From: Acutalibacteraceae bacterium
Lineage (GTDB): Bacteria; Bacillota; Clostridia; Oscillospirales; Acutalibacteraceae
Direction: 5' to 3'
Length of the DNA stretch: 64,000 nucleotides
NCBI GenBank assembly: GCA_045540355.1
Contig: JAZQHB010000008.1
Span: 31,183 to 95,182 of the forward strand
The translations under genes and the position numbers were made by a program. How positions within the stretch are numbered: the stretch's first letter is position 1; each line of letters opens with the position of its first letter. Positions 1 through 64,000 of the stretch are shown here, piece after piece. The notes under the pieces are model-generated. The model saw nothing but the letters and a program-made list of their open reading frames with translations, was not told the origin of the DNA and did not search any database.

Positions 1-729
1 ACCTTTTGAAATCGGTTCCGGTGTGCCGTCCTCTGAAACAATCATAGTAAGGGCTGTATTGATTTCATCAGCAATCCTTTTCTGTACTTCTTTACTCTCT
101 CCTGCAATGTTCTGCATTGTGGTCCAAGGCACCAAACGCTTTTCAACAAGTTCCTGCAATTCGGGAATAAGGGAAAGTAACTTCAAATAACGATGCACAT
201 TCATTTTGGTATAACCAAAATCGTGTGCCAACTGTTCAACGACACTAAACTCTTTACTTTTCTTTGTATTCACACCGTCAATACCGTGTTCCATTTGGAT
301 AGTCTGTTTATGGTATTCCATAGCTCTCGCCCAGTCCATAGGTGACATATTACGGTTATTGATGTTTGAAAAAATCAATTTACGGCGTACTATTACTTCT
401 TCGTCGGGCATTTCCACCACTACGGCGGGTACTGTCTTCCAACCCAAAGAACGAACTGCTCTCGTTCTTCTGTGTCCGGCAGATAATTCATATCTTCCGT
501 CGGGTTTCTGATATACTTCTACTACACCGAAGAAACCTTCGTTTTTAATGGTTTCTGCTAATCGGTCAATATCTTCCATATTGAAGATTTCCGCATTATC
601 GGGATTTTCGTCAATCAAATTCAAGTCCAAGTCAATCGTAGGACGGGAATTAGCCTGTGTAACCGCTTTTTTCTGAATACTCTTTAACATATCCGCATTG
701 GGGGATTTGTTTGGATTAAATTTAGCCAT
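1..729 (-). CDS. parB: ParB/Spo0J-family partition protein (C-terminus cut by window edge)
   Basis: Own minus-strand translation from ATG 729: MAKFNPNKSPNADMLKSIQ...EGFFGVVEVYQKPDGRYELSAGHRRTRAVRSLGW (ParB-box GHRR). Start overlaps the parA stop. Absent from the ORF track because there is no stop in the window. Confidence 0.85.
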   Translation of the reverse strand, partial: MAKFNPNKSPNADMLKSIQKKAVTQANSRPTIDLDLNLIDENPDNAEIFNMEDIDRLAETIKNEGFFGVVEVYQKPDGRYELSAGHRRTRAVRSLGWKTVPAVVVEMPDEEVIVRRKLIFSNINNRNMSPMDWARAMEYHKQTIQMEHGIDGVNTKKSKEFSVVEQLAHDFGYTKMNVHRYLKLLSLIPELQELVEKRLVPWTTMQNIAGESKEVQKRIADEINTALTMIVSEDGTPEPISKG

Positions 730-1519
730 TCTTTCGCATCTCCTTCATCATAATTTTCTTTTCAATCTCTCTTGATAAATCTTCATACTGGGTAACAATC
801 GGATTATTTCCCGTATAATAGGGAAGCGGTGTACCAGTAAATCGTGCCTGCTCTACAACACTTCCTGCCTTAATACTGTGAGAAAACACCATATCTTCCA
901 TATTTTCTCTTGCAGATGCCAAAATCATTTTCTGCACGGCTCTCTGATGAATAACATTATTAAAGAGAATACCTAAAATTTCAAGGTGGGTGTTAAGTCC
1001 CTGCTCTCTAATCTGCGAAATATGGTCCATAAGGTAATTAAAACCTGCCAAACTGTCTGTATCAGCCATTGCAGGAACGATAACGAAGTCTGATGCAATC
1101 AAAGCCGATAACGCCACACCGTTTAAATGGGGCGGTAAGTCGAAAAAGCAATAATCAAACTCACTTTCCAACGGCTCTAATGCTTTTGAAACGGCTTTGT
1201 AATCGTCCAACTCCATAGTATCAATATCTAATGCAGAAGGAACAACATACAATTCTCTTTCATCAAGACCGCCGGGCGTATCTTTATATACTCTCTCGAT
1301 TACATCTCTTATAGGTACATTATCTTCGATCACATCTTTAAGACTATGCCCTTTTCGGTTCGGAGTGTATGTAAGCAGATATTCCGTTGCAGTTGTTTGG
1401 CTATCACAATCTACAATCAGTATTTTTCTATTTCGTTTTTCAAAAGTGGCTGATAAATTCACAACGGAAGTTGTTTTACCCGTACCACCCTTGCGGTTAA
1501 AAAAAGCTATCTTTTTCAT
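722..1519 (-). CDS. parA: ParA/Soj-type partition ATPase
   Basis: Deviant Walker A FFNRKGGTGKTT at the N-terminus; 265 aa; immediately upstream of parB. Confidence 0.93.
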   Translation of the reverse strand: MKKIAFFNRKGGTGKTTSVVNLSATFEKRNRKILIVDCDSQTTATEYLLTYTPNRKGHSLKDVIEDNVPIRDVIERVYKDTPGGLDERELYVVPSALDIDTMELDDYKAVSKALEPLESEFDYCFFDLPPHLNGVALSALIASDFVIVPAMADTDSLAGFNYLMDHISQIREQGLNTHLEILGILFNNVIHQRAVQKMILASARENMEDMVFSHSIKAGSVVEQARFTGTPLPYYTGNNPIVTQYEDLSREIEKKIMMKEMRKNG

Positions 1520-1759
1520 AAGTTACCTTTCTTAATTCAAAAACTTACTATTTGCTACGGTATTAGTATAATGTAAAAAACTTGAAAATGCAAATAATTA
1601 CAGAAATGTATGAATTTTTTATAAAATACTACTTATTTTGTAACTTTCAGTATTTGCGATACCATAAGCACTCTTTATTTTGCTAAAAATTTGCTTTTCT
1701 TTTGCGATAAATGTATAATATACATATATTTAATTTTAATTAAGGAGGCAAAAAAAGAA

Positions 1760-2725
1760 ATGAGCAAATTAAGATTTAAGGTAGGTATTGATGTAGGTAA
1801 CTACGACACAAAGACACAGCATACCAGCACACCCAGTTCCTATAAGAGTTACGAGAAGAGAAACTTGATGCTGGACGAATATGTGTATTACAACGGAATG
1901 TACTACTCTCCCACGAATGAAAGAAACAATCAGCAGGTAGATAAGACCAAGGATAATTACTGCTTGATTATTTCTCTTTTTGCAATCGCCAAGGAGATTT
2001 TATTCCAGTTAAGACAGAAATACCCTCACGCAACCGACGCAGAGTTGCAGAACTACATCGAACAGATTGAAGAATTAAGCATTGGTGTTGGTCTTCCCGC
2101 CGGATATTTTTCACAGTTAGCAGAAAGCACAAGAAATCTGTATCTGAAAGAATGGGAAAACGGATTTGAATTTGAATACTGCGGATTTACATTCAGTCAC
2201 AGATTAGTGACTTGTGCCGTATTACCGCAGGATTTTACCGCAGTAGCTTGGAATGATAATGTTTCAATCATTAAGGATTTCTCAAAATACATTATTATCG
2301 GTATCGGTGGCGGTACAGCTGATGCTATCCCCGTGGAGAACGGAACTCCGCAGGTAAATAACTGCATCAGCATCGCAAAGGGAACAACCGTTATGTTTTC
2401 AGAGATTATTAAGACAATCCAGCACGAAACAGCAAAAACAATGGAATATTCTACCGTAGAAGCAGTTTTATTAGGAAAACCCACCATTGTCGATGATGCA
2501 AGAAAGGCTCGTATCAAGAAACTGGCAGAAGAATTTGCCGATAAGCTGGTAGACGATTTTATGCACAACGGATTAAACTTCTCCGACAATCCCGTTGTAT
2601 TCATCGGTGGCGGTGCATTACTTATGAGAAAGGCATTGGAAAAGAACCCGAACTTTGTAAAGGTTGAATTTGTGGAAGATGTCAACGCAAACGCGAAGTA
2701 TTTTGCCGTTTTCTGCTCACAGTAA
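1760..2725 (+). CDS. parM: ParM/StbA actin-like plasmid segregation ATPase
   Basis: Actin-fold motifs GIDVGNYDTK, IGIGGGTAD and VFIGGGALL. Start moved to ATG 1760, which lies behind AAGGAGG. Confidence 0.85.
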   Translation: MSKLRFKVGIDVGNYDTKTQHTSTPSSYKSYEKRNLMLDEYVYYNGMYYSPTNERNNQQVDKTKDNYCLIISLFAIAKEILFQLRQKYPHATDAELQNYIEQIEELSIGVGLPAGYFSQLAESTRNLYLKEWENGFEFEYCGFTFSHRLVTCAVLPQDFTAVAWNDNVSIIKDFSKYIIIGIGGGTADAIPVENGTPQVNNCISIAKGTTVMFSEIIKTIQHETAKTMEYSTVEAVLLGKPTIVDDARKARIKKLAEEFADKLVDDFMHNGLNFSDNPVVFIGGGALLMRKALEKNPNFVKVEFVEDVNANAKYFAVFCSQ

Positions 2726-2740
2726 GGCAGGTGGTAATCT

Positions 2741-3235
2741 ATGAGTGAAAAGGTAAGAATACAATTAGGCTACGATCCCACGGACGAAACAACGCAAAGG
2801 GCGGTTATTATGCTTGAAAGTGCTATGCGAAGTAAATCACAGCTGGTAGCCCTTGCCTTATGCGAATTTGCTGATAAATACGGTTTTCGGATTGATAATA
2901 CAGAAGAAATCAAGACCGTTATTAAAAATTATGACTATTTAAGCAGGGCAATGGATATGGCGGTGCCGACAGAAAGAGTTTTGGCACCCTCTACTCCTAC
3001 TCCGACTTATCAGAGGACAGAAAAACCGAAGAAACCGGAAAGACAGACTGAAAAAGCAAAAAGTAACAAAATGTTACTTTATGAAGAACCGTCTGCAAAG
3101 GAAGAGGTTGCAGAGGAAATTCCCGCATCTGACACTCCCAAAGCTGTTGATTTAGGTTTGGAAGAAGACATTGTGGTATCAGAAAAGGCAATGATGTCAA
3201 TGAATAATGTACTTGCAATGTTCTCGCAAGGGTAA
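2741..3235 (+). CDS. Putative ParR-like adaptor (ribbon-helix-helix-like N-terminus, low-complexity tail)
   Basis: Lies directly downstream of parM, as in type II par loci. The N-terminus VRIQLGYDP...AVIMLESAM is compatible with an RHH fold. No sequence motif proves this. Confidence 0.4.
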   Translation: MSEKVRIQLGYDPTDETTQRAVIMLESAMRSKSQLVALALCEFADKYGFRIDNTEEIKTVIKNYDYLSRAMDMAVPTERVLAPSTPTPTYQRTEKPKKPERQTEKAKSNKMLLYEEPSAKEEVAEEIPASDTPKAVDLGLEEDIVVSEKAMMSMNNVLAMFSQG

Positions 3236-3267
3236 AAAATTACGATTTTTAATATTTACAACTTTTA

Positions 3268-3311
3268 AAAAGTATACTATACTGTTATTCATAAAGGTAT
3301 AGTATACTTTT
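3268..3311. promoter_or_regulatory. Perfect 15-bp inverted repeat (AAAAGTATACTATAC-N14-GTATAGTATACTTTT) followed by a T-run
   Basis: Read directly from the sequence. It lies between the par locus and the first T4SS-operon gene and contains TATACT -10-like boxes, so it could be a terminator for parM/R, an operator, or both. Confidence 0.55.
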
Positions 3312-3355
3312 ATTTTAGTTCAGCCTAAAATATTTACCTTGAAAGGAGTAAAATT

Positions 3356-3850
3356 ATGAAAAACTTACAACTGAATAAGAAAAGACAGTATTTTGCGATG
3401 TTCGCACTTATGCTTATGTTTGCAATGACTATCACAAGCGTTCTCCCGGCGACAATTACGCCTGCTTATGCAACAGACGGAACAGTTCAAACGCAGGAGG
3501 GAAAAAATGATGATATTCCCGATACAAGCGGGACGGCAGGAAACAACGCAGGAAACAACGCAGGAATAAACAGCGGTGTCACAGGTGGCGATTATTCAAT
3601 GGACGCATTAGCAGGGAAAGCAGAAACCACACTTGACGGTTGGAAAGGTAGCATAGTTCGTATCTGTTTTGCTGTTTTTCCGATAGCCTTAATTATATGT
3701 TTAGCAGTTCTCTTCTTCACTCACGACGAAAGAAAGATTGCAACAACCGTAAAAATCTGCATTACCATTTGTATTGTAGCATTGATTATTCTTCTCGTAG
3801 AAAGAGATGTTGTTGAAAATATTATCAGAAATTTAGCAAACGAAATATAA
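3356..3850 (+). CDS. Exported membrane protein with signal peptide and two C-terminal TM helices (VirB2/TrbC-like topology only)
   Basis: SD GAAAGGAG. Signal-like N-terminus, (AGNN)n low-complexity stretch, then two hydrophobic helices. First gene of the T4SS cluster. Confidence 0.55.
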   Translation: MKNLQLNKKRQYFAMFALMLMFAMTITSVLPATITPAYATDGTVQTQEGKNDDIPDTSGTAGNNAGNNAGINSGVTGGDYSMDALAGKAETTLDGWKGSIVRICFAVFPIALIICLAVLFFTHDERKIATTVKICITICIVALIILLVERDVVENIIRNLANEI

Positions 3851-3860
3851 AAGAAAACAA

Positions 3861-3883
3861 CAGCCCCGAACACTTCGGGGCTG
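3861..3883 (+). terminator. GC-rich hairpin (CAGCCCCGAA..TTCGGGGCTG) with a weak U-tract; possible attenuator
   Basis: Seen in sequence between 3356..3850 and the VirB6-like gene. Confidence 0.4.
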
Positions 3884-3907
3884 TCTTGCTAATAGGGGGC
3901 AATTTAT

Positions 3908-6103
3908 ATGAACTCAACTTACGAACCTATATTAAATAAAAAGCAAACCCGCATACTGACTTTTTTAGTATGTGTTATATTGCTCGCTGTCACTATCCTG
4001 CCTTCGTATGCGGTTGATTTCGGAAACATTGGCGATATGATTACAGAAGAGGCAGAAGGAATATTTGAATATGCGGTAGACGGGTTAGAAAATGTTAAAG
4101 GATATGTTACCGATGCAATACTGGTCGGTGCATTGGAAACACTGATAATGGGTATTGATTTTGCAGGAGAACTTTTTGTGAAATTACTCACTACTTCTTT
4201 TTCTCCCTCTCTTAATCCTTTACTGAATATTGAAAAAGGATTATCTTTTTCTACGCCTATTGCAGACGACGCATATTATGAAGGTGCAACCATAGATAAT
4301 TCATTTACAATTATGGCTATTTGGGAATTTGCTTTTATGTTCGGAATTATTACTTGCACACTCCTTATGTTCTTCTATCTCTTTATGTGTTTGGTAGGTC
4401 AGCAGGAACAAATCAGAGATACGCCGTTTATGTTACTGGTAAAATATGCGGTATCTCTTGCTCTGATTTATTTTTCAAAGTATTTTATTACGGGATTTAT
4501 TGACTTTTTTTATGATATGTGGACTACTCTCGTCTTTACAAAAGACATATCAACGCCCGAAACATATACGGCGTTTTTACCGATATGGTGGGAAAATGGT
4601 GATTTCCGAAACGGAGATTTAGTTGCTTTTGGAGTAAAAATAGTAACAGAAAAAGCCGGGACGGCAGGGGTTGTAGGTTCCATTTTAGCGATGCCTTTTA
4701 CTGGCGGTGCAAGTGGAAGTGTTGCGATTGGAATTATTTTAGTTATTATAATTTTCGCACTTTATTTCGGCTGGAAAATCATCAAGGAATTTATGAAGCT
4801 GTTTCTTGAAGTTGTTGAAAGATATTTTGTAGTGTTTATTCTTTTAGCGTTTTTCCCTGCCGTAGCATCTACTTTTGTATCAAACAATTCAAAGAAAATC
4901 TTTTATGCCTATATAAAAATGTTGTATTCGCAGGGTTTCTTGTTGCTCGTCAATACAATTTTTATGGTTATTTTCTTCAAAATCCTTTTAGTAGGTGGTT
5001 GGAGTGCCGGACTGATCAATTACATCGGTGCTTTGGCTTTCCTTCGCATCTGCCAAAGAATAGATGCTTATATGGCACAGTTAGGTATCAACATCGTACA
5101 GACTGGTGGCGGTCTTATGAGTGCTTGCGGAAGCGTATTCGGTGGTGCATTGGCTGGAATGAGTGCTTTGCGTGGTGCTGACAGAACAAGAAAAAATGTT
5201 GGCACAGCACTTATGAATAAGGGCATATCCACGGGCAGTTATAAAGATTACAATACAGGTCTTAATTTGAAAAAAACTGGTAGTGATATGGTAATAGGTT
5301 TAGGTAGTAACTCCTCCGCATCACAACAGTTACAAAATGTAAGCAATTTTGAACAAATGGTTTTGGCAAATGGAGGTTTCAAGCAAGGACAAGTAATGCA
5401 ATTTTCTCCTAATCGTAGTCTTAACGATAATTTAAGAGATCATCATTTACCTAGCACTTACGGAGATAAGTTACAGAAAGAATTAGGTAATGCTAAAATA
5501 ACCGGAATGACTGTCGAAAAAGACGGTGGAGGTATAATGTCCGTAAATTATACAGATGCCGACGGAAAAGAAGGAAAAGCAGTTATTTATAACGGAGAAG
5601 TTATTGCCAACAAAAATGAGGTTAATGAGCAAAGCGTGGCACAATCCTACAACAACGATATTCATAACCAAAATACCGCTTTATCAGAAAAAATATCAAA
5701 AGCCGGTATGGATAATGCAAAAAAAAGCGAAAACAGTTCAGCTACAAATTTCATAGCAGACCATTCTGTAAGCGACGGTCAAGTAGAAAAAGTAAATATA
5801 AGCGGACGCGATGCTTTTTATGTTCAAGGTATGGGTATAGAAATGAGCAGTCAAGAAGGGAATATCCATTCATACGGCACTGTATATTATCCCACCACTG
5901 AAAATCCCGAATTGCTTAACAATGTAGGAAAGGACAAAAACTGGGGATTAAGCGACGACAAACAATATATTTTTGAAGTTCGAGGTAAAGAATACACAAA
6001 TAATAGTTTTGAAAACGAGGTTACACATCAAAAAGATAGTAACAAGTATGAAAGTCAACCTAGAAGTGGGAAAAATAAACCTAGACATAACGGCAGGAAA
6101 TAG
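3908..6103 (+). CDS. VirB6/TrbL/TcpH-like polytopic T4SS membrane protein
   Basis: 731 aa with many hydrophobic helices across roughly aa 20-420, then a long soluble C-terminal part. Position is upstream of the hydrolase gene in the T4SS gene cluster; virB4 lies about 13 kb further on. Confidence 0.6.
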   Translation: MNSTYEPILNKKQTRILTFLVCVILLAVTILPSYAVDFGNIGDMITEEAEGIFEYAVDGLENVKGYVTDAILVGALETLIMGIDFAGELFVKLLTTSFSPSLNPLLNIEKGLSFSTPIADDAYYEGATIDNSFTIMAIWEFAFMFGIITCTLLMFFYLFMCLVGQQEQIRDTPFMLLVKYAVSLALIYFSKYFITGFIDFFYDMWTTLVFTKDISTPETYTAFLPIWWENGDFRNGDLVAFGVKIVTEKAGTAGVVGSILAMPFTGGASGSVAIGIILVIIIFALYFGWKIIKEFMKLFLEVVERYFVVFILLAFFPAVASTFVSNNSKKIFYAYIKMLYSQGFLLLVNTIFMVIFFKILLVGGWSAGLINYIGALAFLRICQRIDAYMAQLGINIVQTGGGLMSACGSVFGGALAGMSALRGADRTRKNVGTALMNKGISTGSYKDYNTGLNLKKTGSDMVIGLGSNSSASQQLQNVSNFEQMVLANGGFKQGQVMQFSPNRSLNDNLRDHHLPSTYGDKLQKELGNAKITGMTVEKDGGGIMSVNYTDADGKEGKAVIYNGEVIANKNEVNEQSVAQSYNNDIHNQNTALSEKISKAGMDNAKKSENSSATNFIADHSVSDGQVEKVNISGRDAFYVQGMGIEMSSQEGNIHSYGTVYYPTTENPELLNNVGKDKNWGLSDDKQYIFEVRGKEYTNNSFENEVTHQKDSNKYESQPRSGKNKPRHNGRK

Positions 6104-6126
6104 AACAAAAAGGCAGGTGATATACT

Positions 6127-8544
6127 ATGAGCAATGGCTATGACGATGATAGCAATAAACAGCAAAGCATAACAAAAGATGCAAGCGATGTTTACGAAAA
6201 CACCAAAAATGCTTACGACACAGCCAACAAAATAAAAGACAAAATCGAAAATTATAGAAATAATCACCCTAAAAATAACGATACCAGTCCACAAGGAAAA
6301 GACATCTCACAGTCACAAGGGCAAAACACCGCCCCGAAAGGTAATGAGATAGGAAAACCACCCACAAATCAGCCTGCTACTGCCCCACAAGGTACTCCCG
6401 TAAATGCAGGACCAACGGGAAATGCCATAGGTTCGGGTGCAAGCGGTACTGTCGCAAGTGGAACTGGTGGCACTGTCGCAAGTGGGGCAACTGGTGCTAC
6501 TGCAACTGGTGCTACTGCAACCGGGGCTACCGCAACCGGGGCTACTGCAACTGGCGTAGGGGCTACCGCAGGAACTGCCGTTGTTGCAGGTGCCCCGACA
6601 GCGGGCGTAGGTACGATTGTTGTACTTGCAATCGCAGGAACCGTAGCAGTTGCTACCGCAGGATTAGCCGTTGCAAAAAAAATGATGAACGAAGCTGATG
6701 AAATGGTAGATAGAAAACCGGGCAAAGGAATAGGCGGTTTTGGCGGTCTACTAATAGTCTTTGTCGGCGTAATTTTATTTACTGCTCTCACACTATTCAC
6801 TCCGGCTATCGGTTTTGCCGGATTGGTTCACGATGTAAAAGACGGCGTAGAAACATTTTTCGTAGGATATACGGAAAAGGCAGAGTTCTTCTGCGAATTA
6901 TTCGATGAAGAAGAATACGATATTGAATTACACCGAGAAGTAAACAGTCAAATCGGTGTAGATGCTCAAAATGTGGAAGTTTATAAGGCTATCATTGATA
7001 AAGCAATCAACAAATCTTTTTCATACTATATGTGGAATGTGCTACTGGAACCCGAAAAGGTTATTTTAACCATATTCGACAAAATCGGTATTTCTCGTTA
7101 CAGTAGCGAAGCAACCATAGCCTACTACTTAAATCAGCCTTATCCGTATTCTTTGATTAAAAGTGACGGCACTTATTATACAATCGGCGATTATCTGACA
7201 GATGCTATTCCCGAAGAAGACTTAAATAATGACTTAAATTATGCGGAAATTCTCGCGGTATACTGCCAAAATGAAGAAAACATTTACACTTCTATCTCCT
7301 ACAACGATTTCTACAATTTCATCGTGCAGGAGTATAACAGTAATTTCCTTTATGAATTGGAATTAAGCGATACTCCGCAATGGTATTACATAGATGCAGA
7401 AGGCGTTATGGTACTTTGCGATGATGAAGAAGAGGCAAAAGCTGGTGCAGAAGAAGCCGAAGCGGAACGGGAAGAAGCCGAAGAAGCCGAAGAAGAGGAA
7501 GAAGATGATGATGAAGACAGTGATGAAGACAGTGATGATGAAGAGGAAGAAGAAAGCGAAATTGACAGCTGGGGATATTTTTTTGAAGTTACCGTAATGC
7601 CTTACGGATTGAATGAGTTATACCATATTGCAGATGTAGATATGGACGCAATTAACTACGCTACTCTCTCCATTACGAACAGAGATATGCTCGATGAAAA
7701 CGAAAAATGGTTAAGGGCATATTTGGGCGGTCAAGTGGATTTAGGTCCGTCGTATGCAGACGAAAGAACCTACCGAAGTGTATGTTACAACTGCTATACC
7801 AACCAAGGCGAAAAAGCAACCGGACGAAGCCTTAACTCTTACCTCGACAACTCCGTAACAAATAATTTTATTGCTGGTCTTCTGCCCGAATACAGCGGGG
7901 GAAGCTACGACGATTACGATAAAATAGAGATTGATTTCGATGTCAACGAAGCGTATATTATAAATATGCCTTGCTATATCAATCAAGGCTCTTACAAACA
8001 ACCAAGAGGCGACGGCTCTTATACTATTGCAAAGAAAGGTTGTATAGATTGCTGTTATGCTATGTGTGCAATGTATTACAACGGATATAGCGATGCAAGT
8101 ATTTATATGCCACAAATATCAAAATCTACTTCCACTGGCGGTTATGTTTCGGGACAAACTTTTCAAAGTAATATTTTCCCCGGAGATAACAATATGAATG
8201 TTTCCCGCATTGACAAAGGAAAGCTAGATAATAATGATGTATCTGTTATATTAAACAATATTAGTAATGGTTATCCTGTAATTATAGAAATTGTTGGCTA
8301 CTGGGAAGACGATAGTGGCGTTGTTCTTCACAAATCGTCTAACACTCATTTTATCGTGTTAATAGGATATACTTCCGATAAGTTCATTGTTTTCGATCCG
8401 GGAAGCACTACAACAACACAATACGGAATACCTTATGATGCGTTAGATAATGTTAGGTGGGGTTCCTATCGTACTACTACTCCTACCGACAGCAACTTTG
8501 TTCCCTCTTGGGCGAACCACCCGGACAATCCATTTGGAAAATAG
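6127..8544 (+). CDS. T4SS-associated cell-wall hydrolase candidate with C-terminal papain-fold (C39-like/CHAP-like) cysteine peptidase domain
   Basis: C-terminal Cys...His...Asp pattern (KKGCIDCCYAMCAMYY ... THFIVLIGY ... VFDPG). N-terminal (GATAT)n low complexity, one TM helix and an E/D-rich run. Confidence 0.6.
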   Translation: MSNGYDDDSNKQQSITKDASDVYENTKNAYDTANKIKDKIENYRNNHPKNNDTSPQGKDISQSQGQNTAPKGNEIGKPPTNQPATAPQGTPVNAGPTGNAIGSGASGTVASGTGGTVASGATGATATGATATGATATGATATGVGATAGTAVVAGAPTAGVGTIVVLAIAGTVAVATAGLAVAKKMMNEADEMVDRKPGKGIGGFGGLLIVFVGVILFTALTLFTPAIGFAGLVHDVKDGVETFFVGYTEKAEFFCELFDEEEYDIELHREVNSQIGVDAQNVEVYKAIIDKAINKSFSYYMWNVLLEPEKVILTIFDKIGISRYSSEATIAYYLNQPYPYSLIKSDGTYYTIGDYLTDAIPEEDLNNDLNYAEILAVYCQNEENIYTSISYNDFYNFIVQEYNSNFLYELELSDTPQWYYIDAEGVMVLCDDEEEAKAGAEEAEAEREEAEEAEEEEEDDDEDSDEDSDDEEEEESEIDSWGYFFEVTVMPYGLNELYHIADVDMDAINYATLSITNRDMLDENEKWLRAYLGGQVDLGPSYADERTYRSVCYNCYTNQGEKATGRSLNSYLDNSVTNNFIAGLLPEYSGGSYDDYDKIEIDFDVNEAYIINMPCYINQGSYKQPRGDGSYTIAKKGCIDCCYAMCAMYYNGYSDASIYMPQISKSTSTGGYVSGQTFQSNIFPGDNNMNVSRIDKGKLDNNDVSVILNNISNGYPVIIEIVGYWEDDSGVVLHKSSNTHFIVLIGYTSDKFIVFDPGSTTTTQYGIPYDALDNVRWGSYRTTTPTDSNFVPSWANHPDNPFGK
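6484..6558 (+). repeat. About 5 copies of a 15-bp in-frame tandem repeat (ACTGCAACTGGTGCT-like) encoding (GATAT)n
   Basis: Read directly from the sequence inside CDS 6127..8544. Confidence 0.8.
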
Positions 8545-8592
8545 AAAGGAAAATAACGATGTCAAAATAGAAAGGAAAATAACGATGTCAAA
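8541..8592 (+). repeat. Perfect 26-bp tandem duplication (ATAGAAAGGAAAATAACGATGTCAAA x2) covering SD plus start codon
   Basis: Units 8541-8566 and 8567-8592 are identical. Copy 1 gives ATG TCA AAA TAG (MSK-stop). Copy 2 starts the real ORF. Confidence 0.95.
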
Positions 8593-9289
8593 AAAGAAAC
8601 TTATATTATTTATCTGCGTTGCAGTAACAATTCTTGCGATTGTAGTTACTGCTGGGCTAATGATAATATCTCCTGCCCTTTTTTCTTCTGCCAAAGAGGA
8701 TACAACAAATAATGATAAACCGCAAATTGCAGAAAATATAGAGGGATTGGAACTGATTGGCAGTGAAGAAGAACAAAAAGATACGGAAATCATATTAGAA
8801 ACTTCTGAAAATGAAGGTAATTCCGAATATAACATACCGCCCACAAGCACCGATTACAATGTATGGGACGAATTAGGATTGCCCGATCCGACAGCGGGTA
8901 TGGAAAATATAGACGAAAGCGATGTTGGTAATTTTGAGGGACCTATTGAAGTTGAAGAAAACGAAGAATTAACCGAAAGCATCTTCTACTTGGATAATCC
9001 CGCATATTTAAGCGGAGAAACCAACCTTGGAACCAACGGCTTTTACAACCTATATGAATGTATCGAAGACTACTTCGATTACTACTTTCCTAACGAACCG
9101 AAGGAATATGAAGGTGCAGTAATCGAAGGTTCTTATGAAGATAAGGGAGATTATAGGTCTTTTCGCTTGGAAGTTTATAAAGAAGACGGCACTACTTGGC
9201 TGATAGAGTGCGATTATGTCGTATCAATGAATTATTATGAGTTCTTCTGCGATGATATTAACCCTCGTCCGAAGACTGGGGAAGATTAA
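8585..9289 (+). CDS. N-terminally membrane-anchored acidic protein (T4SS cluster)
   Basis: Start moved to ATG 8585 (MSKKKLILFICVAVTILAIVV...) behind GAAAGGAAAA. One TM helix, then an acidic extracytoplasmic part. Confidence 0.7.
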   Translation: MSKKKLILFICVAVTILAIVVTAGLMIISPALFSSAKEDTTNNDKPQIAENIEGLELIGSEEEQKDTEIILETSENEGNSEYNIPPTSTDYNVWDELGLPDPTAGMENIDESDVGNFEGPIEVEENEELTESIFYLDNPAYLSGETNLGTNGFYNLYECIEDYFDYYFPNEPKEYEGAVIEGSYEDKGDYRSFRLEVYKEDGTTWLIECDYVVSMNYYEFFCDDINPRPKTGED

Positions 9290-9297
9290 AAGAATTA

Positions 9298-9329
9298 AAG
9301 CAACCTACGGAGTGTGGGTTGCTTTTTTA
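9298..9329 (+). terminator. Intrinsic terminator (AAAGCAACC..GGTTGCTTTTTT)
   Basis: Hairpin plus T-run directly after the stop at 9289. Confidence 0.75.
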
Positions 9330-9355
9330 TTGCGATATTTTTCTCTGTATCAAAC

Positions 9356-9482
9356 TTGCAATTTCTAAAAAGATGCGTTATAATACAAACATAAAAGGTG
9401 CTACCCGTTCAGTAACGGTTCGCCTAAATTGTTATTTACTAAAAAAGCAACCGACAACTTTGCGAGAGGCGGTTGTTTTTTT
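9356..9482 (+). ncRNA. Promoter (TTGCAA-N17-TATAAT) plus about 90-nt terminated transcript; sRNA candidate
   Basis: -35 at 9356-9361, -10 at 9379-9384. Internal hairpin CCGTT..AACGG. Terminator GCAACCGACAAC..GGCGGTTGTTTTTTT. No SD-preceded ORF. Confidence 0.4.
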
Positions 9483-9638
9483 AGTGGTTATGTATCTTTT
9501 CGGCTTTGCAAGATACTGATAATCGTAACAACGGTACCGACGATTGTTACTGCGGTACTGAATATTGTCACTACAATACTCACTACACCGATTATTGTTT
9601 CTAACACTAAAATCTGACCTTTCAACTATACTCTTCAT
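9432..9638 (-). CDS. Small basic Cys/Tyr-rich ORF (68 aa), doubtful
   Basis: Strong SD AGGGGGAG 6 nt before ATG 9638. However, the 3' end reads through the bidirectional terminator at 9446-9482. Confidence 0.3.
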   Translation of the reverse strand: MKSIVERSDFSVRNNNRCSEYCSDNIQYRSNNRRYRCYDYQYLAKPKRYITTKKTTASRKVVGCFFSK

Positions 9639-9754
9639 ACCAACTCCCCCTTTCAAAAAAAATGGAAGTCCGATAAAAAGGCTAAAAGGCGAACCGCCAC
9701 CGTTTAGGTAGCACCCTGTAATTATTTTAGCATAAAAATACTGCAAATGCAAAA

Positions 9755-10309
9755 TTATAGCCGTTTATGTGAAAAAGAAATAACGCTTTTGGGAAGAAGC
9801 ATCGCAGGTGTGGGATATTTCCTTGCAATACGGTCTGCCGTATACATATATTTGTTACGCTCAAAAGGTAATACACTCTGTTTTATCATTTCTTTTCTTA
9901 CATACTCCGCAAATTCGTGCGTGGTAGAACACATACGCAGATGCTCTACTCTTCCGGTATCAGCATCAGCAAGGATAATTCTGCATACATATCCTTCATT
10001 TTGGGGTAGAGGCTTAAAATCTATGGAAAAATCTAACCCTTCCTGCATCTTGATATGGAAAGAACAATCCATTACGGGCATATTGCCGATTTCAAAGAGA
10101 AACTGCACGAAATCATCAATCATAGCCAAATGCACTGTAATATCCCGACTAAATTCTCTAATTTCATCAGCAGAGGGGGTTTTCAAATAAAACATAAAGG
10201 CAAATCCGGTCAGAGAAGAATAAAGAATATCTACTCTATCCTGCCCTTTCTTTAAGAAATCATAACATTTCCCTGCGGTTATTTGTATCAATTCAAAATT
10301 ATTATCCAT
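9755..10309 (-). CDS. Hypothetical protein (184 aa)
   Basis: SD AGGAGAAG. Start overlaps the upstream stop. No motif recognised. Confidence 0.65.
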   Translation of the reverse strand: MDNNFELIQITAGKCYDFLKKGQDRVDILYSSLTGFAFMFYLKTPSADEIREFSRDITVHLAMIDDFVQFLFEIGNMPVMDCSFHIKMQEGLDFSIDFKPLPQNEGYVCRIILADADTGRVEHLRMCSTTHEFAEYVRKEMIKQSVLPFERNKYMYTADRIARKYPTPAMLLPKSVISFSHKRL

Positions 10310-10778
10310 TGTTCTTTCTTCTCCTTATCCAGTAATTGCCGATACTTCCGTCGGTGCTATCCCATATATCGAATATCTTATATTTATTGTCTTCATCTAA
10401 TCGAATAGCAACAAGATGATGCCCGCCGATTTTAGCAACTATATCGCAGGAAACCATAGCACCCGTTACGGAATTGATATACAATCCGTTTAAAAGATTG
10501 CAAAATTCTTTGCCCGTATACTTTGTATTATCATACTGCCGAGGTTGTTTTTGCATCTCAAAACCTAAACTTTCAAGGTATTTTCCATAGCACTTCTTAT
10601 CATTCGGCATTTCCTTATATTTGTGAGATAAAATAACTAAATCATCAAGAACTTCGTCCCACGACTTGCCCGAAGCAAGGGAAATTGCTCGGAGTACACA
10701 GTCACTTGACCGCTTATCTTTGGGATTTTCGTTGTGATATGTGAAACAAGATGTATTTTTCGGTATTTTCTTAATCAT
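10302..10778 (-). CDS. Papain-fold (C39/BtrH-like) cysteine peptidase-like protein
   Basis: Candidate Cys-His-Asp triad (SSDCVLRAISLA ... GGHHLVAI ... FDIWDS); SD AAAGGAG. Confidence 0.5.
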   Translation of the reverse strand: MIKKIPKNTSCFTYHNENPKDKRSSDCVLRAISLASGKSWDEVLDDLVILSHKYKEMPNDKKCYGKYLESLGFEMQKQPRQYDNTKYTGKEFCNLLNGLYINSVTGAMVSCDIVAKIGGHHLVAIRLDEDNKYKIFDIWDSTDGSIGNYWIRRRKNNG

Positions 10779-10791
10779 ACGGCACTCCTTT

Positions 10792-11181
10792 CTAATCTAT
10801 AAAATCAAGGGCGTGATGTACCACTACACACTGACCGACAACAGTAAAAATCCACTTCTGATAAGTTGATGAATTTTCAGCTTCAACAAAAAACTCGCCG
10901 TCTTTAATTCCGTCGTAGGATAAATACCTTGTTGCTCTGTCTTCTGTATAATCATATTCCCTTGCAGACCAGTCGGGCATTGTCTTACGGTATTCACTCA
11001 TAGACGAATATATGGTATTGTTTACTTCATTTCCCAACTTTCCAACCGGATAGCGTACCGTCTTATATTCAAATACCGTAAGCCCCAGCGCATCACACAC
11101 TTTAACAAAATCTAAAAGAGTAAGTTTTTCATTTTTTTCAAATTCTTCCACTATAAACTTTTCGTATAATTCATTTTTCAT
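10792..11181 (-). CDS. Hypothetical protein (129 aa)
   Basis: ORF in the sortase operon; no motif recognised. Confidence 0.6.
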   Translation of the reverse strand: MKNELYEKFIVEEFEKNEKLTLLDFVKVCDALGLTVFEYKTVRYPVGKLGNEVNNTIYSSMSEYRKTMPDWSAREYDYTEDRATRYLSYDGIKDGEFFVEAENSSTYQKWIFTVVGQCVVVHHALDFID

Positions 11182-11188
11182 ACTGCCA

Positions 11189-11419
11189 TTATTCCTCTCC
11201 TACGATTTCTCTGATTTCTTCAATGATATTATCCAAATCAGAATATGTAGCACCAAATTCTTGACCGTCAAAAGCATTATCTCTCTTTTTTATCACTTCC
11301 CTTACTTTGATGCACTTATCAAGTGTGGTTCTTGCAACCTTAATCGCCTCAATAAACTTACTTGGATTATCATTAAAACCTTTTTCCAACAATATTGTTA
11401 ATGCTTCCTTTTCGCACAT
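11189..11419 (-). CDS. Hypothetical small protein (76 aa)
   Basis: Start moved to the ATG with proper spacing from AGGAG. Confidence 0.55.
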   Translation of the reverse strand: MCEKEALTILLEKGFNDNPSKFIEAIKVARTTLDKCIKVREVIKKRDNAFDGQEFGATYSDLDNIIEEIREIVGEE

Positions 11420-11430
11420 ACACATCACTC

Positions 11431-12357
11431 CTATCTTAATTTCATCGGCAACAACGGATTTTCATTTTCCGTTGCAGAAGAAACAATATCTTCGTACTCT
11501 TCTCCAACTTCCAACCGCCTAGCCATAACCACCATTCTGTTTGTACCGCTACCGTGTAATTCTACCGAACAGCTGGATAAAGTAATATAGGCATCATCAA
11601 TGGTATTTTCGATTGGTACATTTATCCAACTTCTGCGAGATACTTCGCCCATATACCACTCGTAGTCCTGCATAGCAACAAATTCTGTATTATCAAAGTA
11701 AATGAATGTATCTGTATCAGAAGTATCAACTAAATAGTAAGCAAAAATCAACCACTGGCTTGTACCCTCTTCGGTAATGATTTCAACAATCGGGTGTTCT
11801 TTGTAATATTCTATATCACGGTAGTTATTCAAATCTCCGAACACATCAAATCCGTTCAGACGGATATTGTGACCGTATATGATGCTGTTACCACTGTCAC
11901 GGGATAAATCACTGCCGATTGACAGAAACGGTACTCCGTGACTGTTATGCTCTTTATTAAGGTCACGATTAAGATAATACCCTTCATCAGCTGGCGTATA
12001 CATAATCGGGTGGTTCAATACGCTATCATTGATACGAATAAAGCCAACTACATCTTCGTTATAGTCCATATAAGTCTGTAAAAGGCTCATATCACTATCA
12101 TTTACGGTGCAATACTGCGTCGGCTCATATCCGTCTTCATACAAAACGCCGTCCTGCAAGCCCGTATTCGCCCCATTTAGACCGTTTTCTTCGTTTGATG
12201 CGGATTTTATCGACCTAACAGCTGAAATCCCGCAAATCGTCAAAATAAGAACGCCTACGCCTATCACAACACCGATGCGTCGCAACGGTTTACTTTCCAG
12301 TTCGTCACTTTCATCGTATTCAAAATTAAAATCATCTTCGTCCATATAATTTTTCAT
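11431..12357 (-). CDS. srtB: Sortase, class B-like
   Basis: N-terminal TM anchor; catalytic His (IIYGHNI), Cys (ITLSSCS) and Arg (NRMVVMARR). The VGFIRINDSVLNHPIMY...YYL block is typical of class B. Confidence 0.8.
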   Translation of the reverse strand: MKNYMDEDDFNFEYDESDELESKPLRRIGVVIGVGVLILTICGISAVRSIKSASNEENGLNGANTGLQDGVLYEDGYEPTQYCTVNDSDMSLLQTYMDYNEDVVGFIRINDSVLNHPIMYTPADEGYYLNRDLNKEHNSHGVPFLSIGSDLSRDSGNSIIYGHNIRLNGFDVFGDLNNYRDIEYYKEHPIVEIITEEGTSQWLIFAYYLVDTSDTDTFIYFDNTEFVAMQDYEWYMGEVSRRSWINVPIENTIDDAYITLSSCSVELHGSGTNRMVVMARRLEVGEEYEDIVSSATENENPLLPMKLR

Positions 12358-12431
12358 ACATTTTCTCCCTTCATTGGTTCGTATAAGTATATTATACTTT
12401 ATTCGTCTGCAAAAGGCAAAAAAACAGACAG

Positions 12432-12532
12432 TTGCAGGTTAGAAATTATTGTGTTAGAATAAAATTATAAAATTTATCAACAATATGGACTAACAATATA
12501 GAGATTTTCCGTAGGGAATTTCTCTTTTTTTC
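12432..12532 (+). promoter_or_regulatory. Promoter-leader-terminator module, copy G
   Basis: TTGCAG-N17-TAGAAT, then GGACTAACAATATAGAGATTTTCCGTAGGGAATTTCTCTTTTTTT. Same core as the copies at 37.7, 40.9, 44.5 and 63.2 kb. Confidence 0.6.
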
Positions 12533-12618
12533 AAATAGGGGTATGTCCCGAAAATAATCGGGGTATTCCACTATCCCCGTCGATATAGATAACAACACAA
12601 AGAAAGGAAAAGAAAAAT

Positions 12619-13176
12619 ATGAAAATATTTGAAAATGACAACTGGGAAAAATTATCCCTCAATAATGAAGTAGTACAGTACGGATATTACTATCCGTATA
12701 GAAATCCGGACGGAAGCGTAAACCCTAATTTCTACAAGGATCGTATTAGTGGTTATATTTTAGATGTAAAAGAAAAGAAGGAAAAAGCACTTAACTATTT
12801 TTACAATGTACTTAATACCGAGATTTGTAAAAATGTTACAATCTGCGTAGTTCCGTCGCATACCGCTTCTTCAACTAATCAATCTGGCATTTCCATACTG
12901 GCAAGAAGACTTGCAAATGATGAAAGGGTGGATAAAGTAGATTATCTTTTAAGAAGTAAATCTATTAACAAATTAGCGTCCGGTGGCGACAGAGATTTAT
13001 CTATTCACTTGGAAAGCATCAGACCAAACGAAGAAATGAGTATTTCGGGCGATGTTGTTCTTTTAGTTGACGATGTTACTACTTCCGGTGCATCTTTGCA
13101 GGCGTGCAAAGAAATTCTATTAAAGAATGGTGCTGAAAGAGTTGCAATGCTCGCATTGGGAAAATCTATCAGATAA
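12619..13176 (+). CDS. Type I phosphoribosyltransferase-fold protein (ComF-like)
   Basis: PRPP-binding loop VVLLVDDVTTSGASL near the C-terminus; 185 aa; no N-terminal zinc finger. Confidence 0.7.
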   Translation: MKIFENDNWEKLSLNNEVVQYGYYYPYRNPDGSVNPNFYKDRISGYILDVKEKKEKALNYFYNVLNTEICKNVTICVVPSHTASSTNQSGISILARRLANDERVDKVDYLLRSKSINKLASGGDRDLSIHLESIRPNEEMSISGDVVLLVDDVTTSGASLQACKEILLKNGAERVAMLALGKSIR

Positions 13177-13188
13177 GGAGGTGTTTTT

Positions 13189-13869
13189 ATGGATATAAAA
13201 AGTTGCACAATTAAAGACACTAACTATCCTAAAAAGCTACTCTCCCTATCTTCTCCACCGAAGACACTGTACTATATTGGCGATATAAATATAACAGCCA
13301 AAGATATTGTCGCAGTAATAGGAAAGAGAGAAGCAAACGAAAAATCACTAACCTTATCCGAAAAAATCGGAAATGAGTTGGCAAAAAAAGATTTCATAGT
13401 TTTGAATGGATTAGCAATCGGCTGTGATACAAAAGCTATTGAAGGTGCTTTATTAGACAATGGTAAAGTAATTGCTGTTATGCCCTGTGGTCTTGATGAA
13501 ATATATCCTAAATCAAACCGTATGCTGGCAGAAAAAATCATAAAAAGCGGAGGGTGTATCATAAGCGAATATCCTTGCGGTTCAAAGCCTCAAAAGTATA
13601 CCTTCGTGGAAAGGGACAGATTGCAGGCAGGACTTGCTGATAAGGTAATCGTAATAGATGCAGAAATCAAAGGTGGAACGATGCACACGGTAAACTATGC
13701 ACTCAAATTAAGAAAAGAAATTGGGTGTATTATGGAAGATAATGCGGTATCTCCCGCAGGTAACGAATATTTATGCAAATCACAAAATTGTGATGCTTTA
13801 AACAATATTCATAGCGTTTTGACTTTCGTAAAAAAACCCGTATATAATCAGCTTTCACTATTCAGCTAG
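13189..13869 (+). CDS. dprA: DprA/Smf-like DNA-processing protein (Rossmann/SLOG domain only)
   Basis: VAVIGKREAN...LNGLAIGCDTKAIEGAL...VMPCGLDEIYPKSN...ERDRLQAGLAD...GGTMHTV matches the DprA core. Confidence 0.8.
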   Translation: MDIKSCTIKDTNYPKKLLSLSSPPKTLYYIGDINITAKDIVAVIGKREANEKSLTLSEKIGNELAKKDFIVLNGLAIGCDTKAIEGALLDNGKVIAVMPCGLDEIYPKSNRMLAEKIIKSGGCIISEYPCGSKPQKYTFVERDRLQAGLADKVIVIDAEIKGGTMHTVNYALKLRKEIGCIMEDNAVSPAGNEYLCKSQNCDALNNIHSVLTFVKKPVYNQLSLFS

Positions 13870-13884
13870 AATTAAATCAACATA

Positions 13885-13916
13885 AAAGAGGTTCGTATAA
13901 ACGAACCTCTTTTTTA
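13885..13916 (+). terminator. Intrinsic terminator (AAAGAGGTTCG..CGAACCTCTTTTTT)
   Basis: Seen in sequence after the dprA stop. Confidence 0.8.
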
Positions 13917-13920
13917 TTAC

Positions 13921-13956
13921 AAAAAAAACAGAAGCGGGCTTTTTACACCCACTTCC
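13921..13956 (-). terminator. Intrinsic terminator for the minus-strand lipoprotein gene
   Basis: GAAGTGGG..CCCGCTTC hairpin followed by T8 on the minus strand. Confidence 0.65.
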
Positions 13957-13979
13957 GTTTCTTTACGATTTTTCGTTGT

Positions 13980-15038
13980 CTATTCGGAAACTTCCTCGTA
14001 GGAAGCGATAGCAACCATTTTGTAGATTGTAGAAATATCTTCTTCGCTTACATCTTTGAGTGCATCAGCATACGCATAGTAAGTAACACTTGCACGATAG
14101 CCTAATGCCTCTCCTTTGCCCTCATATACAGCCCAGTAAGTCGATAAATACGCTTCACAATCGAAAGTTGCATTACGACATACAACTCCGTTTGCATCGG
14201 TGTAAGCATCGCCTTTCCAAGATGCACCGGACACGCGGTAAATCGCGGGATCAAGTCCTAAAAGAGTAAGAATATCACTCTGATAACCGTCCCAAGTAGG
14301 TGTAGGGGAAGTCTGCGGTACATATACCGTCTTAAATCCCTCAATCTGCCAACTGTCTACATAAGCATCACTTGCAGTAAATATACCGTCGATAGGATAA
14401 CCACTTCTCCAAGAAGGTTCTGACTGACCGCTACTTACTAATTCTCCGCTGATTGTATCGTCTTTTTCATCAACATTGTTGTAATAAGAGATTGTCTTAA
14501 CCTGCGGAATGTAGGGTGCGGTTGTTCTTGCACCATACTCCACTCTTTCTGTAACGGTTGTGGTGATAGGCACAAGGTCAGACCAGTTAAAGATGTCACC
14601 CTTTAAGGTGTACTTCTTTCCGGTGGCATCAGAAATCCACTCGATAGAAGTTTCAGCATCTTTCTTATCTTCTACTTCTACATCAACAGTATGTGCTACT
14701 ACTGACATAATTTCCGAAGTCTGATATTCAGCATTTCCGGTGTACTTATACTTTACGCCGTCCACTTCAATCATTTCGGGAATTTCAAATCTCAATCCGT
14801 CTTCCGTTTCGGAATAGAACTGATATTCCATTGTAATAATATTCGCTTCTTCATCAGAAGCATCTTCGCCAGCTTCGCTTGTCTGTTCGCTACCGCCTTC
14901 GATATTATCTTCGCCTGTTACTCCCGCAGACGCATCTTCCGTTGCAGGAGTTTTATTACAACCAGTAATCAAAGTGGCAAGCATCATACTTGACAGCAAA
15001 ATCACGCCTAATTTTTTAGCAATGTATTTCTTTTTCAT
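13980..15038 (-). CDS. Lipoprotein, function unknown
   Basis: Signal peptide with lipobox LITGC; acidic N-terminal linker. Confidence 0.75.
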   Translation of the reverse strand: MKKKYIAKKLGVILLSSMMLATLITGCNKTPATEDASAGVTGEDNIEGGSEQTSEAGEDASDEEANIITMEYQFYSETEDGLRFEIPEMIEVDGVKYKYTGNAEYQTSEIMSVVAHTVDVEVEDKKDAETSIEWISDATGKKYTLKGDIFNWSDLVPITTTVTERVEYGARTTAPYIPQVKTISYYNNVDEKDDTISGELVSSGQSEPSWRSGYPIDGIFTASDAYVDSWQIEGFKTVYVPQTSPTPTWDGYQSDILTLLGLDPAIYRVSGASWKGDAYTDANGVVCRNATFDCEAYLSTYWAVYEGKGEALGYRASVTYYAYADALKDVSEEDISTIYKMVAIASYEEVSE

Positions 15039-15056
15039 ATTATGTCTGCCCCTTTC

Positions 15057-17783
15057 TTACTCTTCTTCATTCTTTGTTTCTTCAACAGCTTCAACAGCTT
15101 TACCCAAAGTATCTTCAATATTGACTGTTTCCGATGTGGCATTTTTTAACTGTTTTTTCTTGCGAAGATATAGTAAAATCACGCCACCAACACTTACAAT
15201 ACCAACAGTACCGATAATAGCATAAATCATCAAGCCATTGGTTTCTTTTTCAACAGCATCTTCCGTCGCTAATACTACGGAATATCCCTCTTCGCCACTG
15301 TCTTCTGTCTGCCAGTTATTTCTTCTCCAAGTGTTTTCGTCGAAGGAAATTCTTAATAAACCGTAACGGGCAGGAGTGTCGGGTTTGTCGGGTGTCGGAG
15401 TTTTAGGAACCGGACCGTCGTTATAAAATACCTTTGAGTATGTAACACTTTCATCGGTTGAATTATTTGGCAATGTAGCTGTGAAAGTAAATTCTTCATC
15501 AGACATTGTATATCCCGCAGGTGCAGAGATTTCTACAATTTTGTAATCAACACCGAAGGGTAAATCCAAACCAAAGTTTACTTTACCGTCAGATGCAGAA
15601 GTACCAGTTGCGATAACATCGCCTGCATTAACAATAACGGTGCCTTCATAATTCACAATATCGCTTTCAGCACTTAATTCAAACTTCGCACCAGCAAGGT
15701 TGTAAGAAGTACCAGTAATCTTCTTGGTTACATCTACAACAACATCTTGCTTATCATTAAGGATTGACTGTGTGATTTCGATAATAGGTGTGCTATCATC
15801 AACAAATTCTACACTGAACTCAATCGGAGTATCGTCCAAAATATAACCAACGGGGGCTACGGTTTCAATCATCTTGTAATTACCAAGAGGTAAATCTTCC
15901 AAAACGCCTTTGCCGTCTGCACCAGTTACGATTGTTCCAACCAAGTCGCCGTCAGAATAATACTTTGTTCTTTCGCCGTTAGCATCTAACTGCATATCGT
16001 GAGTAAGAATATCGCCTACGGCATATACTTCAAATTCTGCACCAACCAAACCTTTTTCTTCCCATACAAACTTTCCGTTTTCAAAAGCTGTAAGAGTAGG
16101 TCCAGTCTTTGTAAGTTCTACTCTACCCATTGCAGGAGTGTTCTGATATTCTACGGGGATAAACATTTCTCCCGTCGTTTCGTCTTTTTCAAAAGTTGCA
16201 CTACTTCCTACTACTACCGTGGGATAATTGGTATCAAGAATATAGTTGGGAGGTGCTGATACTTCTTCAATACGATATTCGCCTAATTCAAGAGGCTGGG
16301 GAAGAATTAAGTAACCTTCGCTGTCAGTCTTGAATGTAGTATGTTCTGTTACAGTAGGATATGTGGTGTACTGTACCACATATTGATTATTGGTAATATC
16401 AAAAATCTTAAACTCGATATTTTCCAAAAGGATAGACTTACCAGTTGTGCTATCCATTTTTGTAATCTTTAATTTCGCTTCAATCTCTTCGTTGATAATA
16501 ATTCTCCAAGTTTGAGGCTCTGTGGGCTTATGTTCGGTAACGGTTACTTCAAAAGGTTCACACTCGAAATATCCGTCGGGTACATCAACTTCTCGAATAA
16601 CATAAGTACCATAAGGCAACGGTGCTGATTTCGCATAACCAGTTGCGTCAGTATACATTACTGTACTTCCGTCTTGTGCAAGGGGTACTGCATTTGCACC
16701 CTCGAAATTATAGGTTCCGTCTGCGTTTAAGGTAAGTCTTGATTTCAAATATGCGGAAAAACCGGAAACCAAAGGAACGGCATCGGTATCTTCTCCGTCA
16801 AAACCTGCCTTTATAATCTGAAAAGGCTGTTTTTTAACCTGCTCTCTTGAAGTGATTACGGGATTATCAACAACTACTTCAACTTCTCCGGTCACAATAT
16901 CTACTGTACTGCCCGGAACCGCTGTGATATTTACATTATATTCTGTGGGATCAATCATATAACCAACAGAAGGTGTGATTTCTTTCACATAATAGGAACC
17001 GGGAGGCAGATTACTAAAACCACATACACCACTTGCATCAGTAGTAGCTTGCATAATTAGCGAACCAGCAGGAGCTAACACTGTCTGCCCTGTGTCGTCA
17101 CGGGGATCCAAAATATCTGCTCTTGCATAAAGTCCATATACTGCACCCTGCAACTTTGCATCGCCCTGTGCAAGGGCGGTTTCACTGTCAATCTTTACGA
17201 TTTTTATATCATATACGCCACCGGGAGTTGTTTCTCCTTCGCCAAACATCGCAATTATCTGCAAATTGGGACCGCCAGTGCAACATATAGCAGTACCCGT
17301 ATAATCGGACATTGCGCACTCTTGAATAAAAGCATAAATACCACTATCAACCATTTGTTGAGGTGTGATACCTGCAATACTTCCAGTAAAAGCATAACCT
17401 AACGCAATATGCGTACAAAGGTAACGGTATTCATCATTATCACCAAAATACTTTTGGGTAATGTCGTTGACACCGCCATAGCCATTACAGAAAATCTTAA
17501 TCAATAAAGGATTTTCAGCAGAAGTAATAGTAAAACTTTCGTAAGTACCATTTGGCAAACCGGATTTCAACGGTTCGATACAATATGCGATTTCTCCGTT
17601 AATTGTATATCGTTGAGTTCGATATGTACTTCCGGGGAAATAGGTACTGTACTGAATTTCTGCATCACTACGGTTTACTTCCGCTGTGTCTGCATAAGTA
17701 GGCAAAACACTGCCTGCCACAATTCCTAACATCATCACAAAGGATAAGCAGGACAACCAAAACTTTTTCGTTTTCTGTTTCAT
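15057..17783 (-). CDS. Large surface adhesin with a possible N-terminal thioester domain, at least 6 Cna-B/SpaA-type repeats and a C-terminal TM anchor
   Basis: Signal peptide. Repeated G.Y...E...P.GY motifs (GSYYVKEITPSVGY, GTYVIREVDVPDGY, GEYRIEEVSAPPNY, GNYKMIETVAPVGY, DYKIVEISAPAGY). AYCIEP fits the [YF]C[ILV][DE] thioester Cys motif. No LPXTG. Confidence 0.75.
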   Translation of the reverse strand: MKQKTKKFWLSCLSFVMMLGIVAGSVLPTYADTAEVNRSDAEIQYSTYFPGSTYRTQRYTINGEIAYCIEPLKSGLPNGTYESFTITSAENPLLIKIFCNGYGGVNDITQKYFGDNDEYRYLCTHIALGYAFTGSIAGITPQQMVDSGIYAFIQECAMSDYTGTAICCTGGPNLQIIAMFGEGETTPGGVYDIKIVKIDSETALAQGDAKLQGAVYGLYARADILDPRDDTGQTVLAPAGSLIMQATTDASGVCGFSNLPPGSYYVKEITPSVGYMIDPTEYNVNITAVPGSTVDIVTGEVEVVVDNPVITSREQVKKQPFQIIKAGFDGEDTDAVPLVSGFSAYLKSRLTLNADGTYNFEGANAVPLAQDGSTVMYTDATGYAKSAPLPYGTYVIREVDVPDGYFECEPFEVTVTEHKPTEPQTWRIIINEEIEAKLKITKMDSTTGKSILLENIEFKIFDITNNQYVVQYTTYPTVTEHTTFKTDSEGYLILPQPLELGEYRIEEVSAPPNYILDTNYPTVVVGSSATFEKDETTGEMFIPVEYQNTPAMGRVELTKTGPTLTAFENGKFVWEEKGLVGAEFEVYAVGDILTHDMQLDANGERTKYYSDGDLVGTIVTGADGKGVLEDLPLGNYKMIETVAPVGYILDDTPIEFSVEFVDDSTPIIEITQSILNDKQDVVVDVTKKITGTSYNLAGAKFELSAESDIVNYEGTVIVNAGDVIATGTSASDGKVNFGLDLPFGVDYKIVEISAPAGYTMSDEEFTFTATLPNNSTDESVTYSKVFYNDGPVPKTPTPDKPDTPARYGLLRISFDENTWRRNNWQTEDSGEEGYSVVLATEDAVEKETNGLMIYAIIGTVGIVSVGGVILLYLRKKKQLKNATSETVNIEDTLGKAVEAVEETKNEEE

Positions 17784-17955
17784 TTTTTTCTCCTCTCAAA
17801 TATTATGTCACCACGAAAAATCGTAACTTTTTGGGTTAATGTATACTTTACAACTATTTTTTGCCATTTGCAAGGGTATTTTTGTATATTATTCTTTTTC
17901 ATACATTATTTTTTGCTTTTTAGTAGTTTTTTATTGGTATCTTGTGTTTTTACAT

Positions 17956-17987
17956 AAAAAAAAGAACTCCGAAGAGTTCTTTTTTTA
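17956..17987. terminator. Bidirectional terminator (A-run, AAGAACTC-CGAA-GAGTTCTT, T-run)
   Basis: Seen in sequence just past the stop of 17988..19034. Confidence 0.8.
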
Positions 17988-19034
17988 TTACCACTCCCAC
18001 CCTACAAAACTATCGGGGTATGTCGTGTAAACTATCAACACATTATAGTAACTGTTAATATTGCCCGATGTAACAACACAAGTAGCTGACACCATAGAAT
18101 GTGAAGTAGCATTTGCGCTGTAATACAACATATTAGCATTATGGCTAGGGGAATTATAGTAATTCGTGTAATATGTGTTAGCATCTCCATAGCCCAACAC
18201 ATAAGTCAAATTCTCTGCACTGCCGGGCATACCAGCGTGGCTTAACTGCCCGCTTTGTGCGATTGCCTTAATTCGGTCTTTGGCTTCCTGCTCTTTCGCA
18301 GAGTTCCAAGTCAATGCAGGAACACCATTGGCTGTTCTGTGTCCGTTTACCAAATCCAACATACCGGGTTCCAAGTACACCGAATAGGTGGTTTCTGCCG
18401 TTGCAGTGGAACCGCCCGTGCCTGCATCGGGTGTTGCAGGAGTTGTGGGAGTTGTTGTTTCGGGAGTGGAAGGAGTTGTGGGTGCAGGTGTAGGCTGAAC
18501 CACTACCTTTTCATTTCCCAAGTAATTGTTTGATACATAAGCAACTTCGCCGTTGTAAGAAATCTCGTACCAGCCCGTGCTTGCCTTGCCCGTTACCGCT
18601 ACTTCTTGATTGGTGGTTAAGCTACCCACTCTGTCGTATTCGGTGCCGGGACCTTTACGGACATTCACGGAACGCTGTGCATACATAGTTGCCGACATCG
18701 GCTCTACCGTGTAAGCAGGTTCTTCGGAAACTTCCTCGGAAGGTGTTTCTGATGTTTCAGAAGATGTTTCTTCCGAAACTTCTTCATTTACTTCTTCTTT
18801 CACTTCCTCGGAAACTTCTTCGCTGACCGCTTCCGATGTTTCCACTGATGTTTCTTCGCTGACTGCTTCCGAAACTTCTTCACTGATTTCTTCCGTTGTT
18901 TCTTCCGAAACGATTTCACTGGTTACTACTTCGTCTTTGTCTTTATCCTTGCAACCGGAACAACCGGAGAGGGTAGACATCAACATTACGGTCACTAAAC
19001 CGTACACTAACATTTTTGCATACTTTTTCTTCAT
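17988..19034 (-). CDS. Lipoprotein with acidic SEE/V repeats, SH3b-like domain and C-terminal CAP/SCP (YkwD-like) domain
   Basis: Lipobox LSGCSGC. SH3b-like VNVRKGPGTEYDRVGSL...GWYEISYNGEVAYV. CAP-like LVNGHRTANGVPALTWN...SHAG. Start moved to ATG 19034. Confidence 0.75.
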   Translation of the reverse strand: MKKKYAKMLVYGLVTVMLMSTLSGCSGCKDKDKDEVVTSEIVSEETTEEISEEVSEAVSEETSVETSEAVSEEVSEEVKEEVNEEVSEETSSETSETPSEEVSEEPAYTVEPMSATMYAQRSVNVRKGPGTEYDRVGSLTTNQEVAVTGKASTGWYEISYNGEVAYVSNNYLGNEKVVVQPTPAPTTPSTPETTTPTTPATPDAGTGGSTATAETTYSVYLEPGMLDLVNGHRTANGVPALTWNSAKEQEAKDRIKAIAQSGQLSHAGMPGSAENLTYVLGYGDANTYYTNYYNSPSHNANMLYYSANATSHSMVSATCVVTSGNINSYYNVLIVYTTYPDSFVGWEW

Positions 19035-19171
19035 AATAATCTCTCCTTTCAAGTTGAAAATTTGTTAGTCAAAAGTTTTTGTTGTTTGTTATGTACTCAT
19101 TATTACACATTTAGCAGTAAAAAGCAAATATTTACGATTTCGCACCCTTTTATTCGCAGAGGACAATCACG

Positions 19172-19196
19172 ATAAAGTAACAAATTGTTATTTTAT
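19172..19196. promoter_or_regulatory. Dispersed palindrome O1 (ATAAAGTAACAAATTGTTATTTTAT)
   Basis: One of six near-identical copies; lies in the divergent intergenic region upstream of prgI-virB4. Confidence 0.6.
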
Positions 19197-19322
19197 GTAT
19201 GATTATTGCATTATATACATTTTTCAAAAAATTACGATTTTAGATTGTTTTCATTTTTGTTTTCTGTATAATATACAAATATAAATGTAAAGTTTACAAA
19301 AAATAAAAAGAAGGGAGAATAT

Positions 19323-19715
19323 ATGCGTAGGGAACGAATAACGCCAAACAATGTAATACAAATCAACCGAATATTTGGTTTCAAAAAACGAAACCTTATT
19401 GAAGGTGTGGTATGGGCGGTAATTGCCGGACTGATAATCAACGCAATTCCATTCGTTGTGAAAGTAAAATGGATAGTTATTATCTGCGTAGGCATTGCCT
19501 TAATTATAGCAAATGCTTTCGGCATCAATGGCTATCCCGTATCAGCAACGGTCTTAAACTGGCTCAAATACCGCTACTATCTTAATCAATTTTCTTATAG
19601 GAGGTTAAACAAAGATGTTGGAGAATACAAAAAAATCACAGACGAAAAAAACAGGATTAGAACAATTACGGCAACTCGTTCAATCCAAAACATCAGAAAA
19701 TTCTTCGGACAGTAA
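19323..19715 (+). CDS. PrgI/TcpE/VirB3-like small T4SS membrane protein
   Basis: 130 aa, two hydrophobic helices, immediately upstream of (and overlapping) virB4. Confidence 0.6.
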   Translation: MRRERITPNNVIQINRIFGFKKRNLIEGVVWAVIAGLIINAIPFVVKVKWIVIICVGIALIIANAFGINGYPVSATVLNWLKYRYYLNQFSYRRLNKDVGEYKKITDEKNRIRTITATRSIQNIRKFFGQ

Positions 19716-22251
19716 AGTAAGTGTTCTCGGCAATGTCTTTGGGAAACTCAATAAGAAAGAGGAACAGCAACTCCACTTCGCCCAAGATATGATTGATGTA
19801 GAGGATATTGTAGCAGGACTTATTTTTACCAAAAGCGGTTCCGTGGTTAAAATCCTTGAAGTCCTACCACTTAACTTTACGGAAAAAGACGATTTTACAA
19901 AAGATATGATTGCAGATGCGTTTGGTTACGGATTAAAGCGTGGACCAAAAAACGCCCACATTAAAGTAATGCGTTCTCAATCCGACATCTCTCCTTTTAT
20001 CCGAAATGTCAGAGATGCTATGGCTGATGAAACCGACGAGAATTTAAGATTGCGTGTAGAAGATTATTTAAAGCACACACAACATCTGCAAGAGAGAAAT
20101 ACCCGTAAAAACCGTTTCTTCTATATCTTTGAATATGAAGGCGATGAAAACGGAAAGAAAAGTGCTGACTGGGACGAAGTATATACAAATATGAGGCAGA
20201 TTACCTACTCGGTTGCTACTGCCTTGCAATCGACTGGAAACTATGTTATTGACTACGCCTTAACGGGCGACAACATTTCCATTGCAGAAATATTGTACTC
20301 ACACTTCAATCCGAAGACTTCAAAAAAAGAACCGTTCAGCGAAAGACAGCGTAAGGTTATTGAAGCAATCAATTACATCAACCGGACAGAAGGCACTAAC
20401 ATATCGGCACCGTTGGAGGATTACTTGGCACCGAGAGGCTTACGCTTTGGCAAATGGGATTATGCGGTAATGGACGGTATGTATCACACTTACCTTTCCT
20501 TGTCAGACGAAAGTTTCCCGAAAGTAAGCTATGCAGGATTATTCACACAAAACCTTATGGAAGGCTTGGACGACTGCGATTTAGATATTTATTACAAGGA
20601 AAAGCCCCGCGAGATGTCGTTACGATTACTGGAAAGAACGGGAACCATATCGCGAGGCGTTGCACTCAATTATATCGGCGACAATCAGAAGCAGGAAAAT
20701 TTGCACAGCACATCAAGTAATGCGGAATACATAAGGGCAAGAATGAAAGACGGCGAAGAAGAACTGTATGATGTTTCCATTATTTTAACGATGCGTGCAA
20801 ATACACTGACAGAGTTAAGGGAAATGAAAAAGACCTACTTGCGTAATAAAAGGTCTGACAACTGTTCTTTTGAAAGTTGCTTTATGAAGACGCAGGAATA
20901 TTGGAAAATGGTTACTCCCACAATGAGTATCAATCAGCAGATATTTAGGGAAAACGCCCGCAATATGACAAACGACGGACTGGCAAATCTTTATTGCTTT
21001 AACTCTTACGAGATGTTTGATCCTGCGGGTGCTTGTATGGGTAAGACCGTAAAAGAAGACACACTCTTCTCTCTTAATAACTTCGATACCGCTAAATTCC
21101 CGAACCCGCATATATTCATAGCAGGTACTTCGGGTGCAGGTAAAACCTTTACGGAACTGATGCTGACAAGCCGTATGCGTATGCACGGTAGCCGTATTGT
21201 ATATATCTTACCGTTGAAAGGACACGAATATAAAGATGCCGTTCTTTCAATCGGTGGCGAATTTATATCTCTTCGCCCCGGCGGTAACAACTGTATTAAC
21301 ATTATGGAAATCAGACCGGAAGGCAGTGCAAAACTGGACGGATTAGACGATGCGGAAATCGCGGAAGAATTGGCAAAGATGCCTTCACTGCTCTCCAAGA
21401 AGATAACCAGTATCATCACTTGGTTACGATTACTTGTCGGCGAAGAAGACAGATTAACCGTAGAAGAAGTCGGAGAAATAAATGCTCTCTTGCAGGAGTT
21501 ATACGGAAACTTTGGCATCACGGAAGACAACAACTCCATTTGGCAGAACAAACAGAAAGGCATCTTAAAGCGTATGCCTATCATCGAAGATATGTATAAC
21601 GCAATGCTATCTAATGAACTGCTCTCCCGCCGTACTCCCGTCTTAAAGACTTGGGTATTCGGTAACTGCAAGAATATGAACCAGCAGACAAATGTTGATA
21701 TGACAAAGAAAGCGATTGCTTTCGATATTAACGAAGATTACATCGGCGAAGAATTACTCCCTGCATTTATGTATATCGCTTTCGATGCGGGATATGACAT
21801 CTGCAAGGAAGACGAATACGAAACCTGCGTAATCGCACTGGACGAAATTTGGAAGCTGTTGCAAATCTCTGCTTGTGCAAAACAGATTGACAAAATGATT
21901 AGAATACTTCGTGCGTATGGTGCGTCGGCAATTACTGCCACACAGGATATTGATAAGTGCCTTGAAAATGAGTTTGGTAAATCCATTCTCCAAAACTCGG
22001 CAATCAAGATATTCCTTAATGTCACCAAAGAAGAAATGGAGGTATTGGAAAAATCCGTTACCTTTACAGAAGAAAACAAACAAAATCTTCTCAACGCACC
22101 GAAGGGTATCGGCTTCGTAACCTACAAGTCGGAAAAAGTATTTGTTCGATTTATTGCGTCAGAATACGAAGAAGAACTCTACACTACCGACATCAATAAG
22201 AAGCGTGAGTTAAGACAACGGCGTATGAATAAGCGTACCGCATACGCATAA
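19615..22251 (+). CDS. virB4: VirB4-family T4SS ATPase
   Basis: 878 aa. Walker A FIAGTSGAGKTF; Walker B-like VIALDEIW. SD AGGAGG 10 nt before ATG 19615. Confidence 0.9.
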   Translation: MLENTKKSQTKKTGLEQLRQLVQSKTSENSSDSKVSVLGNVFGKLNKKEEQQLHFAQDMIDVEDIVAGLIFTKSGSVVKILEVLPLNFTEKDDFTKDMIADAFGYGLKRGPKNAHIKVMRSQSDISPFIRNVRDAMADETDENLRLRVEDYLKHTQHLQERNTRKNRFFYIFEYEGDENGKKSADWDEVYTNMRQITYSVATALQSTGNYVIDYALTGDNISIAEILYSHFNPKTSKKEPFSERQRKVIEAINYINRTEGTNISAPLEDYLAPRGLRFGKWDYAVMDGMYHTYLSLSDESFPKVSYAGLFTQNLMEGLDDCDLDIYYKEKPREMSLRLLERTGTISRGVALNYIGDNQKQENLHSTSSNAEYIRARMKDGEEELYDVSIILTMRANTLTELREMKKTYLRNKRSDNCSFESCFMKTQEYWKMVTPTMSINQQIFRENARNMTNDGLANLYCFNSYEMFDPAGACMGKTVKEDTLFSLNNFDTAKFPNPHIFIAGTSGAGKTFTELMLTSRMRMHGSRIVYILPLKGHEYKDAVLSIGGEFISLRPGGNNCINIMEIRPEGSAKLDGLDDAEIAEELAKMPSLLSKKITSIITWLRLLVGEEDRLTVEEVGEINALLQELYGNFGITEDNNSIWQNKQKGILKRMPIIEDMYNAMLSNELLSRRTPVLKTWVFGNCKNMNQQTNVDMTKKAIAFDINEDYIGEELLPAFMYIAFDAGYDICKEDEYETCVIALDEIWKLLQISACAKQIDKMIRILRAYGASAITATQDIDKCLENEFGKSILQNSAIKIFLNVTKEEMEVLEKSVTFTEENKQNLLNAPKGIGFVTYKSEKVFVRFIASEYEEELYTTDINKKRELRQRRMNKRTAYA

Positions 22252-22269
22252 ATACTCTTTATTATTACA

Positions 22270-22416
22270 TAAACACTCTATAAGTAGACAAAAGCACTTA
22301 ATAAGTCTTACTTAACACTCATTCACAAGTAATAAGCACTCATTAAATGCAATTATCTACTCTTATATCAACTTAAAACACTACTTACATAACCGTAAGC
22401 ACTACTTGAAAGGAGT
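22270..22416 (+). repeat. Seven tandem 21-bp phased repeats (core tAAgCACTcaTT)
   Basis: CACT cores at 22274, 22295, 22316, 22337, (TACT 22358), 22379 and 22400, an exact 21-bp register running into the SD of 22422. Confidence 0.85.
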
Positions 22417-22421
22417 TCTAT

Positions 22422-23036
22422 ATGAGTAAAATTATCAAAGGACAGCTTGAAGAAACAGTAACCGTAGAAAAAGCCGTATATAAGTACGGTTGCATACTGG
22501 CAGAGCAGATTGCAGATTTTATCCCGCCCTTAAAGAAGTTTGAAAGCAAGGAAAATCCGCATATTTCCATTATCAACCACCTTATTTCGGTAAGACATAT
22601 TGATATGCACGAAGGAATACTCTACCCGAAACAGAAGTTAGAGTACCAGCAGTCAATGGTCGACAGCCTATGGGTAATGCTTGACTACCTTAAATATGTG
22701 GAAGATGCACCACACCCGTCTAATATGCTGGCACGGTCACTTATTGCGGAACACCCTTGTACTCTCACATTTATCCCTACACCAAAACCTATGATAAAAA
22801 CCCTCTGCATCTATGATAAAACGCAGATTACTGATGTTTTATTCGAGCAGGAACGCTATAAAACGCAGGATTTTGGCGACGATGATGAAGGTAATCTCCT
22901 TTACTTAATCGTAGTAAAATCCGAAGCTGTATTAGATGCCCTTGGGGACTTGGATATTATCCTTCCACACAAAATAGCCTTTATGGAACAAGAAGGAAAT
23001 TGCCGTCCAAATATTCGCTATTTTAGCCCCTCATAA
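22422..23036 (+). CDS. Hypothetical protein (204 aa)
   Basis: SD GAAAGGAG; no motif recognised. Confidence 0.65.
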   Translation: MSKIIKGQLEETVTVEKAVYKYGCILAEQIADFIPPLKKFESKENPHISIINHLISVRHIDMHEGILYPKQKLEYQQSMVDSLWVMLDYLKYVEDAPHPSNMLARSLIAEHPCTLTFIPTPKPMIKTLCIYDKTQITDVLFEQERYKTQDFGDDDEGNLLYLIVVKSEAVLDALGDLDIILPHKIAFMEQEGNCRPNIRYFSPS

Positions 23037-23042
23037 TAAGGC

Positions 23043-23143
23043 AAATCGTAAGTTTTTCAAGCGTTCAAAACCTTACGAAACGGCTATTTTTCAAAAAATC
23101 AAAATCGAAAGTTTTTCAAAGCAAAAAACAGCGGTTTTTCATA
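23043..23143 (+). repeat. Four direct copies of an AAAnCGnnnGTTTTTCA motif
   Basis: AAATCGTAAGTTTTTCAA (23043), AAACGGCTATTTTTCAA (23078), AAATCGAAAGTTTTTCAA (23102), AAACAGCGGTTTTTCAT (23127). Confidence 0.6.
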
Positions 23144-23323
23144 GCTTTTCAGACTTTGCAAGCAACCGAGGTAAGAGATAAGGGTGGAAAGAAACCCTAT
23201 CAACTTACCAAAATCACAACCCGACAGGGCAACCAAGAACGAAACGGCAAAAAGGCAGGAAGAAAAGCTATGAAAAGACAGAAAACGACGACAATAAAGA
23301 GCCGTCGAAATAGGAGAAAAAAA

Positions 23324-24475
23324 ATGAGCAATACAGAAAAAAACTACCGCAAAGGCTATCGCGAAAAGCTGATACGCCTATCGCTTGCGTGTGGGGCGGT
23401 TCCCTTCAAATCGCTAAATCTCGTAATACCAAACATTGTCAGCTTGCAACACCGCTTGCGGGAAATGGTGCAGAATAACGAATTTAAAGTATACCACGAC
23501 GAAGATATATGGACGGTTGCTATTACTCCCGAAGTGTATGAGAAAATAAAGAACGACGAGAAGTTAAAAGAGCAGTTCGGAGAAGAACTGTTAAAGCACT
23601 ACGAGATGTATGGAAAAAAAGATTATGAAAAGGCTTGCTACTACACCAAGTTTACAAAACAGAAAGCAAGGCGTGTAATGAGAAACAACGAGGCACTACT
23701 GTTTATGCACGGGTGCGATATCACTTGCTTGCCGGGAGAGAAAAAGAGCGACTTACTCTTTTACAGTATTCAGCGCGAGAACCGCTACTACACTTCAAGG
23801 GAATTAAAACGCAATACCAACCTCGATGTGCTGGTAGAGGAAGAAAAAGAGAAACAGCTGGTACACGGTACCCGCATCAACGGAATGTTAAGTATCGGGA
23901 ACGAAACCTATACAGTAATCAATGTAGAGAAAACCTTGTATCAGTTCAGTGCCATAGGAGAACGAAGAACAAGACAGTATATCACGGAATTGTGTTATGA
24001 AAATAATATGCCTGCATTAAGCGGTTGCATCTTTTTGTATAAAGACAACTCCGTAATCAACAAGATAATGCGTCCTTCCACCGCCTATGAAATCAAATAC
24101 TCGCAGGCGATAATGAAAGCCTACGACGAAGACAATATGCTTGCCATTCCGCTGACACCGGACGGACAGAAAATGTTGAAATTGATGAAACAGCCGAATT
24201 GGAAAGAACATCTGCTATCTTCTGCCCTATCGGAAGAACAAAGGAAGTTAAACAAAGAAACTGTTGATTGTGACGGACGCGATACAGACGGGTATCACTT
24301 AATGTTTTGTATTGCCGACATTGCCAAGCTGAAACGATTTCTGTTCAGTGCAGAAGTAATGACCGACCATAAATTCTATATCTACTGTTTCAAGCATCAA
24401 CGCAGTTTATTAAAAACGGTTGCCAAAGGGAATGTTTATCTGCGAAGCATAGACATTGACGATATGGTAGATTAA
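23324..24475 (+). CDS. Hypothetical protein (383 aa) between VirB4 and the coupling protein
   Basis: Start moved to ATG 23324 behind TAGGAG. The upstream part of the tracked ORF is Lys/Arg low complexity over the repeat region. No motif recognised. Confidence 0.6.
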   Translation: MSNTEKNYRKGYREKLIRLSLACGAVPFKSLNLVIPNIVSLQHRLREMVQNNEFKVYHDEDIWTVAITPEVYEKIKNDEKLKEQFGEELLKHYEMYGKKDYEKACYYTKFTKQKARRVMRNNEALLFMHGCDITCLPGEKKSDLLFYSIQRENRYYTSRELKRNTNLDVLVEEEKEKQLVHGTRINGMLSIGNETYTVINVEKTLYQFSAIGERRTRQYITELCYENNMPALSGCIFLYKDNSVINKIMRPSTAYEIKYSQAIMKAYDEDNMLAIPLTPDGQKMLKLMKQPNWKEHLLSSALSEEQRKLNKETVDCDGRDTDGYHLMFCIADIAKLKRFLFSAEVMTDHKFYIYCFKHQRSLLKTVAKGNVYLRSIDIDDMVD

Positions 24476-24488
24476 GAAAGGAGAAATA

Positions 24489-26735
24489 ATGGGACTTAAA
24501 GATTTCTTCAACAAAGCAACAACCGACGAACCAAAAGAGATAGATAATGTTACTCCGTTAAACGAATTGTATGATGATTTAAAAGAACACCAAAAAGCCG
24601 TAATTTTCTATATTGTGGCAAGTGTAATTGTGGGTACCTTCCTGTCGGGACTGTTATACCAGTATATCATCACAATCTTCAATGAAGAACCGATTTACAT
24701 TCTCGCATCGTTCCGTTACGGAATTTCAAAGTCAACTATACTAACGCTTGTGATTATATTCCTGCTGATAGGTGGCGGGTTTAAGGCATACAGGTCGTTG
24801 CAGAGGAGTTATGTAAAAAACTACAAAGACAATTACTTAAAGAGTAAAAGTGAAACCTATGGCGGTTCCCACTTTCAGACGGAAGAAGAATTAAAAGAGA
24901 ATTTTGATTATTTCGATAATATTGAAGATACCAACGGAGAAGTATTCGGTATGGACGAATATGACAAAATTCTCACTTTCAAATACCCGCCGGGAATGAA
25001 CCATAATAAGATTTATTTCGGTGCCCCCGGAAGTGGTAAATCAGCCTGCGTTATTAAGACTGACCTTTACCAAGCGATGTTGCGTGGGGAAAGCGTTGTA
25101 CTTACAGACAGTAAGGGTGCGATATATGCAGAAACCAGTGCGGTTGCACGAAAGCTGGGATATAAGGTTAGGGTATTCAACTTAAAGCCCAAGGAGTTTA
25201 AAAACTGTGACGGCTACAATATGTTTAAGTCTATCCAGCCCGGCGACGATGATATTGATGCAAAAGCTGATGTTATAGCCAACCTTATTATCAAAAACAC
25301 CAGTACACCAAGAGAAGAAGGCGATTACTGGGGCAAGAACGAATTTAACTTACTGAAATGTGTGATTATGTATGTATCTACCAACGCATCGTACATTCAG
25401 ACTAATCAAAATAACTTGCCCGGAATGTTTAATTTTATATCCTCCAAATCCGCAAAAGATATGAAAGGTATATTTACTCTTATTCCGAAAGATAACCCGA
25501 TAAGACAGTGTTATGACATTTTCGCGGAAGCTGATGAAAAGAACCAAGGACAGATTATTAACGGTGCTGGTATCAGATTAAGCAAATTAACAAATGTATA
25601 TTTACAGCAGGCACTCTCCCACGATGAAATTGATCCGGTGGAACCTATGAAGCGTAAGTGCATCTATTATGTTATTATTTCCGATACGGACGACAGTTAT
25701 AAATTCTTGTCTGCACTCTTCTTCTCTACGCTTTTTAATGAACAGTGTGATTATTCTGATAAATTAAGCGGAGAAGCGAAAAGAAAGCAGTTGCCGATTA
25801 ACTATCTTTTGGACGAATATTATGCTACGGGTGGTATTTACGCCCTGCCGATTAAGATTTCTACTCTCCGAAGTCGTAAAATTGGACTTACTATTATCTT
25901 GCAGGATAAAGGACAGCTTACCTCGATGTATGAGGAAGGTGAAGTATCAACCATTCTTAACTGCTGTACGATTAAGGGACTGTTATCTACAAACGACTTG
26001 GTAACAGCGGAGTATTTCTCGGAACTGTTAGGTTCGCAGACGATTGTTGTTCAGAACGATAGAGTATATGAAAGCAGTGCCGATATTATCCACGCTAGAA
26101 ATACCGTGCAGAAGACATTTGGCGAAGGCGAAAGACCGCTGATGTACCCGTCAGACTTAATGAACGGTAAGTTATCAAGGGACGAATTGATTTATGTAAT
26201 TGCTGGTATGCCTCCGGTCAAACTCCGAAAGTATTTCTCTGAAAAAGGTGGCGTTTCAATCCACCCTCTTGAAATTCAAGGAGAAGAATTAGGAAGAAAG
26301 ATGCCACACAGACACCGCCCACGCTGGCGAAAGATTTTAGAGGACGGAATTGCAGTTCCCGAAGAAAAAGAGAAAAAAGCAGAACCTACTACTACTGCTA
26401 CTCCACCGCTTACGGCAAATAAACCAAGACCTGCCACTCCTACTCCCGTGCAGACGACTAAAAAGACCGAAACGACTGATAATACTGGAAAGGCTGGAAC
26501 TGTGGGAGAGAAGAGAAATAAATATACGCAAAGTTCTCCCGTAAATAATCCTACGGCACAAAAAGTAGAAACACCGTCTGCAAAGAATAATCCTGCACCC
26601 ACGCCTGCCACTCCTACTCCGCAGGCAAACACAAAACCGCAGGAACGGAACAAGAAATCAGAAACGGACGAAGATGCTATCCCGAAAAGAAAGACCGTTT
26701 GGAAAGAAGAAAAGATTGACGAAGACTTGTTCTAA
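24489..26735 (+). CDS. virD4: VirD4/TraG/TcpA-type type IV coupling protein
   Basis: Two N-terminal TM helices; Walker A FGAPGSGKSACV; Walker B-like YLLDEY; Pro/Thr-rich C-terminal tail. Confidence 0.9.
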   Translation: MGLKDFFNKATTDEPKEIDNVTPLNELYDDLKEHQKAVIFYIVASVIVGTFLSGLLYQYIITIFNEEPIYILASFRYGISKSTILTLVIIFLLIGGGFKAYRSLQRSYVKNYKDNYLKSKSETYGGSHFQTEEELKENFDYFDNIEDTNGEVFGMDEYDKILTFKYPPGMNHNKIYFGAPGSGKSACVIKTDLYQAMLRGESVVLTDSKGAIYAETSAVARKLGYKVRVFNLKPKEFKNCDGYNMFKSIQPGDDDIDAKADVIANLIIKNTSTPREEGDYWGKNEFNLLKCVIMYVSTNASYIQTNQNNLPGMFNFISSKSAKDMKGIFTLIPKDNPIRQCYDIFAEADEKNQGQIINGAGIRLSKLTNVYLQQALSHDEIDPVEPMKRKCIYYVIISDTDDSYKFLSALFFSTLFNEQCDYSDKLSGEAKRKQLPINYLLDEYYATGGIYALPIKISTLRSRKIGLTIILQDKGQLTSMYEEGEVSTILNCCTIKGLLSTNDLVTAEYFSELLGSQTIVVQNDRVYESSADIIHARNTVQKTFGEGERPLMYPSDLMNGKLSRDELIYVIAGMPPVKLRKYFSEKGGVSIHPLEIQGEELGRKMPHRHRPRWRKILEDGIAVPEEKEKKAEPTTTATPPLTANKPRPATPTPVQTTKKTETTDNTGKAGTVGEKRNKYTQSSPVNNPTAQKVETPSAKNNPAPTPATPTPQANTKPQERNKKSETDEDAIPKRKTVWKEEKIDEDLF

Positions 26736-26739
26736 TAAT

Positions 26740-26888
26740 TTGCAATCAGATATAAAATATGCTAATATAATCCTATGAACAAGATATATTCTTATTATAC
26801 TCTTGTTTCATACTTACCTTGATGCTTATAAGAAGTAAGCATTTCCTTTCTACACCTACAAGGATTGCCAACCTTGTAGGTGTTTTTT
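26740..26888 (+). ncRNA. Promoter (TTGCAA-N17-TAATAT) plus about 115-nt three-hairpin terminated transcript; sRNA candidate
   Basis: Hairpins ATGAACAAGA..TCTTGTTTCAT and ATGCTTA..TAAGCAT. Terminator ACACCTACAAGG..CCTTGTAGGTGTTTTTT. No SD-preceded ORF. Confidence 0.4.
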
Positions 26889-26894
26889 ATTCCC

Positions 26895-26919
26895 ATAAAG
26901 TAACAATTTGTTATTTTAT
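26895..26919. promoter_or_regulatory. Dispersed palindrome O2 (ATAAAGTAACAATTTGTTATTTTAT)
   Basis: Seen in sequence. Confidence 0.6.
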
Positions 26920-26981
26920 GTCCTATGCCATATCTCTTATATGTGGGTATAAGACACCACAAAATATCTTTTACTCTATCC

Positions 26982-27006
26982 ATAAAGTAACAAATTGTTA
27001 TTTTAT
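26982..27006. promoter_or_regulatory. Dispersed palindrome O3 (identical to O1)
   Basis: Seen in sequence, 87 bp from O2. Confidence 0.6.
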
Positions 27007-27052
27007 TAAATAAGTGCATTAAGTAAATTTTATTATCTCTTTCACATCTCAT

Positions 27053-27084
27053 AAAAAAAGAGCAGGTATCAACCCTGCTCTTTT
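27053..27084. terminator. Bidirectional terminator (AGAGCAGG..CCTGCTCT flanked by A- and T-runs)
   Basis: Directly past the rnhA stop. Confidence 0.75.
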
Positions 27085-27085
27085 A

Positions 27086-27511
27086 CTATCTCATTTCATA
27101 GCCCAAATCCGAAATTAAGAAACCGTTAGTAGCTTCACTTGCCAAAACATCACATCTTTCATTGTAATAGTTTCCGGCGTGTCCCTTTACCCAAGTAAAT
27201 CTTACATTTCTTTTTTGAATGACGGACCGGAGTTCATTAACAAGATCAAGATTGGAAGATGCGTTCATAGAACCGGACACTACGCCGATTGCATACTTGC
27301 TGTCACTGATGATGTGTAACGGTTTCTTGTGTGGTGCATTTTCCATAGCGGATAAAAAAGCCATAAGTTCCATTCGATTATTGGTTGTCGAAATATAACC
27401 CTGCGAAAATTCTTCCACATTGTCACCGTCAATAATTACAACACCATAACCACCGCAACCCGACGGATTACCCAAACAGCAACCGTCAGTATATATTGTT
27501 ACTTCATTCAT
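27086..27511 (-). CDS. rnhA: Ribonuclease HI
   Basis: IYTDGCCLGNP...GGYGVV...TNNRMELMA...SDSKY...WVKGHAGN..NERCDVLA. Start moved to ATG 27511 behind GAGAGGAGAG. Confidence 0.9.
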   Translation of the reverse strand: MNEVTIYTDGCCLGNPSGCGGYGVVIIDGDNVEEFSQGYISTTNNRMELMAFLSAMENAPHKKPLHIISDSKYAIGVVSGSMNASSNLDLVNELRSVIQKRNVRFTWVKGHAGNYYNERCDVLASEATNGFLISDLGYEMR

Positions 27512-27759
27512 ACTGCTACTCTCCTCTCTCATAATTAGGCATACTGAATACCTTACGATAATTATACGACATTGAACGCTTAAATTACAAATTTTTACCA
27601 AAATACAATGAAATTACGGTATTATACTTTTTCAAAAACTTACCATTTGTGTATTGTATTCTTTTATCATTCAGTGTAAAATGTAAACATTACGGAAACC
27701 GTAAAATAAGAGGGTAGTTTTTAGTTACTTTAAAATTTGCGAATAGGAGGTATAACGCA

Positions 27760-29109
27760 ATGGCAAAAAAATTAAGCGACGACATTGAGATTATGTCAAA
27801 AGAAGAAGTCCTTGAAAATCTCGATGCAGAAGCAACACCGAATGTAGTGGCAGAAGGCTACATACCGACAGAAGATGTGGAAGCCGAAATGGAATATCGT
27901 GACACACACCCTGTTGAAGCAGAAGGCGATGAACCCGCCGAAGAAGAAATCGTCGTAGGCAACGATCCGCTTCCGGAAGATTATGTCCCGGAAGATTTAG
28001 GTCCTGTCGAAACAATCGACGAAACAAGCAACTTGGAAAGTGCAATGGACGAATTATCGGAAGAAGACCGAAAGATTATGGAAGCATTACTTTCCAAAAC
28101 CCAGTTCTATTCAAGAAAGAACTTAAAAGCAAAGCAGTCGATACATAGGGAAATGTTCCGTTCCGAGCATATCGTAACAGCATCTCCCGACGACAAGGTG
28201 GAAACCGAGAGTACAAAGTTAATGGAAGACTTTACAATGTTAAATGCTTCCGCACAGAGCAAGCGTATCTTGGAAGGAAAGATTACGGGTTGCCACCCTG
28301 CAAATCCCGACAATCCTTTATCAACCACCCTTGCGGAAGTAAAGTTTGGAAACGGCACTTGTAAGGTTTTAATTCCCGACTATTTGCTTTTCGATTATGA
28401 AATTGGAAAATACCGCAACACTCCCGAACAGGCAAATGTGGCAGTGGCGGTTCGTGATATGATTGGCTTAACCGTAAGATTTACGGTTACACAGCTTGAC
28501 AGAGCAACCAAGACTGCATACGCAGACAGATTACAGGCATTAGACACCGACGGCTATTTTAACTATGTAAAACCTACCAAAGACGGCAAGCCCCGTATTA
28601 CCGCAGGTATGATTGCACAGGGTAGAGTAGTAAGAAGAAATAAGAAAACCGTAACAATCTGTGCATTAGGTGCAGAAAGAACATTAAGAGCCAACGCTGA
28701 TGAAAACGAAATCTGCTGGAATTATTGCGATGATTTCAGAGATATGTTTAAGGTAGATCAGATTGTAAATGTAAAAATCCTCGAAGTAAAAACGAAGGAA
28801 GTTACAAAATACAACAATAACTACACTTTGGTTAAGCCCAAGTTCAGCTTAAAGCAGACCACAGTTAATCCTACGGATAAGTATTTCGACGACTTTGTAG
28901 AAAACGGTCACTATACCTGCGTAGTTACCTCATTGGCATCTACTGGTGTCTTTGTTCGCTTACCCGATATTGACGGTATGGACTGTTTGGTTGCATATCC
29001 GAAATTCGGAGAAATGCCGATGCCCGGACAGGCAAGAGTTATTAAGATTACAGAGAAAGAAATTGATGCCAACGGCAGAAAGAAAATCTTTGGAACCTTC
29101 GTGCAGTAA
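27760..29109 (+). CDS. S1-like RNA-binding domain protein with acidic N-terminal region
   Basis: Three OB/S1-like segments (ILEGKITGC..., MIAQGRVVRR..., GHYTCVVTSLASTGVFVRLPDIDGMDCLV). Confidence 0.55.
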   Translation: MAKKLSDDIEIMSKEEVLENLDAEATPNVVAEGYIPTEDVEAEMEYRDTHPVEAEGDEPAEEEIVVGNDPLPEDYVPEDLGPVETIDETSNLESAMDELSEEDRKIMEALLSKTQFYSRKNLKAKQSIHREMFRSEHIVTASPDDKVETESTKLMEDFTMLNASAQSKRILEGKITGCHPANPDNPLSTTLAEVKFGNGTCKVLIPDYLLFDYEIGKYRNTPEQANVAVAVRDMIGLTVRFTVTQLDRATKTAYADRLQALDTDGYFNYVKPTKDGKPRITAGMIAQGRVVRRNKKTVTICALGAERTLRANADENEICWNYCDDFRDMFKVDQIVNVKILEVKTKEVTKYNNNYTLVKPKFSLKQTTVNPTDKYFDDFVENGHYTCVVTSLASTGVFVRLPDIDGMDCLVAYPKFGEMPMPGQARVIKITEKEIDANGRKKIFGTFVQ

Positions 29110-29113
29110 AAAT

Positions 29114-29232
29114 TTGTATTTTTGTGTAAAAGATGTTATAATACAAACATAAAGTAAATCATTACTTTAATCCTTTCTTTTTTGTGTTATAGATAAATGA
29201 AAAGCAGGCAAGAGATATCTTGTCTGTTTTTT
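29114..29232 (+). ncRNA. Promoter (TTGTAT-N17-TATAAT) plus about 85-nt terminated transcript; sRNA candidate
   Basis: The start TATAATACAAACATAAA is shared with the 9379 unit. Terminator CAGGCAAGA..TCTTGTCTGTTTTTT. Confidence 0.4.
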
Positions 29233-29247
29233 GTTTTATAAGAATAT

Positions 29248-29436
29248 TTGCAATTTTCTTCATTAAGTGCTATGATAAGGTCAAGAACTGGCGGGAGTTC
29301 TTTTCGGTATATTGGCAAATGCCAGTGTGCCTCCTTTCTTAAAGTTGAGAAACTTTATTTTGACAGCAAAAAGTTGTTGTTTGTTACAGTTACAATAAGA
29401 CCAAACCTTTCCCGCAGGATTGGTCTTCTTTTTTTA
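29248..29436 (+). promoter_or_regulatory. Promoter-leader-terminator module, copy H (ORF-less)
   Basis: TTGCAA-N17-TATGAT. Contains GACAGCAAAAAG. Terminator AAGACCAA..TTGGTCTTCTTTTTTT. Confidence 0.5.
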
Positions 29437-29458
29437 AAATAACAATTTGTTACTTTAT
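29436..29458. promoter_or_regulatory. Dispersed palindrome O4 (AAAATAACAATTTGTTACTTTAT, inverted orientation)
   Basis: Seen in sequence between modules H and I. Confidence 0.6.
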
Positions 29459-29469
29459 GAAGTAAAAAT

Positions 29470-29602
29470 TTGCAATCACGAATAAAAGGTGCTATACTAA
29501 ATTTAGCCTTACGGGAGGGCACCTTTCTAGTGACAACAAAAAATTATGTTACAGTCTTTAAGATAGAAAAAACCAAGACATTCCCGTTGTCTTGGTTTTT
29601 TT
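29470..29602 (+). promoter_or_regulatory. Promoter-leader-terminator module, copy I
   Basis: TTGCAA-N17-TATACT. Contains GTGACAACAAAAAA. Terminator AACCAAGACA..TGTCTTGGTTTTTTT. Paralogous to H. Confidence 0.5.
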
Positions 29603-29663
29603 AGTTCTTTTTTGCTTTTATTGTTAATGTATATTATACTGTATTAAAGGAGGCAAAGAAGGA

Positions 29664-30695
29664 ATGAAACAGTTTATTCTTAAAATCATTATAGCAATAC
29701 TGTTAAGTATCTCTGTGATACTGGTAATTTCACTTATAGACTTGGGAACCATAGAAATACCTTTGGCAGTAAATAATTTAAGAGATAAAGTATCAGATTT
29801 CGTTGTTGAGAAAACGGAAGGGTTTATTGATACCATAAAAGAAGATATCAGTGCAGAAGGAAATAAACCAGCGGAGGTTATACTCGAAACAGAAGAAGCA
29901 TCAGAACTGGAAATACACTTCATAGATGTCGGGCAGGGTGATGCGACTTTAATAATATGTGGTGACGATGCAATGCTGATAGACGCAGGATATTGGGAAT
30001 ATGGCGAAAGCGTGGAAGCGTATGTTGATTACCAGCTGGAAGACAACCACTTGGATTATGTAATAGCAACCCACCCGGACGCAGACCATATCGGCGGTTT
30101 ATCAGAAATATTCGGAAGCGAAAGTTTAACCTGCGATAAGATATTTGTTTCGGGCTACGATAGAGATACCGGAACGATGTATTATGTAGAAGAAGCAATG
30201 AGGGAAAAAGGGTATGTATCAGAGGTTCCCAGCGTCGGCGATACTTACACACTGGGAGAAGCCACCTTTACAATCATTGGTCCGATGCAGATGTATGAGG
30301 AGTGTAATGATAATTCTATCTGTATTATGTTAGAATACGGTTCCACGAAATATCTGTTTTGCGGAGATGCAGAAGAGATTGCAGAAGCAGATATGATTGC
30401 TTCCGGTTACGATTTGGATTGCGATGTTTTAAAAGTGTCGCATCACGGTTCCAAGACATCTACCACGACAAACTTTGTGGCTTCCACCAGTCCTGTTTAT
30501 GCAGTAATCAGCGTAGGCGAAGCAAATGAATACTTCCACCCGCACGCCACGGTACTGAATGTGTTGAGAAATTATGGAATAAATGTATTCAGAACCGACG
30601 AGCAGGGATCCGTCGTTTGTACCAGTAACGGTGAAGAAATTAAATGGAATTGTATGCCAAGCACCAGCTGGCAGGCAGGAGAGGGGGCAAACTAA
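29664..30695 (+). CDS. Membrane-anchored ComEC/Rec2-type metallo-beta-lactamase-fold protein
   Basis: N-terminal TM helix; HFIDVGQGDA; THPDADHIGG; KVSHHGS. Confidence 0.85.
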   Translation: MKQFILKIIIAILLSISVILVISLIDLGTIEIPLAVNNLRDKVSDFVVEKTEGFIDTIKEDISAEGNKPAEVILETEEASELEIHFIDVGQGDATLIICGDDAMLIDAGYWEYGESVEAYVDYQLEDNHLDYVIATHPDADHIGGLSEIFGSESLTCDKIFVSGYDRDTGTMYYVEEAMREKGYVSEVPSVGDTYTLGEATFTIIGPMQMYEECNDNSICIMLEYGSTKYLFCGDAEEIAEADMIASGYDLDCDVLKVSHHGSKTSTTTNFVASTSPVYAVISVGEANEYFHPHATVLNVLRNYGINVFRTDEQGSVVCTSNGEEIKWNCMPSTSWQAGEGAN

Positions 30696-30904
30696 TGGCA
30701 AAATGGAACGCAAGCGTATCAGTAATGATTTCGATTGATTACTACGACGGCGAAATAGAAGCTGACACAAAAGAAGAAGCAGAACAGATAGCGAAAGACA
30801 AAGCACTGGAAGACATTGATTATAATAACTGTTCCTGCGACAGTGAACCGATTGTATGCGTATGGGCTGATGATGAAGAAGGAGATGAAGAAAATGAAAA
30901 TTAA
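30695..30904 (+). CDS. Small acidic protein (69 aa)
   Basis: TAATG stop/start overlap with the previous gene; SD GAGGGGG. Confidence 0.55.
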   Translation: MAKWNASVSVMISIDYYDGEIEADTKEEAEQIAKDKALEDIDYNNCSCDSEPIVCVWADDEEGDEENEN

Positions 30905-31514
30905 CGATTTATTAAAAAATGAAATATCTATTAAGGACGACGAAGGCTTAATTGTTTTTGATTTCAGCTGTTATTTCCCTTATTCAAATTGGGAAGTATT
31001 ATCTTTTAACTTTACTCTTGGAGAAGAAAAGCTGGAAGATAAAAAAATAAATCACCGCTACCCAAATCATAACTACCAAACTATTACAAGAAAGTATGGC
31101 AGGAAATTAAGCAAAGTAGGTTATCCGTATGTTGTGAAGCTAAACGACCAAGAACAGCCTATGCTTCTTTGTGTCAATGTAGGATTATTGGATAACTGCG
31201 TAACTCTTGTTTTTCCGATACAAACTTCATTAACAAAAGACCGCCCGGTATGTAAATTAGTTATGCGGTACGACTTTGAAAATGATGGATTTTACTTAAA
31301 GACTTACAGTATAGATGAAGATTTAGGCGTGGGATTGAAACCTAAATTATGGTATAGCAATGAAGAAGACAGACAAGAATGTAAGTGGGGTATGGAATTT
31401 TCACAGGTTTTAAAATCCCCAAAAAGAGTAGAAGATAGCTTCACACTTTTATACGAAGATATTATCACACCGTCACCGCTTCCATTATCATCAAATATGC
31501 CAACAGTTTCATAA
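30894..31514 (+). CDS. Hypothetical protein (206 aa)
   Basis: Start moved to ATG 30894 behind GAAGGAG. Confidence 0.6.
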   Translation: MKINDLLKNEISIKDDEGLIVFDFSCYFPYSNWEVLSFNFTLGEEKLEDKKINHRYPNHNYQTITRKYGRKLSKVGYPYVVKLNDQEQPMLLCVNVGLLDNCVTLVFPIQTSLTKDRPVCKLVMRYDFENDGFYLKTYSIDEDLGVGLKPKLWYSNEEDRQECKWGMEFSQVLKSPKRVEDSFTLLYEDIITPSPLPLSSNMPTVS

Positions 31515-31655
31515 ATAACATTACATAAAAACAAAACAAGGTTTTCACACTTTGTTATAGCCTTATTTAGGCACTTAAAAAAGCAAAGGGTAGTCAGAAC
31601 TACCCTAAACCGACAAAAACAGCTAAAAATCGAAAATACGCGGTCAAAATATAAT

Positions 31656-31678
31656 AAAATAACAAATTGTTACTTTAA
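31656..31678. promoter_or_regulatory. Dispersed palindrome O5 (AAAATAACAAATTGTTACTTTAA)
   Basis: Seen in sequence, abutting a TATAAT box (31650-31655), upstream of recG. Confidence 0.6.
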
Positions 31679-31696
31679 GTTACTTTAATTATGACG

Positions 31697-31726
31697 GAAG
31701 AGAATAATTTTCTCTTCTGTTTTTTT
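31697..31726 (+). terminator. Hairpin GAAGAGAA..TTCTCTTC plus T-run upstream of the recG promoter
   Basis: Seen in sequence; would end a short transcript starting near O5. Confidence 0.55.
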
Positions 31727-31801
31727 GCCTTTTCCCCTTATTTTTGGTATAATTATAATAGAACAAGTGTAACACCCACGCAAAAAAAGAGGAATAAAGA
31801 A

Positions 31802-33784
31802 ATGGGAGAAATTATTACTACACCGAAGAAAAAGAGTATATTGGAAAAGAAGGGAATTTGTACCACCGAGGATTTATTAAACTTCCTGCCAAGAACCTAC
31901 AAGGATTACAGCAGGGAATTTACGGAAGTATCAATCCATTTATCGGGTTCAACCGGGTGCTTTCTTGGCGAGCCTTCCGATTTGCGGAGAAAATATAATA
32001 ATAAGCGTTCCGTAATCTCTTTTAAATTGCGTTCTGCAAATAATTATTACATTCACTGCACAATTATCGGGCAGGATTTTATGTATAATGTATTGGATAA
32101 TATGATGAACCATAAAGAGATTGCTGTATTCGGAACCATTACTCATTCCGAGGAATATGGTTTTTCTATTATGCAACCGGAACTGGTTACTTACTACGGT
32201 ACCCACAAAAAACATTTAGGGATTAAACCCGTTTATACGAAATTCAGTGGAATATCAGAAGACGGTATGAAGGAACTGATTGATACAGCCCTTGCAGAAT
32301 ATGATGAAAAAGATATGGCTGATAAGGAAATGTTGGAAAAATACGGACTTTTTAAAGTACCGACTACCAAAGAGGCATATCGCACACTGCATAAACCTAC
32401 CTCAATAAATGTCGCAGATGCAAAATACCGATTAAAGATAAATAAACTGTTGCATTTTGCTTTAACCTTGGAAGAGAATACAAGGAAAGAGGCGAAAGGT
32501 ACCCATATTATTCTGAACAATTTAACGATTGTGGCAGACATCATCAATAATTTACCCTACAAACTGACCGCCGATCAGAATAAATACTTAAAGGAAATGA
32601 TAAATAATATAAACGCCGGGAAGAGAGTATCGGCACTTTTGCAGGGTGATGTAAGCTGTGGCAAAACAATGGTTGCTATTCTTATGCTGTTTGCTATGGC
32701 AGAAAATGGCTATCAAGGAGTGCTTATGGCACCCACTTCCATATTAGCGGAACAGCATTACGAGGAAATAAAGAGATATGCTGATAAATACGGAGTAGAG
32801 GTAGCATATCTTAACGGCACCGTATCAACAAAGGAAAAGAAACGGATTTTGGAAGGATTATCTTCTGCAAAGGTAAAGATTGTTGTAGGAACCCAGTCTT
32901 TGGCTTCCACGAAAATCACCTACGGGCATTTGGGTATGGTTATTATTGATGAAGAACACCGTTTTGGCGTAGAGCAGAGAGATGTATTATTATCCCACGC
33001 ACAGGAAGGCGTGAACACGCTGGTAATGAGTGCGACACCGATGCCCCGAACCCTTGCAGGTGCCGTTCACGGAAATAATACCGAAATTTATGATATTAAA
33101 ACAATGCCTGCGGAGAGAATACCCGTGCAGACAGCAATCAATAACAACGATAAAGTTATTATGAATTTTATCGAAGACCAGCTGATAGAAGGCAGGCAGG
33201 CGTATGTGGTATGTCCCTTAATCGAACACGAAGAAGAGAAGCAGGGAATGGAAAATGTAAGAAGCGTGCAGGAAACCGTCGAACTTTACAAGGATCGCTT
33301 TGAGCCGTTCTATCCGGTGGCAGTATTAAACGGAAAAATGAAGGAAGCGGAAGTCGATGAAATTATTAAAGACTTTAAGGAAAACAAAACTTCCATTCTG
33401 ATTTCAACTACCGTAATCGAAGTAGGCGTAAATAATCCTAACGCTTCCGTAATCGTAATTTCAAATGCAGAACGCTTTGGATTAGCAACGATGCACCAGC
33501 TTCGCGGTAGAGTAGGGCGTGGTTCCCATAAATCTTACTGTATCTTACAATCTGCCGATAAGGAAAATGAAAGATTAAAGACTATGGTAAATTGCCGGGA
33601 CGGCTTTACTATTGCACAGGAAGATTTGAAACTCCGCGGTGCAGGAGATATAATCGGTGTTAAGCAGTCCGGCGTATCAGAGTACATTGACTTAATACAG
33701 GAAGAACCTAAACTGTATGAAACCTGCTGTAAAATGGCAGTAGAAATTTTAAACAATAAAAAAGGACTTGGTTTCTTAAATTAA
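31802..33784 (+). CDS. recG: RecG-like ATP-dependent DNA helicase
   Basis: GDVSCGKTMVA (motif I), IIDEEHRFG (II), MSATPMPRT, TTVIEVGVNNPNAS, HQLRGRVGRG. Start moved to ATG 31802. Confidence 0.9.
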   Translation: MGEIITTPKKKSILEKKGICTTEDLLNFLPRTYKDYSREFTEVSIHLSGSTGCFLGEPSDLRRKYNNKRSVISFKLRSANNYYIHCTIIGQDFMYNVLDNMMNHKEIAVFGTITHSEEYGFSIMQPELVTYYGTHKKHLGIKPVYTKFSGISEDGMKELIDTALAEYDEKDMADKEMLEKYGLFKVPTTKEAYRTLHKPTSINVADAKYRLKINKLLHFALTLEENTRKEAKGTHIILNNLTIVADIINNLPYKLTADQNKYLKEMINNINAGKRVSALLQGDVSCGKTMVAILMLFAMAENGYQGVLMAPTSILAEQHYEEIKRYADKYGVEVAYLNGTVSTKEKKRILEGLSSAKVKIVVGTQSLASTKITYGHLGMVIIDEEHRFGVEQRDVLLSHAQEGVNTLVMSATPMPRTLAGAVHGNNTEIYDIKTMPAERIPVQTAINNNDKVIMNFIEDQLIEGRQAYVVCPLIEHEEEKQGMENVRSVQETVELYKDRFEPFYPVAVLNGKMKEAEVDEIIKDFKENKTSILISTTVIEVGVNNPNASVIVISNAERFGLATMHQLRGRVGRGSHKSYCILQSADKENERLKTMVNCRDGFTIAQEDLKLRGAGDIIGVKQSGVSEYIDLIQEEPKLYETCCKMAVEILNNKKGLGFLN

Positions 33785-33811
33785 GGGTTGCAATTTTTGC
33801 AATCCTTTTTT
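33785..33811 (+). terminator. Intrinsic terminator (GGGTTGCA..TGCAATCCTTTTTT)
   Basis: Directly after the recG stop. Confidence 0.7.
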
Positions 33812-33903
33812 ATAATGCGAATATAATCTATCCGTTATGAATACACTAATGGTATAGAAAAAAAGAAAAAGGTACTCCTTGCAGGAGGGGAACGACGACG
33901 AAT

Positions 33904-33952
33904 ATATTGTTGTTGTTTATATAATTTAATATATCTATATAAACAACAATAT
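33904..33952. repeat. AT-rich imperfect inverted repeat (ATATTGTTGTTGTTTATATA / TATATAAACAACAATAT)
   Basis: Seen in sequence just upstream of the iterons; possible unwinding or hairpin element. Confidence 0.6.
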
Positions 33953-34019
33953 TAAAATTCATATTATAATTCCGAAACCCACAAACCCAGTATTTTCTAG
34001 GGCTTGCGGGTTTTTTTGA

Positions 34020-34800
34020 CGGAAAAAATCGGTAAAAGATACGGAGTAGCGTGGTAAAAGATGCGGAGTAGTGCGGTAAAAGATACAGAGTAATTCGGTA
34101 AAATTTGGCAGGATTAAATACGGAGTAGTGCGGTAAAAGATACGGAGTAATTCGGTAAAAGATACGGAGTAGCGCGGTAAAAGATACGGAACAATTCGGT
34201 AAAATAGACGATTTAGCGGAAAAAAACAGTAAAAACAGCAATTAAAAAATAAGTGCTGAAATCGTAAGATTTTGAAAAGAATGTAAAAAAAGGGTAAAGG
34301 TACGGAAAAAATCGGTAAAAGATACAGAGAAAAACAGTAAAAGATACGGAATAATTCGGTAAAAATAGGGTTTATTACGGAGTAATTCGGTAAAAAACGC
34401 AGGAAAAACACCATATGATTACCCAAAAACTACATAAAAATAAAAAAAAGAGATAGAAAAAGCCTTACTTACGGAGAAATTCAGTAAAAGATGCGGAGTA
34501 ATTCGGTAAATATATGATTTATAACGGAGAAAATCGGTAAACATAATGTAGAAATATTCCTTGAAAAAAGTAAAGTTAATGAGCCAAAGTATTGTATTAC
34601 CGAAAATATCCGCTATAAAATCGTAAGTTTTTGAAAAAATCAATATTTAGTGTTTTTATAATTTCAACACATACAAAATAAGAAAAATCCCCCACCTTTT
34701 TAACGGAAAAAAACAGTAAAATAGTAATTGACAAGGTATAATAGTAAGCCTTATAATAAAATTGTTTTTAACGGAAAAAAACAGTAAAAAGCAAATGAGG
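34020..34800 (+). repeat. Iteron array (at least 15 copies of CGGTAAAAGATACGGAGTAnnn, 22-bp phase); putative theta-type oriV
   Basis: GGTAAAAG cores at 34031, 34053, 34075, 34097, 34132, 34154, 34176, 34198, 34314, 34336, 34358, 34389, 34483, 34505 and 34536. Degenerate copies flank the rep promoter. Confidence 0.85.
34700..34790 (+). promoter_or_regulatory. rep promoter (TTGACA-N17-TATAAT) bracketed by a direct repeat TTAACGGAAAAAAACAGTAAAA
   Basis: Seen in sequence; the arrangement is typical of Rep autoregulation. Confidence 0.6.
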
Positions 34801-34811
34801 GGATTACAAAA

Positions 34812-36032
34812 GTGGAAGAAAACAAAAAAAATGAGGAAGATACTTCTTTGGCGATTTATGTTGAAAAAGAAGATATAGTTGCAAAAATATGCAATGTTAT
34901 ATTAAAAGCAAAATATAAAACAACGCTATTGGAACAAAAAGTTTTACTTATGTCGCTTGCCCGTATCAGTAATTATAAAATAGAAAAAGGAACCGGGGCA
35001 TTAGTATCTACGCTTGATGTTGCTGATATAAAAAATTGTATCGGAAGAAAAGGAAACTCATTATATGATGAATTGGAAGAAGTAGCCGATAATATGACAG
35101 ACCGCAAAATTGCATTTTCGGATCCCGAAAAAAAAGAGTTTGATTATATGTCGCTTATCATTCGTGCAACTTGTAAAAACGGTAAATTTAAGATTTATTA
35201 TAATCCGTATTTAAGAAATTACATATTAGACATCACTACTAACTATACACCACTTATGGAAAAGATAACAATGTCTTTTAATAGCCTTCATTCGTCCCTG
35301 CTTTATCAAGCATTAAAGCAAAAAGCATATACACCGGGCGAAAAGATTGATAAAACAAGTTTTGAAATAAGAACTTATGAGTTCGAGTACAATCTTGCGG
35401 AACTTTTACTGGACCTTGGATTAGTTGATGCAAATGCAGAAGAGGTAAAAAATATACTTAATAAATCAAAGACACCGGACTACGAAAAAGCTGTGGCAGT
35501 TGCAAAAGAAAAAAAATATAAAGCGTGGTATGATTTTGAAAGATATTCACTTCGTCCGGCAATTAAAGAAATCAATGAAAAAACAGATTTGCGGGTATCA
35601 TACGAAACCATAAAAAGAGGTAGAGGGGGAAAAATAACCGCATTATTATTTACAGTAGATGTAATACCTACGATAAGAACCGATTTACTCTCAAAAAAAG
35701 AGGAAGAAGTAATCACGATAACCGAAGACCAAAAAGACGAATACATAGACTGGTTATCAGACCTTATCGAAACGCCGTTAAAAGTGAAAGACCTGCGTAC
35801 TATCGCAGAAGAGGCAGGATATTCGCAGGAGAAAGCAGAAAAAGCCTACGCCATATTAAAATCCACTCCGCAGGTTGATAATGTGGTAGGATTTATGATT
35901 TCGGCGATCCGTAACAATTATTCCAGTTCCGGCGGGCAAAGCAATAAGGAAAGCAAAAAGAGCGCAAACGATAACATAATGAAGCAAGATTATGATATTG
36001 AAGCAATCGAAAAGGATATTTTGGCAAATTAG
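34812..36032 (+). CDS. rep: Plasmid replication initiator (Rep_3/RepB-like)
   Basis: Immediately downstream of the iterons. N-terminal KAKYKTTLLEQKVLLMSLARI resembles initiator winged-helix proteins. GTG start behind GAGGGG. Confidence 0.7.
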   Translation: MEENKKNEEDTSLAIYVEKEDIVAKICNVILKAKYKTTLLEQKVLLMSLARISNYKIEKGTGALVSTLDVADIKNCIGRKGNSLYDELEEVADNMTDRKIAFSDPEKKEFDYMSLIIRATCKNGKFKIYYNPYLRNYILDITTNYTPLMEKITMSFNSLHSSLLYQALKQKAYTPGEKIDKTSFEIRTYEFEYNLAELLLDLGLVDANAEEVKNILNKSKTPDYEKAVAVAKEKKYKAWYDFERYSLRPAIKEINEKTDLRVSYETIKRGRGGKITALLFTVDVIPTIRTDLLSKKEEEVITITEDQKDEYIDWLSDLIETPLKVKDLRTIAEEAGYSQEKAEKAYAILKSTPQVDNVVGFMISAIRNNYSSSGGQSNKESKKSANDNIMKQDYDIEAIEKDILAN

Positions 36033-36054
36033 AGAATAAAATATAGTTTCAGTA

Positions 36055-36087
36055 AAGAGGTACCGTAAGTGTGCCTCTTTTTTTACT
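36055..36087 (+). terminator. Intrinsic terminator after rep
   Basis: AGAGGTAC..GTGCCTCT plus T7. Confidence 0.7.
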
Positions 36088-36126
36088 GGTATTTTATGGG
36101 GTAAAACAATAATTTTAAAATAATAC

Positions 36127-36237
36127 TTGAAAAGTCAAAAAGTATATACTACAATATAAACATATTATTCCTTTTAGGAAATCAACAAATTTGGGCTGAC
36201 AAAAAGAGAAATCTAGCGATAGGTTTCTCTTTTTTTA
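36127..36237 (+). promoter_or_regulatory. Promoter-leader-terminator module, copy F
   Basis: TTGAAA-N17-TACAAT; CTGACAAAAAG; hairpin AGAGAAA..TTTCTCT plus T7. Confidence 0.55.
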
Positions 36238-36298
36238 TGTCGTAATTAACCTTAAAAACTGTAACAAACAAAATATAAAAGAAAGGTAAGGTAAGATT

Positions 36299-36880
36299 AT
36301 GGAAGAAAGGAAGGTACAGTTAGCAGATGTATCGGATTTGATTGATGTGGCATATCAGCAAATATCCGATGCGACAAAAAAACTCACTCCGGGGCTTCTT
36401 GATAAGCAAATGGCTTTTGCATTAAGCAAGAAACATATCGGCTGTGAGTACACCGTTAAGGAACTGAATGAGAGAAAACCGAAGGAACGGTACTCGTTTT
36501 ATTCTTTTACGGAAGTAAAAATTGCTTTGCAGGAGTTTTTTGGGGACACCTACAATTTAAAGCGTATAGCGAAGCAGTCAGTGATGCTTGATGAAGGCGA
36601 TAAGTTTTCAGAGAGTATTGATTGCGGTATGAAACTGGGGGAATTTTACGATACCCTAAACAACACCGTAACAGAAACCTCAATTTTAGAGGTAACAATG
36701 AAAGTAAGACCGTGGGGAAACCCAAACAGCACCACGGGATTGCCTTTCAATATTGTGGGTTTTCGATTACAGGCTGACGAAGAAGGTCAGTGGGTAAGAG
36801 AAATTGAACCTGCAAAAGAAATAAAGGAAGAGGAATGGGCTGAATGGAAACAAATGAATATTTTTCAGTTCATACGCTAG
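36299..36880 (+). CDS. Hypothetical protein (193 aa)
   Basis: First ORF after module F; no motif recognised. Confidence 0.65.
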   Translation: MEERKVQLADVSDLIDVAYQQISDATKKLTPGLLDKQMAFALSKKHIGCEYTVKELNERKPKERYSFYSFTEVKIALQEFFGDTYNLKRIAKQSVMLDEGDKFSESIDCGMKLGEFYDTLNNTVTETSILEVTMKVRPWGNPNSTTGLPFNIVGFRLQADEEGQWVREIEPAKEIKEEEWAEWKQMNIFQFIR

Positions 36881-36890
36881 GAGGTGTTTT

Positions 36891-37136
36891 ATGGATTATG
36901 TAATTATATCCAAGAAAGAACGCCTGCTGATGCGTGAAACCCTTGGACTTATGGCGTGGACGCATAACAGAAAAGTGCGTTACGCCCCAAAAAACCATAG
37001 CCTTGGTACCGATGCGGATTTTAAGCATTTGGTAGAGATAGGTTATGCAAAAAAGGAACCTTCCGGCGGTTATTCATTAACTGCCGAAGGTGTTTCTTTT
37101 GTAGAAACAGATATTAGAGCAAAAGTAATATTATAA
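36891..37136 (+). CDS. Hypothetical protein (81 aa)
   Basis: SD TAGGAGG. Confidence 0.6.
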   Translation: MDYVIISKKERLLMRETLGLMAWTHNRKVRYAPKNHSLGTDADFKHLVEIGYAKKEPSGGYSLTAEGVSFVETDIRAKVIL

Positions 37137-37150
37137 TTTGGAGGAAGAAA

Positions 37151-37585
37151 ATGAATAAAGTAATTGAAAATTTATTTGAAAAAAAGAAAGAGCAGGAAAC
37201 ACAATTAAAAATTTTACAAAAAGAGATGTCTTCTATTGAACAAATGTTGTTTGAAGAAATGACAAAAGAAACCAAACTTTACGAAAGTGTCGTAAAAAAC
37301 AATATGGCAGACATAATTTCAATAATACAAAAAAATGGGCTGGAATTTACTAATTATAGAACCGATAATGTTGTATCTATTGAAGTTTCAAGAAACAGCT
37401 ATAAGGCTCATATATTCATAAAGGACGGTACAGTAGTTACGGATTTAACAACATCTGATGTTTATAATAATGACGGATATTCAAAAGATATACTGTCAAG
37501 AACTCAAATAATGGTTAATAGTGATATTATTCCTTATTGTGAAAAAAACAAATTAAAATATGATAAAAACAACATTGATAATTGA
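37151..37585 (+). CDS. Hypothetical protein (144 aa), coiled-coil-like N-terminus
   Basis: SD GGAGGAAG. Confidence 0.6.
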   Translation: MNKVIENLFEKKKEQETQLKILQKEMSSIEQMLFEEMTKETKLYESVVKNNMADIISIIQKNGLEFTNYRTDNVVSIEVSRNSYKAHIFIKDGTVVTDLTTSDVYNNDGYSKDILSRTQIMVNSDIIPYCEKNKLKYDKNNIDN

Positions 37586-37588
37586 CAG

Positions 37589-37622
37589 TAAAAGGGCATA
37601 CCTCACGGTGTGCCTTTTTTAT
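37589..37622 (+). terminator. Intrinsic terminator
   Basis: AAAGGGCATA..TGTGCCTTTTTT. Confidence 0.7.
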
Positions 37623-37636
37623 TGAGAAAATAGTGC

Positions 37637-37748
37637 TTGCAATTTTCTCAATAATATTGTAAAGTATACTTGTAACATTACAACGACAAAAAAAGGCTAA
37701 TAGACGGAAGAAACTCCATAGGGGGTATCTTCCCTTTTTTTGTTGTCA
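37637..37748 (+). promoter_or_regulatory. Promoter-leader-terminator module, copy D
   Basis: TTGCAA-N17-TAAAGT, ATACTTGTAACAT, CGACAAAAAAAGGCTAATAGACGGAAGAAACTCCATAGGGGGTATCTTCCCTTTTTTTGTTGTC. Confidence 0.65.
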
Positions 37749-37756
37749 AAACTAAA

Positions 37757-37874
37757 TAGCAAGCACCGAACCCGTATAAAACGATGGTGTAGGGGAGGCT
37801 TGTAAGTAACAAAAAACTTATCACATTAAGAAAGGAGCCGTAAAAAAAGAAGAGTACGGCAAAGGTAAGAACTT
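37757..37874 (+). promoter_or_regulatory. Conserved structured 5' UTR element, copy 1
   Basis: Blocks CAAGCACCGAACC, GGTGTAGGGGAGGCTTGTAAG and GTACGGCAAAGGTAAGAA are identical to 62779-62873, with divergent loops between them. Confidence 0.55.
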
Positions 37875-38195
37875 ATGAAAAAAATGAAAATGTTGGTATT
37901 GACATTGATATTGGCACTGTGCGTAGTGCCGATGCTGGGTAGTGTAACAGCGGAAGCCTTCGCAGAACCCGCTGACATACGCTATTCGCCCGGTTATTGT
38001 CCTGTGTGGGACAGTACCGATTTCTCCTCCGAGCCTATCGGGGAGATCAGTGGTATCAATACCACATTTCTACTGTTAGAAACGGTAGATACATACTATG
38101 CACTCGTCCGGACGGCTGACGGAACAGAAGGCTATGTGCCTTTGGATTTCTGCCAGCTGACAACCCCGCTTGAACCTGCGGTTGCCGGACTGTAA
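37875..38195 (+). CDS. Small secreted SH3b-like protein
   Basis: Signal peptide MKKMKMLVLTLILALCVVPMLGSVTAEA. YYALVRTADGTEGYVPLDF resembles a bacterial SH3 domain. Confidence 0.55.
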   Translation: MKKMKMLVLTLILALCVVPMLGSVTAEAFAEPADIRYSPGYCPVWDSTDFSSEPIGEISGINTTFLLLETVDTYYALVRTADGTEGYVPLDFCQLTTPLEPAVAGL

Positions 38196-38338
38196 AAATA
38201 ACAACGAGAATGGGGCGGGCGAATGTCTGTCCCTTTCTTGATTTTGGGGCTACTCCCTCAAAGTTTAACTGTTGGGAGTGGCTACCCTTGCAGTTGATTG
38301 TTTTTGCAAAGCCAAACACAGCAACGGAGGAAAACCCT

Positions 38339-38683
38339 ATGAAGATTACAAAAAAAATGAAAGGTGCGGAAAGCACCAAAACACTTCTTCTTGGAAGAGA
38401 GGAAGTAAAAGTGAAAGATGCGGATATGGATAATATATTGGCATCGGTATTCGGAACACCCGACATCAGTTTAAGCACGGAAGCCAGTATTGAATATTTG
38501 CTTGCCCGTAACAATCTGATGCAGGGTTTAAGAATTTTTCTTGGTAATCCTTTCATTACGCAGAATATTCTTTCTGCAAATGAAGAAGGGATAACCATAG
38601 ATGCAAAGAAAATAAACAAAGAAACCGCTGATACTATCGTGCGGTATGCTTTGTTTGGAACACAGTGGGAAGATGCCGTATAG
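38339..38683 (+). CDS. Hypothetical protein (114 aa)
   Basis: Start moved to ATG 38339 behind ACGGAGGAAAA. Confidence 0.55.
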   Translation: MKITKKMKGAESTKTLLLGREEVKVKDADMDNILASVFGTPDISLSTEASIEYLLARNNLMQGLRIFLGNPFITQNILSANEEGITIDAKKINKETADTIVRYALFGTQWEDAV

Positions 38684-38722
38684 CGTCTTCCTTTTATTGT
38701 AAAAAAGAGAGGAGGGGTATTT

Positions 38723-39058
38723 ATGAAGAATACCAAAATCAACTATCTCTATCGTGATGCAGATAATTATAAGATGCACAACGAAGTGGTAGTGGAAGGG
38801 CAGTTCACGCCCAAAATGAAGGAAACTATAAAAAATGCTCTTGATTGTGGAGAGTATTTTATTCCTTCGCAGGTGGGTTTACCCGAAAAGCGTTTCGATG
38901 ATTGTACCGATGCAGACCACTGTTATTTTGAATTAGATGTAGACAATGATTTTGTCGAAACTGATGAAGAACCAACAGTGGAACTCACAGCAGAAGAATT
39001 GACAAATGCCTTTGCAAATGTCCCTTACTGGGACTGTGACAAGGAAGGGGGATTATAG
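38723..39058 (+). CDS. Hypothetical protein (111 aa)
   Basis: SD GAGGAGGGG. Confidence 0.6.
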   Translation: MKNTKINYLYRDADNYKMHNEVVVEGQFTPKMKETIKNALDCGEYFIPSQVGLPEKRFDDCTDADHCYFELDVDNDFVETDEEPTVELTAEELTNAFANVPYWDCDKEGGL

Positions 39059-39060
39059 AT

Positions 39061-39258
39061 ATGACCGGAAAAGAATGGTTATTGAAAAATCCTGCCCTTA
39101 TGGAAGGCATTGCAGAAGCAATCGTTTGCGGAGAAAAGCAGTATTTTGCTCCGGTACCGCAGGAGTACGCTGATGAAATCGTTGACATTCTTATAAATGT
39201 CGAAGAAGTCGTAAATATTGAGAAAACCACAGAAGGATTATGGATTTATTTCCGTTAA
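39061..39258 (+). CDS. Hypothetical small protein (65 aa)
   Basis: SD GAAGGGGG; tightly coupled to the previous gene. Confidence 0.55.
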   Translation: MTGKEWLLKNPALMEGIAEAIVCGEKQYFAPVPQEYADEIVDILINVEEVVNIEKTTEGLWIYFR

Positions 39259-39288
39259 TTCTTCTGCAAAGAAGGGAGAAGGTTGATT

Positions 39289-39762
39289 ATGAAAACATCG
39301 ACAAGAGAGCGTATCGTTCTAAATGCTCTTGCAAGTAATAACCTTAATGAAATGGAAAATGTATATATTATGTGTTCTTCCTATCCGGTTAAGGGTATTG
39401 ATAGACTACGGAGAGAAATCCTGCGTAGAAGAGGAGAGGGTATGCTTTTTGTGATCCTTAACACGCAGGAAGCAAAGAAGTGGGTAGAAAAAAATATGTA
39501 TGAAGCAGACCTTTGCTTACTTCCTTTGGAAAGAGCAGTGAATACAGGGCTTTTGATACCCATTGATAAAGGATATTATGTAGTAAAAGAAACCGTTACT
39601 AATCAATGTACTTGGGTAATTGAAGAAGTACGGAAACTGACTGCCGAAGAAATGGCAGAAAATAATCTGTACTTACCGTATCGGTTTACTGCCCGTATAA
39701 AAGAATGTCCCGATGATTACGAAGGGGCAAGAGAAATTAGTGCAGGTTTTGATTTGCACTGA
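39289..39762 (+). CDS. Hypothetical protein (157 aa)
   Basis: SD GGGAGAAGG; start moved to ATG 39289. Confidence 0.6.
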   Translation: MKTSTRERIVLNALASNNLNEMENVYIMCSSYPVKGIDRLRREILRRRGEGMLFVILNTQEAKKWVEKNMYEADLCLLPLERAVNTGLLIPIDKGYYVVKETVTNQCTWVIEEVRKLTAEEMAENNLYLPYRFTARIKECPDDYEGAREISAGFDLH

Positions 39763-39836
39763 TAAAGATATGTAGTATAATAGGGAGGAGGACGAAAGTT
39801 CTCTTTCCTTTTTATTTAAGAGAGGAGATATTTTAT

Positions 39837-40538
39837 ATGAACATTGAAAAAGCGAGAGCTGTTGCAAAGAATTTTCTTTGGCTGGATATGGAACGGCACC
39901 CGAAATTTCCGTTTGTAGTAACGCACCCGGTCTTTGAAAGTTCTTATATGATGAACAGCAATAAAGAATGTTTCGATGCGTTTGAAGATGAAGAAAAATT
40001 CAGAGAGCATCGAAAGAACTATGAAAAGCAGATAGATAAGGTCACTGATTTTTCAGAATTTCTTTCTTGGCTTATTCGTAAAGCGTATATTCTTACCTTT
40101 TTGAAATTTGCAGAGGACGAAGGTGCAATCACAACCCAAGAAGCCTGCAAATATTTGGTAGAAAATTGGTGTCGTATCGAAAACATCGGCACTGATGTCA
40201 ATGTTTCAAAAGCGAGAATACGCAAATGGCTGTTGCAGATTGACCGTGAAGAGATGCTGGAAGAGAATGAATACAAAAGATACTGTTATCTTTCTGACGA
40301 GGTAACGCTGTATCGTGGTGTCCGGTCTGACAGTAAAGAAGCAATCTACGGATTTTCGTGGACGGCAAGCAAATCTACGGCAGAGTTCTTTGCTACTCGC
40401 TGGGGCGATGAAGGAACTGTTTATGAAGCTAAAATCAAGAGAGAAGATATTTTCTTTACGGAATATGGCAGAAATGAACAGGAATATATCGTAGATTATA
40501 AGAAATTATATGATGCAAAAGAAATAAAAGAAATATAG
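39837..40538 (+). CDS. ADP-ribosyltransferase-like protein (R-S-E type)
   Basis: C-terminal TLYRGV (Arg), GFSWTAS (S-x-T) and NEQEYIV (E-x-E) occur in the canonical order. Confidence 0.5.
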   Translation: MNIEKARAVAKNFLWLDMERHPKFPFVVTHPVFESSYMMNSNKECFDAFEDEEKFREHRKNYEKQIDKVTDFSEFLSWLIRKAYILTFLKFAEDEGAITTQEACKYLVENWCRIENIGTDVNVSKARIRKWLLQIDREEMLEENEYKRYCYLSDEVTLYRGVRSDSKEAIYGFSWTASKSTAEFFATRWGDEGTVYEAKIKREDIFFTEYGRNEQEYIVDYKKLYDAKEIKEI

Positions 40539-40548
40539 GAGGTATCAA

Positions 40549-40845
40549 ATGTACGACTGGATTATATGGTACGGAGAACCGCAGACTTGCTTTATGAGAA
40601 GCGGTTATAAGTACCCGACAGAAGACAAAGCAAAGTTTGAAGGCGAAGACTTTGCAAGAAGAACAGCAGGAAGTTTTATGGGACAGCCCGAACCTTATCC
40701 TAATAACCGCGTTGAAGTTATAAAGTTAAAAGACGATGATGTGGCGGTATATCTGATGAAAAAGTATGGATTGGAAGATAGTTATGTAGCGTCCTTGACA
40801 GAAATTTCAGAAGAACGGGTTGCACAACTTCGTAAAAAGATGTAA
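40549..40845 (+). CDS. Hypothetical protein (98 aa)
   Basis: SD TAGGAGG. Confidence 0.6.
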   Translation: MYDWIIWYGEPQTCFMRSGYKYPTEDKAKFEGEDFARRTAGSFMGQPEPYPNNRVEVIKLKDDDVAVYLMKKYGLEDSYVASLTEISEERVAQLRKKM

Positions 40846-40850
40846 TTATA

Positions 40851-40881
40851 ATCCACTCTCTTAATGAGGGTGGATTTTTTT
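40851..40881 (+). terminator. Intrinsic terminator (ATCCACTCTC-TTAAT-GAGGGTGGAT plus T7)
   Basis: Seen in sequence. Confidence 0.8.
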
Positions 40882-40885
40882 ATTG

Positions 40886-41000
40886 CTTGCAAAACAGTGT
40901 ATATTATACTATAATAACCTTGTAACATATTTTTGACAACAAAAAAAGACTAACAATGAGGAAGAACTCCGTAGGGGTATCTTCCTTTTTTTTGTTGTCA
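40886..41000 (+). promoter_or_regulatory. Promoter-leader-terminator module, copy A
   Basis: TTGCAA-N17-TATAAT, AACCTTGTAACAT, GACAACAAAAAAAGACTAACAATGAGGAAGAACTCCGTAGGGGTATCTTCCTTTTTTTTGTTGTC. Confidence 0.7.
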
Positions 41001-41029
41001 CAATCACAAAAAAGAGAGGAGTGTTCAAT

Positions 41030-41998
41030 ATGAACCGTAAAGAAATTGAAATGGAATTGATGAAACACGATAGTACCGTTTTATCTTTTCCGAACCGAGG
41101 ACCGTGGGGTTCGTCACAGTACAGAGGAAATTGCAGTGGCTACATTCACGCTTTCTTGATATGGAAATACCGTGTTGAGAAAATGGCTGAATTATTCAGC
41201 GGTAGCGGGACGGGATATGATGTTTGCAAAGATATGGGAATTTCATATGTCGGTGCCGACTTAAATCCTACTCCCGTGCGTCCGGGAGTATTGAATGTAA
41301 ATGCAATTACAGATGATGTTCCCGAAGAGTTTATGGACGCGGATATGCTGTTTATGCACCCGCCTTATTCAAACATCTGCAATATCAGTTGGGCGGGCAA
41401 GCATTACGCTGATCCTACGGGAGAACTTGCAAGGGCAGATTTAGGGAATATGAACTGGGAACAGTTTATGTCTACCTTAAACGCTATCGTAATGAAATAC
41501 TATTCCGCTATGATGAATGGCGGTAAAATGAGTATTTTAATGGGCGATGTGCGAAGAAAACCCATTGGCTTTAAGAGTATGTTTGCTGATATTGTCAAAC
41601 CCGGGCAGTTAGAGCAGGTAATTATTAAATTACAGCACAATACTGTGTCCGGCAGAGAGAACATCTCATACGGGGCAAGGAATTTCGTACCTATCGAACA
41701 CGAATACCTTATGGTACTCAAAAAGATTGCACCCTATCTGATTGATTTTTCACTGCCTACAAAGCACGAAATTGACATCAGAGATAGTAAGAGTGCAACT
41801 TGGAGAGATGTGGTTTATGCAGTAATGCAGAAGATAGGTCACGATGCACCACTGGAAGCAATCTATGCAGAAGTCGAAGGACATAGCAAATGTGCTACAA
41901 ACTCTGAATGGAAAGCAAAAATCAGACAGACACTCCAACAAAGCGATAAGTTCGTCAATGTTTCATACGGTGTATGGGCGTTGGCAAAGGTAGCGTAA
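41030..41998 (+). CDS. Orphan DNA methyltransferase (amino-MTase type) with C-terminal winged-helix-like domain
   Basis: Motif I ELFSGSGTG; motif IV-like MHPPY. The C-terminal ...ATWRDVVYAVMQKIG...EWKAKIRQTLQ...YGVWAL resembles Mrr-N-type wHTH. No adjacent endonuclease. Confidence 0.7.
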   Translation: MNRKEIEMELMKHDSTVLSFPNRGPWGSSQYRGNCSGYIHAFLIWKYRVEKMAELFSGSGTGYDVCKDMGISYVGADLNPTPVRPGVLNVNAITDDVPEEFMDADMLFMHPPYSNICNISWAGKHYADPTGELARADLGNMNWEQFMSTLNAIVMKYYSAMMNGGKMSILMGDVRRKPIGFKSMFADIVKPGQLEQVIIKLQHNTVSGRENISYGARNFVPIEHEYLMVLKKIAPYLIDFSLPTKHEIDIRDSKSATWRDVVYAVMQKIGHDAPLEAIYAEVEGHSKCATNSEWKAKIRQTLQQSDKFVNVSYGVWALAKVA

Positions 41999-42016
41999 GG
42001 AAGGAGGGCAAAGCTG

Positions 42017-42361
42017 ATGAAGAGAGCAGACATCGAAGAACGCTTAAAAGATAAGCGTTTTTCAAATTGGAAAGAAGCAGGTAGTATATTACTGCTTGAT
42101 TTAGTAACCAAAGATATTATTGAAATATCCAAAGGCTACGGCGACAATCTTTTACCCGAAGATTACGAGGCTGGGTACGACGCATACTTGAATATTGAAG
42201 TGTGGGAGTACGATAGTCCGGGATTTACGGAAAAGGACGGAGGAATGATTATGTATAAGTCGGAGGTGTGTGATTTAGCCGAAAATTTATACGGTGCAGT
42301 AGAGAGGGCGGTTGCAGAAGTCGGAATTAAGGACTTTATGGCAATCGCTTTATATGATTAG
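42017..42361 (+). CDS. Small acidic protein (114 aa)
   Basis: SD GGAAGGAGGG. Confidence 0.6.
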   Translation: MKRADIEERLKDKRFSNWKEAGSILLLDLVTKDIIEISKGYGDNLLPEDYEAGYDAYLNIEVWEYDSPGFTEKDGGMIMYKSEVCDLAENLYGAVERAVAEVGIKDFMAIALYD

Positions 42362-42371
42362 GAGGAAAGAA

Positions 42372-42875
42372 ATGAAGAAAACATTATTTATTGTGACTTC
42401 TGTTATTTTTACAGAATATGCAGAAGTAGGACTTGAAGCAGTGAATGTAAAACCTTTTGCTACAAGGGACGAAGCTAATGATTTTGTGCTTAATACACTT
42501 GCAAAAAATTGGGTGGAAAAAAATAAAGGTACCATAGAAGAAAATGGTGGCTTGCCCGAAGATTTCTACAACGATATTGAAGAAATGGAAGACTTCCTTA
42601 TCCGCTTGGAAGAAAACGGGTACCACTCGTTTACTTTTGATATTAAGGAAGAAGAAATTGACTTTTCAGAAGTATACTTCGCCGAAAAGTGCTGGCACAA
42701 GGACGATATTGCGTCTGAAATTATTGGTGCCGGATATGAAGCTACCGAAGAAAATATCAACGAAGTGCTTAATACGATGCAGGCGAAAGGTTATATGTCA
42801 GTTCTGCTCGATTGCACCGATGCGGAATGGGATATTATTGACCGTGCCGTAGAAGAAACATTGGGAGGTAAATAA
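42372..42875 (+). CDS. Acidic protein (167 aa)
   Basis: Start moved to ATG 42372 behind TAGGAGGAAAG. Confidence 0.6.
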   Translation: MKKTLFIVTSVIFTEYAEVGLEAVNVKPFATRDEANDFVLNTLAKNWVEKNKGTIEENGGLPEDFYNDIEEMEDFLIRLEENGYHSFTFDIKEEEIDFSEVYFAEKCWHKDDIASEIIGAGYEATEENINEVLNTMQAKGYMSVLLDCTDAEWDIIDRAVEETLGGK

Positions 42876-42878
42876 GAT

Positions 42879-43271
42879 ATGAGAGAAATACTATTTAAAG
42901 CAAAGCGAATTGATAATGGAGAATGGGTGGAAGGCTATTATGTTAAAACAGGAGAAGCAAGTTACATAGTAGTTCCATATTCACAAGCAGATATTTCGGG
43001 AGCAGAAGGTAGTACCATTGAAGTAGATGCAAACACCATCTGTCAATTTACAGGACTTACAGACAAGAACGGCAACAAGATTTGGGAGAATGATATTGTG
43101 ATAGGAAGAGAAGGGTATTGCGGAAATTCAAAACTTCCCACAAGGGAAATCAAGTTTAAAGTTGAATATTTCCATTGTTGCTATCGGTGGTTAGATAATT
43201 CAGATATGTATGAATTTGAAGTGATTGGCAATATCATTGATAACCCGGAATTGATGAAGGAGGGAAAGTAA
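42879..43271 (+). CDS. YopX-family protein
   Basis: ILFKAKRIDNGEWVEGYYV...ICQFTGLTDKNGNKIWENDIV is the typical YopX signature. Confidence 0.8.
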   Translation: MREILFKAKRIDNGEWVEGYYVKTGEASYIVVPYSQADISGAEGSTIEVDANTICQFTGLTDKNGNKIWENDIVIGREGYCGNSKLPTREIKFKVEYFHCCYRWLDNSDMYEFEVIGNIIDNPELMKEGK

Positions 43272-43273
43272 TT

Positions 43274-43651
43274 ATGGAACACAAACAGATTATTTACGGG
43301 GAGTATGTACTTACTCCCTGCCAAAATGCGTTCAATGAGAAAACATCGTATTGGCTTTCAAAGAAAGACCACACGATTGCAGTCTATGCGTTTACGCCTA
43401 TGGACGCAAAGGATTTGAAAGAAATGACGACTGATGAAAGTATGCAGTCGTACATTAGCCACTTTGAAGAAAAAGCAGGTGCCAAGACAAAGAATGAAAT
43501 TATCAGTATGCTTCGTGAGATGCAGAAGGAAACGGCTAAATGCGTAGGCTTTATTGCAGGTACCGTTTCACAGCTTTGGGTAATCCGGGAATTGCTTGGA
43601 ACCAGTATCGAAAAACTTGGTGGCGAAAGTATTGAGATAAGAATTGAATAA
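43274..43651 (+). CDS. Hypothetical protein (125 aa)
   Basis: SD GAAGGAGGGAAAG. Confidence 0.6.
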   Translation: MEHKQIIYGEYVLTPCQNAFNEKTSYWLSKKDHTIAVYAFTPMDAKDLKEMTTDESMQSYISHFEEKAGAKTKNEIISMLREMQKETAKCVGFIAGTVSQLWVIRELLGTSIEKLGGESIEIRIE

Positions 43652-43664
43652 GGAGGGTGCAGAG

Positions 43665-43946
43665 ATGTATTTATTGGAAGCAGAAGTGTACTTCTTGGAA
43701 GTGGAAAAAAGCAGAACCTTTAAGGTATATGCTCACACTCTCGAAGATGTAAAAACAATGAAAATTTCGGAACTTATCTTAAAGGCAGGTTCCGAATTAG
43801 GTATTTCAAAAAGCGATGCAGTCGTTTTCTGTTCTTATACGCTCAATGGAGAATATGTAGACAGCGACGAATACTTCGTTGAATATACCGAGGAAAAAAC
43901 AATGTGGGAGGGCAACGCTTATGGTAGGTCAAATGTCGCTGTTTGA
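43665..43946 (+). CDS. Hypothetical protein (93 aa)
   Basis: Start moved to ATG 43665 behind AAGGAGGG. Confidence 0.55.
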   Translation: MYLLEAEVYFLEVEKSRTFKVYAHTLEDVKTMKISELILKAGSELGISKSDAVVFCSYTLNGEYVDSDEYFVEYTEEKTMWEGNAYGRSNVAV

Positions 43947-44295
43947 GTTACTTACTCCTGCAAAAGAAGGTTGCCTTGTTACCTTTGACGAAGACATCAA
44001 CGAAATTTGTCGTAGATTATCTTCATTTGCTGAAAAGCAAGGTATAAGTACGGGCAAAACAGAATTTTCCATTTGGGATCACGCCAAAGAATACGGGTAC
44101 CGATTGGATTACACTCTGAATGTAACAAAAGAGGTCTTAACAGACCTCTTTTTTGCAGAGTTACAGGAGATTGTAGATTTTGCAAAAACTAAAAACATCG
44201 AACTCTCGCCTATGACATCATTGTTTTGGCGGGACGGAACAGCGTCTATGTATGTGTTTAGCACATATTTAGACAGCAGAAAGAAACGGAGGTAG
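43921..44295 (+). CDS. Hypothetical protein (124 aa)
   Basis: Start moved to ATG 43921 behind GGGAGGG; 26-nt overlap with the previous ORF. Confidence 0.55.
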   Translation: MVGQMSLFELLTPAKEGCLVTFDEDINEICRRLSSFAEKQGISTGKTEFSIWDHAKEYGYRLDYTLNVTKEVLTDLFFAELQEIVDFAKTKNIELSPMTSLFWRDGTASMYVFSTYLDSRKKRR

Positions 44296-44300
44296 AGTTT

Positions 44301-44453
44301 ATGAGTAAGATAGAACTCACAGAGAAGGAATTAAAAGAACGGGAAAAGGCTATAAAGTCTGACAAAACCAAATATTTCTATGATGAAAATGGAAATGAAT
44401 ATTGGTGGAGTAAAGACGATTACAAAAAGCACTACACCCGTGACGAAGGATAA
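44301..44453 (+). CDS. Small ORF (50 aa), not in the ORF track
   Basis: Own translation MSKIELTEKELKEREKAIKSDKTKYFYDENGNEYWWSKDDYKKHYTRDEG; SD ACGGAGG. Confidence 0.45.
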   Translation: MSKIELTEKELKEREKAIKSDKTKYFYDENGNEYWWSKDDYKKHYTRDEG

Positions 44454-44499
44454 TTGTATCAAGAAGGGAGTGGCTACGGTCACTCTCTTTTTTTATAGC

Positions 44500-44608
44500 T
44501 TGAATATTTCGTGAAACTATATTATAATAGCCTTGTAACGGCAAATAACAAAAAATTGACTAACAAAGAGGAAGAAATCCTACGGGGTATCTTCCTTTTT
44601 TGCTGTCA
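44500..44608 (+). promoter_or_regulatory. Promoter-leader-terminator module, copy C
   Basis: TTGAAT-N17-TATAAT, AGCCTTGTAAC, TTGACTAACAAAGAGGAAGAAATCCTACGGGGTATCTTCCTTTTTTGCTGTC. Confidence 0.65.
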
Positions 44609-44637
44609 AAATCAAAAAAGAAAGGGGGTACTTTATT

Positions 44638-45249
44638 ATGGGTAAAGTATCTAAAAAAGCAGTGTTCCTTGCTTACAAAAAAGGAAAAATTTTAATCAAA
44701 AGCATTAACGGAATTATGTTTGCGTGTATCGGCAATTACAGACTGGAGTTTGATAAAAAAGATGCAGATATGACATTATTTGATTATGTGCGTAAACACG
44801 ATGCACAGAAATTAACCGATTTAATGTACGAGGCAATCAGTAATTATATCGAAACGGGTGAGTTTACAGAAGGACTTTTCGACTTATTGTGTCCTTACGG
44901 AGAGTTAAGTATCACAAAAGAAATGATTGCAGAGGCTTATCAGACCGGATTTATCCGTATTGCAGAGGAAGACGAAGAAATTGTTGCTGTAATAGGAAAT
45001 AGTACAATTTTCCTTACAGGCGATAATGAAGGAAAGATGTCGGCAGAAGATTACCTCAAATGTTTCACAGCGGAAGAGATTATTGTGGAAATCGACAAAA
45101 TACTTCGGGACTATCCTTTTATGAGTAATGAGGAAGATTATATCTATTTCTCTAATTCTTGGATCGTAATGGAGGAAGCTATAAGTAATTACCTTGCGGA
45201 AAACTCCCAGTTGAAAAAAACTGGTAATGGCGTGGTAATCGAAGAATAA
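44638..45249 (+). CDS. Hypothetical protein (203 aa)
   Basis: SD AAAGGGGG. Confidence 0.65.
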   Translation: MGKVSKKAVFLAYKKGKILIKSINGIMFACIGNYRLEFDKKDADMTLFDYVRKHDAQKLTDLMYEAISNYIETGEFTEGLFDLLCPYGELSITKEMIAEAYQTGFIRIAEEDEEIVAVIGNSTIFLTGDNEGKMSAEDYLKCFTAEEIIVEIDKILRDYPFMSNEEDYIYFSNSWIVMEEAISNYLAENSQLKKTGNGVVIEE

Positions 45250-45256
45250 CAAATAA

Positions 45257-45303
45257 CAAAAAACCTTTTGCAAAGCCGACGGGCAATGCAGAAGGTTTTT
45301 TTA
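45257..45303. terminator. Bidirectional terminator between convergent genes
   Basis: A-run, AACCTTTTGC..GCAGAAGGTT, T-run. Confidence 0.75.
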
Positions 45304-45322
45304 TTTAAAACATAAACATTTC

Positions 45323-45703
45323 TTATTTCTTCGGATAAAAGAATATCCGCAGGTGGTAATTTTTCTCCATATCCGTTATTAAAATCTTGATATTCACATT
45401 TTCGCCTTCGCAATATGCAATATAATGATACCCGCCGTCTTCATCGGCATTTTCAAGGTCAAACTTTTGGGCGAACTTGGGAATATCTTGATAGCCACCG
45501 GGCAAAATCACATCAGCCATAAAATCACTGAAAGCCTGCATTTCGCCGGAAATTTCTTGGTTTCCGTTAGTACCTGCAACCACAAACCATTTATTATACC
45601 ATTTCCCTTTGATATAATCCAAACGGTTGTAAGCGTACATATCCCAGTCTACCATTTCAAATTCGCAATCTTTTAAAATTTTAAATTTCTCCGACATCAT
45701 CAT
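45323..45703 (-). CDS. Hypothetical protein (126 aa)
   Basis: Start moved to the ATGATGATG cluster, which overlaps the upstream stop. Confidence 0.55.
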   Translation of the reverse strand: MMMSEKFKILKDCEFEMVDWDMYAYNRLDYIKGKWYNKWFVVAGTNGNQEISGEMQAFSDFMADVILPGGYQDIPKFAQKFDLENADEDGGYHYIAYCEGENVNIKILITDMEKNYHLRIFFYPKK

Positions 45704-46079
45704 CGTCCTCACAATCTGCATAAATTTTAATACATAAAGTATCACTTAATCTTTTTAACCGACGCACTTCGTTTACTAATTCTTTTGCATCATTAACCTG
45801 CTGTTTTGAATAGCGAGGTTTTAGGGAAATTGGATTTAGGGGCATTACTTTACCGTTTTCAGTTTTTCTCACAATCTCCTTTGCTTTCAAATATTCTTCT
45901 CTCGGTGCAGTGCCGTCTTCCATATACAATTCCACAAGATAATTTACTTCATCATAAAGAATTTCCAAATCACTGCGGTCTTCTTTATCCAGTTCATCGG
46001 TTTCCTCGATCAGTTCCTCTAACCGTGCTGACCGGACGCTTTTTAGGTATTTTTTTGCTTCTTCGTCAATAAAACGCAT
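45681..46079 (-). CDS. Hypothetical protein (132 aa), acidic C-terminus
   Basis: SD GAAAGGAG. Confidence 0.6.
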   Translation of the reverse strand: MRFIDEEAKKYLKSVRSARLEELIEETDELDKEDRSDLEILYDEVNYLVELYMEDGTAPREEYLKAKEIVRKTENGKVMPLNPISLKPRYSKQQVNDAKELVNEVRRLKRLSDTLCIKIYADCEDDDDVGEI

Positions 46080-46091
46080 TTCTACTCCTTT

Positions 46092-46412
46092 CTACGAAAC
46101 GAAAGAGTTTTCGTCCAGCTTCGCGATGTGTTCCAGTAATAAATATAATTCAGAATAATCTTTGGGAACTTTTTTCATAAAGTTGCGGGCTTCTTTATGT
46201 ACGGATAAGGGGCAGGTAATATAAATTTCAGTACCGATTTCCGCACATTCATCATTTCTGCTTTCTGCATAATTCATTGCTTTGGTAGCACTGGCAACTA
46301 ATTCAGATAAAAAGTCCTTAATGTAAATGCGTCCGTTATAAGAAGGAAGGACGCTGTTGATTTCCTTAATCAGTTCGTAATTACATTTCACATTGATACG
46401 AGCATATTTCAT
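46092..46412 (-). CDS. Hypothetical protein (106 aa)
   Basis: SD AAAGGAGAAA. Confidence 0.6.
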   Translation of the reverse strand: MKYARINVKCNYELIKEINSVLPSYNGRIYIKDFLSELVASATKAMNYAESRNDECAEIGTEIYITCPLSVHKEARNFMKKVPKDYSELYLLLEHIAKLDENSFVS

Positions 46413-46813
46413 TATCGTTTCTCCTTTAACAATTTTCTTATATAAGCCTCTAACTTTTCCGCATCTTCGATAGAGAAAATCTCCGTAACATTTTCTATAT
46501 CTTCATCAGACAAGTCCGTTATCTCATAATCCCAAATCTCTTCAAGCGGATTAACGGGTTTTAATTTGCAACCCACAACGGTTCCTCTGATTTCCTGTAC
46601 GGGAATAGCAAGACGGGGGTTGAATAAAATGAAATTGGTTTCCAAGTCCTTAAAGCAAGCTTCATCATCATACAAGAAACAGACAGTATCATATAAAATA
46701 AAGTGTCTTATGTCCCCGTCGGGAATAAACGGGCGACCACTATCAGCCATATATTTTTCATTTGTTTCTTTTATTTCAGTGGGCTTGCCCGGTTCTTTAA
46801 CCAGTATTCTCAT
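46412..46813 (-). CDS. Hypothetical protein, DUF3846-like by eye
   Basis: N-terminal RILVKEPGKPTEIKE... and the overall size resemble the family seen on conjugative elements. Unverified. Confidence 0.5.
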   Translation of the reverse strand: MRILVKEPGKPTEIKETNEKYMADSGRPFIPDGDIRHFILYDTVCFLYDDEACFKDLETNFILFNPRLAIPVQEIRGTVVGCKLKPVNPLEEIWDYEITDLSDEDIENVTEIFSIEDAEKLEAYIRKLLKEKR

Positions 46814-46907
46814 AATCATTCTCCTTTGGCTTTGTATTTATGTATATTATACTTTGACGACATAAAGAAATCAAATTTTTAGGAATACAAGTGCAGAAGT
46901 TAAAAAT

Positions 46908-46936
46908 TTGCATAAAAAAGTATACTATCGTATAAT
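46908..46936 (+). promoter_or_regulatory. Promoter TTGCAT-N17-TATAAT for the helicase operon
   Basis: Seen in sequence. Confidence 0.6.
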
Positions 46937-46962
46937 ATAAGCAACTGACAAACAACAATTTT

Positions 46963-46986
46963 ATAAAGTAACAAATTGTTACTTTT
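46963..46986. promoter_or_regulatory. Dispersed palindrome O6 (ATAAAGTAACAAATTGTTACTTTT, best-symmetric copy)
   Basis: Located in the 5' UTR between the promoter and ATG 47012. Confidence 0.65.
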
Positions 46987-47011
46987 CAGCATTAAGAAAG
47001 GAAAAAATATT

Positions 47012-49216
47012 ATGGCAGAAGCCTTGGAGTGCGTATACGAAAAAACCATATATCAGCGTGAACAAAACGATGTAACCATAGCTTTGTATCACACTACTGG
47101 AAAAAGCGTAATTGTGACTGGTTCGATGCTTCCGATTGCAAAGAAAGTAAAGTATGTATTTTACGGAGAATGGGTAAATCACCCGAAATACGGCAAGCAG
47201 TTTAAAATGACGGAAGGATATGATACTGCAAAACCCTCGACAAAAGAGAGTATCAAGGAATACTTGGCAAGCGGTACCATAAGAGGCATCGGACAGAAGA
47301 CCGCAGAACGCATTGTTGAAATGTTCGGCGATGAAACATTAGATGTTATGGAAAAGGATATTTTCCGTCTTTTAAAAGTAAAAGGGCTTACAAAGAATAA
47401 GATTGAAAAAATCAAAACTTCATTCGATGAAAATTTTGCTGGCAGGGAAACCATTGTGTTATTAGGGAAAAAAGGTATCTCTCCAAAGATTGCAAGTAAG
47501 GTCTATCAGAAGTTTAAAGATAAGGCAGTTAAGATTATTGAGGAACAGCCTTACCGTTTATGTATGGTACCGGGAATTACATTTCCCGTTGCAGACAGCC
47601 TTGGACCGCAGACGGAAGCCTATGAATTAAATTATGACCGTTTTTTTATCTGTGCAAATTATGTACTGGCAGAGAATGAAAATAATGGAATGAAAGATTA
47701 TATCGGAAATCGCACCGCAGGAAGTTTATCAATGACGGTGCAGGATTTCGGCAATGCAATGTTATCTCTTCTGCGAATGAAGAGTATAACTGGGGCGAAA
47801 GTTTGTGAATATACCATTAAGGCTATCAAAAACGGACACTTAAAAATGCTTACCGATAATGGCGTGCAGTATATTTATCGTCCCGGTGTTTATCGTATTG
47901 AAAAAAGACTGGCAGAAAATATTGCAAGACTGACAAGAAAAGAATTGTCAACAGCAGTTGAGAATATTGATGCCTATATTGCAAAAGCAGAGAATGAATT
48001 AAAAATTTCTCTATCAGAAGAACAGAGGCAGGCGGTTCTTAATGCGTTCCAAAATAATTTATCTTTGATTATTGGACCGCCGGGAACCGGAAAGACCACT
48101 GTAATACAGGTTATTGTTTATATTTTTAAGGAATTAAACGATAAACCGCAGATTACTTTGCTGGCACCCACTGGTAGAGCCTCAAAGAGAATTACGGAAA
48201 CAACGAATATGGACGCATACACCATTCACAGCTGTTTAGGTCTTCACACAGAGCAGATTAACGATGTGAATGACGAAGAAGAGTTTAAGATTGAAGAAGG
48301 TCTTATTGTTGTAGACGAAATGAGTATGCTTGATACAAGAGTAGCTTATCAGCTGTTTGCAAGCATTAGAAAAAGATGCAAAATTATTTTATGTGGCGAC
48401 GATGATCAGTTACAGAGCGTAGGTGCGGGTGCAGTATTAAGAGATATGATTACTTCGGGAGTATTGCCCGTTACCACATTAAAGAATATCTATCGGCAGG
48501 ACGCACAGAGTTTGGTGTATCGTAATTCCCATAATATCCGCGAAGGTAAATTTGAGTTAGAGTATGGCGACGACTTTATGATGTATGAAACCGATGATAC
48601 TGCGGATATGGAAGAACAAATGATTGCGATGTATTTGCAGAAAATCAAAGAATACGGTATGGAGAATGTAATGCTGTTATCGCCTTTCAAGGAACACGAT
48701 GCAGGCGTTTACAATTTGAACTCCCGTATTCAGAAGGCGTTAAATCCCGACGACAAGAAAGAATATCAAGGAAATGGCAAGACTTTCCGCACGGGAGATT
48801 TGGTAATGCAGTTAAAGAACAACGAAACGCAGGCAAATGGCGATATTGGCGTGGTAACTGCCATTCATAAAAGGGACGGCGAACAGATTGTATGTGTAAA
48901 GTTTGAAAAAGCCCGCAGGGATTACTTTGATGAAGAAGCCGGGGAAGAATTAAACTTGGCATACGCCTATACCGTACATAAAGCACAAGGTAGTGAAGCA
49001 AAGTGTGTTATTACTTGTATGCACGATATGCACTCGGTAATGCGGAAGCGTAATATCTTTTATACTGCTGTTACAAGAGCAAAGCAGGAAGTAATTGTAT
49101 TCGGACAGAAGAGAGCCGTAGTAAAGGCAATTCAGACTGCCGATAAATCAAAGCGTAATACCGGACTGAAACAGATGTTAAAGCAAGAGTGTGGCTGTTG
49201 GAGTGAAATAAATTAA
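47012..49216 (+). CDS. recD2: RecD2/TraA-family SF1B DNA helicase
   Basis: HhH segment RGIGQKTAERIV; Walker A IIGPPGTGKTT; VVDEMSMLD; C-terminal YAYTVHKAQGSE. Start moved to ATG 47012. Confidence 0.88.
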   Translation: MAEALECVYEKTIYQREQNDVTIALYHTTGKSVIVTGSMLPIAKKVKYVFYGEWVNHPKYGKQFKMTEGYDTAKPSTKESIKEYLASGTIRGIGQKTAERIVEMFGDETLDVMEKDIFRLLKVKGLTKNKIEKIKTSFDENFAGRETIVLLGKKGISPKIASKVYQKFKDKAVKIIEEQPYRLCMVPGITFPVADSLGPQTEAYELNYDRFFICANYVLAENENNGMKDYIGNRTAGSLSMTVQDFGNAMLSLLRMKSITGAKVCEYTIKAIKNGHLKMLTDNGVQYIYRPGVYRIEKRLAENIARLTRKELSTAVENIDAYIAKAENELKISLSEEQRQAVLNAFQNNLSLIIGPPGTGKTTVIQVIVYIFKELNDKPQITLLAPTGRASKRITETTNMDAYTIHSCLGLHTEQINDVNDEEEFKIEEGLIVVDEMSMLDTRVAYQLFASIRKRCKIILCGDDDQLQSVGAGAVLRDMITSGVLPVTTLKNIYRQDAQSLVYRNSHNIREGKFELEYGDDFMMYETDDTADMEEQMIAMYLQKIKEYGMENVMLLSPFKEHDAGVYNLNSRIQKALNPDDKKEYQGNGKTFRTGDLVMQLKNNETQANGDIGVVTAIHKRDGEQIVCVKFEKARRDYFDEEAGEELNLAYAYTVHKAQGSEAKCVITCMHDMHSVMRKRNIFYTAVTRAKQEVIVFGQKRAVVKAIQTADKSKRNTGLKQMLKQECGCWSEIN

Positions 49217-49246
49217 GATTTGTCGGAATGACAGAAAGGAAAAAGA

Positions 49247-49513
49247 GTGAGTTTACTTGATAGAATAGCAAATTATTTTAAAGAATGGGACGGAATAGAA
49301 AAAAACGCTCCCAAAATGGAATTAAGCATACAGGACCTTAGATACATTGCAGATATGAATGTAGAGCGTTGCAGATTGATTAGACAGTTAAATGATGCAA
49401 ATTTCAAAATAGAAAATATGAAATTGCTTTTGGAAAAATCAGCAGAAGAAATCGAAAATCTATATGGTAAAGATACGGATTTGTCAAAAGAAATAAGAGA
49501 TTTTATTAGTTAG
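49247..49513 (+). CDS. Hypothetical coiled-coil protein (88 aa)
   Basis: GTG start behind GAAAGGAAAAAG. Confidence 0.5.
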   Translation: MSLLDRIANYFKEWDGIEKNAPKMELSIQDLRYIADMNVERCRLIRQLNDANFKIENMKLLLEKSAEEIENLYGKDTDLSKEIRDFIS

Positions 49514-49544
49514 ACAAAATTGAAGTTTGTAGAGGTATGGGATT

Positions 49545-49733
49545 ATGATTGTTGTAAAAATACACGACAAGCGTTGCATAAACAAATATCGGGCAGAGTT
49601 TTTTGAAACAGACGAAGTAACAAGTGAAGTTATTGAATTTGTTAAAAATAACGAAAAAGTATTTAGAATAATGCTATTCGATAAAACGCTTGATCGAGAA
49701 GAGTTTTTAAGTCAGTTCACCCAAACAGTTTAA
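49545..49733 (+). CDS. Hypothetical small protein (62 aa)
   Basis: ORF with a weak SD. Confidence 0.45.
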   Translation: MIVVKIHDKRCINKYRAEFFETDEVTSEVIEFVKNNEKVFRIMLFDKTLDREEFLSQFTQTV

Positions 49734-49788
49734 ATAAAAGCAAAGGGAAGTTTCAGTTATAATTTTGAACAATTATTAAAAGGAGATT

Positions 49789-49989
49789 ATGATGAATAAA
49801 GCATTTAAAATTACCTTTATAGGAATATTGATTACTTTTTTAACTGCACCATTATCAGCAAAAGCATTGATGCAGGAAATGATATGCTATAAGGACGGAA
49901 ATGAGGATATTGCGGTAAAAACACGGTATGAAGTAATTAAGGATTTTTGCCACGGTATTCGATACGAAAAAATACAAGTAAAACCCTAA
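49789..49989 (+). CDS. Small secreted protein (66 aa)
   Basis: Signal-like N-terminus; SD AAAGGAG. Confidence 0.55.
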   Translation: MMNKAFKITFIGILITFLTAPLSAKALMQEMICYKDGNEDIAVKTRYEVIKDFCHGIRYEKIQVKP

Positions 49990-50006
49990 AAAGGAGAGAA
50001 TATAGA

Positions 50007-50168
50007 ATGTGGGGGCGAATTATTTTTTTAATAGTTTGGCTTTTTTTCTTAATTATCATTGGTCCTTTTATAAAAAATGAAAAAGTTATAAAAGGAGTAA
50101 ATATTGCAACATTCATTATTGGTATAGGATTTATGGTATGGCTTGGTATAGATGTTACAAATATATGA
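50007..50168 (+). CDS. Small two-TM membrane protein (53 aa)
   Basis: SD AAAGGAGAG; MWGRIIFLIVWLFFLIIIGPF... Confidence 0.55.
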   Translation: MWGRIIFLIVWLFFLIIIGPFIKNEKVIKGVNIATFIIGIGFMVWLGIDVTNI

Positions 50169-50180
50169 GAGGGAAGAAAA

Positions 50181-50357
50181 ATGGAATTTGAAATACTGGG
50201 ATATGAAATACCTATTTTAGTGATTGTATTATTTTTTCTTAAAATAGCAGGTAAATTCATTAAAAATGCAAAAATTATGATAATATTAAGTATCGGTGCA
50301 ATTATTGTAGGGCTATTAGTTGGAATATGGCTCGGAATAAATATTCCCGGCATTTAA
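50181..50357 (+). CDS. Small two-TM membrane protein (58 aa), not in the ORF track
   Basis: Own translation MEFEILGYEIPILVIVLFFLKIAGKFIKNAKIMIILSIGAIIVGLLVGIWLGINIPGI; SD GAGAGGGAAG. Confidence 0.5.
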   Translation: MEFEILGYEIPILVIVLFFLKIAGKFIKNAKIMIILSIGAIIVGLLVGIWLGINIPGI

Positions 50358-50373
50358 GAGAGGAGAACAGATT

Positions 50374-50547
50374 ATGCAGACGATTATTATACCCGACAAC
50401 AATCCGAATATGGTACCCGCGACGATTGCAATTATCGGCGGTGTATTCTTCGTGGTTATGGTTATCCGTATCATTTTAACGATCAAGAGAAAAAAGAAGT
50501 TGGAAAGTTTACTGGTTCAGTTGAAGCAGGCAAGAGATAACGAATAA
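50374..50547 (+). CDS. Small single-TM membrane protein (57 aa), not in the ORF track
   Basis: Own translation MQTIIIPDNNPNMVPATIAIIGGVFFVVMVIRIILTIKRKKKLESLLVQLKQARDNE; SD GAGAGGAG. Confidence 0.5.
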   Translation: MQTIIIPDNNPNMVPATIAIIGGVFFVVMVIRIILTIKRKKKLESLLVQLKQARDNE

Positions 50548-50569
50548 GAGAAAGGGGCAAGGAGAAGTA

Positions 50570-52054
50570 ATGAAAAAAAAGGCAGTATTCTTTGCTGTAT
50601 TATCAATGACTTTGGCAATGTTATTGTCCGGCTGTCGTGATATACAGATTTTTGAGAAAGTAGAGGAGTTGCAGAAAATCGAATTAACAGAAGACCAAAT
50701 TGCACAAAATGTCTACTATGTGAAGGAAGGTACCCGATTTACGCAAGTTTATTTACCGCAGGGTAATGCAACAAGCCGTTCTACAAAAATTAACACCGGA
50801 CGCATTGTATATTTCTATGATGATGAATTTATGATGCCCGAACACTATAAGGGAGAACTGATTGCCTACGCATCAGCGGAAGCAAATTTAAGTTCCGTTA
50901 CTTTGGAGAGATTTGAAGACATCGGATATTCTTTCGGTATTTACGGTGGAAGCGTACAGAGTGACGGTTATTATCATTTTTCCGTAAAATCAAACACTAT
51001 TGAGGGTTCCGAAGCAAGAGAATTGTTTTCTAAAACGGAAAGCGACGAAATTCGTATCGTAACCGTTGGTGGCGTAGATGTAGCAAAGCTGGTAGACAGC
51101 GGAAGTGGAATTATCACGAAGTTAGAGCAGGACCAACCTTATGTTGTGGAATTTTATGCAGGAACTTATTTTTACCGTGCTTCATTCGTGGCAGATACGC
51201 ATTTTATGAGAGCCTTTGAGGTATATAACTACGGCAGTGAATACATAAGCGATACTACTCACGGTTATATGTGTTTTAATACGCCCGAAAGTTTAAAAAG
51301 CGGTTACTATAATGTAAACGGTACGGGACTTATGGTATACCACGCCTACGAAAAGGGAGAAACCGTTGAAAATGAGGATATGAATGAAGGGTACTATGCT
51401 AACATTGGCGAAGTAATTGCATCTTATTCCCAGCAATATAGCATCAATGTTCCGCAGGCAACAAAGGATATGGTTATTGAGGTCGTATATGGAAATATTA
51501 CAGATCCCGTAGACCAAAATATTGAAGTAGGCGGTTACTTACAGGCACCCGACGGCACCGGATATGATATGGAAGTACTTCCGGGCAAAAAAACAATGAC
51601 AATTACACTGGCAATGGCACAAGCTGGCGAATGGACGCTTAATATCAGTCCGAAGTCACTGGAAATAATTGAAATCAATGTAATCGGCGACGAAACCTTT
51701 GAAGATACCACTTTGTATGAGCAAGAGTTTGTTGTTAAGGAAGATGCACAGTATCAGCTATTCTACGCTGATATTACTGGCGATTTAGATGCAAAAATTC
51801 AAGCCTCTGTTGTGGCAGATAACGGCATTACTTACAACTTCCTTATTGGAACCTATAAAGATGCAGACGGATTTAAGCGGAATTATATTTATATAAAAGT
51901 ACCTTATTTAAAGGCTGGCACCTATACGGTTAAGATTTATTACTATAAATCAACGACGGGCATCGAAAATGTGCAGTTAGTACCGTATGATGCAAACAGT
52001 AGTGATATTTTCTTCTTGGAAGAAGAGGAAAGGTTGGAACTGTTCAGTGAGTAA
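50570..52054 (+). CDS. Lipoprotein, function unknown (494 aa)
   Basis: Lipobox LLSGC; SD AAGGAGAAG. Confidence 0.75.
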   Translation: MKKKAVFFAVLSMTLAMLLSGCRDIQIFEKVEELQKIELTEDQIAQNVYYVKEGTRFTQVYLPQGNATSRSTKINTGRIVYFYDDEFMMPEHYKGELIAYASAEANLSSVTLERFEDIGYSFGIYGGSVQSDGYYHFSVKSNTIEGSEARELFSKTESDEIRIVTVGGVDVAKLVDSGSGIITKLEQDQPYVVEFYAGTYFYRASFVADTHFMRAFEVYNYGSEYISDTTHGYMCFNTPESLKSGYYNVNGTGLMVYHAYEKGETVENEDMNEGYYANIGEVIASYSQQYSINVPQATKDMVIEVVYGNITDPVDQNIEVGGYLQAPDGTGYDMEVLPGKKTMTITLAMAQAGEWTLNISPKSLEIIEINVIGDETFEDTTLYEQEFVVKEDAQYQLFYADITGDLDAKIQASVVADNGITYNFLIGTYKDADGFKRNYIYIKVPYLKAGTYTVKIYYYKSTTGIENVQLVPYDANSSDIFFLEEEERLELFSE

Positions 52055-52076
52055 GAGTGAAATTATAGTAGAAGCT

Positions 52077-52241
52077 ATGGTGGAAGAAATAGAGGCGTTC
52101 CTTGTAAAAAACAAGGGAACCTCTATGGGTTCTTCCTTGAATGAAAAGCTAAAAAACATTGATAAAACAGACTTTGGAAGCATCGAAAAGCTGTATGAGG
52201 AGATACACGAAGATGCGAATATAGAAAAAAAGGAGGATTAG
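52077..52241 (+). CDS. Possible small acidic ORF (54 aa)
   Basis: In-frame ATG after the stop of the lipoprotein gene; weak SD. Confidence 0.3.
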   Translation: MVEEIEAFLVKNKGTSMGSSLNEKLKNIDKTDFGSIEKLYEEIHEDANIEKKED

Positions 52242-52247
52242 GGCAAT

Positions 52248-52730
52248 ATGGAATTTATTATGATTATGGGATTGTCTATTATTATGGCACCGTTTGTAAA
52301 AGTTGGAATAGACCATTTAAAAGAAAAGAACTTTGGGGAAATCATACTTACGGTATTAGGATTTACTTCTTGTTGTGTTTCGATTGTTGTTCTATTCAAC
52401 TGGATAGTTACGAGGTTTAAAAATATTAAGTATGATTTAATGAGTGAAGTGGGAGATATACCGTCTGTTGGATTTCCACCGATAATTTTTTGGATTAGTT
52501 TTGCAGTTATGCTTATTTGTATTGGTATTAAATTGCTGGTTATATGGAAAACGCAGGAGAATGTTATCACAGAAGGTATGCGTGGAAGTGAAAAAGTGAA
52601 AACCTGCATTATGTTGGAAACAACCGATAAAGAAGGGAGATTAAGCGATGAACAAAAAGCAGAAAAAGACAATACTGGTTGTAGGGGCAGTTCTGCTTGC
52701 TGTTGTGATGATAGTAACCGTATTGGGTAA
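52248..52730 (+). CDS. Membrane protein (160 aa)
   Basis: SD AAGGAGGA; four hydrophobic segments; 83-nt overlap with the next ORF. Confidence 0.55.
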   Translation: MEFIMIMGLSIIMAPFVKVGIDHLKEKNFGEIILTVLGFTSCCVSIVVLFNWIVTRFKNIKYDLMSEVGDIPSVGFPPIIFWISFAVMLICIGIKLLVIWKTQENVITEGMRGSEKVKTCIMLETTDKEGRLSDEQKAEKDNTGCRGSSACCCDDSNRIG

Positions 52731-54081
52731 GGTTGAACAAAAACCAAAAGTGGATAGTTCTCTATTTAAAGAAGTAACGGATATTCCCGGCTGTGAATTT
52801 GCCGTAAACCGAAACGCAAGTGATACAGCAACGACGGTAATGGAAATTTCAAAAACCATTAACTTCTTGGACTATGAAACCTATCGTTTCTGTAATGGCG
52901 AGGACTTATATCTGTTATTCAATATGAACCGATACATAGTAGCTGTAAAAAAGGGCACTTCCTTTCATTTGTCAGAAACCGATCCTGCGGTAGCATTTGA
53001 GAATAATTCCTTGCAGGGAATATGGTTTGAAGTTGCAGAAGACGCAAAATTGAAGAAAAAAGGAAATACGGCAAGTATTGATGTAACAGCACAGGTCGTA
53101 ATCACAAATACGCTGTATAATGACTTTAATGGAACACTGATTACCATAGAAGAAGACGGCGAGGAATGGACGATGTTTGCGGGCTTTGTTCACGCAGAAG
53201 ACGAAGAAAGTATTGCTATGGTGGAATATATCGGCAGTACATTCCAAGCATCAGAAATGACGCAGGTGGCACAAGCTGACTTCGAGGTAAATATCGAAGA
53301 AGGAATAAAGACAGAGGAGCCGTCTGCAAATGAAGATGTTTCCGAGGAAATTTCGGAACCGATAAGCGAAGAGGAAAGCGTCAGCGAAACGGTATCAGAG
53401 GAACAGTCGGAAGTCACATCAGAAGAAATTTCGGAACCTTTATCAGAGGAAAAAGCAGAGGAAGAAAGCGAAAAACCGTCTGAACCTGCAAGCGAGCCGG
53501 AAGAAAAGGAAGAGATTGATGCAGAAGAAAGTGAAACACTGACAGCATCTTCTACCCAGCGAGAAGTAGAAGATAATGTCAATACGGCGTATTCTTCCAC
53601 CGTTTATTCAATGTTACCCGTAGGCAGTATCGGATATATGGATATATTAAATGAAGACATCGGGAAAACGGAACCTGCATATATTAAGGTACTGGAAATC
53701 CACGATGAAGCAGAAACGCAGAAGCTAATTGCAGAATACGAAGCACAGACGGGAAATAAGATATATTCCACTATGGAAATCCCCGCAGGGTGCCACATCG
53801 AGGCAGTAAGCTACGATGTTCGCTACACAAGTGAAAATTGGTCGTATGTAGACATCAAATTATGCAGTTTAAGTGGCGAAGAATTAAGATACAGAGGTAT
53901 GCCGTATTCTTCCAAGACTTATGACATACATAAGCCACTCAATGAGAATAACGACTGGGTGCAAGGTTATGTATCGTTTTATATTGTACCGGACGGCTGT
54001 ACGGAATATGCTTTAAGATGTTCGGGTATTATCAATAATGACGAAACAAGACCAGCTTGGTTCTATGTGAATACAAGGTAA
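52648..54081 (+). CDS. Membrane-anchored protein with an acidic SEE-repeat linker (477 aa)
   Basis: SD AAGGGAG; N-terminal TM helix; central (S/E/P)-rich repeats. Confidence 0.7.
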   Translation: MNKKQKKTILVVGAVLLAVVMIVTVLGKVEQKPKVDSSLFKEVTDIPGCEFAVNRNASDTATTVMEISKTINFLDYETYRFCNGEDLYLLFNMNRYIVAVKKGTSFHLSETDPAVAFENNSLQGIWFEVAEDAKLKKKGNTASIDVTAQVVITNTLYNDFNGTLITIEEDGEEWTMFAGFVHAEDEESIAMVEYIGSTFQASEMTQVAQADFEVNIEEGIKTEEPSANEDVSEEISEPISEEESVSETVSEEQSEVTSEEISEPLSEEKAEEESEKPSEPASEPEEKEEIDAEESETLTASSTQREVEDNVNTAYSSTVYSMLPVGSIGYMDILNEDIGKTEPAYIKVLEIHDEAETQKLIAEYEAQTGNKIYSTMEIPAGCHIEAVSYDVRYTSENWSYVDIKLCSLSGEELRYRGMPYSSKTYDIHKPLNENNDWVQGYVSFYIVPDGCTEYALRCSGIINNDETRPAWFYVNTR

Positions 54082-54084
54082 AAT

Positions 54085-54122
54085 AAAAAATTACCGTAGG
54101 CGAAGGCTTACGGTAATTTTTT
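54085..54122 (+). terminator. Intrinsic terminator (AATTACCGTA..TACGGTAATTTTTT)
   Basis: Seen in sequence. Confidence 0.8.
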
Positions 54123-54196
54123 GACTTTATATATGTGAAAAAGTATAATATACATAGAAAGGAAAAGGAAAAGAAACGCGGGCTTGTTTCTTTTTA
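54121..54196 (+). promoter_or_regulatory. Promoter (TTGACT-N17-TATAAT) plus short leader hairpin AAGAAAC..GTTTCTT-TTTT (same architecture, different sequence)
   Basis: Seen in sequence upstream of 54227. Confidence 0.5.
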
Positions 54197-54226
54197 TAAG
54201 CGAAGAAGAGGGTAAGGAGAACTGAT

Positions 54227-56224
54227 ATGAATTATACGGAAATTTTAAACAAATGGGGCGAATACATAAATTATAACCGAGAGCAGAAAACATTTAATCT
54301 GATGAATAATGATTACCGTTTTCATAAGATTGGAGAAACCATTGAAAGAATTTTGCAGGAATATGACGGTACGGGTATGCTTGCGGTTATTTATGCAAGA
54401 TTACACTTTGAAAGAGTAATGAGTGAGGGAAAAATATCCGTCTTGGATATATTGGAAAATCCCGACTGCATCAGAAAAGAGAGAGAAATGTATGAGTGCT
54501 TAAACTCTACGGTGGCTACCGATGCAGAGAAAAAATTTATCAGCAAATTAAACAGTCTGTATTCACAAGTGACGCAGGGAAAACTCATTGGCGAGGGCGA
54601 AGATAACCGAAAGGAAATTATGAACTCGCTGGATAGTGTAATGACGGATATTGCCAAATGCAATACTGACCTTTTCTTAAAGGGAGAGGAAGTCGGAAAA
54701 ATCGAAAATATCAGCACCAAACTGCATATTTTTAACAACCTTGCAGAGTGCCTACTTACGATTGAAAAATCTGCGGACGGTATGTATTATTGCTTTATTT
54801 CAGCAGAAAAAACCGCAGATTGTTATTTTTCATTCTTTATTAAGAATAATGGCAATATTATTTCTGTAAATGATAGAGCAAATGAGCAATTTATCGGACA
54901 GCACTCCGTATTAAGAAACGGAAGGTGGACGGAACAGAAAGCCGACGGTATTTTTCCGTATGATTATATTTTTAATTATTCCGGTCACGATTATAAGGGC
55001 TATGCTACCAAATATGAAATTGATGAAAATGCAGTAGATATGTATAATCTCGGAATTGAAGTTTTTATGCCGATTATTATTGCGATGCTGTTGCTGGTAT
55101 TTAAGTTCTCTGATAAGGAATTAGACCTGCCTATGAAGCATATAGACAGTTTTCTTCCTGCGAATATCGAAAAGATAGAAAATCACGCACTTATGCCTAT
55201 CGGAAAAAGCGAATTGGCAGTAAAGCAGGCAGAAATCAACATTTCATACAGTAATGAGGAAATTATAAGCGGTACTCCCGCAGAAGAATTTGAAAATAAA
55301 GACAATCACTGGGACGAGCGAGGAGTTTTCGAGAATAAAAATCAGTATATGATTGATTTATGGGGCGAGGGGTTTGTCTATGATCCCGGCAATTTATTTC
55401 AGAAAAGCAATGTTACTTATTTAATTGATAAAGAAAAGGAAGAAAATAAGGACAAAGAACTTTCCTACATACCGGAATTTGTGGGTACCGAAAAAAAGAT
55501 GCGTATGCAGGTATATACCGATGCACGAAAGCAGTTAGCCGATTATATGCGTCAGAAAATATATGAGGAGTGGGATAATTTTGGAAGAACAAACGCGGTA
55601 AAAGAATGGTACTCAAAAGCCCTTGTAGAAAATAAGGATTATTTATTACGGCTTATGTATGAAACTTATGCAGGAATAAGAAGTAAAGAGGGTGTAGACA
55701 GTTCTATACTTATTTGCCCCGGTTCCTATTCAAGAACTATTTATCATACGGAACAGTGTGTAATAGGTATTCAATATGATGAAGAACCGGGTGGCTGGGA
55801 AATAAGCAGAAAATACGGATTATTAGGTTGTATTAAAACGCCCAGTTTAAGAGGGTACTATTACGATAGTCTGTTGGACGAAACAAATGGCAAAAAATGT
55901 AATATGTGGTTCGTATTTACTCCGCAAACTTGGGAAAACCTCGAAGAATTAACGGGAAGAGAAGTTCCTAAATGCGTAAAGGGGTGGTTAAGAAACGGAC
56001 ATAGTTCCAGAGGTAATCATTTACTTGACTGTACCGATGCGGTAGATTATGTCGGAACACCGTTTGAACATTATGAGAGCAGAAGAAAATTATACAACAA
56101 TATAAGAGAGGTTGAATATTCTTTTATGTTTGCGTGGGGATTTTCAAAAAGCGGTTGGAAAAAATTTGTAAAAGAGTATGAGAAAACCTATAAGGCAGGA
56201 GAAAACGATAACAAGGAAGAATAA
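54227..56224 (+). CDS. Large hypothetical protein (665 aa) with one central hydrophobic segment
   Basis: SD GGTAAGGAG; no motif recognised. Confidence 0.7.
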   Translation: MNYTEILNKWGEYINYNREQKTFNLMNNDYRFHKIGETIERILQEYDGTGMLAVIYARLHFERVMSEGKISVLDILENPDCIRKEREMYECLNSTVATDAEKKFISKLNSLYSQVTQGKLIGEGEDNRKEIMNSLDSVMTDIAKCNTDLFLKGEEVGKIENISTKLHIFNNLAECLLTIEKSADGMYYCFISAEKTADCYFSFFIKNNGNIISVNDRANEQFIGQHSVLRNGRWTEQKADGIFPYDYIFNYSGHDYKGYATKYEIDENAVDMYNLGIEVFMPIIIAMLLLVFKFSDKELDLPMKHIDSFLPANIEKIENHALMPIGKSELAVKQAEINISYSNEEIISGTPAEEFENKDNHWDERGVFENKNQYMIDLWGEGFVYDPGNLFQKSNVTYLIDKEKEENKDKELSYIPEFVGTEKKMRMQVYTDARKQLADYMRQKIYEEWDNFGRTNAVKEWYSKALVENKDYLLRLMYETYAGIRSKEGVDSSILICPGSYSRTIYHTEQCVIGIQYDEEPGGWEISRKYGLLGCIKTPSLRGYYYDSLLDETNGKKCNMWFVFTPQTWENLEELTGREVPKCVKGWLRNGHSSRGNHLLDCTDAVDYVGTPFEHYESRRKLYNNIREVEYSFMFAWGFSKSGWKKFVKEYEKTYKAGENDNKEE

Positions 56225-56229
56225 AAGAA

Positions 56230-56409
56230 ATGATAGTAAATACAGAAAGAAAATACAGTAATAATTTCCGAAAACATCACAAATTGCCAGTGTTGCGAGG
56301 TTCCGCAAAGCGTAAGTTGCGAGAGGCAATGGGTATAGTTCTTGATGAATGTTATATAATCACACTTAACGCAGGAAAAAATGACAGTATAAATCCTTTT
56401 AATATGTGA
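56230..56409 (+). CDS. Small basic ORF (59 aa), not in the ORF track
   Basis: Own translation MIVNTERKYSNNFRKHHKLPVLRGSAKRKLREAMGIVLDECYIITLNAGKNDSINPFNM; AAGGAAG upstream. Confidence 0.4.
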   Translation: MIVNTERKYSNNFRKHHKLPVLRGSAKRKLREAMGIVLDECYIITLNAGKNDSINPFNM

Positions 56410-56418
56410 GGTCTATAA

Positions 56419-56754
56419 ATGCAAAAATATTCAGAAATTGCACGAAACTTTCTGAAAGATAAAGATAAAAAAGAGCCATATATTGTGCATCGTGGAATAT
56501 ATTGGGGAAATACACAGGATATGGAAGACCTTTTTATTCTTTTTGGAGGTGACCGGAAGAAAGTTTATGAACGAACCAAGTGTATAGGGCATCACGCCCG
56601 CTTTAAATATGTTATGGATAGATTGGATAGAGAAAGTAAGGAAAAAGACGCTATTTTTGAAAAGTGTTATATAAACTATCCGGGTATCATCAATAGACCT
56701 ACAAGATGTTTTGTGTTAAAGGAAGGGGATAAGAGCGATGAACGAAAGCCATAA
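56419..56754 (+). CDS. Hypothetical protein (111 aa)
   Basis: SD GTGAGG. Confidence 0.6.
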   Translation: MQKYSEIARNFLKDKDKKEPYIVHRGIYWGNTQDMEDLFILFGGDRKKVYERTKCIGHHARFKYVMDRLDRESKEKDAIFEKCYINYPGIINRPTRCFVLKEGDKSDERKP

Positions 56755-57025
56755 ATGTAGCGAAAGTGACAGATGCGTATGTTATAAACAGAAGGATAAC
56801 AGTGCAGAAATGACTATGATATTCAACAAAGATATAAAGACCGTAGACATTTCGGCATCTATATTTATAAGCAATGACGAACCGATGTTAGAACCTATGG
56901 AAAATGAATGGGTTAAGCATTCGGCTAAATATGGTTACTGGCAACAAATATCTCCAACACTGGGTATGGAAGATATTACATTTTTATACGAAAAGAGCAG
57001 GGAATTATTTGGAAAGTCGGTGTGA
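56738..57025 (+). CDS. Hypothetical protein (95 aa)
   Basis: SD GGAAGGGG. Confidence 0.55.
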   Translation: MNESHKCSESDRCVCYKQKDNSAEMTMIFNKDIKTVDISASIFISNDEPMLEPMENEWVKHSAKYGYWQQISPTLGMEDITFLYEKSRELFGKSV

Positions 57026-57027
57026 TT

Positions 57028-57423
57028 ATGAGTTTAAAAGCAAAGCATAAATCACTGTCGAACAAAGTAAGAGAGCAGATACATAATAAATACGCAGGAC
57101 ATTGTGCGTATTGTGGCTGTGAGATCACCTGCAAGGAAATGCAGGTGGACCATATAATACCAAAGTATCAAGAAGAAATAAGAGAAATCAATACTGATGC
57201 TATGGAAAACTATATGCCCGCTTGTAGACAGTGTAATTTTTATAAATCCACTTTTTCAGTAGAAGATTTTAGAGAAAGATTAACGACGGTGATGATGAAA
57301 AATCTACAAAAGAACTTTAATTACCGATTGGCTATAAAGTATGGGCTGGTTTCAGAGCATATAAGCCCAGTAAAGTTCTATTTTGAAAAATATAATGAAC
57401 GGAAAGGAGATGCTAAATCTTGA
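57028..57423 (+). CDS. HNH endonuclease
   Basis: CAYCGC...VDHIIPK...NYMPACRQCNFYK (CxxC / DH / N / CxxC). Confidence 0.8.
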   Translation: MSLKAKHKSLSNKVREQIHNKYAGHCAYCGCEITCKEMQVDHIIPKYQEEIREINTDAMENYMPACRQCNFYKSTFSVEDFRERLTTVMMKNLQKNFNYRLAIKYGLVSEHISPVKFYFEKYNERKGDAKS

Positions 57424-57749
57424 CAGAAGTAAATTTAAACACAGAGAAAGCAATGTTGGTAGTAGATATGCCTATCGACTGTATGCACTGCTATTTAAGT
57501 GTTCCCGCCAAGGAAAAACATACAGGACAATTTTGTTTGAAGTGTGTAAAAGAACCAACGCTGATGATTACCAAAGAAGAAGCAAAAGTAAAACCTCACT
57601 GGTGTCCTTTAAAGCCTGTACCGATACCGCAGGTTCATTACTGTACGGACAATGAATTTCAGCGTGGTGCGAAGACTGGGTATAATGCCTGCATCACGGA
57701 AATATTAAAAGAAGAAAAGGAGAAATCAGCAAATGAAAAAGGTTTTTAA
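57420..57749 (+). CDS. Cys-rich (zinc-ribbon-like) small protein
   Basis: CMHC...CLKC...HWCP; TTG start, so the exact start is uncertain. Confidence 0.45.
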   Translation: MTEVNLNTEKAMLVVDMPIDCMHCYLSVPAKEKHTGQFCLKCVKEPTLMITKEEAKVKPHWCPLKPVPIPQVHYCTDNEFQRGAKTGYNACITEILKEEKEKSANEKGF

Positions 57750-58434
57750 GAATATTAAGGTAATTATATTGTTTATGGCACTTATTACAGCAGGGATTGG
57801 GTTAATTCTTTCCGTAATTAAGTACAATAAAATAACGAATTATTATTCGGAAAAAGTAGTTGCAGTAAAAGTTGACGAAATAGAAGAAAGCTATGATTAT
57901 GTTGGTTGGCTGAATATAATAAAGACAGAAACTCACTACAACTATGTTTACGAATATGAGTGGAACGGGGAAATATATAAAATTGAATTAGAAAAATCAG
58001 AAACAAAAAACTTATGGAATATATTAAAAACCATATTTACAGGCACCGGAAATGGCGAAAAATTGGTATGTCACTTAAACCCGAAAACACCTAATGAAGC
58101 TACACTGGAAACAACAAACGAGGTTGCCATATATTCTGTTTGTTTCTTCATCACGCTAATGTGTACTGCTTACACAACTATCTGTGTATTTGAAGAAAAC
58201 GCAAAAATCAGAAAGGGAGAAGATTATATTAAGAAAATGGTATGGACTTGCCCCTGCTGTAAAAGTGAAAATGTTACGGCAAGAGAAGTAAAACACATAA
58301 ACAAATCGTCCCGTGTTATAAATCAAAAAAGGTGGTTGTTCTGCCGTGATTGCGATTATCAAGAAGTAAGGCTTGAAAAGGAAGAAACTTATGATGCGTC
58401 TGATGTAAAGGGGAATAAAAATGAAGAGAATTAA
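57733..58434 (+). CDS. Two-TM membrane protein (DUF3592-like beta-rich loop) with C-terminal zinc ribbon, paralogue 1
   Basis: YYSEKVVAV...YEYEWNGEIYKIE and CPCCKS...CRDCDY. Paralogous to the next gene. Confidence 0.7.
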   Translation: MKKVFKNIKVIILFMALITAGIGLILSVIKYNKITNYYSEKVVAVKVDEIEESYDYVGWLNIIKTETHYNYVYEYEWNGEIYKIELEKSETKNLWNILKTIFTGTGNGEKLVCHLNPKTPNEATLETTNEVAIYSVCFFITLMCTAYTTICVFEENAKIRKGEDYIKKMVWTCPCCKSENVTAREVKHINKSSRVINQKRWLFCRDCDYQEVRLEKEETYDASDVKGNKNEEN

Positions 58435-59314
58435 AAATTTATTTAAACCACAGGTCTTATTACTGTTTTTTGCAACAATCGTTTCCGCTGTACTGGTAGC
58501 AACAAGCTATACAAATTATAAAAAGACCACTGCATATTACAGCGAAAAAGTAGTCGGGGAGATAATCGAAGTAGAAAAAATAAAAGAAAATTATATTTCC
58601 TTCTTCGACACCATAAATACTAAAATTACATATAAGGTTATATATGAGTATGAATGGCAGGGAGAAACCTATCACACCGAAGTAAATAAGGGACTTGGAT
58701 TGTTCTTGAACTATTTTGAGAAGGGGACAAAAGCTATATGCTATATAAATGCAGAAAACCCAAGCGATGCAGTTGTAAATGTATCTGATCCCGTTAAACC
58801 ATTTATTGTATTATTTTTTGCTTTTCTTATGAGTTTCATATTGGTTGCGATATATTGTCTTTTTGACAATGATAAAGAAAGAGAAATAGAAGCGATATGT
58901 ACTTGCCCGTATTGCAAAAGTGAAAAGGTAGGCGTAAAAGATGTCTTAAATGATACCGCTATTACTCCTTATATCCAAAATATAAGAGAAGCAATGAAAA
59001 ACGAAACCGATGTAGATTTGAGAAATCGTGTAGAAGATTATTTAAAATATATTCAACATCTGCAAAAAACTAGAAAAATTTGGGCGTATTGTCAGATATG
59101 CGGTAGGACAAGCAAAGAAAGAGAAGTACCGCTTGAAACTTCTGACGATGAAATAATCAAACTGGCAACAGCTGAATGGAATAATCGGGAGAAAAAATTA
59201 TCTTTTGATGAACTGGAAGCTGTATATCTTGCAAGATACATTAGGAGAAAAGGAAATAAAGCATCAGAGGACGAAGTAGAAGACTTCATTAACTGGTGTC
59301 GAGATAATTTATAA
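58421..59314 (+). CDS. Paralogue 2 of the membrane/zinc-ribbon protein, carrying a VirB4-derived insert
   Basis: YYSEKVVGE...YEYEWQGETYHTE; CPYCKS...[ITPYIQNIREAMKNETDVDLRNRVEDYLKYIQHLQKTRK]...CQICG. Confidence 0.7.
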   Translation: MKRIKNLFKPQVLLLFFATIVSAVLVATSYTNYKKTTAYYSEKVVGEIIEVEKIKENYISFFDTINTKITYKVIYEYEWQGETYHTEVNKGLGLFLNYFEKGTKAICYINAENPSDAVVNVSDPVKPFIVLFFAFLMSFILVAIYCLFDNDKEREIEAICTCPYCKSEKVGVKDVLNDTAITPYIQNIREAMKNETDVDLRNRVEDYLKYIQHLQKTRKIWAYCQICGRTSKEREVPLETSDDEIIKLATAEWNNREKKLSFDELEAVYLARYIRRKGNKASEDEVEDFINWCRDNL

Positions 59315-59318
59315 TAAT

Positions 59319-59355
59319 AATATTCCCTTACGGTAAGTGGGGGAATATTTTTTTA
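59319..59355 (+). terminator. Intrinsic terminator (AATATTCCC..GGGAATATTTTTTT)
   Basis: Seen in sequence. Confidence 0.8.
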
Positions 59356-59511
59356 CAACAATGCTAGTTTTTTGCTATTTAGGAAAGATTAAAGTATAAT
59401 ATACTTATAACATTAAAGAAAGGAAACAGCACTTCTATTGTATCAACACAGACGAAGAATTTAAGGAATACATCGCAAAAGAAGGCATCAAAGCAGTAGA
59501 GGATAATAATA

Positions 59512-60531
59512 ATGAAGACGGAAAAACAGATTGAGATTGAAATAGGTAAAATAGGAACGGAACTGATGCAGGAATATGAGGAATGTGACTGTATCAGCGT
59601 TGATGTCGCCACTTTGGAAGAAAAAGTACCCGTAGAATTTTTCAATGAGAAATCGGTTTTGATTGTACCTATCATAAAAAGCGGAGTTCTTGAATTAAGA
59701 AACAGCGATGTAGAAAATGATGAAATATTAAGCGATTTTGAATATTTATACAATACTGACCGCTCGGTGTTTCGTTCTGTTCTTAAAGAAGGCTGGTCGC
59801 TAAAAAAAGATGATTTAACCAAACGAATTTTAGATCAGATTTATAAGAACAGAATTATACGGTTGTTTTTTGATGCAGAAATGGAAGGAGAAGAGATAAA
59901 ACTTCATTTGGCACAGATTACAAGCTACCCTATTTATAACGAAATTGTTGTCGCTTCGGGAATTGACAAATATGAACATCGCTGGGAATATTCAGCCACT
60001 ATCATATCACCATTAAGGGTAGTGAATGGAGAATATGAGGTACAGTTAGCGGAATTTAAAGATGCGACCACAACAGTTTATGAACGGCAGAAGAGAAATG
60101 AAAAAGAAATCAAGCGATATATGGAAACTTTATTATCCGCAGAAAAATTAGATACTTACCCTATGGAAACATTTTTGAAAATTATGGGTTATCTTAATTT
60201 TATTATGGAACACCCGGAGTTGAAAGAACTGGGAGAACCCAAAAAGCGTAGCCGGACACGCGGTAATAAAAAGACATCAGAACCAACGCAGAAGAAATCC
60301 GAAGAAAAGGCGAAAATGCGTGAAATATCACTGAATGGAATTTTAATGCGTACAAGTAACCAAAAGGTTGCAAATACTATGAGAAGCAGGCAAATTCATC
60401 GTGTGGCTACCTGCTGGGGCGTAAGGGGACATTTTAGGCACTATAAGAAGACCGGAAAGGTGGTTTATATTGAACCTTATGAAAAAGGAAAAGATGCAGG
60501 TAAGAGAATAAAGAAACATTACAAATTATAG
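59512..60531 (+). CDS. Hypothetical protein (339 aa) with a basic C-terminus
   Basis: SD AGAGGATAA. The promoter TTGCTA-N17-TATAAT at 59366-59400 is followed by ATACTTATAACAT. Confidence 0.65.
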   Translation: MKTEKQIEIEIGKIGTELMQEYEECDCISVDVATLEEKVPVEFFNEKSVLIVPIIKSGVLELRNSDVENDEILSDFEYLYNTDRSVFRSVLKEGWSLKKDDLTKRILDQIYKNRIIRLFFDAEMEGEEIKLHLAQITSYPIYNEIVVASGIDKYEHRWEYSATIISPLRVVNGEYEVQLAEFKDATTTVYERQKRNEKEIKRYMETLLSAEKLDTYPMETFLKIMGYLNFIMEHPELKELGEPKKRSRTRGNKKTSEPTQKKSEEKAKMREISLNGILMRTSNQKVANTMRSRQIHRVATCWGVRGHFRHYKKTGKVVYIEPYEKGKDAGKRIKKHYKL

Positions 60532-60550
60532 GAATAGGAGAAAATTAAGT

Positions 60551-61120
60551 ATGGGAAGAGTAAGTTTGTATGATGAAAAAGCAAAGAGTGAAAGAGTATT
60601 TTGGATAAGGTCAATCGCAATTATATTCGTAATTGTGTGCATTGTTAATATTGTAGTTTTGAATTTTTGGGAAAGTAACATTACAGCCACAGTAACGGAT
60701 AAAGAAATGACAAATAATCACAATTTCATCTACATTACAACTGCCGACGGAGAAGAAAAAGTGCTGGATAATAAAAATATACTTTTCCGTTTTAAGTTTA
60801 ACAGTGCAGAAATATATGGAGATTTAGAGGTAGGAAGCACCTATGAATTTTCCATTATCGGTATGAGAAGTCAGTTTCTTGGAATGTATGAAAATATCGT
60901 CGGTTACACACTGGTAGAAGATGCAAAAAATGCTTCGGATAATACTGATATGATTGAAGAGATGAATGAGAAAAAAGAGCAGGGATATGCTGTTGCTATG
61001 AGTATCAATGGCGGTATTCTTGACGCAGAAGAAAATTTCTTATTTACGAAAGAAGTTTTGGAAGAATATAGCATTAAGGTGGATTATGAGAATAAAATCA
61101 TAATTTTGACAGAGAAGTAA
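60551..61120 (+). CDS. Membrane-anchored protein (189 aa)
   Basis: SD TAGGAGAAAA; one N-terminal TM helix. Confidence 0.65.
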   Translation: MGRVSLYDEKAKSERVFWIRSIAIIFVIVCIVNIVVLNFWESNITATVTDKEMTNNHNFIYITTADGEEKVLDNKNILFRFKFNSAEIYGDLEVGSTYEFSIIGMRSQFLGMYENIVGYTLVEDAKNASDNTDMIEEMNEKKEQGYAVAMSINGGILDAEENFLFTKEVLEEYSIKVDYENKIIILTEK

Positions 61121-61132
61121 GGAGGAGATAAA

Positions 61133-61465
61133 ATGCAATTACCGTGTTTACCTTTAATTCAAGAGAGATTTTGGAATGAAATCAAAGATAAATTATCAGA
61201 ACAGGAAAAACATTGTCCGGAAATTGATATGGTAATGTTTCCGCAAACTTGGGGCAGTACAGCATTGGGATTTCGTGGAATAGGCGGGCAGGCAATGACG
61301 AGTGCCTACACAGTTGTAGTAAGAGATAATACAAGCGGTTGGGTTGCTGTCTTCTTTGGAGAAAGTTTAGCTTATGCGCTTAACAATCCAAATCAAAAAT
61401 TCTACGAGGATATACAGAAGGGGAAAATGGAAGCAGTAATTAAAAGCTGTCTATATTTGAGGTAA
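61133..61465 (+). CDS. Hypothetical protein (110 aa)
   Basis: SD TAAGGAGGAG. Confidence 0.6.
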   Translation: MQLPCLPLIQERFWNEIKDKLSEQEKHCPEIDMVMFPQTWGSTALGFRGIGGQAMTSAYTVVVRDNTSGWVAVFFGESLAYALNNPNQKFYEDIQKGKMEAVIKSCLYLR

Positions 61466-61470
61466 TACAT

Positions 61471-62160
61471 ATGTGGAATAAAAGTATTAAAATTAGAGAA
61501 AACGCAGTTGTATTTAAGCAGTACGATGCAGAAGACGGTCACTTTGTAAAATCCTGCGTATTTCCTTCGGAGTTATATCCGTTAAATACCAGTAAGAATA
61601 ATCCGATAAGGACTTTTTATAATGAAAATACTGTGGAAATTACTGATGAAAAAGTAAAGAAAATTATCGACAAGGTGGTATATCGCGTTGGTGGGTGCTA
61701 CCAAAATTCTTTTGAGTTATTAAAACTTCTGCAAGAAGCTGGTATTGAAGGCGTGAAGGCTTTTGCAGGGTGGGCGTGCATCACAAACACCCAGTTACCC
61801 ATACATCATTCGTGGCTGGTACTAAATGACAACAGCATTATTGACCTTGCAGACGAAGTAGATGCAATTATGGAGATTGAAAAAAACAAGGATAATCTGA
61901 CAGGGGAAGAAGTTATTGAGAGAATGTTGGAATATCGTAAAAGCGTAATGGATAAAACGAACACGGAACGCATACAGCACATAGGGAAATGTTCCAAAGG
62001 AATGTATTATATCGGCTGTGAATGTGAACCGTATGATGCAAAACAGTTGTATCAGAACCTTATTGCAAGATACCCGAACCACGAAGCACAAAGGAATGTA
62101 AACAGTGCTACTGGACGCAATCGGACACAGCAGGCGATGATAGATGCAGGATTGATATAG
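61471..62160 (+). CDS. Hypothetical protein (229 aa); possible Cys-His-Asp hydrolase fold
   Basis: GGCYQNS ... IHHSWLVLND ... D read by eye only. Confidence 0.55.
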   Translation: MWNKSIKIRENAVVFKQYDAEDGHFVKSCVFPSELYPLNTSKNNPIRTFYNENTVEITDEKVKKIIDKVVYRVGGCYQNSFELLKLLQEAGIEGVKAFAGWACITNTQLPIHHSWLVLNDNSIIDLADEVDAIMEIEKNKDNLTGEEVIERMLEYRKSVMDKTNTERIQHIGKCSKGMYYIGCECEPYDAKQLYQNLIARYPNHEAQRNVNSATGRNRTQQAMIDAGLI

Positions 62161-62169
62161 GAGAGATAT

Positions 62170-62439
62170 ATGGAAGAACAAAGATTTGATATTGATACGG
62201 TGAAGACCGGACAGAAGATTGCACAATTACGGGAACAGAAGAATATTCCCGTACATCAGCTGTCAAAATTATTGGGTATTTGCGGTGGTGCAATTTATAA
62301 ATGGGAAAGAGGAACAGCTATGCCACGCATAGACAACTTTGTTGCATTATGCAGTATATTAGATGTAGCCCCGGCAGATATATGTGTTTTTTACAATGAA
62401 GAAGGTGCGGAAAAATTCCGACAGCTATGCAGAAAATAG
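62170..62439 (+). CDS. XRE-family helix-turn-helix regulator
   Basis: QKIAQLREQKNIPVHQLSKLLGICGGAIYKWERG is a classic HTH_3 pattern. Confidence 0.8.
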   Translation: MEEQRFDIDTVKTGQKIAQLREQKNIPVHQLSKLLGICGGAIYKWERGTAMPRIDNFVALCSILDVAPADICVFYNEEGAEKFRQLCRK

Positions 62440-62468
62440 GGAACCGACGGAAAATAAAAAAAATACAC

Positions 62469-62600
62469 TTGCACTTACCAAAAAATTATAGTATATTATA
62501 TTTATTAAAAAATAACGACAAAATATGCTAACAAATAGAGAGAAGAACTATACGGGGATATTCCGTAAAAGTGACTTCTCTTTTTTGGTTTTGTTGTTGC
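62469..62600 (+). promoter_or_regulatory. Promoter-leader-terminator module, copy E
   Basis: TTGCAC-N17-TATATT; CGACAAAATATGCTAACAAATAG; hairpin AGAGAAG..CTTCTCT plus TTTTTGGTTTTGTTGTTG. Confidence 0.55.
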
Positions 62601-62766
62601 CCTGCCTTTCTACACATTAGAGAGGTAGGGACGGTTACACCGCACAGACGAAGTTGAGGCAAAGTGCCTCCTTCAAGTGCCTTTGTGTAACCCAAATAGA
62701 ACATAGATTATCAAGAGAAGGAACCATTGGTAAATGCCGACGGGTAGAACCAAAGCGGTTCCTTCT
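62600..62766 (+). ncRNA. Highly structured ORF-less RNA segment (three long hairpins)
   Basis: 12-bp stem 62600-62611/62619-62630. 8-bp stem GGTTACAC/GTGTAACC (62633/62685) enclosing GAGGCA-AAG-TGCCTC. 10-bp stem AGAAGGAACC/GGTTCCTTCT (62716/62757). Confidence 0.45.
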
Positions 62767-62778
62767 ACAATTTAATAA

Positions 62779-62876
62779 CAAGCACCGAACCTAATAAGTA
62801 GGTGTAGGGGAGGCTTGTAAGAACACAATAAAAAGAAAGGACCGCACCACGACGGGTACGGCAAAGGTAAGAAAAA
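62779..62876 (+). promoter_or_regulatory. Conserved structured 5' UTR element, copy 2
   Basis: Same three identical blocks as 37760-37871, ending at the start codon. Confidence 0.55.
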
Positions 62877-63104
62877 ATGTGGGTGTGTAAAAAATATCCC
62901 GATATTGACGAATATGAACTCGATGAACTCAACTGCCCGGTATCAAGGTGCAGAAATTGTCCTTATGGAGAGTTTCAAGTTCAAGAAGACGACAGTGAAA
63001 ACGAATACGACAACGATGTTGCGTATTTTTATAGTAGTGACAACTACGAAGCCACCGAAGAAGATTTGGAGTATATTGCGTGGCTAGAAGAATACAATGA
63101 GTAA
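62877..63104 (+). CDS. Small Cys-cluster protein with an acidic tail (75 aa)
   Basis: CPVSRCRNCPYG followed by D/E/Y-rich sequence. Confidence 0.55.
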   Translation: MWVCKKYPDIDEYELDELNCPVSRCRNCPYGEFQVQEDDSENEYDNDVAYFYSSDNYEATEEDLEYIAWLEEYNE

Positions 63105-63194
63105 CGAGAAAATTTTAAAACATAAAACATTAAAGTCCCTTTCAGTATAGTCGACGGGCTACACTGGGGGATTTTTTTGTTTGCAAAATAGTAA

Positions 63195-63306
63195 TTGCAC
63201 TTTTAAGTAAATTATACTATAATAACCTTGTAACATATTTTTGACAACAAAAGACTAACAATGAGGAAGAACTCCGTAGGGGTATCTTCCTTTTTTTTGT
63301 TGTCAC
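63195..63306 (+). promoter_or_regulatory. Promoter-leader-terminator module, copy B (near-identical to A)
   Basis: 63211-63306 matches 40902-41000, differing only by a 3-nt A-run length difference. Confidence 0.7.
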
Positions 63307-63335
63307 GAACACTATTTTAAGAAAGGGGGTTGCCT

Positions 63336-63551
63336 ATGAGTGCAATCGTATTTAGAGAAATGTTCCTCGGAGAACGCATCAACTACTGTGCTGGTTTGCA
63401 GAAGTTTTTGTGGTTTGAGCAGAGAAACGACGGTTCGGGGTGCAGTATTATGCACTCATTCAAGACCGAGGAAGAGGTCAAAGAACACATCAAAACTGTC
63501 AAGGAAGCCGAAGAAGAAAAACGGCTGAAGAATGCTTGGTGGCACAATTAA
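63336..63551 (+). CDS. Hypothetical small protein (71 aa)
   Basis: Start moved to ATG 63336 behind AAAGGGGG. Confidence 0.55.
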   Translation: MSAIVFREMFLGERINYCAGLQKFLWFEQRNDGSGCSIMHSFKTEEEVKEHIKTVKEAEEEKRLKNAWWHN

Positions 63552-63570
63552 GAAACGGAGGAAAAAAAGA

Positions 63571-64000
63571 ATGGAAAAGTTTTGCGACAGATGCGGTGTA
63601 TCATTGGCAGGCAAAGCCCACATTATGAGTATGGTAAATGAAGATGATATCTGTTTATCGTGCAAAGATGTGGAACAGCAGTTACCTATCTATGAGCAGG
63701 CAAGAGCCGTTGAGTTCAGAGAGGTAAAGGCAGGCAATTATAATTACGAAGGACTGGGCTTTGAAAAGCCCGACACTTCAAAGCGTTGCAATGTGACAAT
63801 TATTATTACAGAAGGAAAACTCCATATCGCATACGATTACGGAGAGCCGAAAGTAATGGATTTGTCGCCGGAATGGTTAATGGTACTCCGTAATCTCCGT
63901 CACAACGGAAGTATCGAGGTAAAGGATTTGCGTGGTGGTGCAGAAGACTTGTCTGTAAGCATTAAGCCTACCGCAGAAGCCGATACCGTTGATGCCTTGA
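63571..64000 (+). CDS. Zinc-ribbon-like protein, 3' end outside the window
   Basis: Own translation MEKFCDRCGVSLAGKAHIMSMVNEDDICLSCKDVEQQ...; SD ACGGAGGAAAA; no stop before 64000. Confidence 0.55.
   Translation, partial: MEKFCDRCGVSLAGKAHIMSMVNEDDICLSCKDVEQQLPIYEQARAVEFREVKAGNYNYEGLGFEKPDTSKRCNVTIIITEGKLHIAYDYGEPKVMDLSPEWLMVLRNLRHNGSIEVKDLRGGAEDLSVSIKPTAEADTVDAL

Follow-up and report, generated by a model that had tools for sequence, protein, structure and literature searches.

In the linear plasmid-prophage N15, SopB is paired with four scattered centromere palindromes, which influence gene expression as well, and the ParB–parS pairs of P1 and P7 show a species specificity comparable to the switch described below. 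Plasmid RK2 contains 12 sites of the KorB operator OB (TTTAGC-S-GCTAAA), which is an odd-centred palindrome like the sites considered here. On this IncP-1 plasmid, KorB acts in both partition and regulation (PMC11790492, PMC13768133), the same dual role as in the model proposed below. The parABS system of the conjugative IncC and IncA plasmids has several experimentally verified, ParB-bound parS copies; extra copies cause incompatibility, and parS copies shared between replicons likewise lead to partition incompatibility (PMC10954446). In the ParB/Noc family, a few substitutions in or beside the recognition helix accompany a change of one or two base pairs per half-site, and in Caulobacter ParB, Ser172 contacts parS and Arg173 is a specificity residue (PMC7383237). 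Almost no work exists on the large conjugative plasmids that Lachnospiraceae of the gut and rumen carry.

The DNA analyzed here (the window, 64,000 bp) comprises bases 31183–95182 of contig C8, which is 105,178 bp long and has ends overlapping by 141 bp, indicating a circular replicon of about 105 kb. The plasmid is conjugative and encodes ParAB, a ParM/ParR-like pair, Rep3 with iterons, and a type IV secretion system (T4SS). The genes named in the preliminary description (ParB, PrgI-like, VirB4, VirD4, RNase H, MBL-fold, RecG, and RecD2) were identified correctly (Table 1). A megablast comparison of 20 kb of the window with PLSDB found nothing.

Seven copies of a palindrome with the consensus AAARTAACAA-N-TTGTTAYTTT are present in the window, at −31 to +13 kb relative to the replication origin, a span of 44 kb around it on the 105-kb plasmid. 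The six copies first described were all recovered in a pattern scan of the window at the coordinates given for them, and a seventh with one mismatch (AAAGTAACAAAATGTTACTTT at 3060–3080), which had been overlooked, is located inside a gene. The copy at 46965 is the only perfect 10-N-10 palindrome; each of the other five copies noted earlier has a single transition (R/Y, at position 4 or 18), hence the R and Y of the consensus. A one-sided flank lengthens the palindrome to ATAAA...TTTAT (repeat family D5). Seven copies compare with 0.01–0.03 expected from 100 dinucleotide-preserving shuffles, so the palindrome stood up to comparison with shuffled sequence, and it also did so with respect to coding content: six of the seven sites are non-coding (P ~2e-5 for six or more) in a window of which ~88% lies in open reading frames (ORFs). 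ORFs 26795–27052 and 29248–29442 overlap sites, and as proteins they are not conserved in the sister plasmid introduced below. The claim that the palindrome is always intergenic therefore stands for six copies and fails for 3060–3080, which is within the conserved gene 2741–3235.

Table 1. Coordinates of the palindromes (21-bp cores) and of the genes and other elements discussed; window positions unless contig C8 is named.
Feature	Coordinates	Strand	Position in sister plasmid (relA)	Remarks
parB	1..729	-		3′ end beyond window; full protein 372 aa, contig C8 30793–31911; favoured candidate binder
parA	722..1519	-		Walker-type partition ATPase
parM	1760..2725	+		actin-like segregation ATPase of second, type II partition system; divergent from parAB
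ParR-like adaptor gene	2741..3235	+		RHH-like N-terminus, disordered linker, conserved C-terminal helix; rival candidate binder
Copy 1	3060..3080	.		in poorly conserved, predicted-disordered linker of ParR-like gene
Copy 2	19174..19194	.	20433	between promoters of divergent CAP/SH3 gene and prgI-virB4 operon; ~75 bp upstream of prgI −35
21-bp-phased array, eight A(A/G)CACTC boxes	22251..22420	+		between virB4 and next operon
Copy 3	26897..26917	.	12721/12674 (pair with copy 4)	just past virD4 terminator, in gap between convergent virD4 and RNase H genes
Copy 4	26984..27004	.	12721/12674 (pair with copy 3)	87 bp from copy 3, same convergent-terminator gap
Copy 5	29436..29456	.	10240	directly past a terminator; 13 bp upstream of −35 (29470) of MBL (ComEC-like) gene promoter
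Copy 6	31656..31676	.	8007	between two terminator-like hairpins; 48 bp upstream of recG promoter −35 (31725)
Replication origin	33997..36032	+		22-bp iterons 33997–34790; Rep3 initiator 34812–36032
Copy 7	46965..46985	.		recD2 5′ UTR, ~+22 to +42 from promoter 46907–46936
XRE-family (RstR-like) HTH protein gene	contig C8 26029–26799			256 aa; outside window

The palindrome is specific to this replicon. A scan of the whole 3.1-Mb assembly with up to four mismatches returned the seven plasmid copies and four unrelated strings with four mismatches, and thus no further credible copy outside the plasmid contig. Two of 300 genomes from the same family had a single match each with one mismatch, which is the level of a reversed-pattern control. 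Together these results indicate that the motif belongs to this plasmid alone. Exact-pattern scans with the 21-mer in genome contigs (85 loci, many from Microcoleus) and in viral contigs (5 loci) gave only single, unrelated matches, none of them multi-copy. A GTAACA-N5-TGTTAC string within parB (contig C8 30959) was rejected as a site, as its spacing differs and the flanks are absent. REP/RAYT elements, dif/res recombination sites, and replication terminators were dropped as identities of the palindromes because the sites are symmetric, number seven per replicon, and are positionally orthologous between plasmids.

By surroundings, one site is in a 5′ UTR, three are 13–75 bp upstream of a −35 element, two are between convergent terminators, and one is in a gene. 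The location in the recD2 leader was described correctly: the promoter is TTTGCA-18-TATAAT and the RecD2 ATG is at ~47013. Most sites are clear of −35 and −10 elements, and those at 26897 and 26984 have convergent terminators on either side and no promoter nearby, which makes a classical operator role unlikely for most of the sites. Of the proposal that the palindromes are the operator set of a plasmid-wide regulator, what survives is a probable set of sites for one plasmid-specific, sequence-specific DNA-binding protein. A role as centromere or clamp-loading site, with possible distance or roadblock effects, fits better than an operator role, in particular for the two sites between convergent terminators and off promoters. 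At the same time, the non-coding bias and the promoter-adjacent positions leave room for a KorB-like regulatory side effect.

The evidence that a protein reads these sites comes mainly from a related plasmid. Homologues of the plasmid's ParB are rare (36 clusters among 5.8 billion proteins): none was found in 400 genomes of the host family, tblastn against PLSDB returned only pCY186, and a metagenome scan with the ParB alignment returned 8 mostly distant loci, none from the close subgroup. The closest homologues (70–71% identity) are on syntenic plasmid contigs from public metagenome runs. One of these, a 52-kb syntenic contig from Logan SRR18763217, is referred to here as the sister plasmid (relA); 49.5 kb of it was recovered by walking with four protein look-ups. 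The recovered sequence contains seven palindromes with the consensus ACARAGTATCA-W3-TGATACYTTGT, and six of the seven are orthologous in position to window sites 3060, 19174, 26897/26984, 29436, and 31656. The flanks align well between the two plasmids, with the same terminators and promoters, and the palindrome itself is swapped: the core is GTAACA here and GTATCA in the sister plasmid, a change of one base pair per half-site with its symmetric counterpart in the opposite arm. At position 4, all 14 half-sites of the present plasmid have A and all 14 of the sister plasmid have T, and the outer flanks of the palindrome also differ between the two plasmids. At the in-gene position, the orthologous site in relatives is GTATCAAAATGATAC, with which the encoded peptide changes from SNKMLLY to SIKMIPC; two further relatives (L104 and L127) have a T-type in-gene site, and a fourth has the hybrid GTAACAAAATGATAC.

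The retention of positions together with a symmetric change at every site argues for a dimeric, sequence-specific protein that co-evolves with its sites, and it is very likely, judged from the sequence comparison, that the seven palindromes serve some sequence-specific protein encoded by the plasmid. By analogy with other plasmids, the specificity switch would be most simply explained by selection against partition incompatibility; the incompatibility caused by extra parS copies in the IncC/IncA system provides a selective reason for such switching.

As to the identity of that protein, we hold with moderate confidence that the palindromes are the cognate sites of one plasmid-encoded dimeric protein, most probably the plasmid's CTPase-type ParB. 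Of the two analogies offered in the preliminary description, that with KorB-type ParB proteins is the better fit on comparative evidence, and ParB remains the predicted binder. The protein matches Pfam ParB_N (1.7e-14), HTH_ParB (7e-4), and TIGR00180 (3.7e-19), its best relatives in the PDB are Noc, Spo0J, ParB, and KorB, and the arginine patch GxxRxxA is present as GHRRTRA. The parA gene overlaps the start of parB in the same operon, and ParA matches AAA_31/CbiA and ParA_partition. Box III (SNINNR) has a serine where canonical ENLQR has its glutamate, so that CTP hydrolysis may differ from that of canonical ParB. No canonical parS (TGTTNCACGTGAAACA, 16 bp) is present on the plasmid with up to two mismatches, which leaves ParB with no candidate centromere other than the palindrome family; two perfect canonical copies occur in the host chromosome. 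Replicon-specific palindromic sites are a feature of ParABS systems, and all seven copies found here belong to the plasmid, the chromosome having none.

The half-site GTAACAA/TTGTTAC matches the parS heptamer GTnnCAn in register with GTTTCAC, except that the dyad has an additional base pair. The bases held in common with canonical parS are, numbered outward from the dyad, A(−2), C(−3), T(−6), and G(−7), and the parS-like heptamers around an extra central base suggest a variant site, not canonical parS. Some features count against ParB: the conserved element is 21–27 bp long as opposed to the 16 bp of parS, with an odd spacing unlike that of the canonical site, and the parAB promoter region is free of palindromes, the closest being 1.5 kb away within the neighbouring parMR operon.

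ParB has also diverged in the manner expected of a partner of the sites: ParA is 93% and ParM 91% identical between the two plasmids, and ParB only 70%. Over residues 1–250, 21 substitutions are common to both T-type ParBs, and seven of them (K159M, E160S, F161V, S162N, L167V, T174K, and M176A) lie in residues 159–176, which form the helix-turn-helix. By alignment, in which Noc was also used, Thr174 corresponds to Ser172 of Caulobacter ParB and Lys175 to Arg173. The palindrome type tracks these helix-turn-helix substitutions; with two specificity types only, and with the XRE and ParR-like proteins differing as well, the co-variation cannot single out ParB. In three more distant syntenic plasmids (L114, L115, and L123; ParB 44–52% identical), no recurrent palindrome was found within 10 kb of parB. 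A single GTTTCA-AAA-TGAAAC in L115 resembles a terminator stem and was not taken as a site.

Two plasmids of cultured Butyrivibrio extend the comparison. In pCY186 of Butyrivibrio proteoclasticus B316, ParB (WP_013283210.1) is 35% identical and has a GHRR-type arginine patch, and the backbone held in common includes rep, parM, the ParR-like gene, a C39 peptidase gene, a lepB-like/XRE pair, and parAB. This plasmid contains eight perfect copies and one near copy of GTTCAC-N-GTGAAC, six of them intergenic, compared with 0.3 in shuffles. In pNP243 of B. fibrisolvens (ParB 30% identical, with a GHRR variant of the arginine patch), palindromes of the type GGCCAC-S-GTGGCC are present: a cluster of three immediately precedes parAB, and another is found between convergent genes at a distance of 36 kb. 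No homologue of the XRE protein or of ParM was detectable in pNP243 with queries that matched pCY186 as positive controls. All four motif types have an odd central base and C(−3) A(−2). By association only, this links the odd-centred architecture with the lineage of ParB, as opposed to that of the rival proteins discussed below.

Set beside the described systems, the locus resembles KorB/RK2 in organization: a ParB-family protein is encoded beside a small Walker ParA, and the sites, seven over 44 kb, are scattered over the backbone in promoter-proximal and promoter-distal positions. It differs in that the plasmid is a Gram-positive one (Lachnospiraceae), that its ParB is nearer to Noc and Spo0J, with a match to KorB in the N-terminal domain only (E 1.5e-6), and that repression by this ParB is a proposal made here. 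In the KorB regulon, KorA or TrbA serves as a clamp-locking co-repressor with an operator of its own at target promoters; neither such a partner nor another type of operator came to light on the present plasmid. With the chromosomal ParB–parS systems of the Spo0J type, it shares several single palindromes dispersed around the origin, half-sites in register with GTTTCAC, the ParB_N arginine patch, the helix-turn-helix, and an adjacent ParA; in contrast to these systems, the arrangement is 7-1-7 and not 8+8, two to three bases differ per half-site, and conserved flanks stretch the element. As in the ParB/Noc switch, recognition-domain substitutions (T174K and M176A) accompany the change from GTAACA to GTATCA, but here the relationship is a correlation between two natural plasmid types and the residues are not the four defined for ParB/Noc. 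The IncC/IncA system differs in ParB lineage, host phylum, and motif, which are unrelated, and its sites are experimentally verified whereas the present ones are predicted. N15 similarly has single palindromic centromere sites that are scattered among regions of differing function and have secondary effects on transcription, but its F-type SopAB (type Ia) has an enterobacterial host and no sequence relationship to the present system.

Two other plasmid-encoded DNA-binding candidates, which like ParB are conserved in the sister plasmid, could in principle read the palindromes. The XRE-family (RstR-like) protein might use them as operators in the style of a phage repressor, its specificity having diverged between the sister plasmids as in heteroimmunity. 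Palindromes are a typical target of XRE dimers, and immunity repressors typically switch together with their operators. As for the XRE protein of this plasmid: Its conservation extends to the sister plasmid and to pCY186, 11 of its 88 N-terminal residues, in the helix-turn-helix region, are changed between palindrome types, and in pCY186 one GTTCAC-N-GTGAAC lies in the promoter region common to the XRE gene and its divergent neighbour, as would suit an autoregulating repressor. However, the XRE promoter region, although otherwise conserved, has no palindrome in either plasmid (the nearest site is 7.4 kb away), most sites avoid core promoter elements, two of them being flanked by convergent terminators, the half-site is parS-like, and pNP243 has its analogous palindromes without an XRE homologue; we therefore consider XRE operators unlikely. 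Quite improbable, too, is a parC-like centromere of the type II system, in which the RHH-type ParR-like protein would couple the palindromes to ParM filaments. Palindromic operators of 21 bp, for example that of Arc, can be bound by RHH tetramers, and the ParR-like protein resembles RHH proteins at its N-terminus and ParR in its layout; its AlphaFold2 model is of low confidence (pLDDT 52), and only secondary structure was taken from it. One site is within the ParR-like gene itself in four plasmids, and a G11S substitution in the putative DNA-contacting β-strand tracks palindrome type. This strand change is nevertheless one of only five in the N-terminal 72 residues, which are nearly identical between the types, and pNP243 has palindromes but no ParM. 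Known ParR proteins bind clustered direct repeats and not dispersed single palindromes; in type II centromeres such repeats are usually at the parMR promoter, whereas the palindromes here are single and scattered. The eight-box array at 22251–22420, separate from the palindrome family, is the likelier centromere for the ParR-like protein: together with a further box (TAAGCACTC) at the parM promoter (1665), it is conserved in both plasmids without a switch and fits ParR/parC better.

The symmetry of the palindromes might alternatively reflect RNA or single-stranded DNA hairpins, serving as processing signals or conjugative-transfer structures, instead of duplex sites. The compensatory A-to-T/T-to-A change leaves pairing intact, five copies deviate from perfect symmetry only by what is, on one of the strands, a G-T (G-U) pair, and for some copies hairpins of −7 to −10 kcal/mol are predicted. 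Yet two copies on the + strand fold no better than shuffles (−2 to −3 kcal/mol), the wobble-compatible strand varies between sites, the sites lie beyond terminators on both sides, and Rfam and tRNA searches of the window gave no matches. Independent hairpins would also be expected to drift apart; that all 14 half-sites within each plasmid are alike calls for a common sequence-specific reader, and hairpins are accordingly a very improbable explanation. Least probable of all, to the point of being rejected, is the SOS analogy of the preliminary description, by which LexA of the host or a LexA-like repressor would control neighbouring DNA-repair genes. The neighbours do include recG, recD2, RNase H, and an MBL nuclease-like gene, and the AAC/GTT elements superficially resemble a LexA box, but the layout is TAAC-N5-GTTA and not GAAC-N4-GTTC, nor does it correspond to a box of the type CGAAC-N4-GTTCG, and no LexA-like protein was detected among the plasmid proteins scanned. 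The absence of the palindrome from the rest of the 3.1-Mb host genome, even with four mismatches, shows that it does not mark a host regulon, and sister plasmids have different versions of the motif despite hosts of one kind, a concerted switch that a conserved host LexA would forbid.

If ParB is the reader of the palindromes, each of them would nucleate or load a ParB dimer, and the dimers would then, as is the case for ParB, Noc, and KorB, turn into closed clamps in a CTP-dependent manner and spread over nearby DNA. Several partition complexes may thereby form in the origin-proximal part of the plasmid, on which ParA would act, the seven palindromes together constituting a dispersed centromere for ParA/ParB. 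ParB loaded near promoters (those of recD2, the MBL gene, recG, and CAP/prgI-virB4) may in addition damp transcription in a KorB-like manner, with the recD2 leader as the clearest candidate for a roadblock. The absence of the host's canonical parS from the plasmid implies that the partition systems of plasmid and host should be orthogonal, and the odd-centred parS variant would, if the assignment to ParB is true, illustrate a way for the ParB of a plasmid to remain orthogonal to the chromosomal ParB of its host.

A more far-reaching version, which we put forward tentatively and regard as doubtful in its entirety, is that ParB is a Gram-positive counterpart of KorB, a CTP-gated clamp at seven odd-centred parS-like sites that, besides its part in plasmid segregation, would determine how strongly the T4SS, recG, recD2, and MBL genes are expressed, acting from between promoter–terminator cassettes; the switch from GTAACA to GTATCA with T174K and M176A would then create separate incompatibility-and-regulation groups and let related plasmids coexist in one gut host. 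Dispersed plasmid sites for ParB-family proteins are already known in principle (RK2 and IncC), and the present case extends this principle without a new mechanism. It provides a candidate centromere and regulatory site for one family of Lachnospiraceae conjugative plasmids, and the natural specificity pair GTAACA/GTATCA, with its short list of ParB residues, is usable for studies of ParB–parS specificity and of the evolution of incompatibility. With the same backbone and a dispersed palindrome of its own, pCY186 of B. proteoclasticus B316 offers a cultivable entry point. As a minor observation, a second palindrome family, (T/A)GTATAATATAC(A/T), overlaps −10 elements.

Contig C8, from which the window is taken, is 105,178 bp long and begins and ends with an identical stretch of 141 bases, both copies lying outside the window; it thus represents a complete circular replicon of about 105,037 bp. 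An array of phased A(A/G)CACTC boxes on this plasmid is conserved on the syntenic sister plasmid (Logan SRR18763217 contig), and a TAAGCACTC box stands alone elsewhere in the window (see table). The array is likely to serve either as the centromere (parC) for the ParM/ParR-like system, which is the second partition system of the plasmid, or else as a relaxosome platform.

Two further sites share one or both arms with the main palindrome family (AAARTAACAA-N-TTGTTAYTTT). In the relative L128, whose contig ends short of its ParB, the hybrid in-gene site has one arm of the window type and the other of the sister-plasmid type; this may be a site in evolutionary transition or one that is decaying. 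The site within parB has the arms of the family, separated by a 5-bp spacer and without the AAA/TTT flanks, and its presence there is probably coincidental.

Butyrivibrio plasmids with related ParBs carry odd-centred palindromes of their own. On pCY186, a megaplasmid of Butyrivibrio proteoclasticus B316, six of the nine GTTCAC-N-GTGAAC copies are intergenic, and an 86-kb stretch (82–168 kb) contains none; a literature search found no description of this palindrome. On pNP243, the three copies adjacent to parAB have TGAAGG...CCTTCA flanks in common, and the same upstream region also contains TGAAACA-N4-TGTTTCA.

A second palindrome family in the window is centered on −10-like TATAAT elements, with 21 strand-matches vs. 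3.9 in shuffled sequences (two mismatches or fewer). It also occurs at the parM and prgI promoters of relatives. This may be a signature of promoters, or else a second type of operator.

Coordinates of the boxes, palindromes and backbone genes
Feature	Replicon	Position	Remarks
A(A/G)CACTC boxes (eight)	window	22251-22420	spacing exactly 21 bp; between virB4 and next operon
TAAGCACTC box (single)	window	1665-1673	upstream of parM promoter
GTAACAAAATGATAC	L128 (Logan SRR17049901 contig)	1398-1412	hybrid in-gene site
GTAACA-ACATC-TGTTAC	C8	30959-30975	within parB coding sequence, 223 bp before window start
GTTCAC-N-GTGAAC	pCY186 (NC_014390.1)	1420, 17466, 31267, 36160, 47723, 72473, 81132, 168240, 177478	13 bp, dispersed
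GGCCAC-S-GTGGCC type (three)	pNP243 (NZ_CP146964.1)	3637-3808	directly upstream of parAB
GGCCAC-S-GTGGCC type (fourth)	pNP243	39490	convergent intergenic gap, 36 kb away
(T/A)GTATAATATAC(A/T)	window	1712, 3271, 12386, 19265, 29628, 40898, 46841, 54142, 59393	
RecD2-like gene	window	46976-49216	main-family palindrome in leader
RecD2-like gene	C8	20194-21744	outside window
164-aa ORF	window	3356-3850	after ParR-like gene

The plasmid encodes two RecD2-like helicases. The sister-plasmid copy has its orthologue outside the window (92% identity) and shares only 35% identity with the helicase encoded in the window. The 164-aa ORF, for which no family match was found, encodes the most diverged of the conserved backbone proteins, with 43% identity to its sister-plasmid counterpart vs. 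66–93% for its neighbors.

Follow-up and report, generated by a model that had tools for sequence, protein, structure and literature searches.

Which role does a series of 21-bp direct repeats play in the middle of a conjugation operon, where it fills the gap between virB4 and the genes leading up to virD4? The window, i.e. the whole stretch of 64,000 nucleotides that was analysed, corresponds to C8:31183-95182, C8 being a contig of 105,178 bp. Since the two ends of this contig overlap by 141 bp, C8 is a circular replicon of approximately 105 kb. The nearest named relative is a Lachnospiraceae MAG from the caecum of a water deer. Coordinates are those of the window unless C8 is named. A first-pass annotation of the window had described the repeats as a candidate oriT-accessory or centromere-like array.

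The repeat array and its genetic surroundings

The plasmid encodes a type IV secretion system (T4SS) of the Gram-positive kind, with a CD1110-type VirB4, a CD1115-type VirD4, a thioester adhesin, a sortase and a C39-like protein. A PrgI-like ORF, whose match is weak and lies under the Pfam cut-off, stands upstream of virB4. The features following it are:

19615-22251, + strand: VirB4-like ATPase of the CD1110 family, 878 aa
22248-22415, + strand: 21-bp direct-repeat array of eight head-to-tail units, consensus aTAArYACTcaTTaa
22422-23036, + strand: orf204, a DUF5697 protein of 204 aa with a winged helix (residues 10-69) and a C-terminal alpha/beta domain
23043-23150, directly after the orf204 stop: second cis-element, consisting of a hairpin (23046-23078) and three further copies of its arm
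23324-24475, + strand: orf383, with an N-terminal winged helix, otherwise uncharacterised
24489-26735, + strand: VirD4-like coupling protein of the CD1115 family
26852-26883: terminator that closes the unit

The gap between orf204 and orf383 amounts to 287 bp. The true start of orf383 is the ATG at 23324 and not the TTG at 23156, because the relatives start there and the stretch upstream contains frame-breaking indels. Homologues of orf383 immediately precede VirD4 in all relatives.

The single units of the array read as follows:

22248-22268 (unit 1): ATAAATACTCTTTATTATTAC
22269-22289 (unit 2): ATAAACACTCTATAAGTAGAC
22290-22310 (unit 3): AAAAGCACTTAATAAGTCTTA
22311-22331 (unit 4): CTTAACACTCATTCACAAGTA
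22332-22352 (unit 5): ATAAGCACTCATTAAATGCAA
22353-22373 (unit 6): TTATCTACTCTTATATCAACT
22374-22394 (unit 7): TAAAACACTACTTACATAACC
22395-22415 (unit 8): GTAAGCACTACTTGAAAGGAG

Seven repeats had been counted originally. The repeats are real and phased, and their CACT cores were found again at 22274, 22295, 22316, 22337, 22379 and 22400, with TACT in the degenerate unit at 22358, but the count was too low, since there is an eighth in-phase copy with TACT at 22253. The array indeed occupies the entire gap of 170 bp between virB4 and orf204: virB4 ends with the TAA of unit 1 (22249-22251) as its stop codon, and unit 8 runs into the SD sequence GGAG of orf204, the start codon of which lies 6 bp past the last unit.

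The periodicity is very pronounced. All six CACT words of the gap are in the same phase modulo 21, and the autocorrelation reaches 0.50, 0.47 and 0.50 at lags of 21, 42 and 63, compared to approximately 0.29 elsewhere (z = 9.2). None of 2000 shuffled sequences matched the observed value, even with the best of all periods from 5 to 40 allowed. Only a few of 124,007 windows across the genome score higher, all of them true tandem repeats, and the array itself occurs a single time in the whole genome. A DNA search of plasmid and phage collections with positions 21800-23100 gave no match. Neither an inverted repeat nor a nic-like feature is present within 22248-22415, no terminator was found between virB4 and orf204, and the array contains no sigma-70-like promoter on the + strand at a threshold of at least 9 of 12 matching positions, the best candidate by eye reaching 7 of 12.

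A constant pitch and a changing word

The close relatives of the locus form three lineages with 84-89% protein identity, namely the window itself, L003 with L004 and L013, and L010 with L011. The virB4-orf204 gap measures exactly 170 bp in all three, without any indel, while its sequence is only 52-69% identical between them and the 21-bp periodicity persists (0.43-0.47). Conservation is distributed unequally over the unit. Between these lineages the positions TAA..ACT..TT are 83% identical and the core (positions 2-13) has a mean identity of 69% (range 62-80%), whereas the spacer positions reach a mean of 48% (range 42-58%) and the third codon positions of the genes flanking the array 57-72%. 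Therefore, the core is under purifying selection and the spacers change at least as fast as synonymous sites. A more distant fragment (L006, 61% protein identity) is 21-periodic as well, with a shifted word (cATTAAGTAtTAC). No homologue of orf204 was detected in sixty related genomes.

These numbers also bear on the idea that the array is a functionless, decaying 21-bp tandem duplication, for which one could cite the degeneracy of the units, due to which TRF reports 1.9 copies only. However, the core is conserved above spacers and synonymous sites, the gap has the same length in three lineages, and distant relatives carry unrelated motifs at the same pitch in the same gap (see below), so that we find decay hardly credible at all.

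The full HMMER scan yielded 53 DUF5697 proteins. Five distant loci, with 26-34% protein identity and mostly on short metagenome contigs that are taken as plasmid-borne on account of their gene order, exhibit the arrangement VirB4, gap of 165-205 bp, DUF5697, gap of approximately 295 bp, protein of 390-427 aa, VirD4. The first gap of each contains four to six copies of a different word of its own:

L036: word tCACTwAA, spacings 21, 21 and 112 bp
L037: word TAACGCATAC, spacings 22, 21, 59 and 64 bp
L039: word TTTAGTATTACTA, spacings 22, 19, 22 and 22 bp
L017: word TCATTGATT, spacings 41, 49, 21 and 42 bp
L018: word GTATACA, spacings 31, 21, 21 and 53 bp

Altogether, 13 of the 19 spacings deviate by at most 1 bp from a multiple of 21 (binomial P = 1.2e-7). 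The plasmid pCY186 of Butyrivibrio proteoclasticus (L033, NC_014390.1 12868-15991) possesses at least four copies of the GTTTTAGGTGAAA type in the same gap; its array is split by an IS110 element and the VirB4 region upstream appears to be disrupted. Among the plasmid-type relatives the repeat is hence not absent from syntenic loci, the outcome that the first-pass annotation had regarded as speaking against its proposal, but is kept together with gap length and pitch.

The situation is different in the ICE-type relatives (L029, L031 and L032), where VirB4 is followed by DUF5697, DUF6100, an uncharacterised protein of 381-395 aa and VirD4. These loci have no array, their gaps being merely 26-45 bp long, and the core role of DUF5697 is therefore independent of an adjacent array.

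As far as one can judge from comparing sequences, a fixed pitch of two helical turns combined with a word that changes from lineage to lineage is the mark of an oligomeric protein that keeps its geometry while its DNA specificity drifts together with its sites. The same pitch with lineage-specific words also implies that the feature acts on DNA and not on RNA. An RNA-level element would have a certain appeal in the window itself, since the unit core TACTCAT and the ATGAGTA at the orf204 start (22422-22428) are exact reverse complements. Repeated ACUCAU words could pair with the start AUGAGUA and throttle translation, or an RNA-binding protein could read the repeats. RNAalifold chooses the TACTCAT/ATGAGTA pairing in all four sequences, representing all three close lineages, and the z-score of the fold is modest (-2.26). 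We dropped RNA structure as the main reading, because this modest score is not accompanied by covariation. Moreover, start contexts and motifs are different in L006 and the distant relatives, the pairing is missing in L006, and the family-wide spacings of 21, 42 and 63 point to the helical repeat of B-DNA. A role of the array at the RNA level is, all in all, very improbable.

That the repeats form a binding platform on one face of DNA, as had been proposed at the outset, is strongly supported by the conserved spacing and gap length, the selected core and the other motifs at a pitch of approximately 21 bp in relatives. Because pitch, gap and core are conserved while the words are lineage-specific, we favor a platform that co-evolves with a protein of the module. 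On these grounds, which are those of sequence analysis, we regard the array as very probably a one-face protein-binding platform on DNA.

Candidate binders and a possible gate before the coupling gene

The array travels with the orf204 gene in all plasmid-type lineages, and orf204 has a winged helix; this makes it the best candidate for the binder. Its AF2 model (pLDDT 93, pTM 0.90) consists of the winged helix in residues 10-69, in the order H-H-H-beta-beta (helices 10-22, 27-33 and 46-56, beta hairpin 60-69), and the alpha/beta domain. For the first domain Foldseek returned weak matches to the winged-helix proteins 7bzh, MotA, MarR, BlaI and PadR. What counts against orf204 as the binder is that the protein is acidic overall (pI 5.2) and that its putative recognition helix is poor in basic residues. 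Helix 3 is nearly unchanged between the window and the L003/L004 lineage, which shares the motif of the window, as does L010, and it differs wherever the motif differs; this comparison is consistent with recognition by orf204 but does not discriminate. The binder could alternatively be orf383, the ParR-like protein described below or a host factor. The model of orf383 is of moderate quality (pLDDT 74) and comprises an N-terminal winged helix of the ArsR/MarR type, the remainder being without a clear match. Ten residues are invariant in seven aligned homologues of orf383 (R117, R120, E123, Y156, R184, G187, Y196, E213, D317 and Y324). According to hhalign, the DUF5697 and the 383-aa families are unrelated to each other. 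Searches of PDB sequences with orf204, orf383 and both profiles revealed no solved relative, and neither protein has a match in NCBIfam or PHROGs.

We propose the following mechanism. The eight same-strand sites (TAArYACTcaTT), exactly two helical turns apart, would all face one side of the duplex, and a sequence-specific protein encoded on the plasmid, most likely the winged-helix DUF5697 protein orf204 encoded right after the array, would coat them side by side in a cooperative manner. The coated stretch would constitute the entrance to a DNA-processing sub-module consisting of orf204, orf383 and virD4. The main effect would be a gating of this sub-module: the bound protein would either regulate its own gene or act as a roadblock to transcription reading through from prgI-virB4, and the coupling-protein genes would be expressed depending on the occupancy of the array. 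The same complex could double as an accessory site of a relaxosome, as is the case for TrwA, TraY and RA3 MobC; the two roles are not mutually exclusive. As a whole, with the platform, orf204 as the likely binder and gating as the main effect, this is the reading that we tentatively place first, at somewhat less than an even chance.

The gate or operator is our first choice, because the array ends at the SD sequence of orf204, the other cis-element of the module resembles an operator, and similar sites exist at the parM promoter. Since no sigma-70-like promoter is present in the array, a classical autoregulation at a promoter is not evident, and a roadblock or a non-canonical promoter may apply instead.

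The other cis-element, in the gap between orf204 and orf383, is built from the hairpin TCGTAAGTTTTTsAA/TTCAAAAyCTTACGA and arm copies of the form AAATCGnAAGkTTTTCAA. Positions 23043-23150 are approximately 90% conserved among the three close lineages, far above the array, and the distant relatives have their own lineage-specific inverted repeat with arm copies at this place. The arm motif recurs in inverted orientation (AAAAATTACGATTTT type) at the intergenic positions 3236-3252, 19126-19143 and 19230-19248, including a divergent T4SS promoter region, and therefore resembles a dispersed operator. The hairpin element could be an operator or a nick region. Since the words in the two gaps are unrelated, two different binders are to be expected, and two winged-helix genes are present; a lineage-specific element before the second of these genes, too, fits with one cis-element per protein.

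The similar sites at the parM promoter belong to the following region:

1622-1682, + strand: two array-like sites, TAAAATACTACTTATTTTG and ATAAGCACTCTTTATTTTG, 42 bp apart, just 5' of the -35 of the ParM-like gene
approximately 1690-1719: promoter of the ParM-like gene, TTGCTT-N18-TATAAT
approximately 1762-2725: ParM-like gene, with its true start at the ATG at approximately 1762 and not at the TTG at 1691
2741-3235: ParR-like ORF of 164 aa with an N-terminus that looks ribbon-helix-helix-like by eye, without profile support

A PWM derived from the array has its best match on the plasmid outside the array at 1664 (ATAAGCACTCTTTA) and a second match at 1622, exactly 42 bp away, and an unbiased repeat search recovered the same pair. 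For each spacing, approximately 0.04 such pairs are to be expected. The pair is kept in the relative L016, where the region is 92% identical overall. That these are extra sites for the factor binding the array is suggestive only, but would fit a regulator role of this factor. The only other 42-bp pair, on the minus strand (5115/5157), was ruled out as array-like, as it is a coding M-S-A repeat. It lies in the gene of a membrane-type protein of 731 aa, in which a glycine-rich repeat (G-x-MSA) occurs twice at a distance of 14 residues (5115-5170).

The parM pair bears at the same time on the view of the array as a centromere, bound by the ParR-like protein of the ParM-like system as ParR binds parC. 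In pSK41, the repeat unit of parC is 20 bp long. Type II parC consists of tandem repeats on one face of DNA, located as a single locus upstream of parMR and bound by ParR (PMC5016525). The array resembles parC of pSK41 and R1 in its tandem, helically phased repeats and in the putative coating by a small plasmid protein. A ParM-like actin gene followed by a small ORF with a possible ribbon-helix-helix, the array-like pair upstream of it, a weak half-period signal of the array at lags 10 and 31 and the occurrence of arrays in plasmid-type but not in ICE-type relatives are also in line with a centromere. However, parC by definition lies immediately upstream of parMR, whereas the array is 20.6 kb away inside the T4SS operon and just two array-like sites are found upstream of parM. 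Furthermore, the array always accompanies the DUF5697 gene in distant relatives. On the 186-kb plasmid pCY186, the GTTTTAGGTGAAA motif is confined to the array and not near any partition gene; its other matches are coding DNA near rep and dnaX and no meaningful copies. Chance pairs are possible as well, given that the other 42-bp pair of the same scan turned out to be coding. With the two partition loci of the plasmid approximately 20 kb away, we consider a centromere improbable. Thus, of the roles named in the first-pass annotation, the oriT-accessory function is conceivable and the centromere has little in its favor, and the autoregulator or operator, listed there as a third option, is no less probable than the other two.

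The array in relation to relaxosomes

Under a further reading, the array is a platform of the relaxosome or an oriT-accessory site. It would bring in orf204 and/or orf383, as an accessory protein or an unconventional relaxase, and the nick would be nearby, for instance at the hairpin of the second gap. The earlier statement that no relaxase is identifiable holds for the ORFs scanned on the 105-kb plasmid. The scan covered a part of the ORFs below 250 aa and every ORF from 250 aa upwards but for the ParB-like one (372 aa), which was read by eye, and none of the scanned ORFs has a match to a Pfam relaxase family. PF03432 and PF13814 (Replic_Relax) have no match on C8. In the whole genome PF13814 has no match at E ≤ 0.1, and the eight matches to PF03432, i.e. 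MOBP relaxases, are all located on contigs other than C8. In five ICE-type genomes sharing the module, no PF03432 relaxase is present near it either. MOB-suite types the related pCY186 as non-mobilizable and MPF_T despite its T4SS. A complete T4SS on a plasmid without a Pfam relaxase among the scanned ORFs leaves room for an unconventional one, and the order of cis-element, small DNA binder, larger winged-helix protein and coupling protein is that of Dtr modules.

The C-terminal domain of orf204 adds to this, since its weak Foldseek matches are to proteins of the PD-(D/E)XK fold, namely 1xmx (E 7e-3, TM 0.28), NucS/EndoMS, Can2/Card1 and EcoO109I. However, no acidic triad is invariant across the DUF5697 family (D81 is conserved to 85%, E144 to 76% and D167 to 67%), and orf204 of the window has K166/S167 where the family has R/D. 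The best-conserved residues of the family are Q29, D81, W84, P112, P182 and P196. Neither orf204 nor orf383 matches Replic_Relax in Pfam, and hhalign gives probabilities below 2% for both families. Generic hallmarks of an oriT are likewise missing at the array: the nearest hairpin is that at 23046-23078, more than 600 bp away with a whole gene in between, and copies of its motif are scattered over other promoters of the plasmid in an operator-like manner. The lack of an array in the ICE-type relatives also argues against the relaxosome. In view of all this, we rate the relaxosome platform as less likely than not, but as the strongest rival of the gate. Going further, one could assume that DUF5697 and the winged-helix protein of 383 aa together constitute an unrecognised non-HUH relaxosome of T4SS of the CD1110/CD1115 type in Lachnospiraceae plasmids and ICEs, for which the array would be the binding site determining specificity and the hairpin in the next gap the nick region. 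This more specific proposal appears unlikely to us.

Two systems of Gram-positive bacteria are the closest precedents for a relaxosome platform. TraX of pAD1 from Enterococcus faecalis, a MOBC relaxase, has an N-terminal winged helix joined to a fold of the restriction-endonuclease type, and its binding site is a set of five direct repeats at a distance of 70-120 bp from nic (PMC12857230). The model of orf204 has an N-terminal winged helix, too, followed by a domain with a weak likeness to a nuclease-type fold, again with a series of direct repeats beside T4SS and coupling genes on a Firmicutes plasmid. In contrast to TraX, no relation to Replic_Relax in sequence or profile was found here, no DEE-type triad is conserved, and eight repeats at a pitch of 21 bp are present instead of five. 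A nuclease activity of orf204 is doubtful. The oriT region of pLS20 lies inside the conjugation operon. It is located directly upstream of aux1, aux2 and rel, and Aux2 binds three direct repeats (PMC5675868). Common to both plasmids are the cis-region directly 5' of genes for small DNA-binding proteins and, if the reading is correct, an accessory protein on direct repeats. However, Aux1 and Aux2 are ribbon-helix-helix proteins, the pLS20 relaxase is of the HUH type and the three repeats are irregular, whereas the locus studied here encodes winged-helix proteins, has no recognisable relaxase and contains eight strictly phased repeats.

For the gate that we prefer, TrwA of R388, TraY of F and TraN of pIP501 are comparable examples. 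These DNA binders of transfer regions have repeated sites just upstream of their own operon and double as accessory proteins. Their sites, two to four in number, overlap mapped promoters, which distinguishes them from the array with its eight sites and no recognisable promoter.

Large Lachnospiraceae plasmids and ICEs with this type of T4SS are common in gut and rumen, but they have no recognisable relaxase or oriT and are scored as non-mobilizable, for instance by MOB-suite. Among cis-acting features, the array gives the clearest access to DUF5697 and the 383-aa family, two core proteins that are still uncharacterised, and thereby offers a direct route to the question of how transfer is controlled or started in such elements. 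Even if the array is only an operator, it would still illustrate how specificity can drift while the geometry of an oligomer stays fixed.

Repeats of similar size exist at a second place of the plasmid. Approximately 14 copies of a 22-bp iteron (34029-34364, unit CGGTAAAAGATACGGAGTAGCG, super-period of 44 bp) are located upstream of the gene of the Rep3 initiator (34812-36032) and are likely the oriV of the plasmid. Rep3-type iterons resemble the array insofar as they are 21-22-bp direct repeats that winged-helix proteins recognise. We rejected the array as a set of Rep3 iterons, since the iterons of this plasmid have another sequence and adjoin Rep3, whereas no rep gene is found at the array. 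Apart from Rep3 and the ParM-like/ParR-like genes, C8 encodes a ParA/ParB-like pair, NrdD, two RecD-like helicases, a YqaJ exonuclease and a tyrosine recombinase. A DUF6100-like gene is also present on this plasmid, where it sits apart from the module (C8 1936-2604, minus strand).

Follow-up and report, generated by a model that had tools for sequence, protein, structure and literature searches.

Protein-mediated antitermination at a single leader terminator is known from BglG, SacY and LicT with their RAT site, from HutP and from GlpP. Global plasmid regulons, such as those of RK2 KorA/KorB and Inc18 omega, act on DNA operators at promoters. The PeSLs of T4-type phages, said to have been described by Arbiol et al. 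in 2010, are reportedly mobile cassettes thought to mediate modular shuffling. In Firmicutes conjugative elements, the conAn and canT systems have a single loading region, located where a long operon begins and consisting either of a 260-600-nt RNA together with ConAn1 (PF17362) or of an RNA acting in cis (PMC8191782, PMC11658703). In the cATT attenuator, extension of the central hairpin competes with the downstream terminator and thus acts as an antiterminator (PMC13401043).

The conjugative plasmid described here carries one short cassette repeated ahead of at least 7 operons, made up of a strong promoter, then a conserved CUAACAA box in the RNA and, about 70 nt downstream, a strong terminator. 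The arrangement looks like a plasmid-wide switch acting through transcription read-through. The window, i.e. the whole stretch of DNA analysed, represents 64 of the approximately 105 kb of the plasmid, and all window counts and searches cover these 64 kb. When 14 A-D-type copies were used to build a covariance model, A, B, C and D came out as a single tight sequence family with scores of 69-91 bits (A 91, B 84, D 76 and C 69 bits). These four copies lie where a sequence-only reading of this DNA had placed them, with a promoter, start-site box, A-rich arm, hairpin and final arm of the kind that it listed. G, F and E are divergent members, with 32 bits (E-value 7e-4), 28 bits (E-value 4e-3) and 21 bits (E-value 0.12), respectively. 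The family proposed by that reading is real in large part, E being a weak member; H, I and the 54121 unit, which it had also included, scored at noise level, as did a unit at 39753-39815, and they resemble the family in architecture alone, H and I giving no plus-strand match. The features are as follows.

40887..40999, plus strand: module A, the type copy; terminator of -13.9 kcal/mol
40887-40892 and 40910-40915, plus strand: module A promoter, -35 TTGCAA and -10 TATAAT
40919-40926, plus strand: module A start-site box CTTGTAAC; likely transcription start site G 40922
40935-40947, plus strand: module A distal arm GACAACAAAAAAA
40948-40956, plus strand: module A box GACTAACAA
40960-40985, plus strand: module A terminator hairpin, then U8 (40986-40993) and 3' arm GTTGTC (40994-40999)
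41014-41021, plus strand: SD downstream of module A, then ATG (41030) of an orphan DNA methylase-like gene
63196..63306, plus strand: module B, followed by small ORFs from 63336; leader as in A except for an A-tract 3 nt shorter
44500..44607, plus strand: module C, followed by a 203-aa gene at 44638
44523-44528, plus strand: module C -10 TATAAT, with -35 TTGAAT and start-site box at 44532-44539
44558-44566, plus strand: module C box GACTAACAA, then hairpin 44570-44595, U6 and arm GCTGTC
37637..37747, plus strand: module D; -10 TAAAGT, start-site box 37669-37676
37695-37703, plus strand: module D variant box GGCTAATAG, then hairpin 37706-37733, U7 and arm GTTGTC
12432..12531, plus strand: module G, divergent; promoter TTGCAG-N17-TAGAAT, ahead of a ComF-like/DprA operon at 12619
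12488-12496, plus strand: module G box GACTAACAA, then a different hairpin (12501-12524) and U7, without 3' arm
36127..36242, plus strand: module F, divergent, directly 3' of rep; promoter TTGAAA-N17-TACAAT
36194-36202, plus strand: module F variant box GGCTGACAA in a leader with a AUCAACAA tract, a different hairpin, U7 and arm TGTCG
62469..62600, plus strand: module E, weak member; promoter TTGCAC-N17-TATATT
62526-62534, plus strand: module E box TGCTAACAA, then a longer hairpin (-17.8 kcal/mol) and U6
29248..29602, plus strand: H (29248-29436) and I (29470-29602), tandem promoter-leader-terminator units ahead of an MBL/RecG operon, with GACAACAAAAAA-like tracts and anti-SD-like CCUCCUUUCU
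54121..54196, plus strand: unit X, a promoter and then a weak hairpin/U-run leader of unrelated sequence
39753-39815: further unrelated unit resembling X
19062..19090, minus strand: box-only leader ACAAACAACAAAAAC-UUUU-GACUAACAA in the 5' UTR of an SH3/CAP lipoprotein gene, without terminator

The promoters of the family members are of the sigma-A type with the conserved start-site box. In A-D they read TTGCAA/TTGAAT-N17-TATAAT/TAAAGT, and CTTGTAAC begins 4 nt past the -10. The A-rich arm is next, then G(A/G)CTAA(C/T)A(A/G) with the hairpin GGAAGA..CUCC-loop-GGGG..UCUUCC behind it, and finally T6-8 plus G(T/C)TGTC. The segment 'CCGTAGGGG', previously taken for a conserved loop, is not one: CUCC and GGGG are the strands of the inner helix, and the 3-5-nt loop between them varies. 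Across the family, the leader contains a CAA-rich single-stranded tract, the 3' end of which, G(A/G)CU(A/G)A(C/U)AA, lies 1-4 nt from the hairpin; the box is predicted to be unpaired in the terminated RNAs (P 0.68-0.92). In most copies the GUUGUC arm 3' of the U-run pairs back, closing a rod of about 25 bp. The variant box of module D differs by three transitions and keeps the pairing with the 3' arm via G.U, and the module is followed by a second conserved hairpin and then by a gene at 37875. In module E, the arm UUUUGUUGUUG pairs with AACGACAAAA.

Fold z-scores are -4 to -5 in all leaders. Support for the hairpin comes from 92% paired cells, versus 51-71% when slid, with changes on both sides in 11 of 20 pairs; the helix of box and 3' arm has changed almost exclusively by single transitions, which leave a wobble or a broken pair, as chance would give. 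The plus-strand RNA folds better than the minus strand by 3.5-7 kcal/mol because of conserved U.G pairs. The leader terminators (-14 to -18 kcal/mol, U6-8) match the operon-end terminators of the plasmid in strength, so that, taking the sequence as it stands, termination would be expected after about 60-80 nt in most transcripts, in agreement with the earlier expectation that they end before the genes. The SD, which was said to follow closely, does so in A, B, C and F only (20-45 nt), whereas D, G and E have another 70-275 nt of structured leader, about 275 nt in E. In addition, the claim that nearly every plus-strand operon has a module was overstated: by our reading of the intergenic regions, about 20 plus-strand transcription units are served by about 7 family members and about 4 unrelated leader terminators. 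The window contains 5 occurrences of GACTAACAA against 0.64 expected, each in a sense-strand 5' UTR, and 5 of TTTTTGTTGTC against 0.17 expected.

The family is kept in three related Rep_3 plasmids, one of which has at least 12 copies; orthologues of module F are found at 11272-11351 of L003 and 11289-11365 of L006. Across 17 copies drawn from three plasmids, conservation is 90-100% in the start-site box, CUAACAA box, stem strands, U-run and GUUGUC, compared with 40-60% in the loop, in the promoter spacer and in the stretch past the start site. DNA divergence among the three tight-family plasmids is only 11-25%, so conservation among orthologues tells little, and that among paralogues could come from recent duplication or gene conversion. 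The relatives retain the modules even where the palindromic operator of the plasmid, which marks a separate regulon, differs. Box and terminator leaders with different hairpins occur in two more distant conjugative elements. The box lies immediately upstream of terminators with unrelated hairpins in G, E, F, L082 (18270-18353) and L083 (1168-1245), always in sense 5' UTRs, and the minus-strand leader at 19062 shows that it tracks gene orientation and can stand without a hairpin. The copies thus share non-generic features that persist in related replicons, indicating common recognition, i.e. a regulon, and the sequences support a shared one acting at the level of the leader RNA. The family was not found in Rfam, PLSDB, phage records, IMG/VR or JGI metagenomes. 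Neither the RNA motif nor a factor controlling it has been described previously.

We propose box-dependent conditional read-through as the best reading of the modules, with a probability of roughly 40%. The modules are paralogues of one another, intergenic regulatory cassettes about 190 bp long in which the terminator of the upstream operon is combined with a sigma-A-type promoter and a roughly 70-nt leader. By default, most transcripts would finish as 60-80-nt RNAs, and the downstream establishment and accessory operons, among them the orphan methylase, ComF/DprA and many small genes of unknown function, would be expressed through read-through alone. We propose that a single trans-acting factor sets read-through for all cassettes jointly; by binding the nascent RNA at the box, together with the neighbouring 5' flank of the hairpin, it would hinder hairpin closure. 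Such antitermination would be local and RAT/LicT-like, not a Q-like modification of the polymerase. In the read-through RNA, the GUUGUC arm would fold back onto either the box or the distal GACAAC arm, giving a rod of about 25 bp with a probable stabilizing effect on the mRNA 5' end, and on the opposite strand the rod sequence would read as a terminator shielding the promoter. A candidate for the factor, although a weak and speculative one, is the following gene.

27760..29109, plus strand: multi-S1 protein of 449 aa, with 3-4 tandem S1/OB folds at residues ~170-449

The S1-domain protein suggested by the sequence-only reading is real, with a disordered N-terminal third, and it could read the single-stranded box; its S1/OB folds could equally have transferred ssDNA as ligand. 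Its link to the leaders is a partial co-occurrence confounded by shared ancestry: box-terminator leaders lie near S1-protein homologues in 5 of 7 elements and in none of 4 Rep_3 loci without the S1 protein, yet the DNA retrieved from L085 and L086, which have S1-like genes, contained no such leader. The domain scan of the window ORFs revealed no Q, N, NusG/KOW or ConAn1 (PF17362) domain, bearing out the earlier remark that no known antiterminator-like gene is recognizable, and no CAT/PRD, HutP or ANTAR protein was found there.

Read-through could also be constitutive instead of box-regulated. Judging by the unrelated leader terminators (H, I, X and 39753), this plasmid may terminate its leaders as a rule, perhaps without needing the box. 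A serious, if somewhat less likely, rival is that the cassettes are constitutive attenuators and insulators without a dedicated factor, in which a strong promoter and a leaky bidirectional terminator give a fixed low output, block upstream read-in and downstream antisense read-in, and leave a stabilizing 5' rod on the mRNA. The family would have arisen from duplicated whole intergenic cassettes serving as recombination joints for cargo shuffling, with boxes that are inherited or belong to the terminator A-tract. Consistent with this, similarity between copies extends over the entire cassette and takes in the upstream terminator (GAGTGGCTACNG..ACTCTC-T7), unrelated cargo genes stand behind the copies, the copies are numerous in a sister plasmid, the plasmids are closely related, the minus strand of distal-arm copies reads as the rod followed by U7, and no regulator appeared in the ORFs scanned. 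However, conservation within the cassettes is patchy, boxes and stem strands being fixed while spacer and loop drift. The box is kept beside wholly replaced hairpins on elements whose S1-like protein identity falls to 43-51%, and at 19062 it lacks any terminator. Moreover, such a strong terminator would be a costly means of keeping a constant low level.

Processive antitermination, Q-like or other, is improbable. A factor loaded on RNA polymerase at the promoter or the start-site box would let only transcripts from these promoters pass the leader and internal terminators. This would suit the fixed distance of the well-conserved start-site box from the -10, and a polymerase-acting factor would bypass the unrelated terminators H, I, X and 39753 as well as internal terminator-like hairpins without a promoter after them (e.g. 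38667-38692). Processive systems are also established for Gram-positive conjugative elements (PMC8191782, PMC11658703). The lambdoid analogy drawn earlier is not supported: sigma-dependent Q loading requires a -10-like pause element, which the copies do not conserve, the supposed TAACAT occurring in only some of them and reading TAACAA, TAACGG, TAATAA or TAACTA in others. The start-site box also occurs, as had been noted, at terminator-less promoters (59395; minus-strand 12376 and 17873), none of the relevant domains was found in the window ORFs scanned, and the A/U-extended stems resemble the long-stem terminator that withstands antitermination by conAn (PMC10325885). Nor would this reading account for the CUAACAA box.

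Equally doubtful is the view that the ~70-nt terminated RNAs are stand-alone sRNAs, acting in trans by pairing or as a protein sponge, with incidental expression of the downstream genes. Such strong promoters and terminators should yield plenty of short RNA that has an accessible 5' tract together with an sRNA-typical terminator and U-tail, and a sponge role would fit many near-identical copies. However, each copy lies directly ahead of a co-oriented SD and gene without another promoter, the box complement was not found elsewhere in the window, pairing of H/I RNA with the leaders was no better than in shuffled controls, and GUUGUC is conserved past the termination point, where it matters in read-through RNA only. 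Finally, a function of the hairpins on the transferred strand, as priming sites or single-strand promoters during recipient establishment, is very improbable: the plasmid is conjugative and has many genes for handling ssDNA (DprA, RecG-like, RecD2-like, RNase H and OB-fold protein), one strand holds all full copies and the module F loop contains TAGCGA, which resembles the CS-6 element of ssoA origins, but that loop is not kept in orthologues (CTAATTTTAG, CTAGTGATAG), the modules are fixed in orientation and in position between double-strand promoter and SD, the hairpin has no -35/-10 mimic, the abutting U-run is a terminator signature, and the box in the leader of a minus-strand gene follows gene orientation, not a fixed DNA strand.

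Among the closest known systems, BglG/SacY/LicT-RAT, HutP and GlpP share with the cassettes the promoter, short leader and intrinsic terminator, a conserved RNA site at or overlapping the 5' flank of the terminator hairpin, and a factor that several operons can share. However, the cassette box matches none of their sites, adjoins the hairpin and forms no alternative one, and 7-13 copies per replicon are unusually many. Similar to lambdoid PR'-qut-tR'/Q (PMC9388147), a constitutive strong promoter yields a short terminated RNA with a conserved start-site element; the cassettes differ in lacking a conserved pause element and a detectable Q homologue, in occupying many loci and in having a start-site box that also occurs without a terminator. 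The plasmid resembles pLS20 (conAn) and Tn916 (canT) as a Firmicutes conjugative element using terminators and read-through control (PMC8191782, PMC11658703), but its 70-nt unit recurs from promoter to promoter, and no PF17362 domain was found in the window. The zipper-type cATT of pLS20 and the long-stem TerR likewise have complementary flanks that extend a central hairpin into a long imperfect stem, with the A-tract paired to the U-tract (PMC13401043, PMC10325885). In the cassettes, the central hairpin is the terminator itself and its extension needs sequence made past the termination point, and TerR closes an operon instead of following a promoter (PMC10325885). PeSLs also combine a repeated intergenic stem-loop terminator with a promoter flanking small accessory genes; they are phage-borne, unrelated in sequence and not known to have a post-promoter terminator or conserved leader box. 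As in the RK2 KorA/KorB and Inc18 omega regulons, many operons would be coordinated by one plasmid factor via a repeated cis element, but here that element lies in the transcribed leader, adjoining the terminator.

A covariance model trained on 14 A-D-type copies scored modules A, B, D and C at 91, 84, 76 and 69 bits, respectively, and modules G, F and E at 32 (E 7e-4), 28 (E 4e-3) and 21 bits (E 0.12). The tandem leaders H and I, the 54121 unit and a promoter-hairpin unit at 39753-39815 scored at noise level. Therefore, the window holds four tight and three divergent members of a family of promoter-leader-terminator cassettes, and about four further leaders share the architecture only:

40887-40999, plus strand, module A, tight member
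63196-63306, plus strand, module B, tight member
44500-44607, plus strand, module C, tight member
37637-37747, plus strand, module D, tight member
12432-12531, plus strand, module G, divergent member
36127-36242, plus strand, module F, divergent member
62469-62600, plus strand, module E, divergent member
29248-29602, tandem leaders H and I, alike in layout only
54121-54196, the 54121 unit, alike in layout only
39753-39815, promoter-hairpin unit, alike in layout only

The sequence-only reading had located A to D correctly, with all the parts it described, and had united nine copies in one family, which holds for A-D, G, F and E but not for H and I. Its statement that such modules precede nearly every plus-strand operon was too strong, as reading of the intergenic regions revealed a leader terminator in about 11 of about 20 units and a family member in seven. 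The Shine-Dalgarno (SD) sequence that it placed close behind the terminator is there in A, B, C and F and not elsewhere.

Alignment of 17 distinct A-D-type copies from three plasmids revealed 90-100% conservation of the -35 element (CTTGCAA), part of the -10 and the start-site box CTTGTAAC at about -3 to +5 on the promoter side, and of AACAAAA, GACTAACAA, GGAAGA, ACTCC, GGGGTA, CTTCC, T7 and GTTGTC in the leader. The promoter spacer, the 10-20 nt past the start site, the loop and all sequence after the GTTGTC arm are 40-60% conserved. The CUAACAA box of the leader, just before the terminator hairpin, has the sequence form GACUAACAA. The TAACAT element, formerly taken as conserved, gives way to TAACAA, TAACGG, TAATAA or TAACTA in other copies, and the supposed loop motif CCGTAGGGG is resolved into CUCC and GGGG, the strands of the inner helix, with a variable loop of 3-5 nt between them. 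In the window, GACTAACAA occurs five times compared with 0.64 expected, all five in a sense-strand 5' UTR, and TTTTTGTTGTC five times compared with 0.17 expected. Each promoter has one A/U-rich leader (GC 0.24-0.36) of 60-80 nt. The terminator of the preceding operon (GAGTGGCTACNG..ACTCTC-T7), which adjoins the -35 on its upstream side, is alike in many copies; therefore, what is repeated is an entire intergenic cassette (about 190 bp). Copies that precede unrelated genes resemble one another in all three parts, the upstream terminator, the promoter and the leader.

An intrinsic (Rho-independent) terminator consists of a G+C-containing hairpin and an immediate U-run, and the leader hairpins have this form. 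The hairpin folds in every copy with z-scores of -4 to -5, and both MFE and centroid folds retain it in all copies. With -14 to -18 kcal/mol (F -7.8, G -11.5) followed by U6-8, the leader terminators fall in the same strength range as the operon-end terminators of the plasmid, and the plus-strand RNA folds better than the minus strand by 3.5-7 kcal/mol. When 22 copies were aligned to the model, 92% of cells were paired, compared with 51-71% with slid partners, and both-sided changes were found in 11 of 20 pairs, nearly all within the two terminator helices, which are supported by covariation. Of the 22 copies, 16 retain a U.G pair within the inner helix.

RNAalifold gave an outer helix in addition, formed by GAC(U)AACAA, whose U is bulged, and UUGUUGUC 3' of the U-run; a distal GACAAC-A7 arm, where present, is able to pair with UUGUUGUC instead. 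The outer helix is 94% paired in the 22 copies, its variation being mostly single transitions, which are not counted as covariation; one copy (L057 2696) carries a coordinated GCGAC/GUCGUC change. The GUUGUC arm lies beyond the termination point, so the rod, the long helix that it closes, is possible only in read-through RNA. For RNAs that terminate at the U-run, folding predicts an unpaired box, with a P of 0.68-0.92. The minus strand of the distal-arm copies reads the rod and then U7, a terminator in the reverse direction.

Ribosome-mediated attenuation was considered and rejected: in A and B an AUG within the box opens an ORF of 19-25 codons, but C and D lack this AUG, as do most relatives, and its presence is probably fortuitous.

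40955-41032, ORF of 25 codons from the box AUG across the terminator of A, its stop overlapping the main ATG (ATGA)
63260-63320, ORF of 19 codons from the box AUG across the terminator of B

The window belongs to a conjugative theta plasmid of Gram-positive type, whose Rep_3 origin contains TTTTTAACGGAAAAAAACAGTAAAA repeats that are probably iterons or an autoregulation site:

34690-34810, direct repeat TTTTTAACGGAAAAAAACAGTAAAA, flanking a perfect TTGACA-N18-TATAAT promoter just upstream of rep
34812-36032, Rep_3 initiator gene, flanked by direct repeats

ParA- and ParM-like proteins, a VirB4-like ATPase and a VirD4-like coupling protein are also encoded, together with a cell-wall hydrolase, a sortase and an SpaA/thioester adhesin. 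Starting at about 28 kb, genes for ssDNA handling and small genes of unknown function run co-directionally in a long block, which includes RNase H, MBL-fold, RecG-like, RecD2-like, ComF-like/DprA, orphan DNA methylase and YopX genes. The closest coupling protein in PLSDB, from Butyrivibrio, is only 38% identical, and megablast of 36-45 kb gave no nucleotide match in PLSDB or phage records. Exact look-ups with the methylase and Rep proteins of the window, aimed at the remainder of the plasmid, retrieved no record. Rep homologues group the plasmid with uncultured Lachnospiraceae plasmids: an identical Rep is present on a 105-kb NCBI contig, and relatives of 79% and 68% were found in the MAG RGIG8549 (water-deer caecum) and in a Logan assembly, respectively.

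The modules occupy orthologous positions in the 79% relative, which carries at least 12 A-D-type copies and an F orthologue on two contigs with varied genes behind them. In the 68% relative, an F orthologue accompanies at least one copy of the A-D type. Conservation between orthologues was discarded as a sign of selection, being uninformative where the flanking DNA is itself 75-89% identical. More distant Rep_3 loci yielded no family copies. Searches of Rfam 15 gave no match at gathering score over the whole window and noise only in permissive scans of the module regions, and word-11 blastn of PLSDB gave no match to module A. Pattern scans recovered two chance matches in coding sequence from IMG/VR and, with a hairpin-anchored pattern, three unrelated ordinary terminators from JGI metagenomes, with no family member in either. 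A hairpin-agnostic pattern returned 64 loci from GTDB genomes, of which only those of the Lachnospiraceae MAG RGIG8549 are real. Two remoter conjugative elements, L082 and L083, found through homologues of an S1-like plasmid protein, have leaders in which the box immediately precedes a terminator that is unrelated in sequence:

L082 18270-18353, box-terminator leader GGCUAAUAA, upstream of rep
L083 1168-1245, box-terminator leader CAACUAACAAUGAGAU

In addition, a minus-strand gene of the window has the box in its 5' UTR with no hairpin. Therefore, the box is the most persistent feature of the cassette; it follows gene orientation and is not bound to one hairpin.

Several other leader and promoter elements were observed. 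CAA-type motifs are about 3-7-fold enriched in sense-strand leaders, with patterns chosen partly post hoc, and CAA-rich tracts (ACAAACAACAA) lie in terminator-less leaders at 46937-46960 (RecD2-like gene) and, on the minus strand, at 19072-19090 (lipoprotein gene). Downstream of D and E, just before the first gene, is a second conserved leader hairpin, CAAGCaCCgaACC..loop..GGTgtaGGggaGGCTTG (37757-37815, 62776-62825; L003, the sister plasmid, 12395-12445), with no Rfam match. An SD-like sequence, a hairpin and an SD directly before start codons (GAAAGGAGCCGTACC..GGTACGGCAAAGGTAAG; 62838-62876, L003 11355-11400 and 12480-12518, and L006, a further locus with family copies, after 11365) may form a translational control element, judging from their arrangement. 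Between the module G terminator and the ComF-like/DprA operon lies a conserved structured segment, GGGRTAT..CCCGAAAA..ATCGGGGTATTC..CCCCG (12533-12600), which also follows a promoter at the L003 end (21100-21209) and has no Rfam match. The H/I tandem leaders (29248-29602), conserved in the sister plasmid (L003 4370-4790), contain an anti-SD-like CCUCCUUUCU resembling the 16S rRNA 3' end, GACAACAAAAAA tracts and their own terminators. As antisense regulators of the A-D leader 5' ends the H/I RNAs were rejected, since the duplex energies were no better than shuffled and inconsistent across copies. The promoter region of the 3356 operon (3256-3325) is within a long inverted repeat (AAAAGTATACTATAC..GTATAGTATACTTTT) followed by TTTTATTTT, a further case of a promoter overlapped by a hairpin, unrelated in sequence. 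Inside the D operon, a terminator-like hairpin with a weak U-run (38667-38692) stands between genes and is not followed by a promoter; therefore, genes 38723-39762 appear to need read-through.

A palindrome marks a regulon distinct from the leader cassettes:

3063, 19177, 26900, 26987, 29440, 31660 and 46968, palindrome of about 21 bp, ATAAAGTAACAAATTGTTAC/TTTTAT, at seven intergenic or promoter sites

At the corresponding places (L003 about 4587, 4616 and 6840) the sister plasmid carries another palindrome, GGTATCATAATGATACTC, which implies, from sequence comparison, an exchanged repressor specificity. The CUAACAA box and CTTGTAAC were considered as half-sites of the plasmid's palindromic operator (AAAGTAACAAATTGTTACTTT) and rejected: in the sister plasmid the window's palindrome is replaced by GGTATCATAATGATACTC while both boxes are kept, so the leader boxes are independent of the palindrome's repressor.

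Transcripts from the cassette promoters are predicted to reach the terminator after 60-80 nt. The genes behind the cassettes have no other promoter, so they depend on read-through. The patchy conservation and the single-stranded box beside replaced terminators suggest that some factor reads the box, and we therefore prefer a local antitermination that depends on the box and gates all family members jointly, to which we assign a probability of about 40%. A factor would bind the nascent CAA-rich tract and the box at the 5' foot of the hairpin, and the bound factor would impede closure of the terminator hairpin. The GUUGUC rod would probably stabilise the 5' end of mRNA made by read-through and, on the opposite strand, act as a reverse terminator.

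The cassettes could also be constitutive attenuators or insulators spread by duplication, a tentative reading that we consider possible but doubtful. It agrees with the similarity across the whole cassette, the varied cargo genes, the close relation of the plasmids and the lack of a detected regulator, but fits less well with patchy conservation and a box beside unrelated hairpins. The regulon-like leader element with strong terminators proposed by the sequence-only reading was supported, whereas its Q-like control was not, because copies differ at the pause element. Processive loading of the Q-like kind, at the start-site box, would account for the sequence-unrelated leader terminators coexisting on the plasmid; however, it leaves the CUAACAA box unexplained, and the start-site box also occurs, as had been noted, at promoters without terminators, making such loading quite improbable. 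Stand-alone sRNAs are about as improbable, for the gene context is invariable, conservation extends past the termination point and the sole candidate RNA-RNA pairing tested was not significant. A function on ssDNA is very improbable, with the position fixed between promoter and SD and the box tracking gene orientation.

For box-dependent antitermination, one candidate factor is encoded beside the coupling-protein gene:

27760-29109, gene of a multi-S1-domain protein

The S1-domain protein of the sequence-only reading proved real: its family profile matched bS1 in the PDB at E 1.4e-16 over 3-4 stretches. Its AlphaFold (AF2) model has a pLDDT of 77.7 (>85 for most of residues 150-449) and tandem OB folds at residues about 170-449, and its top Foldseek match is again bS1 (E 2.8e-12). 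Multi-S1 proteins of about 400-450 aa adjoin T4SS coupling-protein genes on several Firmicute conjugative elements (the window, L082, L083, L085 and L086), with a cold-shock-domain gene immediately upstream in L085. Of 7 elements with S1-like homologues, 5 had box-terminator leaders near the homologue, compared with none of 4 loci that lack one; the sample is small and phylogenetically confounded. The protein as reader of the box is a lead rather than a finding, and it could equally coat transferred ssDNA. Among about 80 window ORFs, no Q, N, NusG/KOW, ConAn1, CAT/PRD or ANTAR domain was detected with Pfam, NCBIfam and PHROG; the absence of a Q match applies to the scanned ORFs, many small ones being family-less, and about 41 kb of the plasmid lie beyond the window. 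In the widest form of the proposal, which we regard as unlikely, one plasmid-encoded ssRNA-binding protein, possibly the multi-S1 protein, would bind the CUAACAA/CAA-rich box of nascent leaders and so co-activate 7-13 otherwise self-terminating operons, for example just after entry into a new host cell. If true, this riboregulon would represent a new antiterminator class with a new RNA motif and a global establishment timer on Gram-positive conjugative plasmids.

Conjugative plasmids have to keep costly establishment and anti-defence genes silent in the donor and turn them on rapidly in the new host. Gram-negative plasmids achieve this by single-strand promoters, and Bacillus and Enterococcus elements use a single processive antiterminator heading a long operon. 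Repeated promoter-leader-terminator cassettes that bring their own RNA box would constitute a third design, with many independent operons gated at one post-initiation step. They would likewise establish an RNA motif, so far undescribed, for gut Lachnospiraceae plasmids, which to our knowledge are almost unstudied. Constitutive cassettes would still supply compact, portable parts that combine promoter, attenuator and insulator, and would mark the modular shuffling of genes.

The short-RNA arrangement of lambdoid PR'-tR' is the nearest known system in layout and RAT-type leader antitermination the nearest in logic, and the cassette belongs to neither. Lambdoid Q control requires, in the initially transcribed region, a conserved sigma-dependent pause element that resembles a -10 (TAnnnT), whereas TAACAT was found only in A, B, D and one relative. 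The PeSL of T4-type phages are repeated terminator-promoter cassettes flanking variable small genes, and the present cassette, by its sequence, would likewise qualify as a mobile cassette with repeated terminator and promoter and variable small accessory genes. Single-strand origins of the ssoA type carry CS-6 (TAGCGT/A) in a terminal loop and an RSB; this analogy was rejected, as TAGCGA is confined to the window F loop, with TAATTTTA and TAGTGA in its orthologues and nothing comparable in other modules. With the E. coli rrn boxA, the CUAACAA box shares only UAACAA. The boxA/nut analogy was also discarded, since the leaders are devoid of the GCUCUUUA-type core; NusB-NusE recognise an 8-nt boxA core (PMC3177189). 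In the zipper attenuator of pLS20 (cATT), a stem extension competes with the downstream terminator (PMC13401043). Here, no upstream complement to the 5' strand of the hairpin was found in any copy, so upstream sequence does not pair with a terminator strand to form an antiterminator; the stem extension uses GUUGUC, downstream of the U-run. The A/U-extended stem recalls TerR, which is resistant to antitermination (PMC10325885). ConAn1 of the bipartite conAn system corresponds to Pfam PF17362 (pXO2-34) (PMC8191782), which had no match among the window ORFs scanned. The conAn2 RNA, which lies downstream of conAn1, is 260-600 nt long and contains stem-loops and a GC-rich tract, whereas here A/U-rich leaders of 60-80 nt are present at each promoter. 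Both conAn and canT have a single loading region at the operon head (PMC8191782, PMC11658703), unlike the cassette, which is repeated at each promoter. We classify the cassette as a kind of leader attenuation or antitermination, with an undescribed RNA motif and an unusual multi-copy deployment.
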